A program made the position numbers and the translations under genes. From Candidatus Latescibacterota bacterium (GTDB taxonomy: Bacteria > Latescibacterota > UBA2968 > UBA8231): a stretch of DNA of 64,000 nucleotides. Location of the stretch: positions 4,416,001 through 4,480,000 of the forward strand of contig OZ242005.1 in NCBI GenBank assembly GCA_965204725.1. Direction: 5' to 3'. Every line of letters starts with the position of its first letter. Positions within the stretch are counted from its first letter, which is position 1. The notes beneath the pieces were generated by a model that worked only from the letters and a program-made list of their open reading frames with translations, was not told the origin of the DNA and did no database searches. Positions 1-64,000 of the stretch are shown here, piece after piece.

Positions 1-257
1 TACCCCACTTCGCGGGTGCGGGCCGCGTCGTCAACGCAGGCGTCGAGGCTGAGGCGAGGCGGCGTCAGCCCAGCCAGCACAACTTCGGCGGCCGCGTATT
101 GGTCGGCTAGGGCCTTGAGCGCGTCGGCCGGGGGCGCGTCGTCTGAAGCGATTTGGCCGGTGTTCAAGACGATGTGGGTGGTGCCGGCGTCGCGGCAAAA
201 GGCGATGTTGCGAGCGTGATCGGCCCCAAACGGGGCAAAGATGCCGATGTCGAACAT
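1..257 (-). CDS. 5' part of a probable TIM-barrel sugar dehydratase/isomerase (mannonate dehydratase-like); runs off the window edge
   Basis: ATG at 257 preceded by GAGGAGG; open frame MFDIGIFAPFGADHARNIAFCRDAGTTHIVL... to the window start. The family call is weak. Confidence 0.5.
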   Translation of the reverse strand, partial: MFDIGIFAPFGADHARNIAFCRDAGTTHIVLNTGQIASDDAPPADALKALADQYAAAEVVLAGLTPPRLSLDACVDDAARTREVG

Positions 258-283
258 GAGTTCCTCCTCAGCGTACATAAAAA

Positions 284-358
284 TGGTGCTCCCACGGAGA
301 CTCGAACTCCGGCTACAGGGTTGAAAACCCTGGGTCCTAACCGCTAGACGATGGGAGC
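284..358 (-). tRNA. tRNA-Glu (anticodon TTC)
   Basis: Minus strand GCTCCCATCGTCTAGCGGTTAGGACCCAGGGTTTTCAACCCTGTAGCCGGAGTTCGAGTCTCCGTGGGAGCACCA: acceptor stem, CAGGG/CCCTG anticodon stem with TTC, GTTCGA T-loop, encoded CCA. Confidence 0.96.
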
Positions 359-372
359 ACGTAAGGCAAAAA

Positions 373-401
373 AATATAGACCTCGCCCCGCCTATTGGCA
401 A
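373..401 (-). promoter_or_regulatory. sigma70-type promoter of tRNA-Glu
   Basis: TTGCCA-17 nt-TATATT on the minus strand just upstream of the tRNA. Confidence 0.6.
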
Positions 402-408
402 GCCATCC

Positions 409-1803
409 CTAGGCAAAGGCGTCGAGTTCGGGAGTGGGGAGATTGTAGGAAGAGGCTTGCTCAAAGGCGCGGGCGAGGCGCAACAGCCGCGCTTCGTCGC
501 GGGGGTGGCCAATGATCTGCAAGCCGATGGGCAGGCCATCGCCTGTGAACCCACAGGGCAGGGAGACAGCGCACAGGCCGAGGAGGTTGACGGCGATGGT
601 GTTGCGCAGGCAGAGGCCATTGATGGAGAAATAGACATCGTCGCGGTCAACTGCGTCGAGCGCGGGGGCGACAAAAGGAGTGGTGGGGGTGACGAGGAAA
701 TCGACGTTTTCGAGGGCCATGCGGGCCTTGCGGCGCAGCTCGTCGCGCACTCTGAGTTGTTCGAGGAAGTCCGCCGCGAGGACCTCGCGGCCGTCGAGTA
801 TGCGGGCCGAGACAATGGGGTCGAACTGATCGAAGTGCGCTTCGAGGTTGCGCCGGTGATAGAGATAGGCTTCGACGGCCGTGGTGCTAGGCCCGCTGCG
901 CCACTGGGCTAGCTCGTCGAGCACCTCGAGCGATATTTCATCGGCATAGACGCCGAGGTCGGCGAAAACACTCGCCGCGGCGCGCACCGCCGTTTCGACC
1001 TCCACATCGACATCATCCCAGAAGTACTCGTGCGGGAAGCAGAGCCGGAGGCCGGCGACCTCGCCTTCCAAGTGATCCACCATGCAAAGGGCCGGGTCCG
1101 CCATGGCTTGGAACAACAGGGCGCAATCGCCCGCTGTCCGGCATAACGGCCCGATGCTGTCGAGAGTGGGATCGAGGGGCAAGACGCCGGTGTTGGGGAG
1201 CAGGCCAAAGGTCGGCTTGAGGCCGGTAAGGCCGCAAAAGGACGCGGGAATCCGCACCGAGCCGCCGGTATCCGAGCCGAGGGCCGCCGGTGCCAACCCA
1301 GCCGCCACGGCCACGCCCGAGCCAGAAGACGACCCGCCCGGCAGGCGATGCGTTTCGGCATCCCACGGATTGACTGGAGTCCCGTAGTGATGGTTGACGC
1401 CGGTGCCGCCAAAAGCGAATTCCACGAGCTGGGTCTTGCCCAAGAGCACGACGCCCGCGGCAAAGAGACGGCGGGCCACCGTGGCGTCGGCTGCGGCGAT
1501 GTGGTCGCGCAGCAGGGTCGAGCCGCCGGTGGTGGGCAGCCCCGCGACATCCACGAGGTCCTTAAAGGCGAGGGGAATGCCGTGCAGGGGACCGAGGTAG
1601 GTGCCGGCCGCGATTTGCGCTTCGGCCGCACGAGCTTGGGCGCGCGCCCGCTCGGCTGTGACGGCGAGATAGGCGTTGAGCGCTGGATCGTATCGCTCGA
1701 CGCGCTCTAGGTAGAATTCGGTGAGTTCGAGCGGGGAGAGTTCGCCGCGGCGGATCAGGGGGGCGAGTTCGGCGATGGGCGCAAACGCTAAGGCATTATC
1801 CAT
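409..1803 (-). CDS. Amidase signature family protein (GatA-like amidase)
   Basis: GPLHGIP-x-KD, GGSSSGS and GSDTGGSVRIPAS amidase motifs. Confidence 0.92.
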   Translation of the reverse strand: MDNALAFAPIAELAPLIRRGELSPLELTEFYLERVERYDPALNAYLAVTAERARAQARAAEAQIAAGTYLGPLHGIPLAFKDLVDVAGLPTTGGSTLLRDHIAAADATVARRLFAAGVVLLGKTQLVEFAFGGTGVNHHYGTPVNPWDAETHRLPGGSSSGSGVAVAAGLAPAALGSDTGGSVRIPASFCGLTGLKPTFGLLPNTGVLPLDPTLDSIGPLCRTAGDCALLFQAMADPALCMVDHLEGEVAGLRLCFPHEYFWDDVDVEVETAVRAAASVFADLGVYADEISLEVLDELAQWRSGPSTTAVEAYLYHRRNLEAHFDQFDPIVSARILDGREVLAADFLEQLRVRDELRRKARMALENVDFLVTPTTPFVAPALDAVDRDDVYFSINGLCLRNTIAVNLLGLCAVSLPCGFTGDGLPIGLQIIGHPRDEARLLRLARAFEQASSYNLPTPELDAFA

Positions 1804-1806
1804 TCG

Positions 1807-3612
1807 TCAGTCCAATAGGGAAAATCCGGTGTAGCCGCGGCGGTCTTCCACGCCTTCTACGCCGCCTTGGGGAAAGTATTCCCCCCAGCGCCGGCTGACC
1901 TTTCGCGCGGTGTCTTCGTCCGCTATTAGCTCGTCCGGGTATCCGGGTTTCATGCGGCAATCCAAGACGATCGGCGGCGTATAGCAGGGGTGGTGGCGAC
2001 GAAGTTGGACGGCGGCGGGATAGGTGTCGGCCGCCGGCTCAAACCGGGTAAAGGTATTCCAAAGAAAGGTGATGTTCTTGGCTGCGGCGCGGGCGTCGTC
2101 CACTAAAAATATCAGCGGCCAAGCGGCGACGGCCCGGTCTTGGGCGAGGTGCTGGGCGTAGCTGGGATCTTCCTCGTACGTTGGGCCTTGCACCGCGAGG
2201 GCACCGGGGCAATAGACCTCGACGGCGCGGGCACCGCCGGGCAAGGCGTCGCTGAATTCCCGGGGCAATTCGCAGATCGGATCACCCACGCCTAGGAGGA
2301 TCCCTTTGCTGCCTTGGTTCACGGCCGGTCCTGTGTAGTCAAGGGTATCCATGGCGAGGTTGGCGATGACGAACAGGTCGGTTTCGAGCCGCGCCCGCGC
2401 TAGGGCATACGCGAGCACTTGCCGGAAGTCGCCCAAGTCCAAGGGGCGGTCGATTACGACCAAGAACTTGGTGAGGTTGAGCTGGCCGCCGTCCTCGCCC
2501 AAGATGCGAAAGGCGAATTTCATGGCCTCTCGTGGGTAGCGCTCCTCAACGACGATGGCCGCCAGCGAATGATAGCCGGTCTCGCCGTAGCTCCACATGG
2601 CCTTGATCGCGGGCATTACCAGCTTGCTCAAGGGCGTCATTAGCTGCTGGATGTAAGTGCCGAGGAACATGTCCTCCTGCGGCGGCTTGCCTACTACGGT
2701 GGCCGGGAAGATGGCGTCTTTGCGGTGGTAGAGACGCTTGGCTTGGAGCACTGGATAGTCGTGTTGCAGCGAGTAATAGCCGTAGTGATCGCCAAAAGGT
2801 CCTTCGGGCTGGCGCACGTGCGGCAAGACCACGCCCTCAATGGCGAATTCGGCTTCGGCAATAAGGGGCAGGCTGGGGCTTGGTACGCGGCGCAGGCGCT
2901 CGCCCTGCAACAGGGAGGCCAACATCAGCTCGGGCAAATCCTCGGGCAGGGGCGCGATCGCTGCTAGAATCAGGGCCGGCGGCCCGCCGACGAAGACGAC
3001 CAGCGGCAATTCTTCGCCCCGCTGCTCGGCGACGTGGTAATGGAATCCGCCGCCTTTCTGGATTTGCCAGTGGACGCCGAGGGTCTGAGAGTCGTGGCGT
3101 TGGATGCGGTACATGCCGAGGTTGTGGTGGCCGGTATCGGGGTGTTGGGTATAGACCAGCGGCAGGGTGATGAAGTGCCCGCCGTCCTCGGGCCAAGTTT
3201 TGAGCAGGGGTAAGCGCGCCAGATCGGGCGGCGACTGCACGCATTCGCTAATGGGGCCTTTGCCGACGGTCTTCAGCCCGACCTTCAGCGCAGCGGGGAT
3301 CAGGTTTTTGTGCGGCCAGAGCTTGCCCAGCGAGAGCGACGGCAGGTCTTGGGCCAACTGCACTAGCTGCGCGATAAACTGCTCCGGCCTAGGGCCAAAG
3401 GCCAAATCGACGCGCCGAGCCGTGCCAAAGAGGTTGGTGACGCAGGGAAAGTCCGCACCCTCAACGTGGGTAAAGAGCAGGGCCGGACCGGCCGCGGCGA
3501 GGACGCGACGATGGATCTCGGCGATTTCGAGCTCCGCGGAAACCGGGGCGTCCACGGTGACGAGCTCGCCTTCGCGGCGCAAGAGGTCGAGGAATTGGCG
3601 CAGGTTGTGCAT
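1807..3612 (-). CDS. ubiD: UbiD family prFMN-dependent decarboxylase (long form, possibly menaquinone/futalosine pathway)
   Basis: NLGMYR, EGPFGDHYGYY and GKPPQED motifs. Confidence 0.9.
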   Translation of the reverse strand: MHNLRQFLDLLRREGELVTVDAPVSAELEIAEIHRRVLAAAGPALLFTHVEGADFPCVTNLFGTARRVDLAFGPRPEQFIAQLVQLAQDLPSLSLGKLWPHKNLIPAALKVGLKTVGKGPISECVQSPPDLARLPLLKTWPEDGGHFITLPLVYTQHPDTGHHNLGMYRIQRHDSQTLGVHWQIQKGGGFHYHVAEQRGEELPLVVFVGGPPALILAAIAPLPEDLPELMLASLLQGERLRRVPSPSLPLIAEAEFAIEGVVLPHVRQPEGPFGDHYGYYSLQHDYPVLQAKRLYHRKDAIFPATVVGKPPQEDMFLGTYIQQLMTPLSKLVMPAIKAMWSYGETGYHSLAAIVVEERYPREAMKFAFRILGEDGGQLNLTKFLVVIDRPLDLGDFRQVLAYALARARLETDLFVIANLAMDTLDYTGPAVNQGSKGILLGVGDPICELPREFSDALPGGARAVEVYCPGALAVQGPTYEEDPSYAQHLAQDRAVAAWPLIFLVDDARAAAKNITFLWNTFTRFEPAADTYPAAVQLRRHHPCYTPPIVLDCRMKPGYPDELIADEDTARKVSRRWGEYFPQGGVEGVEDRRGYTGFSLLD

Positions 3613-3716
3613 GGCGGCTTGTGGTGGGGGTGGAAGGTCAGGTTGGTCTTGAATATATAGAAAGACCGGTCCGTTACAATGGATCGGTCAGCTTATAGGG
3701 AAATTCGTGGGGCTGG

Positions 3717-3745
3717 TTGAAGGCTGGGCTGGTTATCTATATATT
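3717..3745 (+). promoter_or_regulatory. sigma70-type promoter upstream of the defence-like operon
   Basis: TTGAAG-17 nt-TATATT; same -10 hexamer as the tRNA promoter. It lies inside the tracked ORF start, which favours ATG 3848 as the real start. Confidence 0.55.
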
Positions 3746-3847
3746 GAAAAAATTGCAAAACGGGCACTGGTCCCACTGGATCACGAGGACGAGGCGTTGG
3801 AGTGCGAGGCGGTCCGGTATTGGGTGCTAGGATTGGGGCTCAAAGAG

Positions 3848-5980
3848 ATGAGATTGAAAAGGAAAATAACTGCACAATTCTGGGGGGCTAAAGGACTTAG
3901 CGTTCGTGCATCTAATTGTCTGTCAAGGGCAAATATTACAGACGAACAAGAACTAATCGAGAAAGTTACAACTCTTGATTTTCTGCTTGCCCTCAGAAAC
4001 TGTGGTAAACAAACAGCCGAAGAGATTTGGGCATTTCTCACGAACTTAAAATCTATCTCCAACCACCATCAAAGAGTAGAAGCTACATCGTCCAATTCGG
4101 GCGATGATCGTTCTGCCGAAGCACAATCAGTTTTTGTTCCGCTTTTGAACATAGAGGTATCCATACATATATGGGAAGTCCTCCAAAATACTCCTGTCGA
4201 TAGTATCCGATGGAGCGTTCGGACACAAAACGTAATCGGCTATCAGGGGTTGCAGGAACTAGCTGAGATTGCCGAACTTTCCCCTGAAGAGTGGCTCAAT
4301 TTTAGAAATTTCGGAGATACCTCTTTGACAGAAATTCAAGAGCGCACGGCAGAAATAATCGATCAACTTAGGGCTAACCCCGATGGTATTGAGCCGAGCA
4401 AAGAGCAATCTGTCTTTATTCCGCTTCTGAACACAAAAATATCCGCCCACACATGGGAAGCAATTCAAAACATGTCTATTCATCAATTCAACTGGAGTGC
4501 TCGAACACAAAATGTTCTCCGTCGGCAGGGCTTCAAAACGATTGCCGAGATTGCCGGATTTTCCCCTAGAGAGTGGCTCAATTTTGGCAATTTTGGACGC
4601 AAATCTCTGACTGAGATTCAGGAAACAGTTAATAGGATCGTTGCGAATACTGACCTGATATGTCTTGATTCGGTGAATGAGCATTCTGCTGAGGAGCTAT
4701 CTGAAAACTCTGGTGGTCGTCCCTTGCGTCCAAACGATCCCGGCTGGATTCCCGCTTTCGCGGAAATGACGACGAACGGCTCTACGGCTTGCCCAACACG
4801 ACCCAAGGTGGGTTTTCAGACAGATTCTGAAGTATCGCAGATTCAAACACTCGCCAACCTTGGCGACGTAGTTTTTCAATCCCTTCAAACTCGCCAACAG
4901 AAAATTATTGCATCCTACTACGGTTACAAGGAAGTACCTAAAAAATTACATCAAATTGGTGAAATGCTCGGAGTTACCCGTGAGCGAGTCAGGCAGATTA
5001 AGGCAGGGGTCAATAAGAAAATCAATCAAGGCGCGGACAACCACCTAATCAAAACCATAATCTCCTATCTATTGAGCCAGTCCATCTACGATGTTCTCGC
5101 GAAGGATGGTGGATGGTGTTCTGTCAAAGACCTCCGGGAAAGTATTCATCAGCGGCTGGGGTGGGAAGATAGCGATCAGTGGATTATCGACTGGTTTGAT
5201 GAAGCATTCGGCGAGGCGTGGATATGCTTAGGGACAGACGATTACAAAATTATTGATGGCACCTGTTATCTGAGATCAGAAGAACACATTAAAGATGTTT
5301 TTACAGAATTTGTGGCGAGACTTCAACGTTATGGCTATCGGCCTTTAGCATTGGAAGAATGCCAATATCTCATTCAAAAAAAAGACGAAGCTGATTTCGA
5401 TCCAGATTATCTGCTTAATAAAATTGTAAGCCATCCCGCTTTGAAAGTTCATCAGTATGGAAAAACACTCATCGGGCTAAAGGAGTGGACTTGGTTTAGT
5501 CCTGAAAAACCAACAACTGCCACAGGACTGGTCTCACTCATCGAATGGTATCTCCGAATGACCAATGAACCCACCACGGCAAAAGCAATTGCCAATGGGA
5601 TAGGGAGTGAACTCGGCAATTTTAGGTTGACGTCTTTTGATGTTGCCGACATCTGCGAAAAACAGCCTTATCTTTTTTTCGTAAATGACAATGGGACCTA
5701 TGGCTTAGACCTTTGGGAGAGAGCCCCAAAATATCGGCAAGCCCTCGCACGGTTACTGTCAGATGAACCGTTACCTATTGAGCGGATTGCCGAGCTATTG
5801 TCCCCCCAAGACCCAGAGGAGACGAGGCTTATTGTCGCAGTATTGAACTTTTATACAGATTTGTTTGTGGAAGCGATGCCTTTTGAGTGGACATTAAAGT
5901 TGCAGGAGGACAAAATTGAGGCAAAAATAGATTTTGACTATACTAGGCTCACTTTTGAAGACTTAATGCCTAAATTATGA
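3848..5980 (+). CDS. Protein with three RNA polymerase alpha-CTD-like (HhH) repeats, a sigma70 region-4 HTH and an uncharacterised C-terminal region
   Basis: Repeats LSVRASNCL...LRNCGKQTAEEI, WSVRTQNVI...FRNFGDTSLTEIQE and WSARTQNVL...FGNFGRKSLTEIQE; sigma4 motif LHQIGEMLGVTRERVRQI. Confidence 0.8.
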   Translation: MRLKRKITAQFWGAKGLSVRASNCLSRANITDEQELIEKVTTLDFLLALRNCGKQTAEEIWAFLTNLKSISNHHQRVEATSSNSGDDRSAEAQSVFVPLLNIEVSIHIWEVLQNTPVDSIRWSVRTQNVIGYQGLQELAEIAELSPEEWLNFRNFGDTSLTEIQERTAEIIDQLRANPDGIEPSKEQSVFIPLLNTKISAHTWEAIQNMSIHQFNWSARTQNVLRRQGFKTIAEIAGFSPREWLNFGNFGRKSLTEIQETVNRIVANTDLICLDSVNEHSAEELSENSGGRPLRPNDPGWIPAFAEMTTNGSTACPTRPKVGFQTDSEVSQIQTLANLGDVVFQSLQTRQQKIIASYYGYKEVPKKLHQIGEMLGVTRERVRQIKAGVNKKINQGADNHLIKTIISYLLSQSIYDVLAKDGGWCSVKDLRESIHQRLGWEDSDQWIIDWFDEAFGEAWICLGTDDYKIIDGTCYLRSEEHIKDVFTEFVARLQRYGYRPLALEECQYLIQKKDEADFDPDYLLNKIVSHPALKVHQYGKTLIGLKEWTWFSPEKPTTATGLVSLIEWYLRMTNEPTTAKAIANGIGSELGNFRLTSFDVADICEKQPYLFFVNDNGTYGLDLWERAPKYRQALARLLSDEPLPIERIAELLSPQDPEETRLIVAVLNFYTDLFVEAMPFEWTLKLQEDKIEAKIDFDYTRLTFEDLMPKL
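4693..4827. mobile_element. 135-bp MITE inserted in frame in the alpha-CTD/sigma4 gene
   Basis: Imperfect 16-bp terminal inverted repeats (GGAGCTATCTGAAAAC / GTTTTCAGACAGATTC) with TGA on both sides; internal GGATTCCCGC...GCGGAAATGAC hairpin; homologous to intergenic copies at 29055, 48550 and 63464. Confidence 0.8.
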
Positions 5981-7617
5981 GAGATTCGCACCGAATGATT
6001 TTGCCGCAACATCAACAACCAATAACCGTTCGACTTGCGCGGGAAGAAGATATTGACGGCGCGAAGCGAATTGCGGATCAACACCGTACGGAATTGGGGT
6101 TTGTCAACATCGCCATTTTGCGGGTAGCACAAAGCAAAGAATGGCTTCTTGTTGCAGCCGAATGGGAGAATCAGAAAAAGTGTGATGTAGTCGTTGGATT
6201 TGCAAATTTTCGGATCAAACGAGATAAAAATGCAACGCTGTACGAAATTGCAGTAGTTGATTCACACAGACGTACAGGAGTCGGGACCCGTTTGCTGAGC
6301 GAATTAATTCGACGTGTTCATCTAGCGGGCGGGCAATATGTTCGTCTCAAGTGTCCACAAGATCTAAGTGCCAATAAATTTTACCAAAAATTCGGATTTC
6401 GGCATGGCGAAGCAGAGCAACGTAAGAAGAGACGGCTACAAGTGTGGTACTATCATATTCCCTTAATGCACGGCTCAGGAGCGGAAACATCAGTTACTCC
6501 TTTTATTCGCATAGCTGATAAGCAGGCTTTGCAGCAACCTTTCACATGGGAGAACGAACTTCACGCAACCGCACGTTTTTACGCTTCCCTGACAGTCAAA
6601 CCGGATGAAATGAGGACATTGCATCGCCTCTGGCATAAACATGCACACGACTTTGACTGGAAGTTCGGCAAACCGAATCCATTTCAACGAGTGCTTATCT
6701 CTCCCGTAGTTGCCCACAGGTACACCTTCGATTTCGTCCGAGAACTGAAACGGACAGGTGAAACGGAAGTGGTCATGTTCGATTCTGGTGGCTATTTCGT
6801 CCAGAAAGGAGACATCTCTTATTACGATCTTCATCGGAAACTCTATGAATACTATCAGCAGGAGGATTGGGCGGATATCTATGTTCTGCCAGATAATCCA
6901 CCACTCAGTGGAGACTCACTGCGTTCCGCAGAAGCGAAGATAAAACAAACTGTTGAGGGTAGCCTGCGACTTTACGGCGACCTTTCTTACGAAGTTCAGC
7001 AGAAAGCGATGCCTGTCGTTCACGCAACGAGAAGTGAACATCTCGACTATTGCCTGAGACAATACGCTAATTTTAAGAATATCGGTTTCGGCTCATTTCC
7101 AACAAGAGGAACTTCAAATTCTATCAACCGATTGAACATCAACGCGCTAATGATTCTCCGACAACTGACTCGGATGCTGGATTCTGAGGATGTAAAACTA
7201 CATACCTTTGGTATTTCAACACCACCCGCAATTTACCTGCTATCGCTGGCTGGTGTACATTCTTTTGACTCTAATGGTTGGATGCGGTCTGGTGGATATG
7301 GTAAGGTATTCCTCCCATTTATGCGGGGCTATCTAGTCACTTTCAATTCTCGGAGGAATGGGAGTTTGAATGAAACAGAATTCAAATTGTGGAAAGAAAA
7401 TATAAAGCATGATTGTCCGTTCTGCGGTTCCTTCGAGCGGCTTTCAAATAACCGATGGGATCGAATTATGCACAATCTGATAGTTATGTCAGAGTTAGAA
7501 ACACATCAAAGGACACCCCGAACTGATATGTTACGAGAGTTATCAGGAACGTACTATCGTATGTCACAAAGCTTGATAAGTGAAGACTTGTGTCCTGTTA
7601 GTAATCACGACCTTTAA
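5977..7617 (+). CDS. GNAT acetyltransferase fused to a tRNA-guanine transglycosylase-like (TGT/DpdA-like) domain
   Basis: N-terminal GNAT motif IAVVDSHRRTGVGTRLL plus ANKFYQKFGF; C-terminal TGT motifs FDSGGY, IGFGS, HTFG, SFDSNGW and a Zn-site-like HDCPFC...HNL. ATGA overlap with the upstream gene. Confidence 0.82.
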   Translation: MRDSHRMILPQHQQPITVRLAREEDIDGAKRIADQHRTELGFVNIAILRVAQSKEWLLVAAEWENQKKCDVVVGFANFRIKRDKNATLYEIAVVDSHRRTGVGTRLLSELIRRVHLAGGQYVRLKCPQDLSANKFYQKFGFRHGEAEQRKKRRLQVWYYHIPLMHGSGAETSVTPFIRIADKQALQQPFTWENELHATARFYASLTVKPDEMRTLHRLWHKHAHDFDWKFGKPNPFQRVLISPVVAHRYTFDFVRELKRTGETEVVMFDSGGYFVQKGDISYYDLHRKLYEYYQQEDWADIYVLPDNPPLSGDSLRSAEAKIKQTVEGSLRLYGDLSYEVQQKAMPVVHATRSEHLDYCLRQYANFKNIGFGSFPTRGTSNSINRLNINALMILRQLTRMLDSEDVKLHTFGISTPPAIYLLSLAGVHSFDSNGWMRSGGYGKVFLPFMRGYLVTFNSRRNGSLNETEFKLWKENIKHDCPFCGSFERLSNNRWDRIMHNLIVMSELETHQRTPRTDMLRELSGTYYRMSQSLISEDLCPVSNHDL

Positions 7618-7627
7618 TGGAGGAACA

Positions 7628-8440
7628 ATGGTGCGCTCGCACATCTTAAAAGGATTTTCGGACTTGGAGTCGGCATTGTGGGTCCACAAATATCACCCTG
7701 GACTTAAAACAATTCGGAAAATGGTCAAAACCGCTTCGGAAAATGGATACACAGTAACGGATACAGCGCGTTATGAAGCGGTTCAGCTATTAAGCGAATG
7801 GGGATTAGCGGATGGAAAAAGCAGGTCATTAACTCCCGAGGGCGAGGCTTTCTATTCCTTGTGGGAAACGAAACGAAGTACCGCAATTGATTTTCTGCAC
7901 GCACGGCAATACGGTCTATGGACACAAAACGCCCCTGACCAAAACATTGCGTCGTGGGCGTACAAAAATATCTGTGACTACCTGTGGGTACGGCAAACGC
8001 TTCCGGGAGATCGGGATCTGGTGGCTTATATACATGACCTCCGAGCCTCTGACGAAGTGGTGATTCCACCGGACATCGGCAATGCGTTCTCCAATAAATC
8101 GATCAATGACGCTTACGATTGGCTCCTGCCGTTAGACCCGCCTGTATTAGAGAAGGACAGCGCGACGTTTGCACAACGGCCATTCTGTTCAACACCACTT
8201 TTTGTGATGGGGCTCGGTTATCTCGTGCGAGAATCCGATACGGCATTTGGGGATTTGGTTAAAATTGACGAAGCGCGAAAACAGGCCATCTGTCGCTTCT
8301 GTCTTATTGACGAAACCGGTTTCGATCTCATGCTTGACGAGGCATTGCGCCAAGTCTCGTACCTTTCGGTGCAACGGAGTTGGGAAGGAATTTACATGGT
8401 GTTGCATCAGGCACCGCAAATCGAAGATTTCATAGATTAA
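7628..8440 (+). CDS. Hypothetical protein, probably winged-helix BrxA/SspB(DUF4007)-like
   Basis: GGAGG RBS; WGL...LTPEG...FLH...LW pattern reminiscent of DUF4007/BrxA; position in the operon. The family is inferred. Confidence 0.5.
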   Translation: MVRSHILKGFSDLESALWVHKYHPGLKTIRKMVKTASENGYTVTDTARYEAVQLLSEWGLADGKSRSLTPEGEAFYSLWETKRSTAIDFLHARQYGLWTQNAPDQNIASWAYKNICDYLWVRQTLPGDRDLVAYIHDLRASDEVVIPPDIGNAFSNKSINDAYDWLLPLDPPVLEKDSATFAQRPFCSTPLFVMGLGYLVRESDTAFGDLVKIDEARKQAICRFCLIDETGFDLMLDEALRQVSYLSVQRSWEGIYMVLHQAPQIEDFID

Positions 8441-8469
8441 TAAGGATAAGAAAATAATCTACAAACGAA

Positions 8470-9003
8470 ATGCGTTGGCAATCTTATCATAGGAAACTTC
8501 TCGCATTAGCGGAAACTAACGAGACTTTGACGGCCTCCCAGCAGGTGGTCTGTCAATTTTTGCAACAGGAGATTAGAGACTACCAGCAACGCATTGATCT
8601 CTGGGGTGCTCCGGGCGTTGGCAAGACGTTTCTCGCGCACCATCTCCATCACTGTGCAGACGGTCTCTATTTTTCGTCTGTAGAAACTTGTTCACACACA
8701 GAAGTTTCCCCAAATTCGGTGGTTATCATTGACAACGCACCGCATGACCGAAGTTCAGCGCGGTCAATTTTCGGGGACATGCTTTGGGCAGGTGCGTCGT
8801 CGGTCATTTTGGTGACACGCCAACCCATCAACGATGCGGTTCGGAGCGTTGAATTGGGCTTAACAGTTCAGGAATTGGCACAAGTTGAGGATGTGATGCG
8901 TAGGATTTTCGGCCATTTCCCGCCCGATGACCTGCGCGATGTTGACCACCTCCGTTGTGAAATTTGGCAACGGCTTAAAATTCTCGCGGAACGAAAATTA
9001 TAA
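8470..9003 (+). CDS. Small P-loop NTPase (BrxB/BrxF-like position)
   Basis: Walker A GAPGVGKT and Walker B-like VVIIDN; 177 aa directly upstream of the large ATPase. Confidence 0.6.
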   Translation: MRWQSYHRKLLALAETNETLTASQQVVCQFLQQEIRDYQQRIDLWGAPGVGKTFLAHHLHHCADGLYFSSVETCSHTEVSPNSVVIIDNAPHDRSSARSIFGDMLWAGASSVILVTRQPINDAVRSVELGLTVQELAQVEDVMRRIFGHFPPDDLRDVDHLRCEIWQRLKILAERKL

Positions 9004-9018
9004 AAAGGAGATTCTGAT

Positions 9019-12000
9019 ATGGCTTTAGCCGAAATCATCCGAAAAAGCACTGTGGTCGATACACCACGTGCGTCAGACCTCGCGACGAGGCCAGCGGAAT
9101 GGACAGATATCTTTCAATTTCACGTCTCGACGCATGTCGCGATAGCCGATATGACAGATAAGTGGGATGCGATTCTCAAAAACCTCCTGCGCGGCCGTTC
9201 GGCAACAGGACTCATCCACGCCGATACGGGTTACGGCAAAACCTCGACCGCAGCCGCGCTTTGGCATTATGCGGAACAACGCGAGATTGTCGCGGTTCCG
9301 CCATTTGTGTGGAATAGCATCGCCGACATGCTCATTGCAACTCACGGGTGGGTCTGCCATCGCTTGAAGGCGAAGAGACCGGATCTGATTCTTGGTTTAG
9401 TGGAGCAGTATGAGAGGCTGATTGCGAGTAGTGACGAAGACAGGGCGGTTAAAATAAGCCAAGAGCAAGATGTTCCGCTCGATTATGCCAGAAAGTCTGT
9501 CCAGTCCCTCAAAGCGCAGGGCGATCTAATGGATGCGGTTTCTGCAAATCGCCTCATTGACTACTTGCGAATGGCGACTTCAACTCTTTTGGAGGCGGAA
9601 TACAAAGGGTTGCTCATTCTGCCAGATGAGTTCGAGCTTTTTGCCGATACGAATCCAGACATCGCCAAGAATTTCGCGGAACTCAAGGACTTTATCTTTC
9701 CCATTTTCCAAGAAGATAGCCTTCCAATAGGCTGCGTGGTTTTGACCTACAGCCGAACATTTTCCGATATCCAACTCAGAGCACCTTACATATTTGCCCG
9801 ATTCGACAAGCCTGAAGGGAGTTTGATCGATCTTGAGCAAGCATACGGAAAAATTGAAGAAAACAGGTCCTTCGCTCACGAACTTTGGGAGAAGTTATCC
9901 GTTGGATGTAACCTAACCGACGAGGAGCAAAAGGCAATTGATCCAGATGTGCTGTTTGCCCTCGGGCAATTTTTGGGACACCCGCGTACGCCCCAACTGA
10001 TTAGCGGCCCTCGGTCTGTCGTTGCAACGTTTCGCCGTGCCGCAAAACACTACGGTGAAAAAAAACAGCCTTATTCCATTTTCGATTTTTGCGAAGACTA
10101 TATCTCTCAAGGTCTCATTTGTTTCAACAACCAAGAAATCGACGCGGTCAAAGCGCATACCTCTATCATGAGCCAGCCCATCATTGGTGCTGATGAGGCA
10201 CGACAGCGTGTTGTTAAACTGCTGTGCGTCTGTCCAGATGGCGTACCGGAGGAATTTTTTAGGAAGCACGGTATTTCCGATGAAGATCGCTTGGCGGTTG
10301 TCCAAGGGTTGTTGGGCACACACGTCATTACGAAAATCATTGGGCCGGCCTTAACCGGCTACAAGGATGATTTGCAAGCCGGTGACGCGCTCATCGAGAT
10401 TCTCAAAATTCTGCGGAGTCAGTACAATCCCGCGAGTGAAGAAACCCATCGCGCCGCTGTCAGATCATTTGCGAATTACATTTTGCCCGAAGTTCTTCAA
10501 CAACGCACGGGAGCTGCTCACACGGGTTGGAGAGATCTGGAAAAGACGGAGGGGGATATAGAACCGATTTTTCAGGCTCGACTCACAGGGACGTCTCTTC
10601 GGGATTATCCGCAACGGACTCTGACTGTGCATGTTGGAACCGAGAAATTTCAAAAAATTAGTCCTGCCTACCGAGAGAGCCAGTTGTTCACTTCTTTTAT
10701 TTTTCGGACTCAAGGTGAATCATCGAGTCATAGTCCAAACACCTGTGATATTCGCGCAGATGGTCTCTACTTTAGCCTCAACATCTCCAAAGCAATCGGC
10801 AACCGGGAAATTCCAAAAGATATTGGCAAACTCGGCGACCTTTTTTTGCCAGAGTCCGTTACCCCTTCGCTACTCCTGTCTATGCTTGACTTCTTTGACC
10901 AAGAAACGACTATCGCCAAAATCAAGGAGCTAAAACAGGAAACACATGTAAAGCTCTTGAAGTCCCGAATCCGAGACCAACTGATCGGCTACTTCTTTTC
11001 CGCTGAGGTCAAGACGAGTGCCGAATCACAGCAGGCAGATTTGGCACAAGTACCTGCAGGGAAAAATTTTGTCGAACGGGCCTTGGGCGTACTGATAAAG
11101 AAAAAATTCAAATCATATCGCTCTGTCGCAGTCTCACACCAATGGCAAAAGAATTTGGGAATCTACATGCAGGCATTGTCGAGAAATGCCGAAAGTCTCG
11201 GCATGCGGCGCGGTGAGGAACCTACTAGAGAGATGACTGCTAGCGAAGTACCAAGGCTGTTCAATGTTGGTCAGCACACCACTTTTGCCCATACGCTCTA
11301 CCCAAACGGTGTTTTGCGCGATCTCTTGCTCGTCAATGAAACTGACGCCAATGGCAAAACCATAGCGGAAGGCGTTGAAGTTAAAAATAACCAAAGTCCA
11401 GTCGTGGTCTATTTTAAGCTACATGACGTGGAAAAGCGCGTTCTAGAAATGCTTGAAGCAAGCACGGAAAGCATTGACGTTGATGGTAACTCGGTCAACG
11501 CAGTGAAATACCACGAGGTTTTCCAACAGGAAGAGAGCCTGGGATACCTCAATACTGAGATTGAAGAGTTAATCAAGTTATTGACGACAAGGGGCTTGGT
11601 CGATAAAAGACAGTATCGAGGGATGGATTATCTGTATCGTGTTGAGACGGAGATCAATTTGGCCGAACTGCAACGCAGGTTCAACCGACTCAAGGATCTT
11701 GAGGCACTGGCAAAATCAAAAGACTTCGACTTCACACTGAAAATAGACGGGGATCACTCTTTTGAATCAGTGCAGGCAGATTTCCGAATAAACGACATTG
11801 GGGCCAATGAAGTCCGCAAGGATTCACTGCGGCAAAAGCTCAATTCGATTGAGAACGCTTTCAAGACACAGTGTACGGAGTGGCTAATGAAAGCCCAAGA
11901 GGAACTCAGTCGAAAAGCCCGAGAGATCGAAATATTGAGGTTGGATCCGCCGAATGTACTGAAGCAAGAAACCGGACACCCGGCAACCGAGTTCTCAGTC

Positions 12001-13122
12001 CTACTATTTCAGGATATACGCAATGAGATTCGGAAGGCTTACAGTGCTATTCCCCAAGAAATAGACAAAGTTAAAAAACAAGCACAAGCAATCCTCAATA
12101 AGAAGATACAAGAATATCTGTCCAACCAAATCCCTGAAAAGGCGATTACAGTGGCGGCAGATTTTCGCGGTTCCATGCAGACGATTGACAAAGAGATCGA
12201 AGCACTCCGAGAGGAGCGTTCAGAAGCTGAACTGCTTTATGAGTTATTTGAAAAATGGCGCAACCTCGCTAGAGATGTTGAGCGTAATCGACTGACGATG
12301 ACAGATGCCCAAGAGATTGATGGGGTAAAAAGTCTCTGTGATAGGCTGGACGAGGAACAGAAGCGGATTAAACGCTATCTTGCGGATCGGACGAAAACTG
12401 TCAAGCAGGTTCTGGAAAACTACGAGTACTTTTTCAATCAAATTGCCGCGATCAAGGGCGAATTTGACCAAGTCTCTGAACGCCGCAAAGATGAGTTTAT
12501 CCGGTTTCAAGCCGATATTGAAGACCAACTCCGTCAACTCATTGACAAACCCGATATTGGCGAACAATTCAATCCCAACGACGTAGAAGGATCGTACAGC
12601 CGAGTCCGCGAAAAAGCGGTTGGGAAGATTCAGGAATTTGTCATCAAATCCGCAATTCAGCGTATTACAGAACTGAAAAGCGAATTGATGAAACCGCTTG
12701 AGGTTTTTACCGTCAGTGACCAGATCAAAAATCAGGCAAAGGAAATGAGCGACGCGTTATATGCTTTGGAGGAGAGGATCAACGAGATGAACGTTGGTCT
12801 GAAACCCGATGACGTTAATGACCTGTTGTCTGCATGGGTGGAATCGCTCAAGTCTATTCGTGAGGCGGGAAATGAGGTTTTCACAAAATGGGAAGGCATT
12901 CAAGATCAACTCAGATGTGACAAAAGTGAGTTGGGTCCGAAGGAAGTAGTGCTGCTGGATATGATTGAAGCTAATGCGGATAAGGATTTCACAGAACTGA
13001 TTATCGATCTCAGGCAGTCAAAAAATAAAGTGTTCGGTTCGACTTCAGAGATCATTGAGAGTCTTGAAGAGTTATATCAACGCAATTGGTTGAACATCAA
13101 AATCTCACGAACGATAGGATAG
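9019..13122 (+). CDS. Large P-loop ATPase with a C-terminal coiled coil (BrxC-like)
   Basis: AAGGAG RBS; Walker A ADTGYGKT, Walker B LLILPDEFE; long E/K/Q-rich helical C-terminal third; followed by a PglZ-like gene. Confidence 0.72.
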   Translation: MALAEIIRKSTVVDTPRASDLATRPAEWTDIFQFHVSTHVAIADMTDKWDAILKNLLRGRSATGLIHADTGYGKTSTAAALWHYAEQREIVAVPPFVWNSIADMLIATHGWVCHRLKAKRPDLILGLVEQYERLIASSDEDRAVKISQEQDVPLDYARKSVQSLKAQGDLMDAVSANRLIDYLRMATSTLLEAEYKGLLILPDEFELFADTNPDIAKNFAELKDFIFPIFQEDSLPIGCVVLTYSRTFSDIQLRAPYIFARFDKPEGSLIDLEQAYGKIEENRSFAHELWEKLSVGCNLTDEEQKAIDPDVLFALGQFLGHPRTPQLISGPRSVVATFRRAAKHYGEKKQPYSIFDFCEDYISQGLICFNNQEIDAVKAHTSIMSQPIIGADEARQRVVKLLCVCPDGVPEEFFRKHGISDEDRLAVVQGLLGTHVITKIIGPALTGYKDDLQAGDALIEILKILRSQYNPASEETHRAAVRSFANYILPEVLQQRTGAAHTGWRDLEKTEGDIEPIFQARLTGTSLRDYPQRTLTVHVGTEKFQKISPAYRESQLFTSFIFRTQGESSSHSPNTCDIRADGLYFSLNISKAIGNREIPKDIGKLGDLFLPESVTPSLLLSMLDFFDQETTIAKIKELKQETHVKLLKSRIRDQLIGYFFSAEVKTSAESQQADLAQVPAGKNFVERALGVLIKKKFKSYRSVAVSHQWQKNLGIYMQALSRNAESLGMRRGEEPTREMTASEVPRLFNVGQHTTFAHTLYPNGVLRDLLLVNETDANGKTIAEGVEVKNNQSPVVVYFKLHDVEKRVLEMLEASTESIDVDGNSVNAVKYHEVFQQEESLGYLNTEIEELIKLLTTRGLVDKRQYRGMDYLYRVETEINLAELQRRFNRLKDLEALAKSKDFDFTLKIDGDHSFESVQADFRINDIGANEVRKDSLRQKLNSIENAFKTQCTEWLMKAQEELSRKAREIEILRLDPPNVLKQETGHPATEFSVLLFQDIRNEIRKAYSAIPQEIDKVKKQAQAILNKKIQEYLSNQIPEKAITVAADFRGSMQTIDKEIEALREERSEAELLYELFEKWRNLARDVERNRLTMTDAQEIDGVKSLCDRLDEEQKRIKRYLADRTKTVKQVLENYEYFFNQIAAIKGEFDQVSERRKDEFIRFQADIEDQLRQLIDKPDIGEQFNPNDVEGSYSRVREKAVGKIQEFVIKSAIQRITELKSELMKPLEVFTVSDQIKNQAKEMSDALYALEERINEMNVGLKPDDVNDLLSAWVESLKSIREAGNEVFTKWEGIQDQLRCDKSELGPKEVVLLDMIEANADKDFTELIIDLRQSKNKVFGSTSEIIESLEELYQRNWLNIKISRTIG

Positions 13123-13127
13123 CGATT

Positions 13128-14255
13128 ATGCTAGACCTTTTAGAGAATCTTCCCTGTATAACCGACCTGCCAGAAACGACGCTAGGGCTGTGGGAAATAT
13201 GCCTGTCTGATATTTGGTGTCCCAATTCGCTGGCAGAATGGCGAGGTGTTGTTGATGCACCACGGGAAGTTCCCACAAAGGCGACGCTTTTTGTGAATTT
13301 TTCAGAGGCTGAAAGTAAAGAATTGACGGACACTTTCGGTTTCCCTACGATTGATCTCCCGGCGGTTCCCCCAATCGAATGGGTAAATCAGAAATTGCCC
13401 GACCGTTTTAGTGCCTTGTGTACAGATGAATCGAAACTCTTAAAACAATCACAACTCGCCCAAACCGTTACAGATCGCGTATCATACATGCTTCCCGACA
13501 TTGTTGTTTTTATGGTACTCGATGGGCTGTCATCGTATGATGTCACAGACTGGTCATTCCCAGAACCTTGGCGTGTAGTGTGTGAGCCGTGTCTTGTTGA
13601 TGGACTAAGTGTCACAACAAACAGTATGTGTCGATTGATCGGATCACCACCTTTAACGCATCGTTTGTTTGAGTTAGGGTACGTACAGCGACTTGGCTTT
13701 TCATATTGGGAACGCTCTCGAAACCAACTTACCAACGTACTCTTTTCTGAATTTCCACCAAGCCAACTGTTTCGCTTCACAACCTTTGAAGAGATTTTAG
13801 ATAGATTGCAGAATACGGACTTACCTAATCGAACTTTCATCCAAATCGTCCGCACAGGACTCGATGGAGTCTGCCATAGTCATAGAGAAAAGCCGAATAT
13901 AGATATTATGCTTAACCAGCTTAAATTGGATATTGAACAAATTTTTGAAGCAGTTGGCTCATCTCAGAAAGTCGTGCGGATTTTTGTAACTAGCGACCAT
14001 GGAATTCTTTGGTTCACAGAACAAAAAGTGAAGCCGTTTAAGTCGGGCAGTACTTCTCCCCGTTACACTTATGCGAACCCCTCATCTGACGTGTCTGGAA
14101 TCACTATTGCTGAAGCTGGAGAGACGTTTACAGTCTTAACAGGCGATGAAGTCATCGCTAGAAACCGAAAGGTGACGGAATGGGGATTTCATGGCGGAGT
14201 TTCTGCACAAGAGTCTTTTATTCCGTTATTCGACATTACCCTAAATAGTAGGTGA
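13128..14255 (+). CDS. PglZ-like alkaline-phosphatase-superfamily protein (short form)
   Basis: VFMVLDGLS, SVT nucleophile region, FVTSDHG and FHGGVSAQESFIPL motifs typical of PglZ domains. Confidence 0.8.
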   Translation: MLDLLENLPCITDLPETTLGLWEICLSDIWCPNSLAEWRGVVDAPREVPTKATLFVNFSEAESKELTDTFGFPTIDLPAVPPIEWVNQKLPDRFSALCTDESKLLKQSQLAQTVTDRVSYMLPDIVVFMVLDGLSSYDVTDWSFPEPWRVVCEPCLVDGLSVTTNSMCRLIGSPPLTHRLFELGYVQRLGFSYWERSRNQLTNVLFSEFPPSQLFRFTTFEEILDRLQNTDLPNRTFIQIVRTGLDGVCHSHREKPNIDIMLNQLKLDIEQIFEAVGSSQKVVRIFVTSDHGILWFTEQKVKPFKSGSTSPRYTYANPSSDVSGITIAEAGETFTVLTGDEVIARNRKVTEWGFHGGVSAQESFIPLFDITLNSR

Positions 14256-14260
14256 TTCAA

Positions 14261-15469
14261 ATGGCAGAGATCAACTTGCGAATTGGCACTGAATACGAAA
14301 ACGGCGAACTAATTTATATGAACGCAACAGGGTCACGCGCCGTATTCATTTGCGGCAAGCGTGGTTCTGGCAAAAGCTACACGATGGGCGTCATCATCGA
14401 AGAACTGTTCAACCAAGAACAAGGCGAGGCAACAATTATCATCGCCGATCCGATGGGGATCTACCACACGATGGCTCTCCCGAACCACACTCAAGCAGAT
14501 GAAGTTCGTCATGCCGGATTCCTTACCAGCGGCTTTCCAGTTCGGCTCATTGTCCCTGGCGACCCCTTGGTTCGATACGGAGATGCAGTGGTGTTGGCGA
14601 AACTGCGAGAGAACGGCGTCGAGGTTGTTCCGCTCCAAATTAACGCCGCAGACCTCTCTCCCGAGGCTTGGTGCGAACTATTTGACATCAGCATGAACGA
14701 AGTGATGGGGATCATTTTGTGGCGAGCAGTTGATACACTTCTCGAAAAAGACCAGCATTTTACTATTGATGACATCCTTGCGGCAATCGAGAGCGATCCA
14801 AGAGCAAAAGATACCTCTAAAGAAGCTTTGGAAAACCGTTTAACGGCGGCGAATAGATGGGGAATCTTCTCAGAAGACCCCACCTCATTGAATGACGTGT
14901 TTCTCTTGAACCAGATCAATGTTTTAGACCTAAGTGTGATTGATGCGGGTACAAAAGGACTACGCAACATGGTGCTTGACGTTGTAGCCCATCGTCTTTT
15001 TTCTGAACGAACACGAGAAAGACGTAGAGAAGAATTTGGTTTGTCAACGAAGCTACCACGGGTTTGGCTGGCGATTGATGAAGCCCATCAATTTGTGCCG
15101 AAAGGACGAGCCTCGCTCTGCAAGGAAATGCTCATTCGTTGGGTAAAGGAGGGACGGCAACCCGGTCTCAGCCTCGTCGTAGCGACGCAACAGCCGGCCG
15201 CGATTGATCCTGAACTGTTATCACAATGCGACGTCATTGTCGCGCACAAAATTACAACTTGGGACGACATCAATGCACTTGACCGACTGAGTGCAACATA
15301 CATGGCGGGAGACTTAAAGGGCTATATTCGCAACTTGAATCGCAGGGGTGAGGCTCTACTGGTTGATGATGAAACCGAGTCTGTTACGACAATTCGAGTC
15401 CGCCCGCGATTTAGTTCGCACGGCGGTGCTGAAATTCAAGAGAAGACTGTGAGGAAATTTTTATTTTAG
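14261..15469 (+). CDS. HerA/FtsK-family ATPase (DUF87-like)
   Basis: GKRGSGKS Walker A, IADPMG, LAIDEAH Walker B, KEGR, ATQQP. Confidence 0.85.
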   Translation: MAEINLRIGTEYENGELIYMNATGSRAVFICGKRGSGKSYTMGVIIEELFNQEQGEATIIIADPMGIYHTMALPNHTQADEVRHAGFLTSGFPVRLIVPGDPLVRYGDAVVLAKLRENGVEVVPLQINAADLSPEAWCELFDISMNEVMGIILWRAVDTLLEKDQHFTIDDILAAIESDPRAKDTSKEALENRLTAANRWGIFSEDPTSLNDVFLLNQINVLDLSVIDAGTKGLRNMVLDVVAHRLFSERTRERRREEFGLSTKLPRVWLAIDEAHQFVPKGRASLCKEMLIRWVKEGRQPGLSLVVATQQPAAIDPELLSQCDVIVAHKITTWDDINALDRLSATYMAGDLKGYIRNLNRRGEALLVDDETESVTTIRVRPRFSSHGGAEIQEKTVRKFLF

Positions 15470-15506
15470 CGTCTAATTCACGTCTCCTATCTCCGAAAGG
15501 CTTTCC

Positions 15507-18181
15507 ATGACTACACATAACGACGAATTCGGTGCGCGCACCCGGCTAGAATGCAGCGGCGGTAGCGGCGTCCTGTACCGCATTCAAACGCTAGAAGAAG
15601 AGGGCATAGCCGAGGTGAGCCGGCTGCCCTATTCGATCAAAATTCTGCTAGAGGCCGCGCTCCGGCAGTGCGACGGGTTTGAGATTACCCGCGAGGATGT
15701 CGAGCGCATTGCACGCTGGAGTCCTGAGATGGCGGGCAAGGAAGAGATTCCCTTCAAGCCAGCGCGCGTGGTGATGCAGGATTTTACCGGCGTCCCCGCC
15801 GTGGTTGACTTGGCCGCGATGCGCGACGCGGTGGCCGATTTGGGCGACGACCCGGAGAAGGTCAATCCCCTGATTCCGGTTGACTTGGTCATCGATCATT
15901 CGGTCCAAGTCGATTACTACGGCATGCGCGAGGCACTGGCCATGAACGCCGCCCGCGAGTTCGAGCGCAACCGCGAGCGCTACGAGTTTTTGCGCTGGGG
16001 CCAGAAGTCCTTTGACAATTTTCGCGTGGTGCCGCCGGCCACCGGCATCGTGCATCAGGTCAATCTAGAATATCTGGCGCAGGTGGTGCAGGAGCAGGAC
16101 GGCGCGTTCTACCCCGACAGCCTAGTGGGTACGGACAGCCACACGACGATGATCAACGGCCTCGGCGTCCTCGGCTGGGGAGTGGGCGGCATTGAGGCCG
16201 AAGCCGTGATGTTGGGGCAGCCGATCTACATGCTTTTGCCCCAAGTGGTCGGCGTCAAGCTAACGGGCGCGTTGCCCACTGGAACGACGGCTACGGACTT
16301 GGTGCTGACGGTGGTGCAGATGCTCCGGGCGCATGGCGTGGTTGGCAAATTCGTCGAATTTTACGGCCCGGGCTTGAGCGAACTGAGCTTGGCCGACCGG
16401 GCGACCCTCGCCAATATGGCCCCGGAATACGGGGCGACGACGGGCATTTTCCCGGTTGACGAGGAGACGCTGGCCTACTTGGTGCTCACCGGGCGCAAAA
16501 AAGCGGTGGTCGAGCGAGTCCGCGCCTACATGGAAGCGCAGGGTATGCTCTACCGCGCCGAGGGGCCGGACCCCGTCTTCAGCGAGTACTTGGCATTGGA
16601 TATGGGGACCGTTGAGCCGAGCTTGGCCGGCCGACGCGGCCGCAGGATCGGGTCCCGCTCAAGGACGTGCCAACGGCCTTCGCCGCCTCGCTGACAGACC
16701 GCTTTGAAGTGGCAGACCGCGGCAAAAAGGTCGCCGTCAATTTGGGCGAGCAGGGGGCGGTTGAGCTGGCCCACGGCGCAGTGCTCATCGCCGCCATTAC
16801 CTCCTGCACGAATACCAGCAACCCGAGCGCGATGGTGGGGGCGGGGCTGTTGGCGCGCAATGCAGCCGAGCGGGGCCTCTCCGTACCGGCTTACGTCAAG
16901 ACCAGCTTGGCACCGGGCAGCCGGGTCGTTTCCCGCTACCTCGACGCGGCTGGCCTCACCGACAGCCTAGAGGCCCTCGGCTTCCACACGGTCGGCTACG
17001 GTTGCACGACCTGCATCGGCAACTCAGGGCCTCTGCCGGAAGAAATCGCCGCGGCCGTGGCCGACAACGACTTGGTGGTGTGTAGCGTACTCAGCGGCAA
17101 CCGCAATTTCGAGGGCCGGGTCCACGCGACGACGAAGGCCAATTTCCTCGCCTCGCCGCCTTTAGTCGTGGCCTACGCGCTCGCGGGCCGGGCGACGATC
17201 TCCTTTGAGCGCGAGCCGCTGGGCCGCGACCAAGCCGGCCGCGAGGTATTCCTGCGCGATATATGGCCCTCGCCGGACCAGATCCGCGACGCACTGGCCC
17301 ACTCGCTGACGCCCAAGATGTTCGAGGAAGAATACGGCAATGCGTTCCGTCAAAACGAAACTTGGAACGCCATTCCCGTGCCCGAGGGCAAGCGCTACGC
17401 TTGGGCCGAGGAGAGCACGTACATTCGCAAGCCGAACTTCTTCGACGGCCTCACCAAAGAGGCCCAGCCGATCCAGCCGATTCGAGGCGCACGAGTCTTA
17501 GCCCAGCTCGGCGACAGCGTGACGACCGACCACATCTCGCCGGCCGGTGCGATTGCCGTAGGCAGTCCCGGGGCCGAGTATCTCGCCAGCCGCGGCGTTG
17601 AGCGCAAGGATTGGAACAGCTATGGCTCCAGACGCGGCAACCACGAGGTGATGATGCGGGGCACGTTTGCCAATATCCGCATCCGCAATGAGCTGGTGCC
17701 CGGCGTTGAGGGGGGTTATACGCGCCATCTGCCTTCGGGCGAGCAGATGACCATTTACGAGGCGGCGATGCGCTACGGAGCGGAAGGCGTCCCGTCGATC
17801 GTTATCGCGGGCAAGGAGTACGGAGCGGGTTCGAGCCGCGACTGGGCGGCCAAAGGCCCCTTCCTGCAAGGCGTCAAGGCCGCCATCGCCGAGAGCTACG
17901 AGCGCATCCACCGCTCAAACCTGATTGGGATGGGCATTCTGCCGCTGCAATTTTCCCCCGGTGAAGACCGCCACGCGCTGGGGCTGACCGGCGAGGAAGT
18001 GTACGACGTCGAGGGCCTCGACGACGACTTACAGCCGGGGCAGGTGTTGGAGGTGGTCGCCCAGAGCACGGCAGGCGAGAAGTGCTTTGCGGTGATATGC
18101 CGGATAGACACTCCCGTGGAGATCAACTACTACCGCAACGGGGGGATCCTGCACACAGTACTCAGGCGGATGGCCGAGTAG
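15507..18181 (+). pseudogene. acnA: Aconitate hydratase A split by a single-base frameshift near 16631 (pseudogene or sequencing error)
   Basis: [44 protein letters not shown] and GSSRDWAAKG motifs spread over two ORFs; adding one C at GCCGGC^CGACG restores [12 protein letters not shown]. Confidence 0.88.
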
Positions 18182-18189
18182 GAGATGCC

Positions 18190-19434
18190 ATGAGTTCGTT
18201 TGCTGTTAAAGACGTCATGCGTACCGTGCTACACGTGCCGTTCCACGAGCGGTGCGCCGACGCCATGGAAATCTACGGGCCGGGCTGGGCCATCGTCGAG
18301 TTGATCGAGGTGGAAACCGAAGGCGGCGTTGTCGGCATCGGCGAGACGATTCAGGGCTATACGTGGGGTCGCTCGCACGAATCGGAGTTTGCCCGCGTGC
18401 GCGGCCGCAATGTTTTCGAGGTGTTGTGGGACGATTCGCTAGGGGCTGGCTTGCAGATGGCACTTTTCGACGCGGCCGGCAAGCACTTAGGCGTCCCCTG
18501 CCATCGGCTGATGGGGCCGCAGCACCGCGACGCCTGCCCGGTTTCTTGGTGGGCGCAAAGTATGCCGCCCGCAGCGTGGGCGGCCGAGGCGCGGGCGGCC
18601 GAGGCGCATGGCTTTACCACCATGAAGGTCAAGGCGCGGCCTTGGTACGATATTGCGGCGCAGTTGCGGGCCGTGGATGAGGCCACTTCTCCGCACTTTA
18701 AGCTGGACGCCGACTTCAACACCATGTTGCTGGGGGTTGACCAAGCCGCCCCGCTCATTGCGCGCTTAGAGCGGGACCACGCCTGTCTCGCCATCGTCGA
18801 ATCGCCAATCCCGCAGGACGACGTGGAAGGCAACAAACTCCTGCGGCGCAAGATCCAATGTCCAATCGCCATGCACATAGGCCAGCCGCCGGCCATGACG
18901 GCGATTCGCGAGGGCGTGTGCGATGGGTTTGTCATCGGCGGCGGGGTCCGCCGCGTCTTGAGCGACGGCAATTTGGCCGCACGGGCGTCCATGCCATTCT
19001 GGTTGCAGATGGTGGGCACTGGCCTGACAGCGACCTTTGCAGCGCACTTGGGGGCGGTGCTAACGGAAGCGCGCTGGCCGGCGATTCCTTGCGTCAACAT
19101 CTATTCGCACGTTTTGGTGCAGGAGTTCGCAGTGGAGGGCGGGCATTTGCGGGTGCCGGAGGCTCCGGGCTTGGGGGTCGAGTTGGACCGGGAGGCTGTG
19201 GAGAGGCTGCGCGTTGAGCCGGACTTCGCCAAAGCGCCGGTGCGCCAAATACACGCCGTGCGCTGGCCCGACGGCCGGGTTCTCTGGGCCGCCGATGGCC
19301 GTTACCGCGGCGATTTCACCGCTGGCAAGCAAACCGGGTTTTTACCGGGGATGCAGCTAGCGGTGCGGCTCGACGATGGCAGCGAAGAATTTGATCGAGA
19401 GTACCGGGAGCGGTTCCCGGAGCGAGTCCGATAG
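18190..19434 (+). CDS. Mandelate racemase/muconate-lactonizing enzyme family (enolase superfamily)
   Basis: MALFDAAGKHLGVP, KxK (MKVKA), LDADFN, ESP and VPEAPGLGVELD motifs. Confidence 0.85.
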   Translation: MSSFAVKDVMRTVLHVPFHERCADAMEIYGPGWAIVELIEVETEGGVVGIGETIQGYTWGRSHESEFARVRGRNVFEVLWDDSLGAGLQMALFDAAGKHLGVPCHRLMGPQHRDACPVSWWAQSMPPAAWAAEARAAEAHGFTTMKVKARPWYDIAAQLRAVDEATSPHFKLDADFNTMLLGVDQAAPLIARLERDHACLAIVESPIPQDDVEGNKLLRRKIQCPIAMHIGQPPAMTAIREGVCDGFVIGGGVRRVLSDGNLAARASMPFWLQMVGTGLTATFAAHLGAVLTEARWPAIPCVNIYSHVLVQEFAVEGGHLRVPEAPGLGVELDREAVERLRVEPDFAKAPVRQIHAVRWPDGRVLWAADGRYRGDFTAGKQTGFLPGMQLAVRLDDGSEEFDREYRERFPERVR

Positions 19435-19473
19435 AAACCAGCACAGCGACATGGCCGACTGTCTTTTTGGTGC

Positions 19474-20433
19474 TCACCCATTGGTGAAAATAACCCCCGA
19501 GTGCATCAGCGTCCTGAGCGTTATGGCGCAGCCGACGACGATGATGACGACTGCGCTCGCAATGGGCAGCCGCTGAATCCAGCGTCCGTCGCCTGAGAAG
19601 CGATCTACGAGCGGTCGCGCCTTGACGATGAGGATGCCGATGGCGATGAGGATGGCGGCCAGCCCGACGCTGAAAGCCACCAAAAGCACCAAACCAAAGG
19701 CAATGCGATGCAAGGCCACGGCCAGCAACAGGATCACCAAAGCCCCCGGACAAGGCACGATACCACCGGAGATTCCCAGCGTTAGCAGACTGCCGAGGGT
19801 CACTTTGTTGGGTATCTCGTGGCTGTGGCCGCGTTCCCCATGAGAGTGACCGTGATGATCGTGGTGGTGTTCTTCGTGGGAATGGTCGTGTTCGTGGCTG
19901 TGTCCGTGATCGTGATGATGCTTTTCGTGAGAGTGGCTGTGACCGGGCCCCCGTCCTCTGAGGTGACCGACCAAAAGCCATGTCCCCAGACCTATGATTA
20001 GGAGACCGGACGCCGTACCGAGGTAGGGAAAAATTTGTTCGGGAAGGATGTACTGAGAGGCAAAGAGCGCCACCAAGCCCAACAGAATGACGCTCATGGT
20101 ATGCGTGAACGTAACCACCCCCCCGAGGAAAAGGGCATTGCCTATCGTGCCGCGTGCGCCGACGAGGTAAGCGGCGACGATGGTCTTGCCGTGCCCCGGC
20201 TCTAACCCGTGGGCTGCGCCGAGAAAAAAGGACAGTGCCAACGCCCCCACGATCAGGCCGAGGGTCAGCTCTTCTGAGCGCAGCATATCGCTGAGGGCAT
20301 CCGTTTCTCCGGCGGCAGCATCGGCCGTCCCGACGGTGCGGACTGCTTCGCCGAACTCGTCCCCCCAAGCCGGGATGGCTAGCGCGATTAGGGCTAGTAG
20401 GAATATTCGCGGTATCGCTCGTTTTGCGGACAT
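19474..20433 (-). CDS. RcnA/NicO-family Ni/Co transporter with a His-rich loop
   Basis: GAAHGLEPGHGKT, THT, a long His-rich loop and the GGIVPCPGA motif. Confidence 0.85.
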   Translation of the reverse strand: MSAKRAIPRIFLLALIALAIPAWGDEFGEAVRTVGTADAAAGETDALSDMLRSEELTLGLIVGALALSFFLGAAHGLEPGHGKTIVAAYLVGARGTIGNALFLGGVVTFTHTMSVILLGLVALFASQYILPEQIFPYLGTASGLLIIGLGTWLLVGHLRGRGPGHSHSHEKHHHDHGHSHEHDHSHEEHHHDHHGHSHGERGHSHEIPNKVTLGSLLTLGISGGIVPCPGALVILLLAVALHRIAFGLVLLVAFSVGLAAILIAIGILIVKARPLVDRFSGDGRWIQRLPIASAVVIIVVGCAITLRTLMHSGVIFTNG

Positions 20434-20520
20434 GGTTTGCCTCCACCAGACATTAAGTCCTGAACCAATTCTCTGATTTTCTTGAAGATGCCCCGACGGG
20501 CAATTTCGGCCCAAGGTCGC

Positions 20521-21294
20521 TCACCCCTTCGGCACCACTAGAGCGCGGTCGCCGTAGGGGATTGAATCCATTTCAGTGTCGTAGATTCGCTCCAGAAAGT
20601 CGCGGTCCCACGGCCGCTCGGCCGCCGGTAGCCGCTCCACCGCTCCATCTTTGAGAAAAATGAAGTGATCCCCATACAGAAAGGCACTGTTGGGGTCGTG
20701 CAGAACGGCGAGGACCGTGAGGTCGGCATCGACCAATTCGCGGATTAGGCGCAACAGGTGCGCTTGGTTGAGGAAGTCGAGATGCGAACTCGGCTCGTCG
20801 AGGAGGATGAGCCGGGGCTGCTGAGCCAAAACCCGAGCGATGCGGACGAGCTGTTGCTCCCCCCCCGATAGCTCGGTATAAGAGCGTTCCTTTAGATGGA
20901 TAATGCCGACCCGCTCCAGCGCGGCGATGCAGATTTCGACGTCCTCCTGCTTGGGGACATAAGTGACGTAGCTGGCGCGGCCAGTCAGGACCACGTCTTG
21001 GACGGAAAAGGGGAAAGTGGGTCGGTGGTGCTGGGGTAGGTAGCCGAGGACGCGGGCCCGCCGCCGGGACGAGAAGGAGCGGAGTTCCTCCTCATAGATA
21101 CGCACTTGGCCGCGCTCAAAGTCGAGGAGGCCGCCGAGAATGCGCATGAGCGTCGATTTGCCGCTGCCGTTTTTGCCGAGCAGGACTGTGAACTGCCCGG
21201 TCGGGATTTCCAGCGAGACCTCGTTGAGGATCGGCCTTCCTTCGTAGGCAAAGAAGAGCTTCTCGACTCGAATCGCAGGTGCTAGGTCTCCCAT
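20521..21294 (-). CDS. ABC transporter ATP-binding subunit (FecE/BtuD-like)
   Basis: GKNGSGKST, LSGGE, LLDEP, H-loop. Confidence 0.92.
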   Translation of the reverse strand: MGDLAPAIRVEKLFFAYEGRPILNEVSLEIPTGQFTVLLGKNGSGKSTLMRILGGLLDFERGQVRIYEEELRSFSSRRRARVLGYLPQHHRPTFPFSVQDVVLTGRASYVTYVPKQEDVEICIAALERVGIIHLKERSYTELSGGEQQLVRIARVLAQQPRLILLDEPSSHLDFLNQAHLLRLIRELVDADLTVLAVLHDPNSAFLYGDHFIFLKDGAVERLPAAERPWDRDFLERIYDTEMDSIPYGDRALVVPKG

Positions 21295-22289
21295 CCGATC
21301 CGCGCCTTTTTGAGGAGGAAGATGAAGAACGGCCCGCCGAGCAAGGTGGTGAACACCCCGACCGGGATTTCAAAGGAGGCCAACGTGCGCGAGCAGGTAT
21401 CGACCAGCAACAGGAAAGCTCCGCCGAAGGCAAAGGAGGCCGGCAGGGTGTGGCGGTTGTCCGGCCCCAGCAACATGCGCACCATGTGCGGCACGGCGAG
21501 GCCAATCATGCTGATGACGCCGGCCACGGCAATCGCCGCGGAGGCCGCGAGGGTCGCTGGAATGAGCACCAGCACCCGCTCCCGCTCTGGGTTGAGGCCG
21601 ACCGCGCGGGCCTCTTCGTCGCCTTGGGCGAGCACGTTCATGCGCCAGCGAAAGAGAAAGAGCCAGACCACGCCGATGCCCACCCCCGGGGCGGCCGAGC
21701 GCAGCTTGGCCCAACTCGAATTGTGCAGGTTGCCCATGGTCCAGTGGACGATGGTTTGCAGCTTGTAGGGGTCGGTGAGGAACTGGACGATGGTTAGCAG
21801 GGCGGTGAAGATCCCGGTGACGATCACCCCCGAGAGGATGAGGGAGACGACCGACACGGTCTTGCGGGTGCGGGCTAAGAAGTAAGCCAAGCCCACGGCG
21901 ATCAGGCCAAAGCCGAAGGCCGTCGGCTGAACTGGCAGGAACGGCAGCACCAGCGCTAGGGCCGCGCCAAAGGCCGCGCCGGAGGAAAGCCCGAGGATGT
22001 AGGGGGCCACGAGGGGATTGCGAAACAGCGCCTGCAAGGCGTTGCCGGCCGCGGCCAAGGCCCCCCCCACCAGAAAGGTGAGGAGGATGCGCGGCAGGCG
22101 CACCTCCCATACGATTGTGCCAACCAGTGCGTCTTCGCTGCTGGGGGCCGCTTCGCGGAAAAGCAGGCCGTAGAGCCAGACGAGAATTTTCCCCGCCTCA
22201 GCACTGGCAGAAGGGCCGAGCAGCAAGGAGCCGAAGAGCACCGGCAGCGGCAGGGCGTAAATGAGGCGGCGGCGGAACGCGCTGTTCAC
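21282..22289 (-). CDS. FecCD/BtuC-family ABC permease
   Basis: RLPRI, LFRNPLVAPYILGLSSGA and EIPVGVFT motifs; probable GTG start overlapping the upstream stop. Confidence 0.9.
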   Translation of the reverse strand: MNSAFRRRLIYALPLPVLFGSLLLGPSASAEAGKILVWLYGLLFREAAPSSEDALVGTIVWEVRLPRILLTFLVGGALAAAGNALQALFRNPLVAPYILGLSSGAAFGAALALVLPFLPVQPTAFGFGLIAVGLAYFLARTRKTVSVVSLILSGVIVTGIFTALLTIVQFLTDPYKLQTIVHWTMGNLHNSSWAKLRSAAPGVGIGVVWLFLFRWRMNVLAQGDEEARAVGLNPERERVLVLIPATLAASAAIAVAGVISMIGLAVPHMVRMLLGPDNRHTLPASFAFGGAFLLLVDTCSRTLASFEIPVGVFTTLLGGPFFIFLLKKARIGWET

Positions 22290-23350
22290 GGGCCGGTTCC
22301 CTTCCCCAATGAGAGGGGCGGTAGCTCTCCGAGCCGCCCCCCGTATAGCTTGTTCAGCAGGCTGGCCCGCAGCTTTTCCAAATCCGTTGCGGAGAAGCTG
22401 CTTGGATAGCACCAGCGGGCGACGAGATCGACGGTGAAGATGTATTTGAGGGTCCAGAAGTCGCACGAGAAGGGATCGGGCAGCTCGTGGACCTGCCCGT
22501 TGCGCACTGCCGAGAGCGAGCTCCAGCCGGATAGCTCGCCGATGTCCTCAGCGTCGAGCCGGTCGTTGCACCACATGACGATCCGCTCTGGGTTCCAGAC
22601 GAGGACGTTTTCGAGGTTGACGACGAGGTGCTCTAGCTCGCTGTCGTCCGCCACGTTGATTCCCCCGGCCAGATCGATGAGCTCCTGCACGGTGCTGTTG
22701 CGGCCGCCCGTCTCCAGCGGCCCTTGATCCCACATGAAGTACACGCGCGGCTTGGTGCCGCCTAGGGCCGTCTTGCGCTGCACCGCGGTCAGTTCCTCCT
22801 CGGCAATGGCGAGGAGCTCGGCCGCCCGTTCCTCCGTGCCGGTTAGCTCGCCGAGGGCGGTGATCTCGCGGTGAATATCCGCAAAGCGCTCGATAAAGAC
22901 GCCAAAGACCGGGATGCCTTTCTCTTCGAGGGCGGCGATGGATTCCTCTTGACCGGCCCAGAGGACGACCAAGTCGGGCCGCAGCGCGACCATGCTCTCG
23001 ATGTTGACAAAGTCCCAGTTGCCCGGCGTCGGCAGGGTGCGCTCGCGGATGCGTTGGTCCATAGCCGCGTAGTACGGGAAGACGCTCTCTTGGTAGATGT
23101 TGCTCGAAATGCCGACGACACGCGCTTCGGCCCCGAGCATGTACAGGCCGCTGAGCGCGCTTTCGAGCAGGCAGACGATGCGCTCGGCCGGTTGGTCCAA
23201 CTCGATGCGGCGGCCCCGGAAGTCGGTGACCGCGACGCCCTCCCCGGCCGCCGGCTCGCTGACGAGCAGGAGGCCGAAGAGAAGCAGCAAGAGCGGACGC
23301 TGGTATTCCGCGACCGCTCCGGTGCGAGGGACGGCTGCTTCAGCGGGCAT
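22286..23350 (-). CDS. Periplasmic metal-chelate/cobalamin-type substrate-binding protein
   Basis: VTDFRGR...PAERIV, NIESMVALRPDLVV and SAVRNGQV motifs. Confidence 0.88.
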   Translation of the reverse strand: MPAEAAVPRTGAVAEYQRPLLLLLFGLLLVSEPAAGEGVAVTDFRGRRIELDQPAERIVCLLESALSGLYMLGAEARVVGISSNIYQESVFPYYAAMDQRIRERTLPTPGNWDFVNIESMVALRPDLVVLWAGQEESIAALEEKGIPVFGVFIERFADIHREITALGELTGTEERAAELLAIAEEELTAVQRKTALGGTKPRVYFMWDQGPLETGGRNSTVQELIDLAGGINVADDSELEHLVVNLENVLVWNPERIVMWCNDRLDAEDIGELSGWSSLSAVRNGQVHELPDPFSCDFWTLKYIFTVDLVARWCYPSSFSATDLEKLRASLLNKLYGGRLGELPPLSLGKGTGP

Positions 23351-23353
23351 TGG

Positions 23354-25408
23354 CTAGAAGGAGACCATTAGGCCGCCGTTAGCCGAGAAGCCGGGATCCT
23401 GAAACTGCCACGGCATCTCAAAGGTTTGGTTGGTGATGTTGTACGGCTCGAGAAAGAGGTGCAAGTCGTACCCACTCTTGGAGCGGATGCGCTGCTCTAG
23501 GCGGGCGTTTACCAGCGTGTACCCGTCGAAGATCTGGGCGTCCTTGCTGACGTCTGAGTAGATGCCGCTGTAGGACTGCACCGAGACCGTCGCCCGCAAA
23601 CCTTGCGTAAGGGTCAGATGAACCCCGGCGCTGATCGCGCTTTCCGGGACGAAGTTGATCTTGGCGCCGACCTTGCTCGGATCTTCCGAATTTTCCACCA
23701 CTTCGGCGTTGGTGTAGGTGTAGTTGGCGAACCACTCCACCGTTTCGCTGAGGCGATGGGTGACCTCCAGTTCCGCGCCGGAGGTCTCGGTGAGGCCGGC
23801 GTTGATGTCCTGCGACTGGGGTTTGTCTGGAACCTCCCGCTGGACAATCTGGTCGTCGATTCGGATAGCGAATCCACGGACGCCGACCCGCAGCCCTTCT
23901 ACCGGCTGGAAGTTCACTCCAAGATCCAAACTGACCCCCGACTCCGGCTTGATGTCTGGATTTGGGAGGTGGCCGCTGTCATCGCTGCCCAAGGGGACGG
24001 TGCCGCCCACCGACTTGAGGGAGGGTGCCTTGAAGCTGGTGCCCGAGTTTAAGTAGATGGCGAGCATTTCGTTGTGGTTGTAGCGCACCCCGAAGCTGGT
24101 CAGGAACTTGTTCCAAGAGTTGCTGTCGTCTCCCGGAGCCGCGCCTTGGAACAGGTCGATGTCGTGGGCGATGCCGCTGTAGCGCACCCCGCCGCGAATG
24201 ATGAAGCGGCTCAAATGCACCTCTTCTTGGGCATAGAGGCCGAAAGCGGTGGCCGTGGCGTCGTTGCCTGTCTTGGCCACATCGGCCTCGGACGAGGTCT
24301 CATACGAGGCATGCTGATAGTCGGCCCCCACGGTCAGCACATCCGTCTCTCGGGTCAAGAGGGAGACGGATATATCGGCCGGCACGACCGTCTGATCGAC
24401 CCCATCCTCCGAGCGCAGAGACAGGCTCTCGGGAATGACCATTCCATTGTCGTCGCGCGCAAAGTTGTCCTCCTCCCAGCGGCGCACGTAGTCGCGGTAG
24501 CCGACTTTTGCCCGGACCGTCATGTTGTCGGAGAGCGGGTTCGTGTACCCGGCGTTCAGGGTGGTGTAGGCGTGGCCGAAGTCTCGGTTTGGGCGACCGG
24601 CGTCGCCGGTGTGCCAAGTGCGGTGGGCGTAGAGGGAGGCCCGTTGGCCGCTGTCGTTGAGGAAATAGGTCCCCCGCATGTACATCTTGGTCTTTTCGTA
24701 GTTCGGGGAATCGTCCTCGAGCATGTTTAGCCAAGAGTTTCTGTTGCCGCTCTCGTCGAAGGTTCCGTAGTACGTGTAGTCCGAATCCTCGTGGTGACCG
24801 CCGAAGAAGAGGTGGAGATTGCCGGCTGCGCGTTGGTGGAAAAAGCGGCCGCCGATGGTGTTGTAGGAGCCGTAGTAAGCCGAGGCGTTGGTGCGGGTGC
24901 TGCTGACGCGCTCCTTGAGGATGAAGTTGGCCGTTCCGGCCAGCGGCGATTGATTGCCGGCGAAGTCCATGGCCAAGTAGGTCGGGTAGAGCACCGAGGC
25001 CGACCCGCGCTGGTCTTCGACCCGCTGGAAGGCCCACGGATCGAGGCTCTGGAGATCGACGAACGCGTCAATGGGCAGGCCGTCGAGCATGTAGCCTTTG
25101 TAGGTGTGGGCCAAGCCGCCGGAGGAGCCCCAGTTGGCGTCGTTGCGGGACAGCACATTGGCGAAGTTGCCTGGGATGTACGAGAGCATCTCGGCGAGAT
25201 TGCCGTTGCCGAGGACCAGCGATCCCATCTCGTCGGCGGTGATGATGGAGATCTTCTGGGTCACATTCCCCGGCGTCTGCGGCAGCTTGGAGCCGGTGAT
25301 GATCATTTCTCCCATTTCATACACATCGTCGTCATTGGCTTCGTCATCGGCCAGCACGGGGGCGCCGAGGAGAAAAATGGGCAATGCACTGAGAAGTAGG
25401 CGCTTCAT
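23354..25408 (-). CDS. TonB-dependent receptor
   Basis: Signal peptide, TonB-box-like MIITGS, plug region, NPDIKPES, C-terminal Phe. Confidence 0.88.
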   Translation of the reverse strand: MKRLLLSALPIFLLGAPVLADDEANDDDVYEMGEMIITGSKLPQTPGNVTQKISIITADEMGSLVLGNGNLAEMLSYIPGNFANVLSRNDANWGSSGGLAHTYKGYMLDGLPIDAFVDLQSLDPWAFQRVEDQRGSASVLYPTYLAMDFAGNQSPLAGTANFILKERVSSTRTNASAYYGSYNTIGGRFFHQRAAGNLHLFFGGHHEDSDYTYYGTFDESGNRNSWLNMLEDDSPNYEKTKMYMRGTYFLNDSGQRASLYAHRTWHTGDAGRPNRDFGHAYTTLNAGYTNPLSDNMTVRAKVGYRDYVRRWEEDNFARDDNGMVIPESLSLRSEDGVDQTVVPADISVSLLTRETDVLTVGADYQHASYETSSEADVAKTGNDATATAFGLYAQEEVHLSRFIIRGGVRYSGIAHDIDLFQGAAPGDDSNSWNKFLTSFGVRYNHNEMLAIYLNSGTSFKAPSLKSVGGTVPLGSDDSGHLPNPDIKPESGVSLDLGVNFQPVEGLRVGVRGFAIRIDDQIVQREVPDKPQSQDINAGLTETSGAELEVTHRLSETVEWFANYTYTNAEVVENSEDPSKVGAKINFVPESAISAGVHLTLTQGLRATVSVQSYSGIYSDVSKDAQIFDGYTLVNARLEQRIRSKSGYDLHLFLEPYNITNQTFEMPWQFQDPGFSANGGLMVSF

Positions 25409-25486
25409 AAGAGCGACTCCTTTGGAGAGGTGAGTGTGAGGTAACGCTAGCAGCATTAAACGAGGAAAAGCGAGCGGACGCAAGCC

Positions 25487-26332
25487 TTAAAGCCCCAAGA
25501 TGCCGAGGCTATCGCGGTGGATTAGGGCGTGGATCTCGCGCTCGTTCAAGCGCGGCAAGGCCGTGCCGTCGAGCATTTTGTTCAATCCGTACAGGCCGTC
25601 TATGGAGGCATCGATGGTCGTAAAGGGATAGTCGCTGCCAAACAGCAACTTGTGCCAGACTCCGTATTCCTGCACCAGCATCAGACTGTGGTAGAGCTGG
25701 AAAGGCCGATAGTGGAGTGCGCTGACGTCGGCGTACACGTTGGGGTGTTTGCGAATGACGGCCACGCACTCGCCCTCGTAGGGATGCGCTAGGTGGGCCA
25801 TGATGATTTTGACCTCTGGGAAGCGGATGGCCACCGGGTCGAGATGGCGCGGCAAGGTGCAGTCGAGCGGGGCTTGGGCAACAAAGGTCGTGCCGGTGTG
25901 CAACAGCACGGGCAGGCCGTGCTCGGCGGCATAGCGCCACAGCGGGTCGAGGCTTTGGTCGTGCGGATAGAAACCAGCGTACATGGAGAGCAGCTTGATG
26001 CCTTTAAGGCCGAGTTCTTGGTGCCCGTAGGCCATTTCTTGCTCCCAACCGTCTTGGGTGGGGTCGAGCGAGAGGAAGCCGATCAGCGCGTCTGGGTGCG
26101 CGGCGACGTAATCGGCGACATAGCGGTCATCTACCCAGAGGCCGGCGCGGCGAGCCTTGCCGCCGAAGACGATGGTTTTGTCGCAGTGTTGTGCGCCCGC
26201 GCGATAGGCTTCGTACCTGATGGTTAGGTCGAGGGCCTCGTCGGCTTTGGCCACTTGGGCGGCTTGCTGGCGGAATTGGTCGGTGAAATGCTCGGGGTAT
26301 TGCCAAGCGTGGCTGTGGACGTCGGTTATCAT
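25487..26332 (-). CDS. Amidohydrolase family protein (Amidohydro_2)
   Basis: DVHSH, PVLLHTG, IMAH and LFGSDYP motifs. Confidence 0.9.
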
Positions 26333-26478
26333 GTTGTAGGCTAAGGAATTGCTTGTCTGTTTGCGGCTATGTTATTATTTTTGTTTTTCGCGTAAATAAT
26401 GTAGGAAAAAGGAAGAACAATCCCGGAATAGCCGTCAAGATAATTGCTTGGCGGCGAATAAACAAACGGAGAAACCTA

Positions 26479-28899
26479 ATGCAGCGGACAATATCGATAG
26501 CTATCTTCCTAACTCTTTTGGGAGTAAGCGGTCTATTTCTCAGCGCTCATCCGGCTTGGGCCGATGGACACGAGCCTGTAGGCATCAAGGTATATGAGGT
26601 TGGCGTCGAGATTGAGCCGCTGGAGCTACCGGCGGTCGCGGGCGGCACTCCGCCGCTGACGTACAGCGTGTCGGGCCTGCCGGCGGGCTTGTCGTTTGAC
26701 GCGACCACGCGGACGATTTCGGGTACGCCCGAAGCCGTGGGCGAACCTGTGACCGTCACGTACAGGGTTGCGGACGCCGCGGGGGCCTCCAGTTCCGTGA
26801 CGTTCCTCGTGGAGATCGCGAAGCCCGCTTTGGACGCGCCAGACAGGTTGATAGCCCAAGACTACACGGGTGCTGACGGTTCGGGCGACCAAGGCGGCTT
26901 TTTGCTGCTGACGTGGGACCTGTCGGACGATCACGCCACGCTCGACGGCTATCGCATCTTCCGCGAGTTCCAAGTAACGCATGGGTTGTCTCCAGCCGTG
27001 GTTGAAGAGGGCGACGACGAGGGCGACGAGGGCGATGGCGACGAGGAACATGAGGAACACAGCCACGAGCATTTTCACGAGCATACGGAAGTCACCCATA
27101 CGCACGCGCATACGCACAACGGCAGCGATACTGAACCCCATATCCACGAGCATCTCGAAGTTGAAATTGAAATTGAAGCCGAAGTTGAAGAGCCGGTCGT
27201 CCAATCCGTTGTCGAGCTAGACGCGCCGGTGATGAAGATGATGCCTTGGGCGTTTGTGGATGCGGTGCCGGGGGTTAATATCGGCCGCGCCATCGTCGCG
27301 ACGCTCGATAATGTTGCGACTAGGTGGGGCATTGCAGCCGAGCGCAATGGCGAGACTACGTACGTGGAGGCTAAGGCTGCGTTTGTCCGCGCCGACGCAG
27401 TGAATCACGCCTACGAGCAGATGGCCGCGACGCTGCTGGCCAGCCGCGAGGCGGCCCAAGCCGGTGACGCGCCGGTGTTCGCCGCGCTGCTGCCGGAAGC
27501 CCTCGCTTTCGCCGAGGGTGTGGCTCCCAAGTTCAATCTCGTTGCCGCGGGGACAGAGCGCTCAGACCTGACCTTTACCGAAGAGGCGGCGCGCGCCATC
27601 GACAACATCGCGCCGGCCGCAGTGCCGTTCCTGAGCGCGTTGGACGCGCCCGGCGACGCGGGCAGCCGCATCGTCCTGAAGTGGACGCGCTCGGCGTCCG
27701 ACCGGCTCGTGCAGGGTGCTGCCGGGGCCATCGGCCCAGCCGCCTACGCGCCCGTCGCGGGCGTCGCCGGCTACGGCATCTATCGCCAAGCTGCGGGTGC
27801 CGACGAATTCGTCTTGGTCGGGCAGGTCGATGCTGGGGCTACGTCGTTTGTCGATGAAACGGCGCTCAACGGCGTGCGCTATACCTATCAGGTGCGTGCC
27901 TACGACGCGGACAACGAGACGGCTTCGGTTGAGCAGACAGCGCTGGCTGTGCGCAACCAAGTGGTCGATAGCGAAGGCCGCGTCCTGTTGGGTCTGTTCG
28001 GCGCGGACAACCGCGTTGGCTTTGATGACTTCTTCCTCTTGGCCGATATGTTCGGTTTGACGGCCGCAGACAGCGCGTTTGACCCGGCGTTTGACCTCGC
28101 GCCCAGTGCCCAGCCGCAGATTGATTTCGACGACTTCTTCGTCTTTGCCGATTACTTTGGTCGCAGCACGGGAGCGGCCGCCAAGCGGGTGCCCATGCAG
28201 GCGGGTCTGAATGCGGATGCGCGGTTGTATCTGGCGGCGCAGACGGCGCTGCCGAGCGTGGGTGAAGACTTCGTGCTCAATGTGCGCCTAGCCGATTTTG
28301 CCGCGCTGAAGGGCTACGGCCTGCAAGTGGAGTATGAGGCCGATAAGCTGACGTTTGTCGAGGTGCTCACCGAGCAGCCGCTGGGGGCGGGTGCGTTGGC
28401 CGCGCCGCAGGTGCTGGCCGACGAAGCAGGCGTCTTAGCGGTGGTTGCTCACGGGGAGGTGGTCGCCGAAGGCGAGGTGGGGTTGAGCTTGGTATTTCGC
28501 GCTACGGCAGCGATTGAGAATACAGTCCTAGAGATCACCGACAGCCAGACCTACGATAGCCAGTTCGGCGTCAACCGCCCCGCGTTGCCGATGCCGGTGG
28601 CGTTGCAGACGCGGCCAGAAGCATTCGCGCTGTCGAACAACTTTCCGAACCCGTTCAACCCGGAGACGACGATCCAATACGCACTGCCGCAGGCGGCGGA
28701 TGTGCAGTTGACCGTGTACAACGTCGCCGGTCAGGTGGTGCGGACGTTGGTGGCCGAGCATCAGAGCGCGGGGCGCTACACGGTGGCGTGGGACGCGACT
28801 AATGACAGCGGGCACAGGTTGTCGTCGGGGATGTATTTCTACCGCCTGCAAGCGGGCGGCGAGTTCCGCGAAGTCAATAAGATGCTGTTGATCAAGTGA
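26479..28899 (+). CDS. Secreted surface protein: putative Ig domain, His/Glu-rich tract, FN3-like, EF-hand/dockerin-like, cohesin-like and C-terminal FlgD-Ig/T9SS-CTD-like domains
   Basis: Signal peptide; [19 protein letters not shown]; FDDFFxxAD pairs; [17 protein letters not shown]...SGMYFYRL...KMLLIK tail. Confidence 0.8.
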
Positions 28900-29054
28900 T
28901 GCCGACAGCACCTGGGATTGAGGGCATCCCGCCCTCGGTCCTGGGCGCAACGGGAACACCGGAAAAGGCGGACTCATTCGTGCCGCGGCTTTCCTCAGCA
29001 GGCGAGTGAGGCGCAAATTCGTCATTCCATGAAGCGTCCTGCCACGAAAGAACA

Positions 29055-29138
29055 CTGGATTCCCGCTTGCGCGGGAATGACGGAGCCCGTCTCTACAGCT
29101 TGTTCAACACGACCCAAGGTGAGTTTTCAGACCGTTTC
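29055..29138. repeat. MITE/REP-like element, same family as 4693-4827
   Basis: CTGGATTCCCGCTTGCGCGGGAATGAC...GACCCAAGGTGAGTTTTCAGAC. Confidence 0.75.
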
Positions 29139-29155
29139 TTACACGACAGCTAAAA

Positions 29156-32100
29156 ATGACTTCAATAAAGCTTTATTCCTACGGCTTTTGGTTACTATCT
29201 GTTAGCTTGGCATTGGGGTGGGCTGGCTCGGCGGCAGCGGATATTACTCTATCGGTAGATACGCCTAAGATACGCGAGGAGGGCGGTAAGAGGACGATCA
29301 CGGTGACCGCGGCAAACGTGAACGCTAGCGGGGCCAAGACGGAAGCGGCCGCGAATACGGCTGTGGCCTTGGTGCTCGGCACAACTCCTGCCCCCATTCC
29401 CGGCACCGGCCTTTTTGATCCGGTGAATGGTCGTCTTTTGCGTGGGGGTCAATTCCAATTCCCGAGGTTGGCACACCCTTGGTACTACCCATATGAGAAT
29501 TCGATTAAGCCGAGGGGTGATTGGAAAGACTGGTACGACAGTCGCGCTCATGTCAATGACCGCTTCGCCATCACGCTGCCGACGATCGTGATTCCCAAGG
29601 GTAAGAAAGAGGCGACCGGGACGATCACCCTCACGCCCAAGGATAACGACATCCGCGGTTTTTATAACACTTATGATGAGTTCACCATTCCTTTTGACCT
29701 TGACGATGACTACCCCAAACGCTATCCCGATCTGGTCATCAAAATTAAGGGCCTTGCCGGTAGCACAAACGTTGATTCGACGGATATTCAAGTCATTGAC
29801 GACGAAAAGCTAAGCAGTCGGTTAGACCTTTCGTTTTCTCCGGCGAGTCTCAGCAAGGACGCGGGGCCGACTCCCGTTACCGTGACCGCCGCCTTGAACG
29901 GCGGGACTCTCCAGTCAGATCAAACCTTTACCTTAGTTTTTGCCAATACCACTAGTCTTAATGCCAATGATTACCCTAGTGGTATTACTTCGTCCGATGT
30001 GCTGGTGCGCGATACGGATTACTCGGCGACGTCGGCGTCTCTAACCTTGCGCCGGGGTAGGGCGTCTGCGAAGGCGACGATTACCATTGATCCCAAAGGC
30101 AAGGCTGGCCGCATCGCGCTCAAGAGTGCGAGCAGGAAGATCCTCAAAGGCATTGACTTGAACCTCGATGGGGATAAAGCAGACACGCTGCCTCTTTATA
30201 GGAGCTTCTTCGGGGCGGGGGCGGGGAGAATTATCTTCTTAGAACAAGGTCTAGGCTGCAAACCCTCGTGGGACAACGCCTACGACCCCAATGCCAATCC
30301 CCCCAACCCCCCCAACTATCCCCCCCTTTCCCAACACGATGTCAACTTTGATGGGGAGTGCTTAGGCATTATTAGGGAAGCAAGAGTCGGCGTTGACCTA
30401 AACGGTGATGGGGAGATTAGCCAACCGGCTAACGATGGCGCTATTCCTGCTATTGAAGCTCAAGCTTTTCGTCTATGGCCATCCGAAAACGCGATATTGG
30501 CTGCAAATAGAGAGTTCGTCGTGGATAGGGGTCAGCATTATCAGCCGACGAATAGCAGGTTTGCGTTGCTTGAAAGCAAATTGCCGCAGTATGTTACGAT
30601 TCCCCCCCATTTCTTTGAGATAACGACCACCCCCATTGTCGATCTCAAAAACGAGAACGACGGGCTGACCGCGACGCCGGCGACGGTGCGCGAGGGGGCC
30701 GGGCGGCAAGAAATCATCCTGAGAGTCACCTTGAAGAGTGCCCTAACCGAGGATGCGCGGGTGTCGTTCACCATCAATCCGCAAGAGGGGCGGCGCGACA
30801 TAGACTACACGATCGCCTTGAGCGATCTCGTCATTCCGAAAGGCCAGACCTCGGCTTCGACGACGCTGGTTCTGACCCCGGTCGATAACTCAGCGGTGAA
30901 TGACGCGCGGACTTTCGAGGTGGTCGCCACGGTCGGCTCGGGCGCAACAGAGGCCAGCGAGACGATTACCATTGTAGATGACGAGACGCTGACCTCTCAG
31001 ATCACGCTGACGGCGAGTCCGAATGAACTCAATGCGGGCACGGGGGCGAGTGAGGTTACGGTGCGCGGCACCTTAGACGGCCAAGCCTTCGACGAGGACG
31101 TGAACGTGGTCTTGGTCGTCACGACCGATACGGACGACGATGGCGACATGGACGACGACGATAAAGCCGCCACCCGCGACACCGAATACACGGCGATTCT
31201 GCGCTCGCTGACGATCCCGGCCGGTGAGATCATCGGCTCGCAGACGATCTCCATCACTCCCCTCGCTGGCGGCGATAAAAAGATCGGCCTGACCGCGCTG
31301 AAAAGCCCGGTCAAGAATGATGACGACGAAGACGTGACGGTCACCACGACGGTGGTCACGCTGAGAGATGGGGACGCGACGCCGACGGCCCCGGGTGATC
31401 TTGCTTTCGAGGACGATATAGATGTGGTATCCACGGTGTTTGAGTACGCGGTCGGCACGGCCATTGAGCCGTTTGTCCTGCCAGCGGCCACCGGCGGGAT
31501 TGGCGACAAGACGTATAGCGTGTCGGCGACGCTGCCAGCGGGTCTGGCATTTGACGCGACCACGCGGACGCTATCGGGGACGCCGCTGACCACTGGCACC
31601 GCCACCGTCATCTACACGGTCATCGACAGCGCCCCGGACGAAGTCAACACCGCGGTCCTCAGCCTGACCTTTGAGATCGGTACGGCCCCGCCCGCCACCG
31701 TGCGCGTCGCCAGCGTGACCACGACGCATTCCTCGGTGCGCGAGAACGGCGAGACGACCTCCATTCTCCTGATGGCGACGTTAGCCGCTCCTTCAGCCAA
31801 GGCCGAGACCGTCCTGTTCACGATTGCCGCCCCCAGTTCAGGGACGCCGGCCGTGCGCGATGCCGATTACACCGCAGCACTGGGCAGCTCGGTCGTCATT
31901 GCGGCTGGCGAGCTTCAAGGACGGACGACGCTGACCCTGACCCCCATCGACAACGCAGAGGTCGATGGCAATCGGTACTTGGGGGTAGAGGCGTCGGCTT
32001 CGGGCGGCTCGGCGCGGACGGACATCAAGATCGCCGATGACGAAACCCCGAGTACGTCCCTGTCGCTGTCAGTGTCGCCGCACACCCTCAGCGAGGACGC

Positions 32101-33298
32101 GGTCGTGACTCAGCTTACCGTAACGGCGACGTTGGACGGCAAGGTGCTGGACGCTGACGCGACCGTAGCCATTTCCATTGATCCGGCGTCGTCCGCCACC
32201 CGCGATTTGGATTATTCGGCGTTGTTCAATCCCTCGCTGGTCATTCCGGCCGGTTCGACCTCCGGTTCGCTGACCCTGCTGATCGACCCGACCGCCGACC
32301 GCGAGGACGAAGGCAACGAGACGATCACGCTCAACGGGTCATCTCCGGGCTTGACTGGCGGTTCGGTCGATATAACGATAACGCAGGTTGACGCCAGCAC
32401 CGTCACGCCTCCCCCGGAAGCGACGCCTCTGGCCTTTGCCGACGGCACTTCGGTTGGCGACCAAGAGTACACCGCGGGCACGGCGATCAGTGATATAGAA
32501 CTGCCAGCGGCGGCTGGCGGAGCCGGCGACATTGCGTATAGCGTGTCGGGCCTGCCAGCGGGCTTGTCGTTTGACGCGGCCACCCGCACCATTTCCGGCA
32601 CACCCGACGCCGCCACCGACGAGGCGGTCGAAATCACCTACACAGCCGCCGACGGAGCAGGTGCCACCGCATCGTTGATCTTTTCCATCACAGTCAACAT
32701 GTCGCTGACGTTTGGCGACTTCTTCAGCCAGTTCCTCGGCGCGGGCAAGGTCGTTCCCACCTCGTCCTCCGACGGGGCTGCCATCCGCGAATTCGTCGTA
32801 GGCCAGCCGGTAGATGCTTTCGCGCTGCCCGCAGGCACCGGCGGCACCGAGCCGCTGACGTACGCCCTTTCGCCAGAGTTACCGGCGGGTCTGTCGTTTG
32901 ACGCGGCCACGCGGACGATTTCGGGTACGCCGCAGGCCGAAGGCGCGCCCGTCTATACCTACACGGTTACAGACGCCCTCGGCGCGAGCGTAGCGATGCT
33001 GCTTCACACGCGCCCGGCCGCATTCTCGCTGGCGAGCAACTATCCGAACCCGTTCAACCCGGCGACGACGATTCGGTATGCGCTGCCGCAGGCGGCGGAT
33101 GTGCGGTTGACCGTGTATAACGTCGTCGGTCAGGTCGTGCGGACATTGGTGGCCGAGCACCAGAGTGCCGGACGCTACCTAGTCGCATGGGACGCGACGA
33201 ATGACAACGGCCATAGCTTGTCGGCGGGAATCTATTTCTACCGCCTACAAGCGGGCGGCGAGTTCCACGCCGTCAAAAAGATGCTGCTGCTCAAGTAA
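29156..33298 (+). CDS. Large secreted adhesin-like protein with Calx-beta-like and putative Ig repeats and a FlgD-Ig/T9SS-CTD-like tail
   Basis: Signal peptide; repeated vRE...RDxDY...IPaG...IxDDE modules; GLPAGLxFD repeats; NYPNPFNP tail. Confidence 0.82.
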   Translation: MTSIKLYSYGFWLLSVSLALGWAGSAAADITLSVDTPKIREEGGKRTITVTAANVNASGAKTEAAANTAVALVLGTTPAPIPGTGLFDPVNGRLLRGGQFQFPRLAHPWYYPYENSIKPRGDWKDWYDSRAHVNDRFAITLPTIVIPKGKKEATGTITLTPKDNDIRGFYNTYDEFTIPFDLDDDYPKRYPDLVIKIKGLAGSTNVDSTDIQVIDDEKLSSRLDLSFSPASLSKDAGPTPVTVTAALNGGTLQSDQTFTLVFANTTSLNANDYPSGITSSDVLVRDTDYSATSASLTLRRGRASAKATITIDPKGKAGRIALKSASRKILKGIDLNLDGDKADTLPLYRSFFGAGAGRIIFLEQGLGCKPSWDNAYDPNANPPNPPNYPPLSQHDVNFDGECLGIIREARVGVDLNGDGEISQPANDGAIPAIEAQAFRLWPSENAILAANREFVVDRGQHYQPTNSRFALLESKLPQYVTIPPHFFEITTTPIVDLKNENDGLTATPATVREGAGRQEIILRVTLKSALTEDARVSFTINPQEGRRDIDYTIALSDLVIPKGQTSASTTLVLTPVDNSAVNDARTFEVVATVGSGATEASETITIVDDETLTSQITLTASPNELNAGTGASEVTVRGTLDGQAFDEDVNVVLVVTTDTDDDGDMDDDDKAATRDTEYTAILRSLTIPAGEIIGSQTISITPLAGGDKKIGLTALKSPVKNDDDEDVTVTTTVVTLRDGDATPTAPGDLAFEDDIDVVSTVFEYAVGTAIEPFVLPAATGGIGDKTYSVSATLPAGLAFDATTRTLSGTPLTTGTATVIYTVIDSAPDEVNTAVLSLTFEIGTAPPATVRVASVTTTHSSVRENGETTSILLMATLAAPSAKAETVLFTIAAPSSGTPAVRDADYTAALGSSVVIAAGELQGRTTLTLTPIDNAEVDGNRYLGVEASASGGSARTDIKIADDETPSTSLSLSVSPHTLSEDAVVTQLTVTATLDGKVLDADATVAISIDPASSATRDLDYSALFNPSLVIPAGSTSGSLTLLIDPTADREDEGNETITLNGSSPGLTGGSVDITITQVDASTVTPPPEATPLAFADGTSVGDQEYTAGTAISDIELPAAAGGAGDIAYSVSGLPAGLSFDAATRTISGTPDAATDEAVEITYTAADGAGATASLIFSITVNMSLTFGDFFSQFLGAGKVVPTSSSDGAAIREFVVGQPVDAFALPAGTGGTEPLTYALSPELPAGLSFDAATRTISGTPQAEGAPVYTYTVTDALGASVAMLLHTRPAAFSLASNYPNPFNPATTIRYALPQAADVRLTVYNVVGQVVRTLVAEHQSAGRYLVAWDATNDNGHSLSAGIYFYRLQAGGEFHAVKKMLLLK

Positions 33299-33321
33299 GC
33301 AAGCATCGACCGCGAGTTCGT

Positions 33322-33356
33322 AAAATGGGGCCTCAGTTTGCGGGAGGCCCTATTTT
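33322..33356 (+). terminator. Hairpin after adhesin gene 2
   Basis: AAAATGGGGCCTC-loop-GAGGCCCTATTTT. Confidence 0.55.
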
Positions 33357-33391
33357 AGTAAGAGGCCCTAACAAAACTTCAAGGGGGTTGA

Positions 33392-36300
33392 ATGATGATA
33401 CACACAAAGTTGTCGATACGGCTGGCTTACGTGCCTTGGCTGCTGGCCGCTGGTTTGGTATTGGGATGGAGCGAGAAGGCTGTGGCTGCTACGAGCTCTA
33501 CGAGCGGCCATAGCTCTGCGACGAATCATCCCCATGCCACCAATCCCAATTTGGTTTTGACTTATGACCTGCTCAGGTCGGGTTCAAACCATTCGATTAC
33601 TGTGAGCTGGAGTACGTCGAACTCGAGGAATTTCAGCACGGGTAATGGGACCGCTGCCACTATGTACGCGGTGAGCTTATACAGCGGCGAGATCGATTCT
33701 GATCTTACTAGCCCGACTGATACTCGAGTAGGTAGCGAACAGTCGTATTCCGGTGCCACCATCGGTACGCGGACCTATTCCTTTACGGACGCCGCGATTA
33801 AGTATGAGGGGGAGGAAGTAGGGGCTACGGGTAAGTACTGGGTCAGGATGGCGGTGACGGTGACCAGCACAGACCAAGGTCATACTTCGGGCGTTGTTGA
33901 GTATTTTGCCAAGCAGGTAACGGTGCGGGCGGACTATATCCTGTCGGTCAATCCCAACAGTGTGCGCGAGGACGCCCGTAGGACCAACGTCACTGTGAAA
34001 GTCAAAGTGGGCAATGACGTCGCAGTGGGTAGGGAGACGAATGTGAACTTGGAGTTCTCTACTCCCGCTGGTAAACTCGGGCTCAACGACCGCTTCTACA
34101 TAACGCTGCCCACGCTCATTATTCCCAAGGGCCAGAAAGAGGCAACCGCGACCATCGTCTTTACCCCGATTAACGAAGACACCCAAAACGAGGATCTCGC
34201 GGTCACCATCTCGGGTAGGGCCACCTCTCAGGAGGCCGTCAAGCCGACGACGATTACGCTGGTTGACACCGACAAGCAAAGCAATGCGATCAATCTTTCG
34301 TTTTCGGATGCCGATCTAAGCAAGCGGGATGGGACAGTCAATATCGTCGTGACGGCCACGCTGAATGGAAAAACGCAGAGAAAAGACCTGACTTTTTCCT
34401 TGGTTATTGATGAAACAAGAAGTGAAGCAGCGGGCTTGGAACGCGATGTGGACTACACGGCGGTACTGTCCCGGATAACCATTCCAGACCGCAAAGTGTC
34501 GGGGAGGGCGACGATTTCCATCCGCCCCAAGAACGCCGGAACCGGCATGATCTGGCTGAAGGCTCCTGCCAACGCCAACCTGACGAATGACGACGACAAT
34601 CCCGTAACCGTGAATCCCAACTCCATCGAGATAACGGGCGATCCGGCTGGGTCGATTACCGGGCTGACAGCGGCCCCGTTCTCAATCCGCGAGGACGCTG
34701 GCGCGCGGGTGATCACCCTGAAGGTTTCCTTGGAGAACGCCTTGCTGACGGACGAGAGGGTCCAGTTCACCATCACGGACGACAGCGACGATCTGGGGGA
34801 GGCTTTTGAAGGCGCAGTAGATGCCGAGCGCGATGTGGATTACTCGGCGGAGGTGCAGGCGCTCACCATTCCCAAGGGCCAGAAAGAAGGGACGACGACG
34901 ATCATCGTCACCCCCATCAACAACAAAGACGATGACCCGCCGCGAGCCTTTAAGGTGAATGCGAGGGTTGGCACCAACGCATCCTTCGTCACGGGAATCC
35001 TGATTACCGACGACGACACGACGAGCGATTCGATCACCCTAGAGGTGACTCCGGCCGAGATAAACGAGGACGCCGGTGCGACCACGGTTACGGTGACCGG
35101 CACCTTAAACGGAAAGGTGTTCAGCGATAACGTGGTCGTCGCCTTGGTCATTAACAACGACGTGAATGACGATGGCGAGGTAAACGACGATGACAAGGCG
35201 GCGACGCGCGATGCAGACTACACAGCCGTCCTGCGCCCGTTGGTGATTCAGGGCGGCTCGGTGTCGGGGACGACGACGATCACCATTACCCCCACTGCCA
35301 ACGACGGGGAGGAAGACGACGAGAAGTTCCGCATAGCGACCCTAACTTCTACCCTGCCCAGAGCAAGAGACGAGGATGGGGACCTGCGAGAGCTGGAGGT
35401 CACCCCAGCGACGATAACCCTGAAAGACATCGAGGATTCAGACACGCCGACAACGACGCCGGACCCGAGGGTCCCTTCCTTCGCCAGTGCCGATGCGATT
35501 GACGACCAAGTGTACACGGTTGGGACCGCGATTACCCCGCTCGTCCTGCCGGAAGCTACGAGCGGCGATGGCACCCTGCTGTACAGCGTCTCCACCCTGC
35601 CGGCCGGCTTGGCGTTTAACGGTTCCACGCGGACGCTTTCGGGTACGCCGACTGCGGCCGGAACTTCTACCATCATTTACACGGTGATCGACCGCGACAG
35701 TGACGCGGCCGCGCTGACCTTCTCCGTCACGATCAACGCGGCTGATCCGGGGACGACGACGCCACCACCACCGGCTGCCGACACTGGGCTGACGGCGAGT
35801 CCGTCGTCCATCCGCGAGGACGCGGTCGCGACCGAAGTCTTTCTGACCGCGACCTTGCCGGCTCCCAAAGCCACGGCCGAGAGCGTGACGTTCACGATTG
35901 TCGGTCCGAGTGGGGGTCCGCCGGCCGTGCGCGATTTGGACTACACCGCGATACTCGGAAAGATCGTTATCATTCCGGCGGGTGCGACCGTTGGGACGAC
36001 GTCATTCACCCTCACCCCTATTGACAACTCCAAGGTGGATGGTGCGAGATCGTTGGGCGTGCAGGCTGCGTTCTCATCCGGTGGGAGGCTGGTGACGAAC
36101 ATTGAGATTGCCGACGACGAAACCCTGAGTACGTCCATCTCGCTGTCGGTGGATCCGCGCACGATAAGCGAGGAAGGCGGTGAGGTCTCTGTTACGGTGA
36201 CCGCGACGTTGGACGGGAGGGCGTTGCTAGCAGACGCCACCGTGCGCTTGACCATTGATGCCGCCTCGACCGCGCTGCGCGATGAGGACTACGCCGCGCT

Positions 36301-37399
36301 GTTCAATCCGCGGCTGATAATCCCGGTCGGTTCGATAACCGGGTCAACGCCGTTTGTGGTCCGCCCCATTGACGACACGGTAGCGGAGGGCAACGAGACC
36401 ATCAAGCTGACTGGTGAGATTGCAGGTCTGGCCGGGGACGCGGTCGAGATCATCCTGAGCGACCGAGGAACGGAACAGCCACCGCAGGAGCCGGAGCCAG
36501 AGGAGCCGGAGGAGCCGGCCCTTGGCTTTGCCGCCGACACGGTGATCGCGGACCAAGGGTACACCGCTGGCACGGAGATTCCCGCTCTCGTACTGCCGGC
36601 CGCTGTGGGCGGCACGGGCGCCTTGACGTACAGCGTCTCGGCCCTGCCGCCGGGCTTGTCGTTTGACGAGACCACGCGGACGATTACCGGCACCCCGTCG
36701 GAAGAGACCGAGGACGCGGTCCGCATCATCTACACGGTGATCGATGGCGACGGAGCCGCGGCCGCGTTGACCTTTTCCATCACGGTCAATCCCCCGCTAG
36801 GTCTTTTATCGCTTTTCGATTTGTTCAACAAGATGGGGGCCGGTAGCGGTAAGGTCATTCCGATGTCGCCCCACGCGGCTGAAATCCGCGAATTTGTCGT
36901 GGGCCAGCGCGTAGAGGGCCTTACGCTGCCGGAGGGGACCGGCGGCACCGCCCCGCTGACGTATCGCCTTGCGCCAGCTCTACCGGCGGGGTTGGCGTTT
37001 GACGCGGCCACGCGGACGATTGCCGGGACGCCGCTGGTCGCGGGCGCACCCGTCTATACGTACACGGTTACGGACGCCAACGGCGCGAGCGCGTCGCTGG
37101 CCTTGCAAACGCTGCCGGTCGAATTCGCGCTGGCAGACAACTTTCCGAACCCGTTCAACCCAGCGACGACGATCCAATACGCGCTGCCGCAAGCGGCCGA
37201 TGTGGCACTGATCGTGTACAACGTCGTCGGTCAGCCCGTGCGCACGCTCGTCGCCGAGCACCAAGGCGCCGGGCGGTATGTCGTGGAGTGGGACGCAACC
37301 GACGATGGCGGGCACCGCTTGTCGTCGGGCATGTATTTCTACCGCTTACAGGCGGGCGACGAGTTCCGCGAGGTCAAGAAAATGCTGCTGCTCAAGTAG
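33392..37399 (+). CDS. Large secreted adhesin-like paralog (Calx-beta-like/Ig repeats, FlgD-Ig/T9SS-CTD-like tail)
   Basis: Same module architecture as its neighbours; contains the 34-nt target of the 58111-58144 spacer. Confidence 0.82.
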   Translation: MMIHTKLSIRLAYVPWLLAAGLVLGWSEKAVAATSSTSGHSSATNHPHATNPNLVLTYDLLRSGSNHSITVSWSTSNSRNFSTGNGTAATMYAVSLYSGEIDSDLTSPTDTRVGSEQSYSGATIGTRTYSFTDAAIKYEGEEVGATGKYWVRMAVTVTSTDQGHTSGVVEYFAKQVTVRADYILSVNPNSVREDARRTNVTVKVKVGNDVAVGRETNVNLEFSTPAGKLGLNDRFYITLPTLIIPKGQKEATATIVFTPINEDTQNEDLAVTISGRATSQEAVKPTTITLVDTDKQSNAINLSFSDADLSKRDGTVNIVVTATLNGKTQRKDLTFSLVIDETRSEAAGLERDVDYTAVLSRITIPDRKVSGRATISIRPKNAGTGMIWLKAPANANLTNDDDNPVTVNPNSIEITGDPAGSITGLTAAPFSIREDAGARVITLKVSLENALLTDERVQFTITDDSDDLGEAFEGAVDAERDVDYSAEVQALTIPKGQKEGTTTIIVTPINNKDDDPPRAFKVNARVGTNASFVTGILITDDDTTSDSITLEVTPAEINEDAGATTVTVTGTLNGKVFSDNVVVALVINNDVNDDGEVNDDDKAATRDADYTAVLRPLVIQGGSVSGTTTITITPTANDGEEDDEKFRIATLTSTLPRARDEDGDLRELEVTPATITLKDIEDSDTPTTTPDPRVPSFASADAIDDQVYTVGTAITPLVLPEATSGDGTLLYSVSTLPAGLAFNGSTRTLSGTPTAAGTSTIIYTVIDRDSDAAALTFSVTINAADPGTTTPPPPAADTGLTASPSSIREDAVATEVFLTATLPAPKATAESVTFTIVGPSGGPPAVRDLDYTAILGKIVIIPAGATVGTTSFTLTPIDNSKVDGARSLGVQAAFSSGGRLVTNIEIADDETLSTSISLSVDPRTISEEGGEVSVTVTATLDGRALLADATVRLTIDAASTALRDEDYAALFNPRLIIPVGSITGSTPFVVRPIDDTVAEGNETIKLTGEIAGLAGDAVEIILSDRGTEQPPQEPEPEEPEEPALGFAADTVIADQGYTAGTEIPALVLPAAVGGTGALTYSVSALPPGLSFDETTRTITGTPSEETEDAVRIIYTVIDGDGAAAALTFSITVNPPLGLLSLFDLFNKMGAGSGKVIPMSPHAAEIREFVVGQRVEGLTLPEGTGGTAPLTYRLAPALPAGLAFDAATRTIAGTPLVAGAPVYTYTVTDANGASASLALQTLPVEFALADNFPNPFNPATTIQYALPQAADVALIVYNVVGQPVRTLVAEHQGAGRYVVEWDATDDGGHRLSSGMYFYRLQAGDEFREVKKMLLLK

Positions 37400-37420
37400 C
37401 AAGTGCAGCACTGCGTTTGC

Positions 37421-37459
37421 GAAATAGGGCCTCAAACTTCGCTCTTGAGGCCCTATTTC
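37421..37459 (+). terminator. Hairpin after adhesin gene 3
   Basis: GAAATAGGGCCTCAA-loop-TTGAGGCCCTATTTC followed by CTTTT. Confidence 0.6.
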
Positions 37460-37499
37460 CTTTTACAACTACTCTTAAATCAGGGAGGGAGGTTGAGCA

Positions 37500-40400
37500 A
37501 TGACACAGAGAAAGCGGTTGGTGTGGCGTCTGTTTTACGCGCCTTGGCTCTTGGCCGCTGGTTTGGCGTTGGGGTGGGCCGGGGAGGCTGCGGCGCAGGA
37601 CGACTACGACTATAAGCTGTCGGTCAATCCTAAGAGTGTGCGCGAGGACGCCGGGCCGACCGATATTGAGGTGACGGTCGAAGTTACGAATGATACAGCG
37701 GTGGAGGCGGATACCTATGTGCTCTTGGGGGTCTCAAACGAGGGGTTTAATATCCGCTTCCGCCTGACGTTGACCGTTCTCAGGATTCCGGCTGGCAAGA
37801 AAAAGGCCACCGGGCAACTCACCTTCATTCCCGTCGATGATGGGGTTGTCAATCAGGACCTGACCATTACGCTCAGCGGCAATGCTGGCAGCAATAGTAC
37901 GGTTGAACAGACGACGATCACGCTGATTGACGACGACAAGGATAGCCAAAACATCCATCTGTCGGCCGATATTGTCGAGTTAAACAGGTTCGATGGTCCG
38001 ACCGAGATCACTGTGACGGCCACGTTGGACGGCAAGGAGCTAAGAAGGGCGACGACTTTTGCTTTGACGATTGGCGATCATCCCGATTTGACTGCCACAC
38101 CGAGCAGCGATGCCGAGGCGACCAAGGACAATCGCGAGGCGCAACGCGACTTGGACTACACAGTGACGCTGGCGACGCTGACGATTCCGCGAAACTCGGT
38201 ATCGGGAACCGCGACGATTACCATCACCCCGAAAAACAGGTTGCCCGGCACGATCCGGGTGGAATCGCCGCGGGCAGTACGAGTTGGCGACGATGAGCTA
38301 ACGATCCACCCGGTGGATATTAAATTAAAAAAGGAGGTCGCGGCCGCGCCCAATGCCATTGTGCTTAGTCCAGAGCGGGTACGCGAGGACGCCGGGCCGA
38401 CGACGATCCAACTGAACGTCACCTTGCAGGAGCCCTTGGTCGAGGACGAAACCGTGAGTCTCGTCGTTTTGCCGGCTGGCTCGCGTTTGTCCGAGGGCGG
38501 TACTGTGACGCGCACGCCGATCCGCGATGTGCATTACACGCTGGCCTTTGGGCCGCCGCTGGTCATTCCGGCCGGTGCTGCTGAGGGGACGACGACGTTC
38601 ACTCTGACCCCGATTGACGACGACGCTGTGGTTGGGCGCGGGTCGATATACATACAGGTTGCGGTCGGCGACGTATTGACTACGAAAACGATCGCAATCG
38701 GCGACGACGACGCGAACAGCACCCAAATCGCGCTGACGGTGGACCCGACCTCGATTAGCGAAGGCGCGGGTAGGACGGAGGTTGCAGTAACCGGAACGTT
38801 GGACGGGAAGGTCCTCGACGACGCCGTGGTCGTGCTCTTGACCATCGACCCGGACCCCAAGGATGCAGACGCTGAGGGCAATGTCGTCGATGTTGCCGAG
38901 GCGACGCGCGATATAGACTACACGGCCATCCTGCGCCCCCTGACGATTCCGGCCGGCGCGGTGTCGGGGACGACGACGATCGTCATCACCCCGATTGACG
39001 ACGCGGTCGTGGATGCCAGCGAGACCATCCGGCTGGCGGTGCCGTACGCGAACAATCAAATCGCCACCCGGGGCGGGATCCAGCTCACGATCGACCCGGT
39101 GGATATAACGCTGAGAGAGGCCGGGGAGGGCGGTGCGCCGTTCTTTGCGGCGGATGCTACTATCGCGGACTGGAGCTACTCGGCTGGTACGGAGCTTGTC
39201 AGTTTGGTGCTGCCGGAGGCTACGGGCGGCGTTGGCGATCTGACGTACAGGGTGTCGGTGCTGCCGACGGGCTTGTCGTTTGACGCGGCCACGCGGACGA
39301 TTTCGGGTACGCCGACGGACGCCACCGATGGCGAGGTCACCGTTATCTACACAGCGACCGACCGCAATGGCAACGCGGCTAGGCAGACCTTCACCATCGC
39401 GATACGGGCCGCGGCCGCGACCGCGCTGGCCTTTGCCGAAGGGGCTGCGATCGCCGACCAGACGTACACCGCGGGGACAGCGATTGCCGATTTGGTGCTG
39501 CCGGAAGCGATGGGCGGGGCCGGCGACCTGAGATACCAAGTCTTGACCCTACCGGCGGGCTTGTCGTTCGACGGAGCCACGCGGACGCTGTCGGGTACGC
39601 CGACGGAAGCAACCAATTGTGCGGTCGAAGTCACCTATATGGTGACCGACCGCAACCGGGACGCGGCCGCGTTGACGTTCTCCATCACGGTCAACGCGCT
39701 TGAGCGGCCTTCGGTAGTCGCCACTGGGCTGACGGCAAAGCCGGCCATGATCCGCGAGGACGCGGCCACGACTCAAGTCTCGCTGACGGTCACCTTGGCG
39801 GCCGCGTCGGACATGGACGAGAGCGTGCGGTTCGTGCTCGTCGATCCGAGCGAGGGCCAGGCCGCCGTGCGCGATGTGGACTACAGTGCGGAACTAGAAG
39901 CCTTGGTCGTCATTCCAGCGGGCGCGACCGCGGGGACGACGACCCTGACACTCACGCCCATTGACGACGATGAGAGCGAGGGCCTGAAGGCTTTGGGGGT
40001 ACAGGCTACGCTCGTATCAACCGGCGCGACCCTAGTGACGGCCATCGAGATCCGCGACGACGAAGCCCCGAGTACGTCCATCTGGCTAGCGGCCGAGCCG
40101 AGCGTATTGAGTGAAGAGGCCGCTTTGACCACCGTTATCCTGACCGCCACGTTGGACGGGAAGGCGTTGGCCGCCGATGCGACCGTGCATTTGTCCATTG
40201 ATGAAGCGTCAACCGCGACGCGCGATTTGGACTACGCCGCGTTGTTTACGCCGACAATCGAGATTCCGGCCGGGTCAATAACCGGGACGCTGCGGTTTTA
40301 CATCGACCCGGTCGCCGACGGTTTGGCCGAGGGCGACGAGTTCATCCGGCTGATCGGTGCGATTGACGGGCTGGCTGGGGACGAGATAGAAATCGTTCTG

Positions 40401-40724
40401 AGCGATCAGGAAGCGGCCAAGGCGGTGGTGCAGGTTCAGCCCGCCGCATTTTCGTTGGCGAACAACTATCCGAACCCATTCAATCCGGCGACGACGATCC
40501 AGTACGCGCTGCCGCAAGCGGCGGACGTAGAATTGGTCGTGTACAACGCGGTCGGCCAGCCGGTGCGGACGCTGGTGGCCGATCATCAGCGCGCAGGTCA
40601 CTACGCAGTTGAGTGGGATGCGACCGATGACCGCGGCTATCGCTTGTCGTCGGGGATGTATCTCTACCGCTTGCAGGCGGGCGGCGAGTTCCGCGAGGTT
40701 AAAAAGATGCTGCTGCTTAGATAG
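37500..40724 (+). CDS. Large secreted adhesin-like paralog (Calx-beta-like/Ig repeats, FlgD-Ig/T9SS-CTD-like tail)
   Basis: GGAGG RBS, signal peptide, same repeats and NNYPNPFNP tail. Confidence 0.82.
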   Translation: MTQRKRLVWRLFYAPWLLAAGLALGWAGEAAAQDDYDYKLSVNPKSVREDAGPTDIEVTVEVTNDTAVEADTYVLLGVSNEGFNIRFRLTLTVLRIPAGKKKATGQLTFIPVDDGVVNQDLTITLSGNAGSNSTVEQTTITLIDDDKDSQNIHLSADIVELNRFDGPTEITVTATLDGKELRRATTFALTIGDHPDLTATPSSDAEATKDNREAQRDLDYTVTLATLTIPRNSVSGTATITITPKNRLPGTIRVESPRAVRVGDDELTIHPVDIKLKKEVAAAPNAIVLSPERVREDAGPTTIQLNVTLQEPLVEDETVSLVVLPAGSRLSEGGTVTRTPIRDVHYTLAFGPPLVIPAGAAEGTTTFTLTPIDDDAVVGRGSIYIQVAVGDVLTTKTIAIGDDDANSTQIALTVDPTSISEGAGRTEVAVTGTLDGKVLDDAVVVLLTIDPDPKDADAEGNVVDVAEATRDIDYTAILRPLTIPAGAVSGTTTIVITPIDDAVVDASETIRLAVPYANNQIATRGGIQLTIDPVDITLREAGEGGAPFFAADATIADWSYSAGTELVSLVLPEATGGVGDLTYRVSVLPTGLSFDAATRTISGTPTDATDGEVTVIYTATDRNGNAARQTFTIAIRAAAATALAFAEGAAIADQTYTAGTAIADLVLPEAMGGAGDLRYQVLTLPAGLSFDGATRTLSGTPTEATNCAVEVTYMVTDRNRDAAALTFSITVNALERPSVVATGLTAKPAMIREDAATTQVSLTVTLAAASDMDESVRFVLVDPSEGQAAVRDVDYSAELEALVVIPAGATAGTTTLTLTPIDDDESEGLKALGVQATLVSTGATLVTAIEIRDDEAPSTSIWLAAEPSVLSEEAALTTVILTATLDGKALAADATVHLSIDEASTATRDLDYAALFTPTIEIPAGSITGTLRFYIDPVADGLAEGDEFIRLIGAIDGLAGDEIEIVLSDQEAAKAVVQVQPAAFSLANNYPNPFNPATTIQYALPQAADVELVVYNAVGQPVRTLVADHQRAGHYAVEWDATDDRGYRLSSGMYLYRLQAGGEFREVKKMLLLR

Positions 40725-40756
40725 TTTCGCCCGGTATTTTCCTGCCGCGCAAGAAC

Positions 40757-40813
40757 ACTGGATTGCCGCCCCGTGTCGGGGGACGGGGTGACGTTCTTGC
40801 GCGGGCAGGACGG
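40757..40813. repeat. REP-like nested palindrome
   Basis: CTGGATTGCCGCCCCGTGTCGGGGGACGGGGTGACGTTC; inverted homolog at 42120-42180 and another copy at 63520-63573. Confidence 0.7.
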
Positions 40814-40856
40814 CTTGAACGGGTTCGGATAGAACGATATTACGCGGCGTCCTACT

Positions 40857-41783
40857 CTACTCGGCTTGGTCTAACTCGGCTTGGTCTAACAGGCGTCTAA
40901 AGGCGTCAAGGCTGGGCACCTGTACGGCCTCCCGAAGCAACTGCTTGAGACGCGGCACCTCGTCGGTTTCCCCAATGCGGGCGGCCAACGGATCCGACGC
41001 AGCCAGCCCAAAACGAATCTCTAGCACTTCGAGCAGAGCTTCCGTGGCGAGTTCTCGGCCCCCTCGCTCAATGCCCTGCTCGATGCCCTGCTTAATCCCC
41101 TGTTCAATGCCCTTTTCTGTGAAATACTGCACTACCGACGATTCGTACATGGTCTCCTCCTCGATGATGGTCATTATCGTCTCTAAGTTATATACCAACC
41201 CACTCAACATCGCAAGATCGGCCAGATAGTTCGCCTTGCGGCTCTCGTCCATCGGCACCTGTTGCGCTCGGTTGACACACTGGCGTAACCACCCCTCGGC
41301 ATCGACTCCCACCGGTGGCTGCATCAGCGGCGCAAACGGCAGCAAGCCGGAAGGTCCCGCGTCGAGGATGCGTTGGCCGTCTATCTCGATCAGCCGGATG
41401 ACCTTGTATTGGACTAAGACGCGGTAGCCGCGTCGTTCTTGGACGTAGTAGCCCGGATCATTTCGGCCGGCGTCTGGACGGAGATAGATGACGTTGGAAT
41501 AGATCGGCCGGCGGTGTTGCTCAATGCCGCGTCCGATATAGCCGGCCATGCGGAGGGGCATGGGGGGGTTGCTGTCGGTGGTTTGGAACTCGTGATGGAT
41601 CAACGCCTTCTGGTCGCCAATTTTGACGCGGATGAGGCTGTCGGTGCGGTGGGTTTCGACGGTGGTTTGCTCGGTATCGACGACGCCGAGGATTTGGATG
41701 TCGTCTTGTTGGAGGGCGAAGCGGGCGAAGTCTGCTGGGTAAGTGTGGATGAGGTGTTTGGCGATGGTGTCGAATTCGGCCAT
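40857..41783 (-). CDS. Rpn family (recombination-promoting nuclease/putative transposase, PD-(D/E)XK) protein
   Basis: FDTIAKHL, RTDSL, HHEFQT, MPLRMAGY motifs and EKGIEQGIKQGIEQGIERG repeats. Confidence 0.82.
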   Translation of the reverse strand: MAEFDTIAKHLIHTYPADFARFALQQDDIQILGVVDTEQTTVETHRTDSLIRVKIGDQKALIHHEFQTTDSNPPMPLRMAGYIGRGIEQHRRPIYSNVIYLRPDAGRNDPGYYVQERRGYRVLVQYKVIRLIEIDGQRILDAGPSGLLPFAPLMQPPVGVDAEGWLRQCVNRAQQVPMDESRKANYLADLAMLSGLVYNLETIMTIIEEETMYESSVVQYFTEKGIEQGIKQGIEQGIERGGRELATEALLEVLEIRFGLAASDPLAARIGETDEVPRLKQLLREAVQVPSLDAFRRLLDQAELDQAE

Positions 41784-41817
41784 GGGTCCTGCCTTGGTTG
41801 CGGGTGAGAGGGGGGTA

Positions 41818-41989
41818 TAGCCGTCCTAAATGACTTGCAAGCATGTAGAGATGCTTCGACTACGCTGCGCTCAGCATGACACCGAGACGGCAGCTTCGTG
41901 CCCCAGACCCTGTCATACTGAGCGCAGCGAAGTATCTCATACCCAACACTCCATGCAGAACATCCCTTATGAAGGATGTAGGACAGCTA
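41818..41989. mobile_element. 172-bp TA-flanked MITE (IS630/mariner-like target) carrying an inverted REP pair
   Basis: TIRs TAGCCGTCCTAAAT / ATGTAGGACAGCTA (12/14), TA on both sides; the paralogous rpn leader has a single TA at 63685-63686 (empty site). Confidence 0.85.
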
Positions 41990-42001
41990 TATGTGCAACT
42001 G

Positions 42002-42016
42002 GCAAAAACCGTGCCG
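42002..42016 (-). promoter_or_regulatory. sigma54-type -24/-12 promoter upstream of rpn
   Basis: CGGCACGGTTTTTGC (GG-N10-GC), conserved in the paralog leader at 63660. Confidence 0.55.
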
Positions 42017-42119
42017 GGACGGCGGCTCATAGGGACGGGCGGGGAATCAGCGGCGTGGGTGTGTAGCGAAAAGGGGACAGGCGTGGCACGTTGGGGGGAA
42101 AGTTTGGCTGGCCGCAGTT

Positions 42120-42180
42120 CCGTCCTTCCCTTCCCGCGGACGAACGTCACCCCGTGCCCCGACACGGGGCGGGAATCCAG
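42120..42180. repeat. REP-like nested palindrome
   Basis: ...GAACGTCACCCCGTGCCCCGACACGGGGCGGGAATCCAG. Confidence 0.7.
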
Positions 42181-42205
42181 CCGAAGGTTTTGCGATCCCG
42201 CTCGG

Positions 42206-43210
42206 CTAGTGCTCGGCTTGGTGGTAGGGCGAGGGTTGGGGTAGGGTGTCGCGGAGAGCGGCTCGCGTGGGGAAGAGGAGGGCGGCTTTTGCCGGCGTTA
42301 TGGAGCAGATATGGCCGGTGGTGTGGAGGCGGAGGTAGTGCCCGCGGTCGTCGGCTGTGCCAACGGCGAGGGTGTCTATGGTGCCGTCTTCGTCTTCGAG
42401 ATAGAGATAGCGCGCTTGGGCAAAAGCCTCGGTGCGGCCCGGATCGTGCAGAGCCGACCACGTCAGGTGCTTGAGGAAGTCGGCGTAGGCTTCTACGCTC
42501 GGGGTGAGGCAGACCTCGGGGCCTGCCGCAGACGAGGCCACCCACTCGTAGGTCGGCATCACGGGGCCGGGTGCGGTCATGGCTTTTAGCTGGCGGTCGA
42601 GGGATTGGACCGGGTAAGCCGGGTCGCCGGCAAAGGCGATGCGCCGCAGACCCTTGCGCTGTAAGGCTTGGGGCAGGACGCGGCGGTCGAGCATAGGAGC
42701 GGGCGGGGTGGTGTCGAGCGCATGGACCGGATGGGCGTGGAGGTGGAAGATGCTGTCGGCCCCAACGCGCTGGATGTACGATTCCCCGGTGCGCGACCCG
42801 GGTGCCCCGCGCCCTTGGCGCACTTCGAGTAAGGGACGCCCCTGTTGGTCGAGCAGGTGGATGCGGATGCGACCCGGGCCGAGACCATAGCGGGCCAAAT
42901 CCCCAGGCTCAGCCGAGACAAAGGTCGCCGGCGTGGCGAGCAGGCTCTGGAGTAGGTGCTCGACGCGGCGGTTGAGGACAAAGGCGCGGTGATACGCTGG
43001 GAAATGCCAACTGCCCCCGTGCCGGACGTAGTGCCAACGGCGTCCGCCCGCGCGAATCTCGATCTGCGCGATGGCGGCGGTCGGCTCGGGCGTCAAGAGG
43101 CGCAAGGCCCCGGCGGTGCGACGCCCGGTGCGCTGGTGCTCGCGCAACGCGCTCTCCCCGAGGACGAGCAGGACCAGCAAGGCCCCCAGCGCACAGAGCA
43201 AGCGAATCAC
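42206..43210 (-). CDS. DUF4340-like membrane-anchored protein
   Basis: N-terminal TM helix, LARYGL motif, last gene of a GldAFG-like operon; probable GTG start overlapping the upstream stop. Confidence 0.65.
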   Translation of the reverse strand: MIRLLCALGALLVLLVLGESALREHQRTGRRTAGALRLLTPEPTAAIAQIEIRAGGRRWHYVRHGGSWHFPAYHRAFVLNRRVEHLLQSLLATPATFVSAEPGDLARYGLGPGRIRIHLLDQQGRPLLEVRQGRGAPGSRTGESYIQRVGADSIFHLHAHPVHALDTTPPAPMLDRRVLPQALQRKGLRRIAFAGDPAYPVQSLDRQLKAMTAPGPVMPTYEWVASSAAGPEVCLTPSVEAYADFLKHLTWSALHDPGRTEAFAQARYLYLEDEDGTIDTLAVGTADDRGHYLRLHTTGHICSITPAKAALLFPTRAALRDTLPQPSPYHQAEH

Positions 43211-46200
43211 GGTCGCCTCGTGCGGCGATAGAGAGCGTAGCCCAAAAACAGCAGCGGTCCCGTGCCCACCACGAGGAGCCGCCACAGACGCTTGGCCTCG
43301 GTGCTCTGGAAGGGAAAGCCGCGCGGCGTCGGCCGCCGGGCCTGTAAGGCCGCGAGGTCCTCGCCATAAGCGTTGGACGCCACGGCATTGAGCAAGAATT
43401 GATCGTGCTGAAAGCCGGAGGCCAACAGGTGCTCGTTTTTGAACATCTCCGAAGAGCCGATCAGGAGTAAACTCCCTGCTTGCTGCGGGAGCTCGCCCAC
43501 GCGCTGGAGCACGGCGCGGCCGTCCTCGTCTTCGGCAAACTCGACCTCGGGAAAAGGCCCGGTAAGCCGCGCGACTAGGGGTTGAGCACCGGGCAGGTAC
43601 GTCTGCGAGGCGAAGACCTCGGGCGGCAGCCAACCGCCCTGCCAAGGGTACGCCCAGGCTTGGGGCGAGGTGGCGATCAGGGTCTGAGCCGTTATGCCCG
43701 CCCTGCTTAGCTGCGCCGGTTGGAAAGCAAAGCGGTTCCCCCAGATAAAGAGCAGGTCGCCGAGGTGCCGGGTGATGGGCGAGGTGCGGTCGTAGTGCTG
43801 GCCGACGGCGCGGATCAAGAAAGGCAAGGCGACCTTTTGGGGGTCGTACTCGCGCACAGCCGTGCGGTTGACTTGGGTTTCTAGGTTGAGGTGCGACTGG
43901 GTGCGGTCAAAGAGCACCTCGCGGAGCTGTTCTACGCCAAAGAGCCGGAGATAGCGGTCGAAGTCTTGGAATTGAGGTTGGGGCCAGTACACCGTTTGAA
44001 AGCCCGCCCCGCGGTACTGACGCTGCTGGATGTTGAAGTGCTGCATGGCGACAATGGCCTTGCCCCCCTGCGCCAGATGCTGGCTCAGCAGCAACAAAAT
44101 CGGCCCCGAGTCGCGGCGCGGCTGCATCCACAACAAGACATCTACGTCGGTCGGCATGGTTGGGGTGCGCGGATTGATGTAGTGGACGTCGTAGAGATAG
44201 TCGGCGAGCAGGGCTTTCAAGTCGCTGTACACGTCGGTGCCGCCGGGGGCAATAAGCCCCTTTTTCTGGTAGTCTTCGAGGGCTTCAGCCGGCGAGAGGC
44301 GCGGCAAGTCGGAGATGACGGCCACGCGCATTTTGCGCCCCTGTTGCAGGCTGTGGGCGGCCGCGGCCAAGAGGAATTCGAGGTGGTGCAGGGTGCGCTG
44401 GTCGAGTTGCGGCACGACCATGCTGCGCCCGTTGCCCAGCAGACGCAGGCCACTCCATAGGTATTGGGTGGCGAGTGTGTCGTTGAGGACGCGTTCGGCT
44501 GGGAAGGGCACCAGCCCCTCGGCGGCGAGCGCCTGCTGCTGGTCGGGGGTCAGGGCGTCGGGTCGGATCACGCGGAGGGGAATGTTGCAGTCGGCGAGCA
44601 AGGCGCGGATGCGGTCTTCGGCGTCTTTGAGTGGCCGGGGCATGGAGGCCCGGTGCGTGGCGATCAGCTCGGCGGCTAGGGATGTGCCCTGCAACAAGCG
44701 GCCCAAAAGCGGCGAGGGCGTGTTGAGTTGGTCGGCCGTTAGGTCGAGATAAGGACCGCGCCCGCGCCAGATGAGCGCACCCATGAGGAGCACCAAGCAG
44801 GCCAAGCCGAGTTGCCGGCCCCAACGGCCGGTCGGCCAGCGCCAGCGGCTGTGGCGCAGATAGTGCCTAACGCCGAGGCCCACAAACGCCAGCGGCACTA
44901 AAAAGACCGCAAAGAACCGCCAGAAGAAGCGGGCGAGTGCGCCGGGCGGGATGAGCCGCGGTGCCCCGCCCTTTTCCACGCGCCCCCTCAGCACGCGCTC
45001 GGGTTGGCCGTAGGTGCGGATGAGGTTTTGCAAAAAGACGCGGTGGGCGTAACCGGGTTGGTTGATGATGCCGTCTTGGAAGGGCGACGCACTGGCTAGG
45101 ACGAATAGCTGCCCCCACCAAGGGTCGTCCGGCTTGAGCAAGACCAGCAAGTTTTGTTTGGGCACGGGCAGGCCGCCGGTTAAATCGGCGTCGGTGAAGG
45201 AGCCGGTGGGCAGGGGCCGGACGCGGGGGCTTTCGGTGGTGGTGCCGACGATTTCCGCGTGGAAGCCTTGGGCTTGTACGGCCTGCGGATCGACTTCGAG
45301 TGCGCTAGCGGCCACGAAATTAAGCCCGCCGCGACCGGGCGCGGCAAAGCTCTTCATATTGTAAAAAGCGGGCAGCACCCGGAGATGAAAGGGCGCGACG
45401 ACTTCGCCCGAGTCGAGGGCGACCGGCCCGGTGTTTTTATCGACGAGCAGGTCCGGCACCGGCCGGATGCCAAAGGGCTGGAGCAGGTGCCCCCAAGCAG
45501 GGGGTGCGCGATGTACCCAGTAGGAGATCGCGTCCTCGGCTGGGGCGTAGCCGATCTGGTAGGTGCTGCCGGCCAGTACTACACTGCGGCCCGACTCTAG
45601 GAAGGCAAGCAACTGCCGCACGTGCTCGGGCGTGGCGACCTCGGGCTGAATCCAGAACAACACGTCGATTGCCGGGGGGATGGTCGGATCGCGGTTGAGA
45701 TCGAGCTCGACGACCGGCCCGGCCTCGTTGAGAAAGGCCGCCAAAAGCTGGAAAGGCGGCGGTGCCGACACGCCAAAGGTCGGCTGCGGCGGCTGCGGCC
45801 CGGCCTGTAGTTGGGCGATGACGTACTCTTCTAGATAAGGCAGGTGGTCTGGCTCTATGCTTTGGACGAGTAGTTCGGGTGCGTTGGTGCGGGCGATTAC
45901 CAGCGAGGACCAGATTTTTTGCTCGGAATGCTCGTCGTGCAACACCCGCCGCACGCTGAAGGCGGAGGCCTTTTTGCTGGCTGCATAGCCGATGCCCGCG
46001 CGCCCGCTCTGGTCTGGGTCGATGACTCGATAGTCAATGCGGCCGGGTGCTTGGTCGCGCAGAGCCGACAGGAGCTGGCGGACTTGAGGTTCGAGTTCCT
46101 TGAGATGCGCCGGCATGTTTTCGCGGGCGGTGGCAAAGTAGGTGATGGAAAGCGGGGCGTCTAAGGAGCGGAGGTAGCGTTGGGTCGCTGGTGCGAGCGT

Positions 46201-46329
46201 GGTGATGTCGTGCCCGGCTAGGTCGAAGGTCCAGCTTCCCGTCAGGTTCAGGAGGCGGCTGGCGTACGCCACAATGCCCAAGAGTAAGGCGAAAGCCAGC
46301 ACCGTTTGGAGCAGGAAGTGCCGCTTCAA
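43207..46329 (-). CDS. GldG-family ABC auxiliary protein (tandem duplicated domain)
   Basis: Two TM-[DL..T]-periplasmic-TM units; follows an ABC permease; probable TTG start. Confidence 0.75.
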   Translation of the reverse strand: MKRHFLLQTVLAFALLLGIVAYASRLLNLTGSWTFDLAGHDITTLAPATQRYLRSLDAPLSITYFATARENMPAHLKELEPQVRQLLSALRDQAPGRIDYRVIDPDQSGRAGIGYAASKKASAFSVRRVLHDEHSEQKIWSSLVIARTNAPELLVQSIEPDHLPYLEEYVIAQLQAGPQPPQPTFGVSAPPPFQLLAAFLNEAGPVVELDLNRDPTIPPAIDVLFWIQPEVATPEHVRQLLAFLESGRSVVLAGSTYQIGYAPAEDAISYWVHRAPPAWGHLLQPFGIRPVPDLLVDKNTGPVALDSGEVVAPFHLRVLPAFYNMKSFAAPGRGGLNFVAASALEVDPQAVQAQGFHAEIVGTTTESPRVRPLPTGSFTDADLTGGLPVPKQNLLVLLKPDDPWWGQLFVLASASPFQDGIINQPGYAHRVFLQNLIRTYGQPERVLRGRVEKGGAPRLIPPGALARFFWRFFAVFLVPLAFVGLGVRHYLRHSRWRWPTGRWGRQLGLACLVLLMGALIWRGRGPYLDLTADQLNTPSPLLGRLLQGTSLAAELIATHRASMPRPLKDAEDRIRALLADCNIPLRVIRPDALTPDQQQALAAEGLVPFPAERVLNDTLATQYLWSGLRLLGNGRSMVVPQLDQRTLHHLEFLLAAAAHSLQQGRKMRVAVISDLPRLSPAEALEDYQKKGLIAPGGTDVYSDLKALLADYLYDVHYINPRTPTMPTDVDVLLWMQPRRDSGPILLLLSQHLAQGGKAIVAMQHFNIQQRQYRGAGFQTVYWPQPQFQDFDRYLRLFGVEQLREVLFDRTQSHLNLETQVNRTAVREYDPQKVALPFLIRAVGQHYDRTSPITRHLGDLLFIWGNRFAFQPAQLSRAGITAQTLIATSPQAWAYPWQGGWLPPEVFASQTYLPGAQPLVARLTGPFPEVEFAEDEDGRAVLQRVGELPQQAGSLLLIGSSEMFKNEHLLASGFQHDQFLLNAVASNAYGEDLAALQARRPTPRGFPFQSTEAKRLWRLLVVGTGPLLFLGYALYRRTRRP

Positions 46330-47093
46330 TACTTGGATCTCTGGAGGCTGAGGTAGTTCATTGAGACGAAAAAGCCGCTCATCAACGCGAAGTATAGCAG
46401 GTCGGCGAGGGCGATTACGCCGCGGCCAAACGCCTCGTAGTGGGGCAGAACCGATATGGTCTCGTACAGCCACGTGCCCGGCTGATAGGCCGGCGCGAGT
46501 CCGTCGAGGACCTCGACTACTTTCTCGTGCCCGCTGAGGACGAAGAAGAAGCCAAAGAGCGCGGCGAGCACAAAGGCCACGATCTGGTCGCGGGTCAGGC
46601 CGGAGGCAAACAGGCCGAAGGACAGAAAGAAAGCACCCAACAGCAGGGCGCCGAGATAGCTCGCGCCGATGCGCCCGAGATCGGGATCCCCGAGGAAGAG
46701 CAACATTAGCACGATGGGCAGGCTACCGGCGAGGACGATGGCGTAGAAGCAGAGGGCCGCGACATACTTGCCGATCACGACTTGCAAGGAGTGCAGCGGC
46801 AGGGTCATCAGCAGCTCAAAGGTGTGCTGGGCGTGTTCTTCGGCCCAAGCGCGCATGGTAATGGCGGGGACGAAGGGAATCAACAGGAAGGGCAGCGCAG
46901 TGAAGTACGGCCCCATATCGACAACCCCGTCGAGAAAAAAGGAGTTCATAAAGGTCGTGCAAGACAGCACCAAAAAGACCGCCGCGTACGCATAGGCAAT
47001 GGGCGAATCAAAATACGCCTCTAGCTCGCGGTCGAAGACGATGCGTGCGCCGCGCAGGCACTCGGCGGCCGACAGGCGTTGTGCGTCAGCCAT
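46326..47093 (-). CDS. GldF-like ABC-2 permease
   Basis: YFDSPIAY, PAITMRAWAEE, ELLMTLP and VIGKY motifs. Confidence 0.85.
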   Translation of the reverse strand: MADAQRLSAAECLRGARIVFDRELEAYFDSPIAYAYAAVFLVLSCTTFMNSFFLDGVVDMGPYFTALPFLLIPFVPAITMRAWAEEHAQHTFELLMTLPLHSLQVVIGKYVAALCFYAIVLAGSLPIVLMLLFLGDPDLGRIGASYLGALLLGAFFLSFGLFASGLTRDQIVAFVLAALFGFFFVLSGHEKVVEVLDGLAPAYQPGTWLYETISVLPHYEAFGRGVIALADLLYFALMSGFFVSMNYLSLQRSKY

Positions 47094-47823
47094 GGGCAGG
47101 GGTGGTGGTGCGGACGAGGTGGGCGAAGACCGCTTCGAGACCGGCCCCGGGAATGCCGGCGTCGTCGGCCAACTGTTCGACGCGGCCATCGCCGAGCAAG
47201 CGCCCTTGGTGGATGATCAACACGCGGTCGGCCATGGCCTCGACGTCGCCGATGATGTGGGTGCTAAAGAGGATTGCGCGGCCCGAACTGAGCGAACGCA
47301 AGGTGTCGCGGAAGGCCAGTACCTGCAGGGGGTCGAAGCCGTGCGTTGGCTCGTCGAGGAGCAAAATTGGCGGATCGTGGACCATGGCGATGGCTAGGCC
47401 GATGCGCTGGCGGAACCCGGTGGAGCACTCCTTGATGCGCTGGGTGAGCACGTCTTTCAGCCCGCAGAGCGCGACCACGTGCGCCAAGCCCTGCTGCAAG
47501 GCATCGCCTTCGAGGCCGCGGGCCCGGGCGATGAAGCGGAGGAACGCATCGACGCGCATTTCTTGGTAGAGTGGGGTGTCGCCCGACAGGTAGCCGATGT
47601 GGCGGCGCACGGCGAGCGGATGCTCCACCACGTCGAGCCCGTTGATGGTGATTTTGCCGGCCGTAGGGTGAATAAAGGTGGAGAGCATCTTGAGCATGGT
47701 GCTCTTACCAGCCCCATTGGGGCCGACGAAGCCGACGATCTCGCCTGAGTCAACGGCGAAGCTGACCGCGTCAACGGCGGTCAAAGTGCCATAGCGGCGG
47801 GTGACGGATTCTACGCGGATCAT
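47086..47823 (-). CDS. GldA-like ABC ATP-binding protein
   Basis: GPNGAGKST, STGFRQRIGLA, LLDEP, STH. Confidence 0.9.
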   Translation of the reverse strand: MIRVESVTRRYGTLTAVDAVSFAVDSGEIVGFVGPNGAGKSTMLKMLSTFIHPTAGKITINGLDVVEHPLAVRRHIGYLSGDTPLYQEMRVDAFLRFIARARGLEGDALQQGLAHVVALCGLKDVLTQRIKECSTGFRQRIGLAIAMVHDPPILLLDEPTHGFDPLQVLAFRDTLRSLSSGRAILFSTHIIGDVEAMADRVLIIHQGRLLGDGRVEQLADDAGIPGAGLEAVFAHLVRTTTPAHG

Positions 47824-47835
47824 GCGCGGGGGCCG

Positions 47836-48243
47836 CTACTCCTTGAATACCCCGCAGCGGAGCATGGTCGCGCCGAAATAGGGATTGGCGATTCGGGCCT
47901 GATCTTTCTGCACCCAGTGCGCCCCCTTCTCGCCGTCGGCCATCGGGCAATACGCCACGACGTAGCCCTCGGGTATTTGGCCCTTCATCACTTCCGCGGA
48001 CAGCGGCTTGAACGCAGCGCGCACCGCGGCAAGATCAGCGGCGGACGCGGCTTTTTCTACCAGCGGCTTGAGCGTTGGGCTGGTGCTTTGCACCAAGCCT
48101 TGCAGTGCTTGGTGTGCCCGGTCTAGATCGTCAGCAGCTAAGGCTTCTTGGGCCGCGACGTAGGCGACTAGGGCCGGAGGGGCCGGCTCGGGCGAGCCAC
48201 AAGCCGCGATGGCGATGAGAAACGGGATAGACAGGTAGCGCAT
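47836..48243 (-). CDS. DUF3347-like lipoprotein (metal-binding, CusB-associated type)
   Basis: Lipobox IAAC; YCPMA...W...NPYFG..MLRCG motif. Confidence 0.75.
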   Translation of the reverse strand: MRYLSIPFLIAIAACGSPEPAPPALVAYVAAQEALAADDLDRAHQALQGLVQSTSPTLKPLVEKAASAADLAAVRAAFKPLSAEVMKGQIPEGYVVAYCPMADGEKGAHWVQKDQARIANPYFGATMLRCGVFKE

Positions 48244-48325
48244 GGGAGATTTCTCGCGGAAAAGGGGGAAACGGAGGAGATGCCGGGCGATTTTTCTGCG
48301 GTATCGTACACTGCGCGAAGGAATA

Positions 48326-48532
48326 TCATTCTTCGTCGAAGTTGAAGGACTTGACGCGCTCGTATTGTTCCTCAATGTCTTCTCGCGTGACGTACTCGCC
48401 GCGCTGCAAGCGAATGTCGCCACTCGATAGGAGACTAACGATGCGCCTATCGGCTAGGCGTCTGTCCTCATCAGTACGAGTTGTTACCTTGGGACTGTGC
48501 AATGCCAACCGGATAAACCGCATGAGATTCAT
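48326..48532 (-). CDS. Small hypothetical protein
   Basis: 68-aa ORF with a purine-rich upstream sequence and protein-like composition, in an otherwise intergenic space. Confidence 0.45.
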   Translation of the reverse strand: MNLMRFIRLALHSPKVTTRTDEDRRLADRRIVSLLSSGDIRLQRGEYVTREDIEEQYERVKSFNFDEE

Positions 48533-48549
48533 GGGTACTCTCTTTCTAA

Positions 48550-48684
48550 GAGGCTGTCTGAAAACTCACCTTGGGTCATGTTGAACAAGTCGTAGAGACG
48601 GGATCCGTCATTCCCGCGCAAGCGGGAATCCAGAAAAGGACCAAGCCAAATCAGAGACTGAAACCCTAACTGTAAGAACGCTTC
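48550..48684. mobile_element. MITE of the same family as 4693-4827
   Basis: Starts GAGGCTGTCTGAAAAC; 84 bp align with 4744-4827 in reverse; TAA occurs on both sides of a 135-bp span, but the second end is degenerate. Confidence 0.7.
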
Positions 48685-48689
48685 TAAGG

Positions 48690-58468: not shown

Positions 58469-59911
58469 GTGCTCCGTGAGCTCCGCCGCCTCCCGTCGTT
58501 CGTAAACCACCACCGAAGTACTTGGCTGCTCAGCCTTTATCTAGGCTTGGCGCCGGTCTATCACTTGCCGGGCATTGGCAACGGGTATCTGCGCCTGTTC
58601 AAGGTCGCGCTCGCGATAGCGGCGGTAGCGGTTGTGTTGGTCCCGCCGCTGCTGTCGGGCAAGCTCCGGCTTCCGGCGTGGGCACTGGGGGTTCCGGGGT
58701 TTTTGGCCCTTATCTTCCTTTCGACCCCAGGGGTGGTCCAAGCCCCAGAGGTGTCCCTAAACATCATGTTCGCCATGGACATCGGGTTCGCCGCGGGGTT
58801 TATGTGGTGCTTCTTCTATCTAGCGCGTCAAGGAGAAAACGTCTCCGCCATCCTCACCCGCACCTTAGTCATAATTTTGCCCTTGGCCACAGTTGCGTTC
58901 GCGAGTGCGCTCGTCAAGATACCGAATTGGGCCGATCCCTGTGACCAGCTTTGGCGGCCGGAGTACAGCATAGGGTTCGGCTCCAGCCCAACTCAGTGGT
59001 CGATCAGCCTGATTCTCTTATTGCCCTCTATCGGCTTGCTGATGGCCGGGGCGACCGGGCATAGGGCTATGCTTGGTGCCGCGTTGGCCGGCATCCTCTT
59101 TGGCAGCCAATTTTTGACCGGCGGACGCACTGGTTTTCTAATATCAGCGGTTTCGATTGGCATATTGGCCTTCCTACAGCCATCGAGACGGTTGGCCCTC
59201 TCAGGGGTTGCCACCGGAGTATTGATCGCTGGGATGATCGTCTTTAGCCAAAACCAAGCATGCTCCAAACACATAGGGCTGGACCGAGTGTTGGCCCTAG
59301 CCGACGTGGACAGACCCCCGGCCCCCAAGCCGGTCGTGCGTACTGGGCCTTCTCTGCGCCCGCGAACAGGCCCCGGCGTGGACAGACCCTCCGAGCCCGC
59401 ATTATCCCCTTTTCTCGCCAGTTTGGACACGCTCGGCACCACCCGGTTCGAGGGGTACAAAATCAGCCTCAGACGGATTGCCGAGCGGCCCTTTCTTGGG
59501 CATGGGATAGAGAAGATATTGCTCAGGGGGCATCACAAGCCCGAAGTCGAGATTCACAACCTTTGGCTCAAGTGGTCGACATACAGTGGAATTCTCGCGC
59601 CGCTCTGGTTTGCGATTATGGTAGGACTCATCCTACTCATCGCTCTTAGGCTAGTTGCAAACCGCGACGACGCCCCGGAAAACAGGTTTGTTGCGGCCAT
59701 GTTGGGACTAATCGTAATATCGGGCCTCACGGCTTCGATGTTGGAACCCAATGCCCTCATCGGGTCGTTTCAGTACACCGCTATTTGGTGGGCGGCCGCC
59801 GGAGCACTAGCGGGCATCTACGCGAAGGAGCGCGGCCTCCGGGAGTGGTCAATGCGTTTCAGCACCAAGCGAGGGTTGGAGATTGAGCCGTCACATGCCG
59901 CTGTCAACTAG
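58469..59911 (+). CDS. O-antigen ligase/Wzy-like polymerase
   Basis: Many TM helices; TGGRTG, PFLGHG and HNLWL motifs. Confidence 0.8.
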   Translation: MLRELRRLPSFVNHHRSTWLLSLYLGLAPVYHLPGIGNGYLRLFKVALAIAAVAVVLVPPLLSGKLRLPAWALGVPGFLALIFLSTPGVVQAPEVSLNIMFAMDIGFAAGFMWCFFYLARQGENVSAILTRTLVIILPLATVAFASALVKIPNWADPCDQLWRPEYSIGFGSSPTQWSISLILLLPSIGLLMAGATGHRAMLGAALAGILFGSQFLTGGRTGFLISAVSIGILAFLQPSRRLALSGVATGVLIAGMIVFSQNQACSKHIGLDRVLALADVDRPPAPKPVVRTGPSLRPRTGPGVDRPSEPALSPFLASLDTLGTTRFEGYKISLRRIAERPFLGHGIEKILLRGHHKPEVEIHNLWLKWSTYSGILAPLWFAIMVGLILLIALRLVANRDDAPENRFVAAMLGLIVISGLTASMLEPNALIGSFQYTAIWWAAAGALAGIYAKERGLREWSMRFSTKRGLEIEPSHAAVN

Positions 59912-59923
59912 CGACCTGTGGAC

Positions 59924-61057
59924 TTACTTGTTGCCCGTTTCGTCCCCAAGCGGCAGTAGATCCGTGAAGGCCCTCGCCAAGACATCCACTTCGTCGATGG
60001 ACAGATAGACGAGCGGCGGCAACGCAGCGGCGTTATCTCGCCACCTTAGCCAATTCTCCAGTGACACTTCGTTGAGGGCGGCCGCGGCCTCCTCAATAGT
60101 AACCGCGTCGAGGATCAAGCCGATGTCGTGTTTTCGCACCCCGTCGGCGTCCGCACAGCCGGCGCGGACGATAAGTGGCTTTTGGAATAGGCAGGCTTCA
60201 TAGTACCGGCTCGACTGGGACCATCCATGCGGAATCTCGGGCGGATAACAAGCCATTACTAGGTCAACGCTGTTATACAGAGCAGGCAGGCCTTCGGGAT
60301 AGCTGTACCCGCCTCGATATTCGATGTTGGGGCTGTTGTCAACTCGGGCTGAAAAATCCTCCAAAAACGGCGAGGGCGTACCGGCAAGAACGGCGGTGTA
60401 CTTGTGCGGCTCCAACCTCGTCAACTCCTCCAAAACCCGCATCGTCCACTCATCTCTCAGCCGGCCAAACCAGCCGATCCGAAGGGGCCGGTCCACGGCC
60501 GGGCCGGGCGGGTCAATCCTCGGTATTGATTTGACGAACTCTGGGTCCAGCTTGTTTTCGATAACCACGCTGGGGATTTCCGCGCCCAACCAGCGCAGGT
60601 AGTAGGGGAGATAACCGCTGGTTGTAAGCACCAACAAACTACAGCGGTCCACGGCGAGTTTCTCCAGCACCCGTACTGCCCGGCCGCTCCAACCACCGGC
60701 CACCTGCACCTCCTTAATGTCTGCGACCTCTAACACCAAGGGACGGTTTAATCCCAAGCCGGAAAGAGCCGCGAGGAAAGCGAGGTCGGAGTTGAAGGCA
60801 TAAACGATGTCGTTGCGGCGAATCGCTCGCCTCACCCTTGGTGCCGCAGCGAGGAGCTTGCCTATTCTGGTGGCATACTTCCGAGGGGGAATTGGCCCCA
60901 ACCGCTCGATGGGGCAGTCCGGCTGACGCCCCGAAAGCTGGCGTCGTTCAAAAGCGACCGCCTCGACATCAAACCCGCCCCGGTTGAGCATGTCAATGCG
61001 ACGGGCAATTCTGGTGTCGGTCAAGGTGGGAAGGATGCAGAGAATCTTAATGCTCAT
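59924..61057 (-). CDS. Glycosyltransferase (GT-B, ExoL-like)
   Basis: RRIDML..GGF, LEVADI, IGWFGRLR and SRYYE motifs. Confidence 0.75.
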   Translation of the reverse strand: MSIKILCILPTLTDTRIARRIDMLNRGGFDVEAVAFERRQLSGRQPDCPIERLGPIPPRKYATRIGKLLAAAPRVRRAIRRNDIVYAFNSDLAFLAALSGLGLNRPLVLEVADIKEVQVAGGWSGRAVRVLEKLAVDRCSLLVLTTSGYLPYYLRWLGAEIPSVVIENKLDPEFVKSIPRIDPPGPAVDRPLRIGWFGRLRDEWTMRVLEELTRLEPHKYTAVLAGTPSPFLEDFSARVDNSPNIEYRGGYSYPEGLPALYNSVDLVMACYPPEIPHGWSQSSRYYEACLFQKPLIVRAGCADADGVRKHDIGLILDAVTIEEAAAALNEVSLENWLRWRDNAAALPPLVYLSIDEVDVLARAFTDLLPLGDETGNK

Positions 61058-62412
61058 CGCGCTGCCATACCACGGATTAGGCTCGCGCTGGCGGACCACA
61101 AGTACGCCACGTCACCGCGTCGAAGGATAAAGGTGGAGTACAGGGGCAATCCGGTGGCTCGCTGGAACATCAGCGACAAAAAAAGGCTGCGGCAGAGCAG
61201 GCCGCCGGTCAAAGACCATGCCGCGCCCGTCAGGCCCCAAGCCGGATAAAGGGCAAAGAATAAGACGATGTTGGCGGATAGGCTTATCCACATCGCATGG
61301 GAGAAGACCTGGGGACGATTGACTCCCCGGAAGTAAGCCACGAATATCTCCGTACCGGCATAGGCGAACACGCCGATGGACATTATCCAAGTCAGGTGGA
61401 CTACCGGGGTGAAGGCTTCCGAAAGGAGCAAGGGCACCAAGGGAGTGCTGACGGCGAACCATATAAGGAGTAGGCCCCCAACGGCCCACCAAGTGACGCG
61501 GGCGCAAAAGGCGGCTAGCTCGGGCTGCCCGGTGTCGTTGCCGGCTATCCGAGGCAGCAGATAGGTGGAGATTGCGGTCGGGAGGATGAGGACCCGCGTT
61601 ATCAGGGCGTTGCTCGTTGTAAACAGCCCGATGTCGGCGCGGCTGGCCACGATGCCCAGCAGCAGACTTCCGACCCGGGGGTCTAGGACTTGGCCGACCC
61701 TAGCGACGTATTCCTTGAGATCGTAAATGAGCACCTGTCTTATCCCCTCCCGCGAGGGGAACGCTAGGACCAGCCCGCAATGCCGCCGGAGGTCTGCGAC
61801 CGAGGCCACGATTAGCACGAGGTGCCCTAGGAACAACGACAGAATCGCTCCGTTGACGCCGAGGCCCAATCCCCACACCAGCGTTAGAATGGAGGCGACT
61901 CCGACGGCCGCTTGGATCAAGGAGATTACCGCAAGTTGAGTGAACCGCCTCAGTCCCTGCAATTGCAGGCGGGTGGCAAACACGAGGGACGAGGAGGGAA
62001 TCAGCAAGAGAGCAAGGTAGAACGAGCTCTTATCGGCTTTGAGAAAGAAGCTGAAACCGCTGTGGATTAACGGCAACGCGGCCGCCGCGGCCACGGCACT
62101 GCCGATGAGACAGATGGCAAAGGCGATGGACATACCCTCGGAGACACTTATGCGTTTCGCCATTACGGAGTACTGGACTCCGCGCCCGGTGGCCAGCGTT
62201 CCGATGGTGCCCGCCAAGGCCCCAAAGAGGACGCAGACGAAGTAGGAGCCCAGACCTTCTGGCAAGAGGCTATAGGCGAGGAGACTTTTGGTCAATAGAC
62301 CTACGGCGATGTACAATCCTTGGGAGACCAACAGAATTGCTACTTCTTGTCGGCCGGAGGCAGTGGGTTGCGGCTGGGTGGTATCAGAGGTAATTGTTGA
62401 GTTATTTGGCAT
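61054..62412 (-). CDS. Wzx-type polysaccharide flippase
   Basis: Many TM helices, LLPEGLG, WGLTGAA; coupled to the glycosyltransferase by an ATGA overlap. Confidence 0.8.
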   Translation of the reverse strand: MPNNSTITSDTTQPQPTASGRQEVAILLVSQGLYIAVGLLTKSLLAYSLLPEGLGSYFVCVLFGALAGTIGTLATGRGVQYSVMAKRISVSEGMSIAFAICLIGSAVAAAAALPLIHSGFSFFLKADKSSFYLALLLIPSSSLVFATRLQLQGLRRFTQLAVISLIQAAVGVASILTLVWGLGLGVNGAILSLFLGHLVLIVASVADLRRHCGLVLAFPSREGIRQVLIYDLKEYVARVGQVLDPRVGSLLLGIVASRADIGLFTTSNALITRVLILPTAISTYLLPRIAGNDTGQPELAAFCARVTWWAVGGLLLIWFAVSTPLVPLLLSEAFTPVVHLTWIMSIGVFAYAGTEIFVAYFRGVNRPQVFSHAMWISLSANIVLFFALYPAWGLTGAAWSLTGGLLCRSLFLSLMFQRATGLPLYSTFILRRGDVAYLWSASASLIRGMAAR

Positions 62413-62577
62413 AATCCACGAAAAGGGTTGGCTTTCAACCGTATAAGCCCCATTTTTAATGGTTTCTAAGCAAGGAAGCGCAGGGCGCGCTTAAAAATAT
62501 CTTCGGGCCTCTACCTTCGCCAGACAGCCGAGTCTGGGGAGGATTGGCGGCGAGAGGCCACGGCCAACCAAAACGGT

Positions 62578-63435
62578 ATGAAACCTAATAAAGACCAACA
62601 CCCCAACTACGACTATCTATTGGTGGTCGGCCCGGGCCGCTCCGGGACCGACTTCCTCTATGCAAACCTTAGACAGCACCCCCAGTTTGCGTTTCCAGAG
62701 ATCAAGGAGGCAGGCTACTATCGGTCGCCGCGGCGGTTCGAGAAAGAGTACGGACGCCTGCTTGGCGGAGAAGACAGAATCCTAGCCGACATCTCAAACC
62801 TAGCGTACCAAGACCGTTTGCTCGGCCCCGGTGTGAGTGCCCTAAAGTGCCGGGGAGTCCGCGTCCTGATCGTCGTCCTGCTGCGGGAGCATTGCGCTAG
62901 GGCCCGCTCCATGGTCCGGTACAGAAGGAGCCGAGGACACCTCTCGGCTTGGTTGGGGGCCAACCGGCTGGAGCAGTCTGTGGTGCGGGACAGGTTGACC
63001 CCCGAGCAGCTCGAAGAGATACACCGCCTCGGCGTTGACGTGCTCTCGGTCGAGTTCTCTGCAATCGTGGAAAACCCGGAGCAGGTGTTCCGCCACCTGA
63101 GCCTCCTCTGTGGAGTATCTGTCTCCGAGCACATCGAGACGCGAATCACCAATAGATCGGTTCGCCACCGCAACCTAGTCCTCTCCACCTTGGCAACGTC
63201 AGGGGCCACCCTGTTGCGTTCTTTGGGACTCAGAAGGCTGCTACAACGCCTCAAAGACTCCGAGCCTTTGGACCGACTGCTCTTCGTGCCGCTCCCCGAA
63301 GACGAGCGGGAGGTCATTCTGAACGCGGAGAGCGTCTGTCTGCTAGAGAATGCGTTCGCCGAGTGCCGCTCAACCATTCGGTCGCACGCCGAGAAATTGG
63401 CACGGGGCATCTACTTCCGAAGCGCGAATCGTTAA
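62578..63435 (+). CDS. Sulfotransferase-family protein
   Basis: PAPS-loop-like VVGPGRSGT followed by L..HP...KE..YY. Confidence 0.72.
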   Translation: MKPNKDQHPNYDYLLVVGPGRSGTDFLYANLRQHPQFAFPEIKEAGYYRSPRRFEKEYGRLLGGEDRILADISNLAYQDRLLGPGVSALKCRGVRVLIVVLLREHCARARSMVRYRRSRGHLSAWLGANRLEQSVVRDRLTPEQLEEIHRLGVDVLSVEFSAIVENPEQVFRHLSLLCGVSVSEHIETRITNRSVRHRNLVLSTLATSGATLLRSLGLRRLLQRLKDSEPLDRLLFVPLPEDEREVILNAESVCLLENAFAECRSTIRSHAEKLARGIYFRSANR

Positions 63436-63463
63436 GACCGGCCAAGACCCAGCCCGATTCTAA

Positions 63464-63573
63464 AAAGTTGTCTGAAAACCCACCTTGGGTCATGTTGAAC
63501 AAGCCGTAGAGACGGTTGCCGTCATTCCTGCGAAAGAACGTCACCCCGTGCCCCGACACGGGGCGGGAATCCA
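63464..63573. repeat. Composite MITE/REP element
   Basis: TGTCTGAAAACCCACCTTGGGTC end as at 48550, with the CCCCGTGCCCCGACACGGGG palindrome nested in the ATTCC...GGAAT hairpin. Confidence 0.7.
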
Positions 63574-63659
63574 GTTTTCCCCCAACGTCCCATGCCTGTA
63601 TCCTTTTCGCTACACGCCCCACGCCGCCGATCCACGCCCTCCCCTCTGAGCCGCCGCCG

Positions 63660-63674
63660 TGGCACGATTCTTGC
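63660..63674 (+). promoter_or_regulatory. sigma54-type -24/-12 promoter
   Basis: TGGCACGATTCTTGC fits TGGCACG-N4-TTGC, 46 nt upstream of the rpn ATG. Confidence 0.6.
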
Positions 63675-63720
63675 CGGTTGCACATACCACCCCTTCTCAC
63701 CCGCAACCAAGGCAAGACCC

Positions 63721-64000
63721 ATGGCCGAATTCGACACCATCGCCAAACACCTCATCCACGCCTACCCGGCAGACTTCGCCCGCTTCGCCCTCCAACAAGA
63801 CGACATCCAAATCCTCGGCGTCGTCGATACCGAGCAGACCACCGTCGAAACCCACCGCACCGACAGCCTCATCCGCGTCAAAATTGGCGACCAGAAGGCG
63901 TTGATCCATCACGAGTTCCAAACCACCGACAGCAATCCCCCCATGCCCCTCCGCATGGCCGGCTATATCGGACGCGGCATTGAGCAACACCGCCGGCCGA
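63721..64000 (+). CDS. Rpn family protein, 5' part (cut by the window edge)
   Basis: MAEFDTIAKHLIHAYPADF..., nearly identical to 40857-41783. Confidence 0.85.
   Translation, partial: MAEFDTIAKHLIHAYPADFARFALQQDDIQILGVVDTEQTTVETHRTDSLIRVKIGDQKALIHHEFQTTDSNPPMPLRMAGYIGRGIEQHRRP

Follow-up and report, generated by a model that had tools for sequence, protein, structure and literature searches.

A GNAT-TGT fusion in a BREX-related cassette of a Latescibacterota bacterium, a candidate enzyme for marking DNA

The occurrence of a GNAT acetyltransferase fused to a TGT-fold barrel, amid genes for DNA-handling proteins, raises the question of which substrate such an enzyme modifies and what the modification is for. 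The fusion gene, g2, lies in a window of 64,000 nucleotides from a Candidatus Latescibacterota genome (contig OZ242005.1) and is the second of seven co-oriented genes that form one inserted cassette (Table 1). On one side the cassette borders on a conserved minus-strand gene of 601 aa, on the other on an aconitase-family gene, and its GC content of 0.44-0.52 contrasts with 0.60-0.65 outside. Congeners either carry it at the same fixed position or lack it there. In four of the five cassette-free congeners about 90-290 bp separate the flanking genes; the remaining one has about 1.1 kb between them, including a 28-aa remnant of g3. Given the low GC, the occupied, empty and remnant alleles at a single site, and its occurrence in 8 of 60 related genomes, the cassette behaves like a horizontally acquired, accessory-like element.

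Table 1. Positions of the cassette, its genes and the two domains of g2 within the window
Feature	Position	Strand	Basis or detail
Whole inserted cassette, seven co-oriented genes	3613..15506	+	11.9 kb; GC drop and empty sites
g1, 757-aa DNA-binding protein	3707..5980	+	Pfam PF03118, PF04545
g2, GNAT-TGT fusion	5977..7617	+	ATG start, 546 aa plus stop
GNAT domain of g2	6019..6459	+	residues about 15-161
TGT-fold barrel with zinc subdomain of g2	6559..7587	+	residues about 195-537
g3, 286-aa SspB/DUF4007/BrxA-like DNA-binding protein	7580..8440	+	fold match
g4, 177-aa small P-loop NTPase	8470..9003	+	weak AAA/STAND P-loop matches alone
g5, 1367-aa ATPase, BrxC-like	9019..13122	+	N-terminal AAA_16 match (Pfam)
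g6, 389-aa PglZ/alkaline-phosphatase-like protein	13086..14255	+	sub-threshold PglZ matches
g7, 405-aa HerA/FtsK-type ATPase	14252..15469	+	DUF87 E 3.3e-19 (Pfam)

An earlier note, made from the DNA alone, had described g2 as such a fusion, and the translation confirms that it is a true one: the RRTGVG motif occupies residues 98-103, the two catalytic aspartate motifs are found as DSGGY (269-273) and SFDS (429-432), and the zinc site reads H478-D-C480-P-F-C483, followed by H499. The acetyltransferase moiety passes the Pfam cut-off for Acetyltransf_1 (PF00583, residues 58-141, E 6.9e-12) and is separated from the barrel by a disordered, low-confidence linker (residues 166-194) in the AlphaFold2 model (mean pLDDT 85.8, pTM 0.85). 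The TGT identity of g2 depends on this predicted structure; the PF01702 match over residues 290-488 is weak (20.4 bits; cut-off 26.3). Several relatives of g2 carry PF01702 in precomputed annotation. In structural alignments, residues 192-537 superpose best on archaeosine TGT 1iq8 (Z 24.9 over 295 residues, rmsd 3.0, 18% identity), with bacterial TGT 3unt at Z 21.7 and DpdA 7ui4 at Z 21.1 over 289 residues; Foldseek concurs on the TGT fold with probability 1.00. The resemblance is far beyond chance.

Beyond the overall fold, g2 has the TIM-barrel with C-terminal zinc subdomain and the three active-site aspartates of the TGT superfamily. D269, D306 and D431 are each conserved in 111/111 family members, the zinc ligands H478, C480 and C483 in all 109 members long enough to include the site, and H499 in 108/108. 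Such aspartates are assigned in PMC10164549 the roles of general acid/base, base-binding residue and nucleophile, and in profile alignments D431 falls on the F-D-S nucleophile segment of 1iq8 and on the I-D-S segment of 7ui4. The other moiety shows the GNAT fold, the R/Q-x-x-G-x-G/A acetyl-CoA loop and the catalytic tyrosine; among 57 family GNATs the loop residues R98, G101 and G103 are kept in 53, 44 and 57, and N133, Y136 and K125 in 55, 57 and 56, respectively. Judged by fold and conserved catalytic residues, g2 looks enzymatically active. The structural alignments of its GNAT domain (residues 15-161) are best with Ard1/Naa10/RimI-type enzymes (Z about 20-20.8), which places it nearest, among solved structures, to protein N-terminal acetyltransferases and not to nucleic-acid acetyltransferases, an observation that goes against DNA as the substrate.

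Within the TGT superfamily, g2 falls in a distinct and rare clade. The housekeeping Tgt is another protein, as NCBIfam gives no TIGR00430 match for g2 at E 0.01. The canonical Tgt of the host is a separate gene (556 bits for PF01702, 517 bits for TIGR00430), and one is likewise present in 11/11 other cassette genomes (at least 505 bits). Since g2 is additional to the canonical enzyme, the clustering with housekeeping Tgt that the earlier note had named as fatal to its proposal is not what was found. Nor is g2 an archaeosine TgtA: TIGR00432, its sole NCBIfam TGT match (E 3.6e-4), reaches 19.1 bits (cut-off 350), and the C-terminal RNA-binding domains are missing, as g2 stops directly after the zinc subdomain and its model covers only residues 14-353 of the 577-residue 1iq8 chain. 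1iq8 is also the best profile match (E 7e-4), in an alignment that spans the nucleophile and the C-x-x-C...H-N-L zinc motif, but the two proteins have the catalytic domain alone in common, and where g2 has His as its first zinc ligand, the aligned chain has Cys. The closest solved fold and sequence profile thus belong to a tRNA enzyme, which also speaks against a DNA substrate. With DpdA (PMC10164549; 7ui4), g2 shares the TGT-fold barrel, three invariant aspartates, the zinc subdomain, the lack of RNA-binding C-terminal domains and a defence context. However, the profile match to 7ui4 has an E of merely 0.066, and the label 'DpdA-like' used in the earlier note is not borne out by the family model, NF041059 giving no match at E 0.01; g2 is therefore not a DpdA by family criteria. 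Unlike DpdA, it comes with a GNAT, either fused or linked, and BREX/Ssp-like partners stand in the place of DpdD-K. Neither dpdB (ParB-like ATPase) nor dpdC (DUF328) was found among the seven cassette proteins with Pfam, PADLOC and NCBIfam, and in the same searches 0/7 open reading frames matched folE, queD, queE or queC, in agreement with the earlier note.

Precursors would have to come from the host, whose que genes the earlier note had proposed to check. The genome encodes FolE, a PTPS/QueD-like protein, QueC, QueF-II and Tgt, and a QueE-like gene adjoins a second QueC; on gene content, the host should be able to supply both preQ0 and preQ1. QueC and QueF are present in 10/11 cassette genomes, and no full-length QueC or QueF was found in G008, a cassette-bearing Anaerolineae MAG in many contigs. 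This co-occurrence lends weak support, because both genes are common in bacteria anyway (QueC in 13/14 control genomes, QueF in 7/14).

The other cassette genes provide the context in which g2 has to be understood. The stop of g1 overlaps the start of g2, and its product combines three RNA-polymerase alpha-CTD-like helix-hairpin-helix units (PF03118 in three stretches, E 4.8e-35) with a sigma-70 region-4 HTH (PF04545, E 8.9e-10); outside these units no match was found. It resembles the middle of PglW (PADLOC, E 7.4e-9) as well as alpha-CTD and sigma-4 chains of the PDB. It is the most divergent gene of the cassette (51-89% identity across orthologous loci), with homologues of 420-1066 aa, whereas g7 is the most conserved (71-98%). 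The AlphaFold2 model of g3 (pLDDT 76) aligns with SspB 6juf_B at Z 14.0 over 252/286 residues, and with BrxA 7zge and 3bhw at Z 8.2 and 8.1; g3 and its orthologues have no Pfam match, DUF4007 included. Translation of g3 may truly start at 7628, because neither conservation nor model confidence sets in before about Met17. The small g4 is conserved in the cassette across genome and metagenome loci. For g5, which contains a P-loop, PF10923 (BrxC_BrxD) occurs in a few homologues, an Atlas lead adds to this, and DUF6079 was not found by Pfam (three orthologues). Matches of g6 stay below threshold (BREX_PglZ_2 in NCBIfam, E 6.5e-5; PglZ in PADLOC, E 3e-3; PglZ in Pfam for its orthologue in locus L016, E 1.3e-3), and D146, T177, D260, H264, D304, H305 and H369 are invariant. 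An Asp/Thr/His pattern of this kind is typical of alkaline phosphatases. For g7, PADLOC gives HerA (E 2.7e-23) and mad8 (E 1e-22). A methylation-associated defence system (MADS) would have, besides mad8, a methyltransferase and the ATPase-nuclease pair MAD3-MAD4; the cassette is not of this kind, as no MADS model other than mad8 matched in PADLOC and NCBIfam.

The known system that the cassette matches is 'BREX-Related Capture' (BRC), described computationally in NAR in January 2026 from 45 taxa and with seven listed components (PMC12839542). The HerA/FtsK translocase (g7), the DUF4007/BrxA-like fold (g3) and GNAT plus TGT (g2) are all in place; for the small active STAND NTPase, a BrxB homologue, g4 offers weak P-loop matches alone, and for two further BRC components, PglZ and the BrxC-like ATPase DUF6079, g6 and g5 are the candidates. 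According to the same paper, which equates DUF4007 with SspB, GNAT/TGT occurs in a subset of BRC loci and is proposed to drive the marking of host DNA, and BRC as described there has neither DpdB nor DpdC, like the present cassette. The earlier proposal of a candidate new DNA modification is upheld in part, by the conserved catalytic residues and the DNA-handling neighbourhood among other things; the idea of GNAT/TGT marking of DNA in such a cassette is already in print. There are differences: g3 and g5 fall below Pfam DUF4007 and DUF6079, the tie of g3 to SspB being one of fold alone, and the conserved g1 is not one of the seven, the main text of PMC12839542 nowhere using HhH, alpha-CTD or RpoA as a term. 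In the full-text literature this computational paper alone was found and no experimental work on any family member, so that the system type is one predicted in print in 2026 for which no bench test was found. SspB itself is part of a DNA phosphorothioation module (PMC12839542). That SspBCD module and type 4 BREX, like the cassette, place an SspB/DUF4007-like protein and a BrxC/SspC-like ATPase beside a DNA-modifying enzyme, but theirs consists of the PAPS-reductase-like SspD and a cysteine desulfurase, whereas the candidate modifier here is the GNAT-TGT protein.

Linkage of these genes extends well beyond the window. The order g2-g7 is retained in 9/11 genome loci; one further locus (L017) keeps all six genes with g4 shifted behind g5, and another (L019) is degraded. 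In a metagenome set of 80 loci anchored on unfused TGT-like genes, the SspB-like g3 adjoins the TGT-like gene in 65. A GNAT was found in all 18 TGT-anchored loci that include HerA and extend past it, as compared with a subset of loci in PMC12839542. It lies just upstream in 5, is fused in 1 and follows HerA in 12, which means that fusion is a minority arrangement and that 12/18 cassettes end in a GNAT gene of its own. The cassettes usually also encode an additional alpha-CTD/sigma-r4 protein. In the genome of a tailed virus from a hot spring, which encodes capsid, terminase and portal proteins, the GNAT and TGT-like genes occur without the rest of the cassette (36% and 35% identity), between hypothetical genes and a replication module of sliding clamp, helicase, nuclease and PolA genes; que genes are not among the annotations of the virus. 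Phage DNA-modification genes would be expected in such a location. New in the present analysis are the constancy of the GNAT (18/18), the adjacency of TGT-like and SspB-like genes, the extra alpha-CTD/sigma-r4 protein and the solitary viral pair.

On balance, g2 is probably the modification enzyme of a BRC-type, BREX-related defence cassette and marks the cell's own DNA in the manner of DpdA. The gene neighbourhood points to DNA, with its SspB-, BrxC- and PglZ-like and HerA proteins and the copy in a viral replication module. In the proposed mechanism, the barrel would work like that of DpdA: Asp431 would attack a target deoxyguanosine of double-stranded DNA at its C1', guanine would depart with the aid of Asp269, and a 7-deazaguanine from the host queuosine pathway, preQ0 or preQ1, would take its place. 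The SspB/BrxA-like g3, and probably also the fast-evolving g1, would select and open the site, with one of the cassette ATPases powering the reaction in the role that DpdB has for DpdA. The GNAT, with its intact acetyl-CoA site and catalytic Tyr, would transfer an acyl group in this pathway, most economically by N-acetylating the preQ1 aminomethyl group before or after insertion. The PglZ-like g6, BrxC-like g5 and HerA g7 would then act on unmarked DNA. Fold, catalytic residues, gene linkage, cassette mobility and host precursor genes are observations, from which a DNA substrate, the inserted base, the target of the GNAT and a defence function are deduced. Counted against this explanation are histidine as the first zinc ligand, the missing que annotations of the virus and the lack of full-length QueC and QueF in G008.

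The same barrel and GNAT could instead be directed at protein and set the activity state of BrxC, PglZ and HerA, a reading that appears rather unlikely. The barrel would then couple a nucleobase to protein, much as Cap10 modifies the CD-NTase N-terminus, or release a soluble base that holds the system inactive, a role proposed for TIM-B; the GNAT would be NAT-like and acetylate the N-terminus or a lysine of a cassette protein, as its best structural matches would suggest. Cap10 of type IV CBASS, which acts on protein according to the title of PDB entry 9ntn, is a TGT-like barrel in immunity and a clear structural relative of g2 (9ntn_B, Z 18.6 over 265 residues; profile E 0.15) with D-S-G-G-Y and F-D motifs in common, and control of this sort has been proposed in a preprint for TIM-B domains, some of them GNAT-coupled (10.64898/2026.10.19.760177). 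Yet solved nucleic-acid TGTs match better (Z 21-25), no QueC-like partner equivalent to Cap9 was found in the cassette with Pfam, PADLOC and NCBIfam, the tightest gene partner of the TGT-like gene is the DNA-binding SspB-like protein, and the virus has the pair but no defence component that it could control.

Quite improbable is a role as effector rather than marker, in which the barrel strips guanine from invading DNA, staying covalently bound or leaving abasic sites, or the GNAT is a toxin that aborts infection by acetylating something in the cell, for example charged tRNA. Guanine excision had been raised in the earlier note, and the nucleophile and acid/base Asp required for base excision are indeed invariant. 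That the GNAT follows HerA in 12/18 cassettes is an observation against marking, a gene position at the far end being typical for an effector. But the cassette already holds a candidate effector in the PglZ-like g6, with metal and nucleophile motif intact, a BREX-like system deprived of its marking enzyme could not separate self from non-self, no GNAT toxin is among the 50 best structural matches listed, which is not decisive, and a lytic virus retains the same pair among its replication genes. That g2 swaps a base in host or phage tRNA while its GNAT acetylates that tRNA or the amino acid on it, altering translation during infection, is very unlikely: archaeosine tRNA TGT is its nearest solved structure and TIGR00432 its only NCBIfam TGT match, but g2 has no further C-terminal domain beyond the zinc subdomain, every cassette genome has its own Tgt and all partner proteins come from DNA-handling families.

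Beyond self-marking by the cassette, the GNAT and TGT-like pair might, more doubtfully, constitute a portable two-enzyme unit that writes an undescribed acylated 7-deazaguanine into DNA, for example N-acetyl-7-aminomethyl-7-deazaguanine. If so, a BREX-like system would rely on this unit for its self-mark instead of on methylation or phosphorothioation, and a hyperthermophile virus would shield its own genome with it. N-acetylation of inserted preQ1, which would give acetylated dPreQ1, was a conjecture prompted by the fusion, itself the minority arrangement; it is chemically plausible by the example of a phage GNAT, PaMx11 gp48, which is described in PMC8989533 as acetylating 5-aminomethyl-dU in DNA. 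By that description, gp48 resembles g2 in being a GNAT-type enzyme that would act on the aminomethyl group of a modified DNA base, and differs from it in the base, 5-aminomethyl-dU, and in being a phage enzyme.

A stretch of low GC content at about 3.7-15.5 kb of the window (GC 0.44-0.52 versus 0.60-0.65 elsewhere) carries seven co-oriented ORFs, g1 to g7, whose ends overlap or nearly abut, forming a cassette of 11.9 kb on a single strand. The protein under study, g2, joins a GNAT acetyltransferase to a barrel of the tRNA-guanine transglycosylase (TGT) type. Systems of this kind were defined in January 2026 as 'BREX-Related Capture' (BRC) in 45 taxa (PMC12839542). In the accessible portion of that publication, the components are PglZ, DUF6079 (BrxC-like), a STAND NTPase (BrxB-like), DUF4007 (BrxA/SspB-like), HerA/FtsK, GNAT and TGT; fusions of GNAT and TGT occur occasionally, the systems lack DpdB and DpdC, and it is proposed that host DNA may be marked by GNAT/TGT. 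The cassette appears to fit this description, as far as it is accessible, gene for gene, with weak matches for the PglZ-like, BrxC-like and small NTPase genes, except that g1 is an extra gene outside the seven components. The core of the idea in the earlier note, a candidate new DNA base modification, is therefore already in print as a prediction: the observation of a fused enzyme with its named motifs is confirmed, and the interpretation is supported in part. A full-text literature search found no experimental work on BRC-type GNAT/TGT. The cassette belongs to a computationally described kind, and what is added here are comparative facts on the GNAT, g1, a virus and the que genes.

Coordinates of the cassette genes (positions in the window) and of related loci in other contigs and genomes
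Feature	Position	Strand	Description
g1	3707-5980	+	Three units resembling RNA-polymerase alpha-CTD, plus a sigma region 4 HTH; similar to the mid-part of PglW
g2	5977-7617	+	GNAT-TGT fusion, 546 aa; second ORF of the cassette
g3	7580-8440	+	Model pLDDT 76; SspB 6juf Z 14.0 over 252 residues, BrxA Z 8.2
g4		+	Small P-loop NTPase
g5		+	1367-aa ATPase; BrxC_BrxD carried by a few homologues
g6		+	PglZ matched weakly; alkaline-phosphatase-type Asp/Thr/His set invariant
g7		+	HerA ATPase
Second QueC with QueE-like gene, own genome	G000:C1:4683393-4684681 (L005)		About 200 kb from the window
Second TGT-like gene, own genome	G000:C1:5079667-5080695 (L002, ORF 1402-2595)		397 aa
Thermocrinis virus TGT-like gene	L103 4357-5282		Annotated as 257 aa; zinc part at 5034-5282, in another frame
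Cassette on IMG/VR contig, classed viral	L101 1163-12579		Fused GNAT-TGT (528 aa), g3-like and g5-like genes
Degraded cassette	L019 10001-14394		GNAT-TGT internally deleted, g3 frameshifted, g5-g7 absent
Decayed g5	L014 13692-16850		g5 without residues about 200-506
Decayed cassette	L082 12326-13146		g5 missing
g3 remnant, genome G012 (same genus)	L106 3480-3563		28 residues, 68% identity
Further paralogue	G052:C1:3683369-3684340		Frame of 553 aa
Further paralogue	G064:C1:1543-2529		521 aa

The assignment of g2 combines profile and structural evidence. Pfam places the GNAT at residues 58-141 (E 6.9e-12), and its TGT match falls below threshold (20.4 bits versus 26.3). The AlphaFold2 model, built with an alignment of 28 relatives, is confident (pLDDT 85.8, pTM 0.85) with the exception of the linker 166-194. 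When this model is compared with representative structures, residues 192-537 match archaeosine TGT best (1iq8, Z 24.9 over 295 residues, rmsd 3.0), followed by bacterial TGT (3unt, Z 21.7), the DNA preQ0 insertase DpdA (7ui4, Z 21.1), QTRT2 (Z 20.4) and Cap10 (9ntn, Z 18.6), and residues 15-161 resemble GNATs of the Ard1/Naa10/RimI type (Z about 20-20.8); Foldseek agrees. All sequence motifs that had been named beforehand for this gene are present in its translation.

Conservation of the catalytic residues is complete or nearly so. Among 111 family members, of which 28 came from a protein search and 83 were taken from genomic or metagenomic loci, all keep D269, D306 and D431; the zinc ligands H478, C480 and C483 are found in 109/109 members that reach them, and H499 in 108/108. 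In a profile made from unfused relatives, D431 falls on the nucleophile segment in both 1iq8 and 7ui4, and C-x-x-C...H-N-L on the 1iq8 zinc motif; the functions given to the three Asp follow the accessible part of the DpdA paper (PMC10164549). Residue 349, a Gln in 72 of these proteins and a His in the other 39, is the putative counterpart of DpdA His181, which lies at the base edge. On the GNAT side, the acetyl-CoA loop of 57 family proteins retains R98 in 53, G101 in 44 and G103 in all; N133 is present in 55 and the catalytic Tyr Y136 in all 57, and K125, in an L-K-C-P strand specific to this GNAT family, in 56.

By curated models, g2 is none of the named TGT enzymes: it gives no match to TIGR00430 or to the DpdA model NF041059 at E 0.01, and 19.1 bits to TIGR00432, for which the cut-off is 350. 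The DpdA-like character proposed for it holds for the fold but not for the DpdA family model. A housekeeping Tgt identity is rejected, the own genome encoding a separate Tgt (556 bits to PF01702, 517 bits to TIGR00430), as do all 11 other cassette-bearing genomes. Placement relies on scores against family models, on E-values of profiles searched against the PDB and on Z-scores from structure comparison, since identities of 13-18% would make for a weak tree. The clade is small, rare and distinct in sequence: among 1.84 billion, the number of cluster representatives is 106 at E 1e-30 and rises to 207 at 1e-10 and 605 at 1e-3.

With E-value limits of 10 and 0.1, neither DUF4007 nor DUF6079 of Pfam is detected in g3, g5 or their orthologues at two related loci (L016, L017); g3 has no Pfam match, and profiles of g5 and g6 return chance-level rows only among PDB sequences. 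ESM Atlas leads describe g3 as DpdG-like at 0.87 and place g5 in a cluster with 20% BrxC_BrxD. MADS was considered since g7 matches PADLOC mad8, and was rejected because all other MADS components are missing. Promoter and terminator scans of 3300-16000 are uninformative (15 and 16 sites, 13.6 and 13.5 being expected by chance), and nothing is drawn from modelling the TGT domain in complex with g3, which gave no answer (score 0.00).

A metagenome scan anchored on unfused TGT-like genes, in which 80 loci from 285 relatives were searched with HMMs of the cassette genes, locates these genes in the same cassette. The g3 gene adjoins the TGT-like gene in 65 of the 80 loci, the remainder being mostly short contigs. 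A GNAT is found in all 18 loci that extend to HerA with room beyond, as a separate gene directly upstream of the TGT gene (5), fused to it (1) or last after HerA (12); this TGT clade therefore has the GNAT as an obligate companion, while the fusion is a minority arrangement. A g1-like gene occurs in 14 of the 18, and two of the other four have no upstream sequence. Variants without PglZ and HerA comprise GNAT, TGT, g3 and g5 (L075, L090, L091), TGT and g3 only (L062, L063) or GNAT and TGT only (L097). The cassette on IMG/VR contig L101 is a variant that differs in its downstream part, where three other large ORFs, one with STAND/helicase-like P-loop matches, take the place of PglZ and HerA.

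The cassette is an accessory insertion. Its g2 protein occurs in 8 of 60 related genomes (4/30 of the same genus, 4/15 of a second genus, 0/15 from 13 other genera). The flanking genes, 11,894 bp apart in the window, are separated by about 90-290 bp in four of five congeners without g2; in the fifth they lie about 1.1 kb apart with a g3 remnant between them, and its persistence suggests loss of a cassette once present at this site, as opposed to a site that never received one. Across 11 related loci from Latescibacterota, Gemmatimonadota, Anaerolineae and Poribacteria MAGs, nine keep g2-g7 in the order of the window; L017 has all six, with g4 relocated behind g5 and a g1 match of only 59 residues, and L019 is degraded. 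Decay of g5 is also seen in L014 and L082. Consistently, g1 diverges most (51-89% identity among closer loci) and HerA is the best conserved (71-98%). Public runs that two studies deposited under the label 'sponge metagenome' contain 72-96% of the sampled words of the g2 gene, no RNA run being among those listed; together with the loci in Latescibacterota, Poribacteria and Gemmatimonadota MAGs, this makes it seem that the cassette circulates in sponge-associated bacteria. The further paralogue in the related genomes G052 and G064 has only 37% identity to the TGT part, and G052 holds the orthologous cassette gene as well.

The single record of the g2 clade in the phage collection is the Thermocrinis Great Boiling Spring virus (BK013347.1), which has capsid, portal and terminase genes. 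A GNAT of 135 aa (36% identity) immediately precedes a TGT-like gene (35% identity) with all three Asp motifs, and the pair lies just upstream of sliding clamp, helicase, PD-(D/E)XK nuclease and PolA genes; the viral genome has no other cassette gene and no annotated que gene. The zinc part, although in another frame, matches the family HMM (E 6.6e-11), a sign that the record contains a frameshift or is misassembled. The paper describing the virus does not discuss the pair. The viral copy suggests that defence and counter-defence use the same two enzymes. On another viral contig, L102, the genes adjoining the TGT-like gene yield one PHROGs family, of unknown function.

Precursor supply, for which a search of the genome for que genes had been advised, is encoded by the host: FolE, a PTPS/QueD-like protein, a QueE-like radical-SAM protein, two QueC, QueF-II and Tgt were all found. 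One QueC gene lies beside QueF-II and the second adjoins the QueE-like gene; close relatives also have two copies, and more distant cassette hosts one. Of the 11 other cassette genomes, 10 encode full-length QueC and QueF; the remaining one is a fragmented Anaerolineae MAG.

DNA is favoured as the substrate of the barrel, with moderate confidence in the reading as a whole. The reasons are that the partners are all of families that handle DNA, that the gene most closely tied to the TGT is SspB-like, a feature shared with modules for DNA phosphorothioation, and that the virus has the pair among replication genes. The chemistry would be DpdA-like, with Asp431 as nucleophile and Asp269 as acid/base, and the incoming base would be a 7-deazaguanine from the host pathway. 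The least certain part is the GNAT step, for which the simplest proposal is that the aminomethyl group of preQ1 may be N-acetylated; a precedent, in the accessible part of PMC8989533, is PaMx11 gp48, which acetylates 5-aminomethyl-dU in DNA.

Several facts speak against DNA marking. The nearest solved relatives of the GNAT are protein N-terminal acetyltransferases, and regulation directed at proteins, in the manner of Cap10 or as in the proposed TIM-B systems, is an unlikely alternative. The GNAT often stands at the effector end of the operon; an effector that works by base excision or as a toxin is a little less likely again, and no TacT- or AtaT-type GNAT toxin is among the 50 structural rows listed for g2. 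Among TGTs, the nearest relative acts on tRNA, yet with a separate Tgt in every cassette host a tRNA enzyme is quite improbable here.

Self-marking in BREX-type systems is by methylation, or by phosphorothioation in type 4. If the GNAT-TGT protein truly writes a deazaguanine-type base into DNA, this would be a third marking chemistry for such systems, and one more natural DNA base if the GNAT acts on the base. The family is a clean biochemical target because its catalytic residues are all fixed, and the compact layout on one strand with overlapping genes, together with natural empty-site controls, makes heterologous testing straightforward.

The own genome also holds a second divergent TGT-like gene, scoring 82.8 bits to PF01702, 81.7 to TIGR00432 and 24.4 to DpdA. 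Its neighbours encode two ATPases, one BrxD-like and the other weakly matching MAD3/restriction-AAA, and the locus may be another defence locus centred on a TGT homologue. Searched against phages by tblastn, its protein matches Sulfolobus virus genes only.
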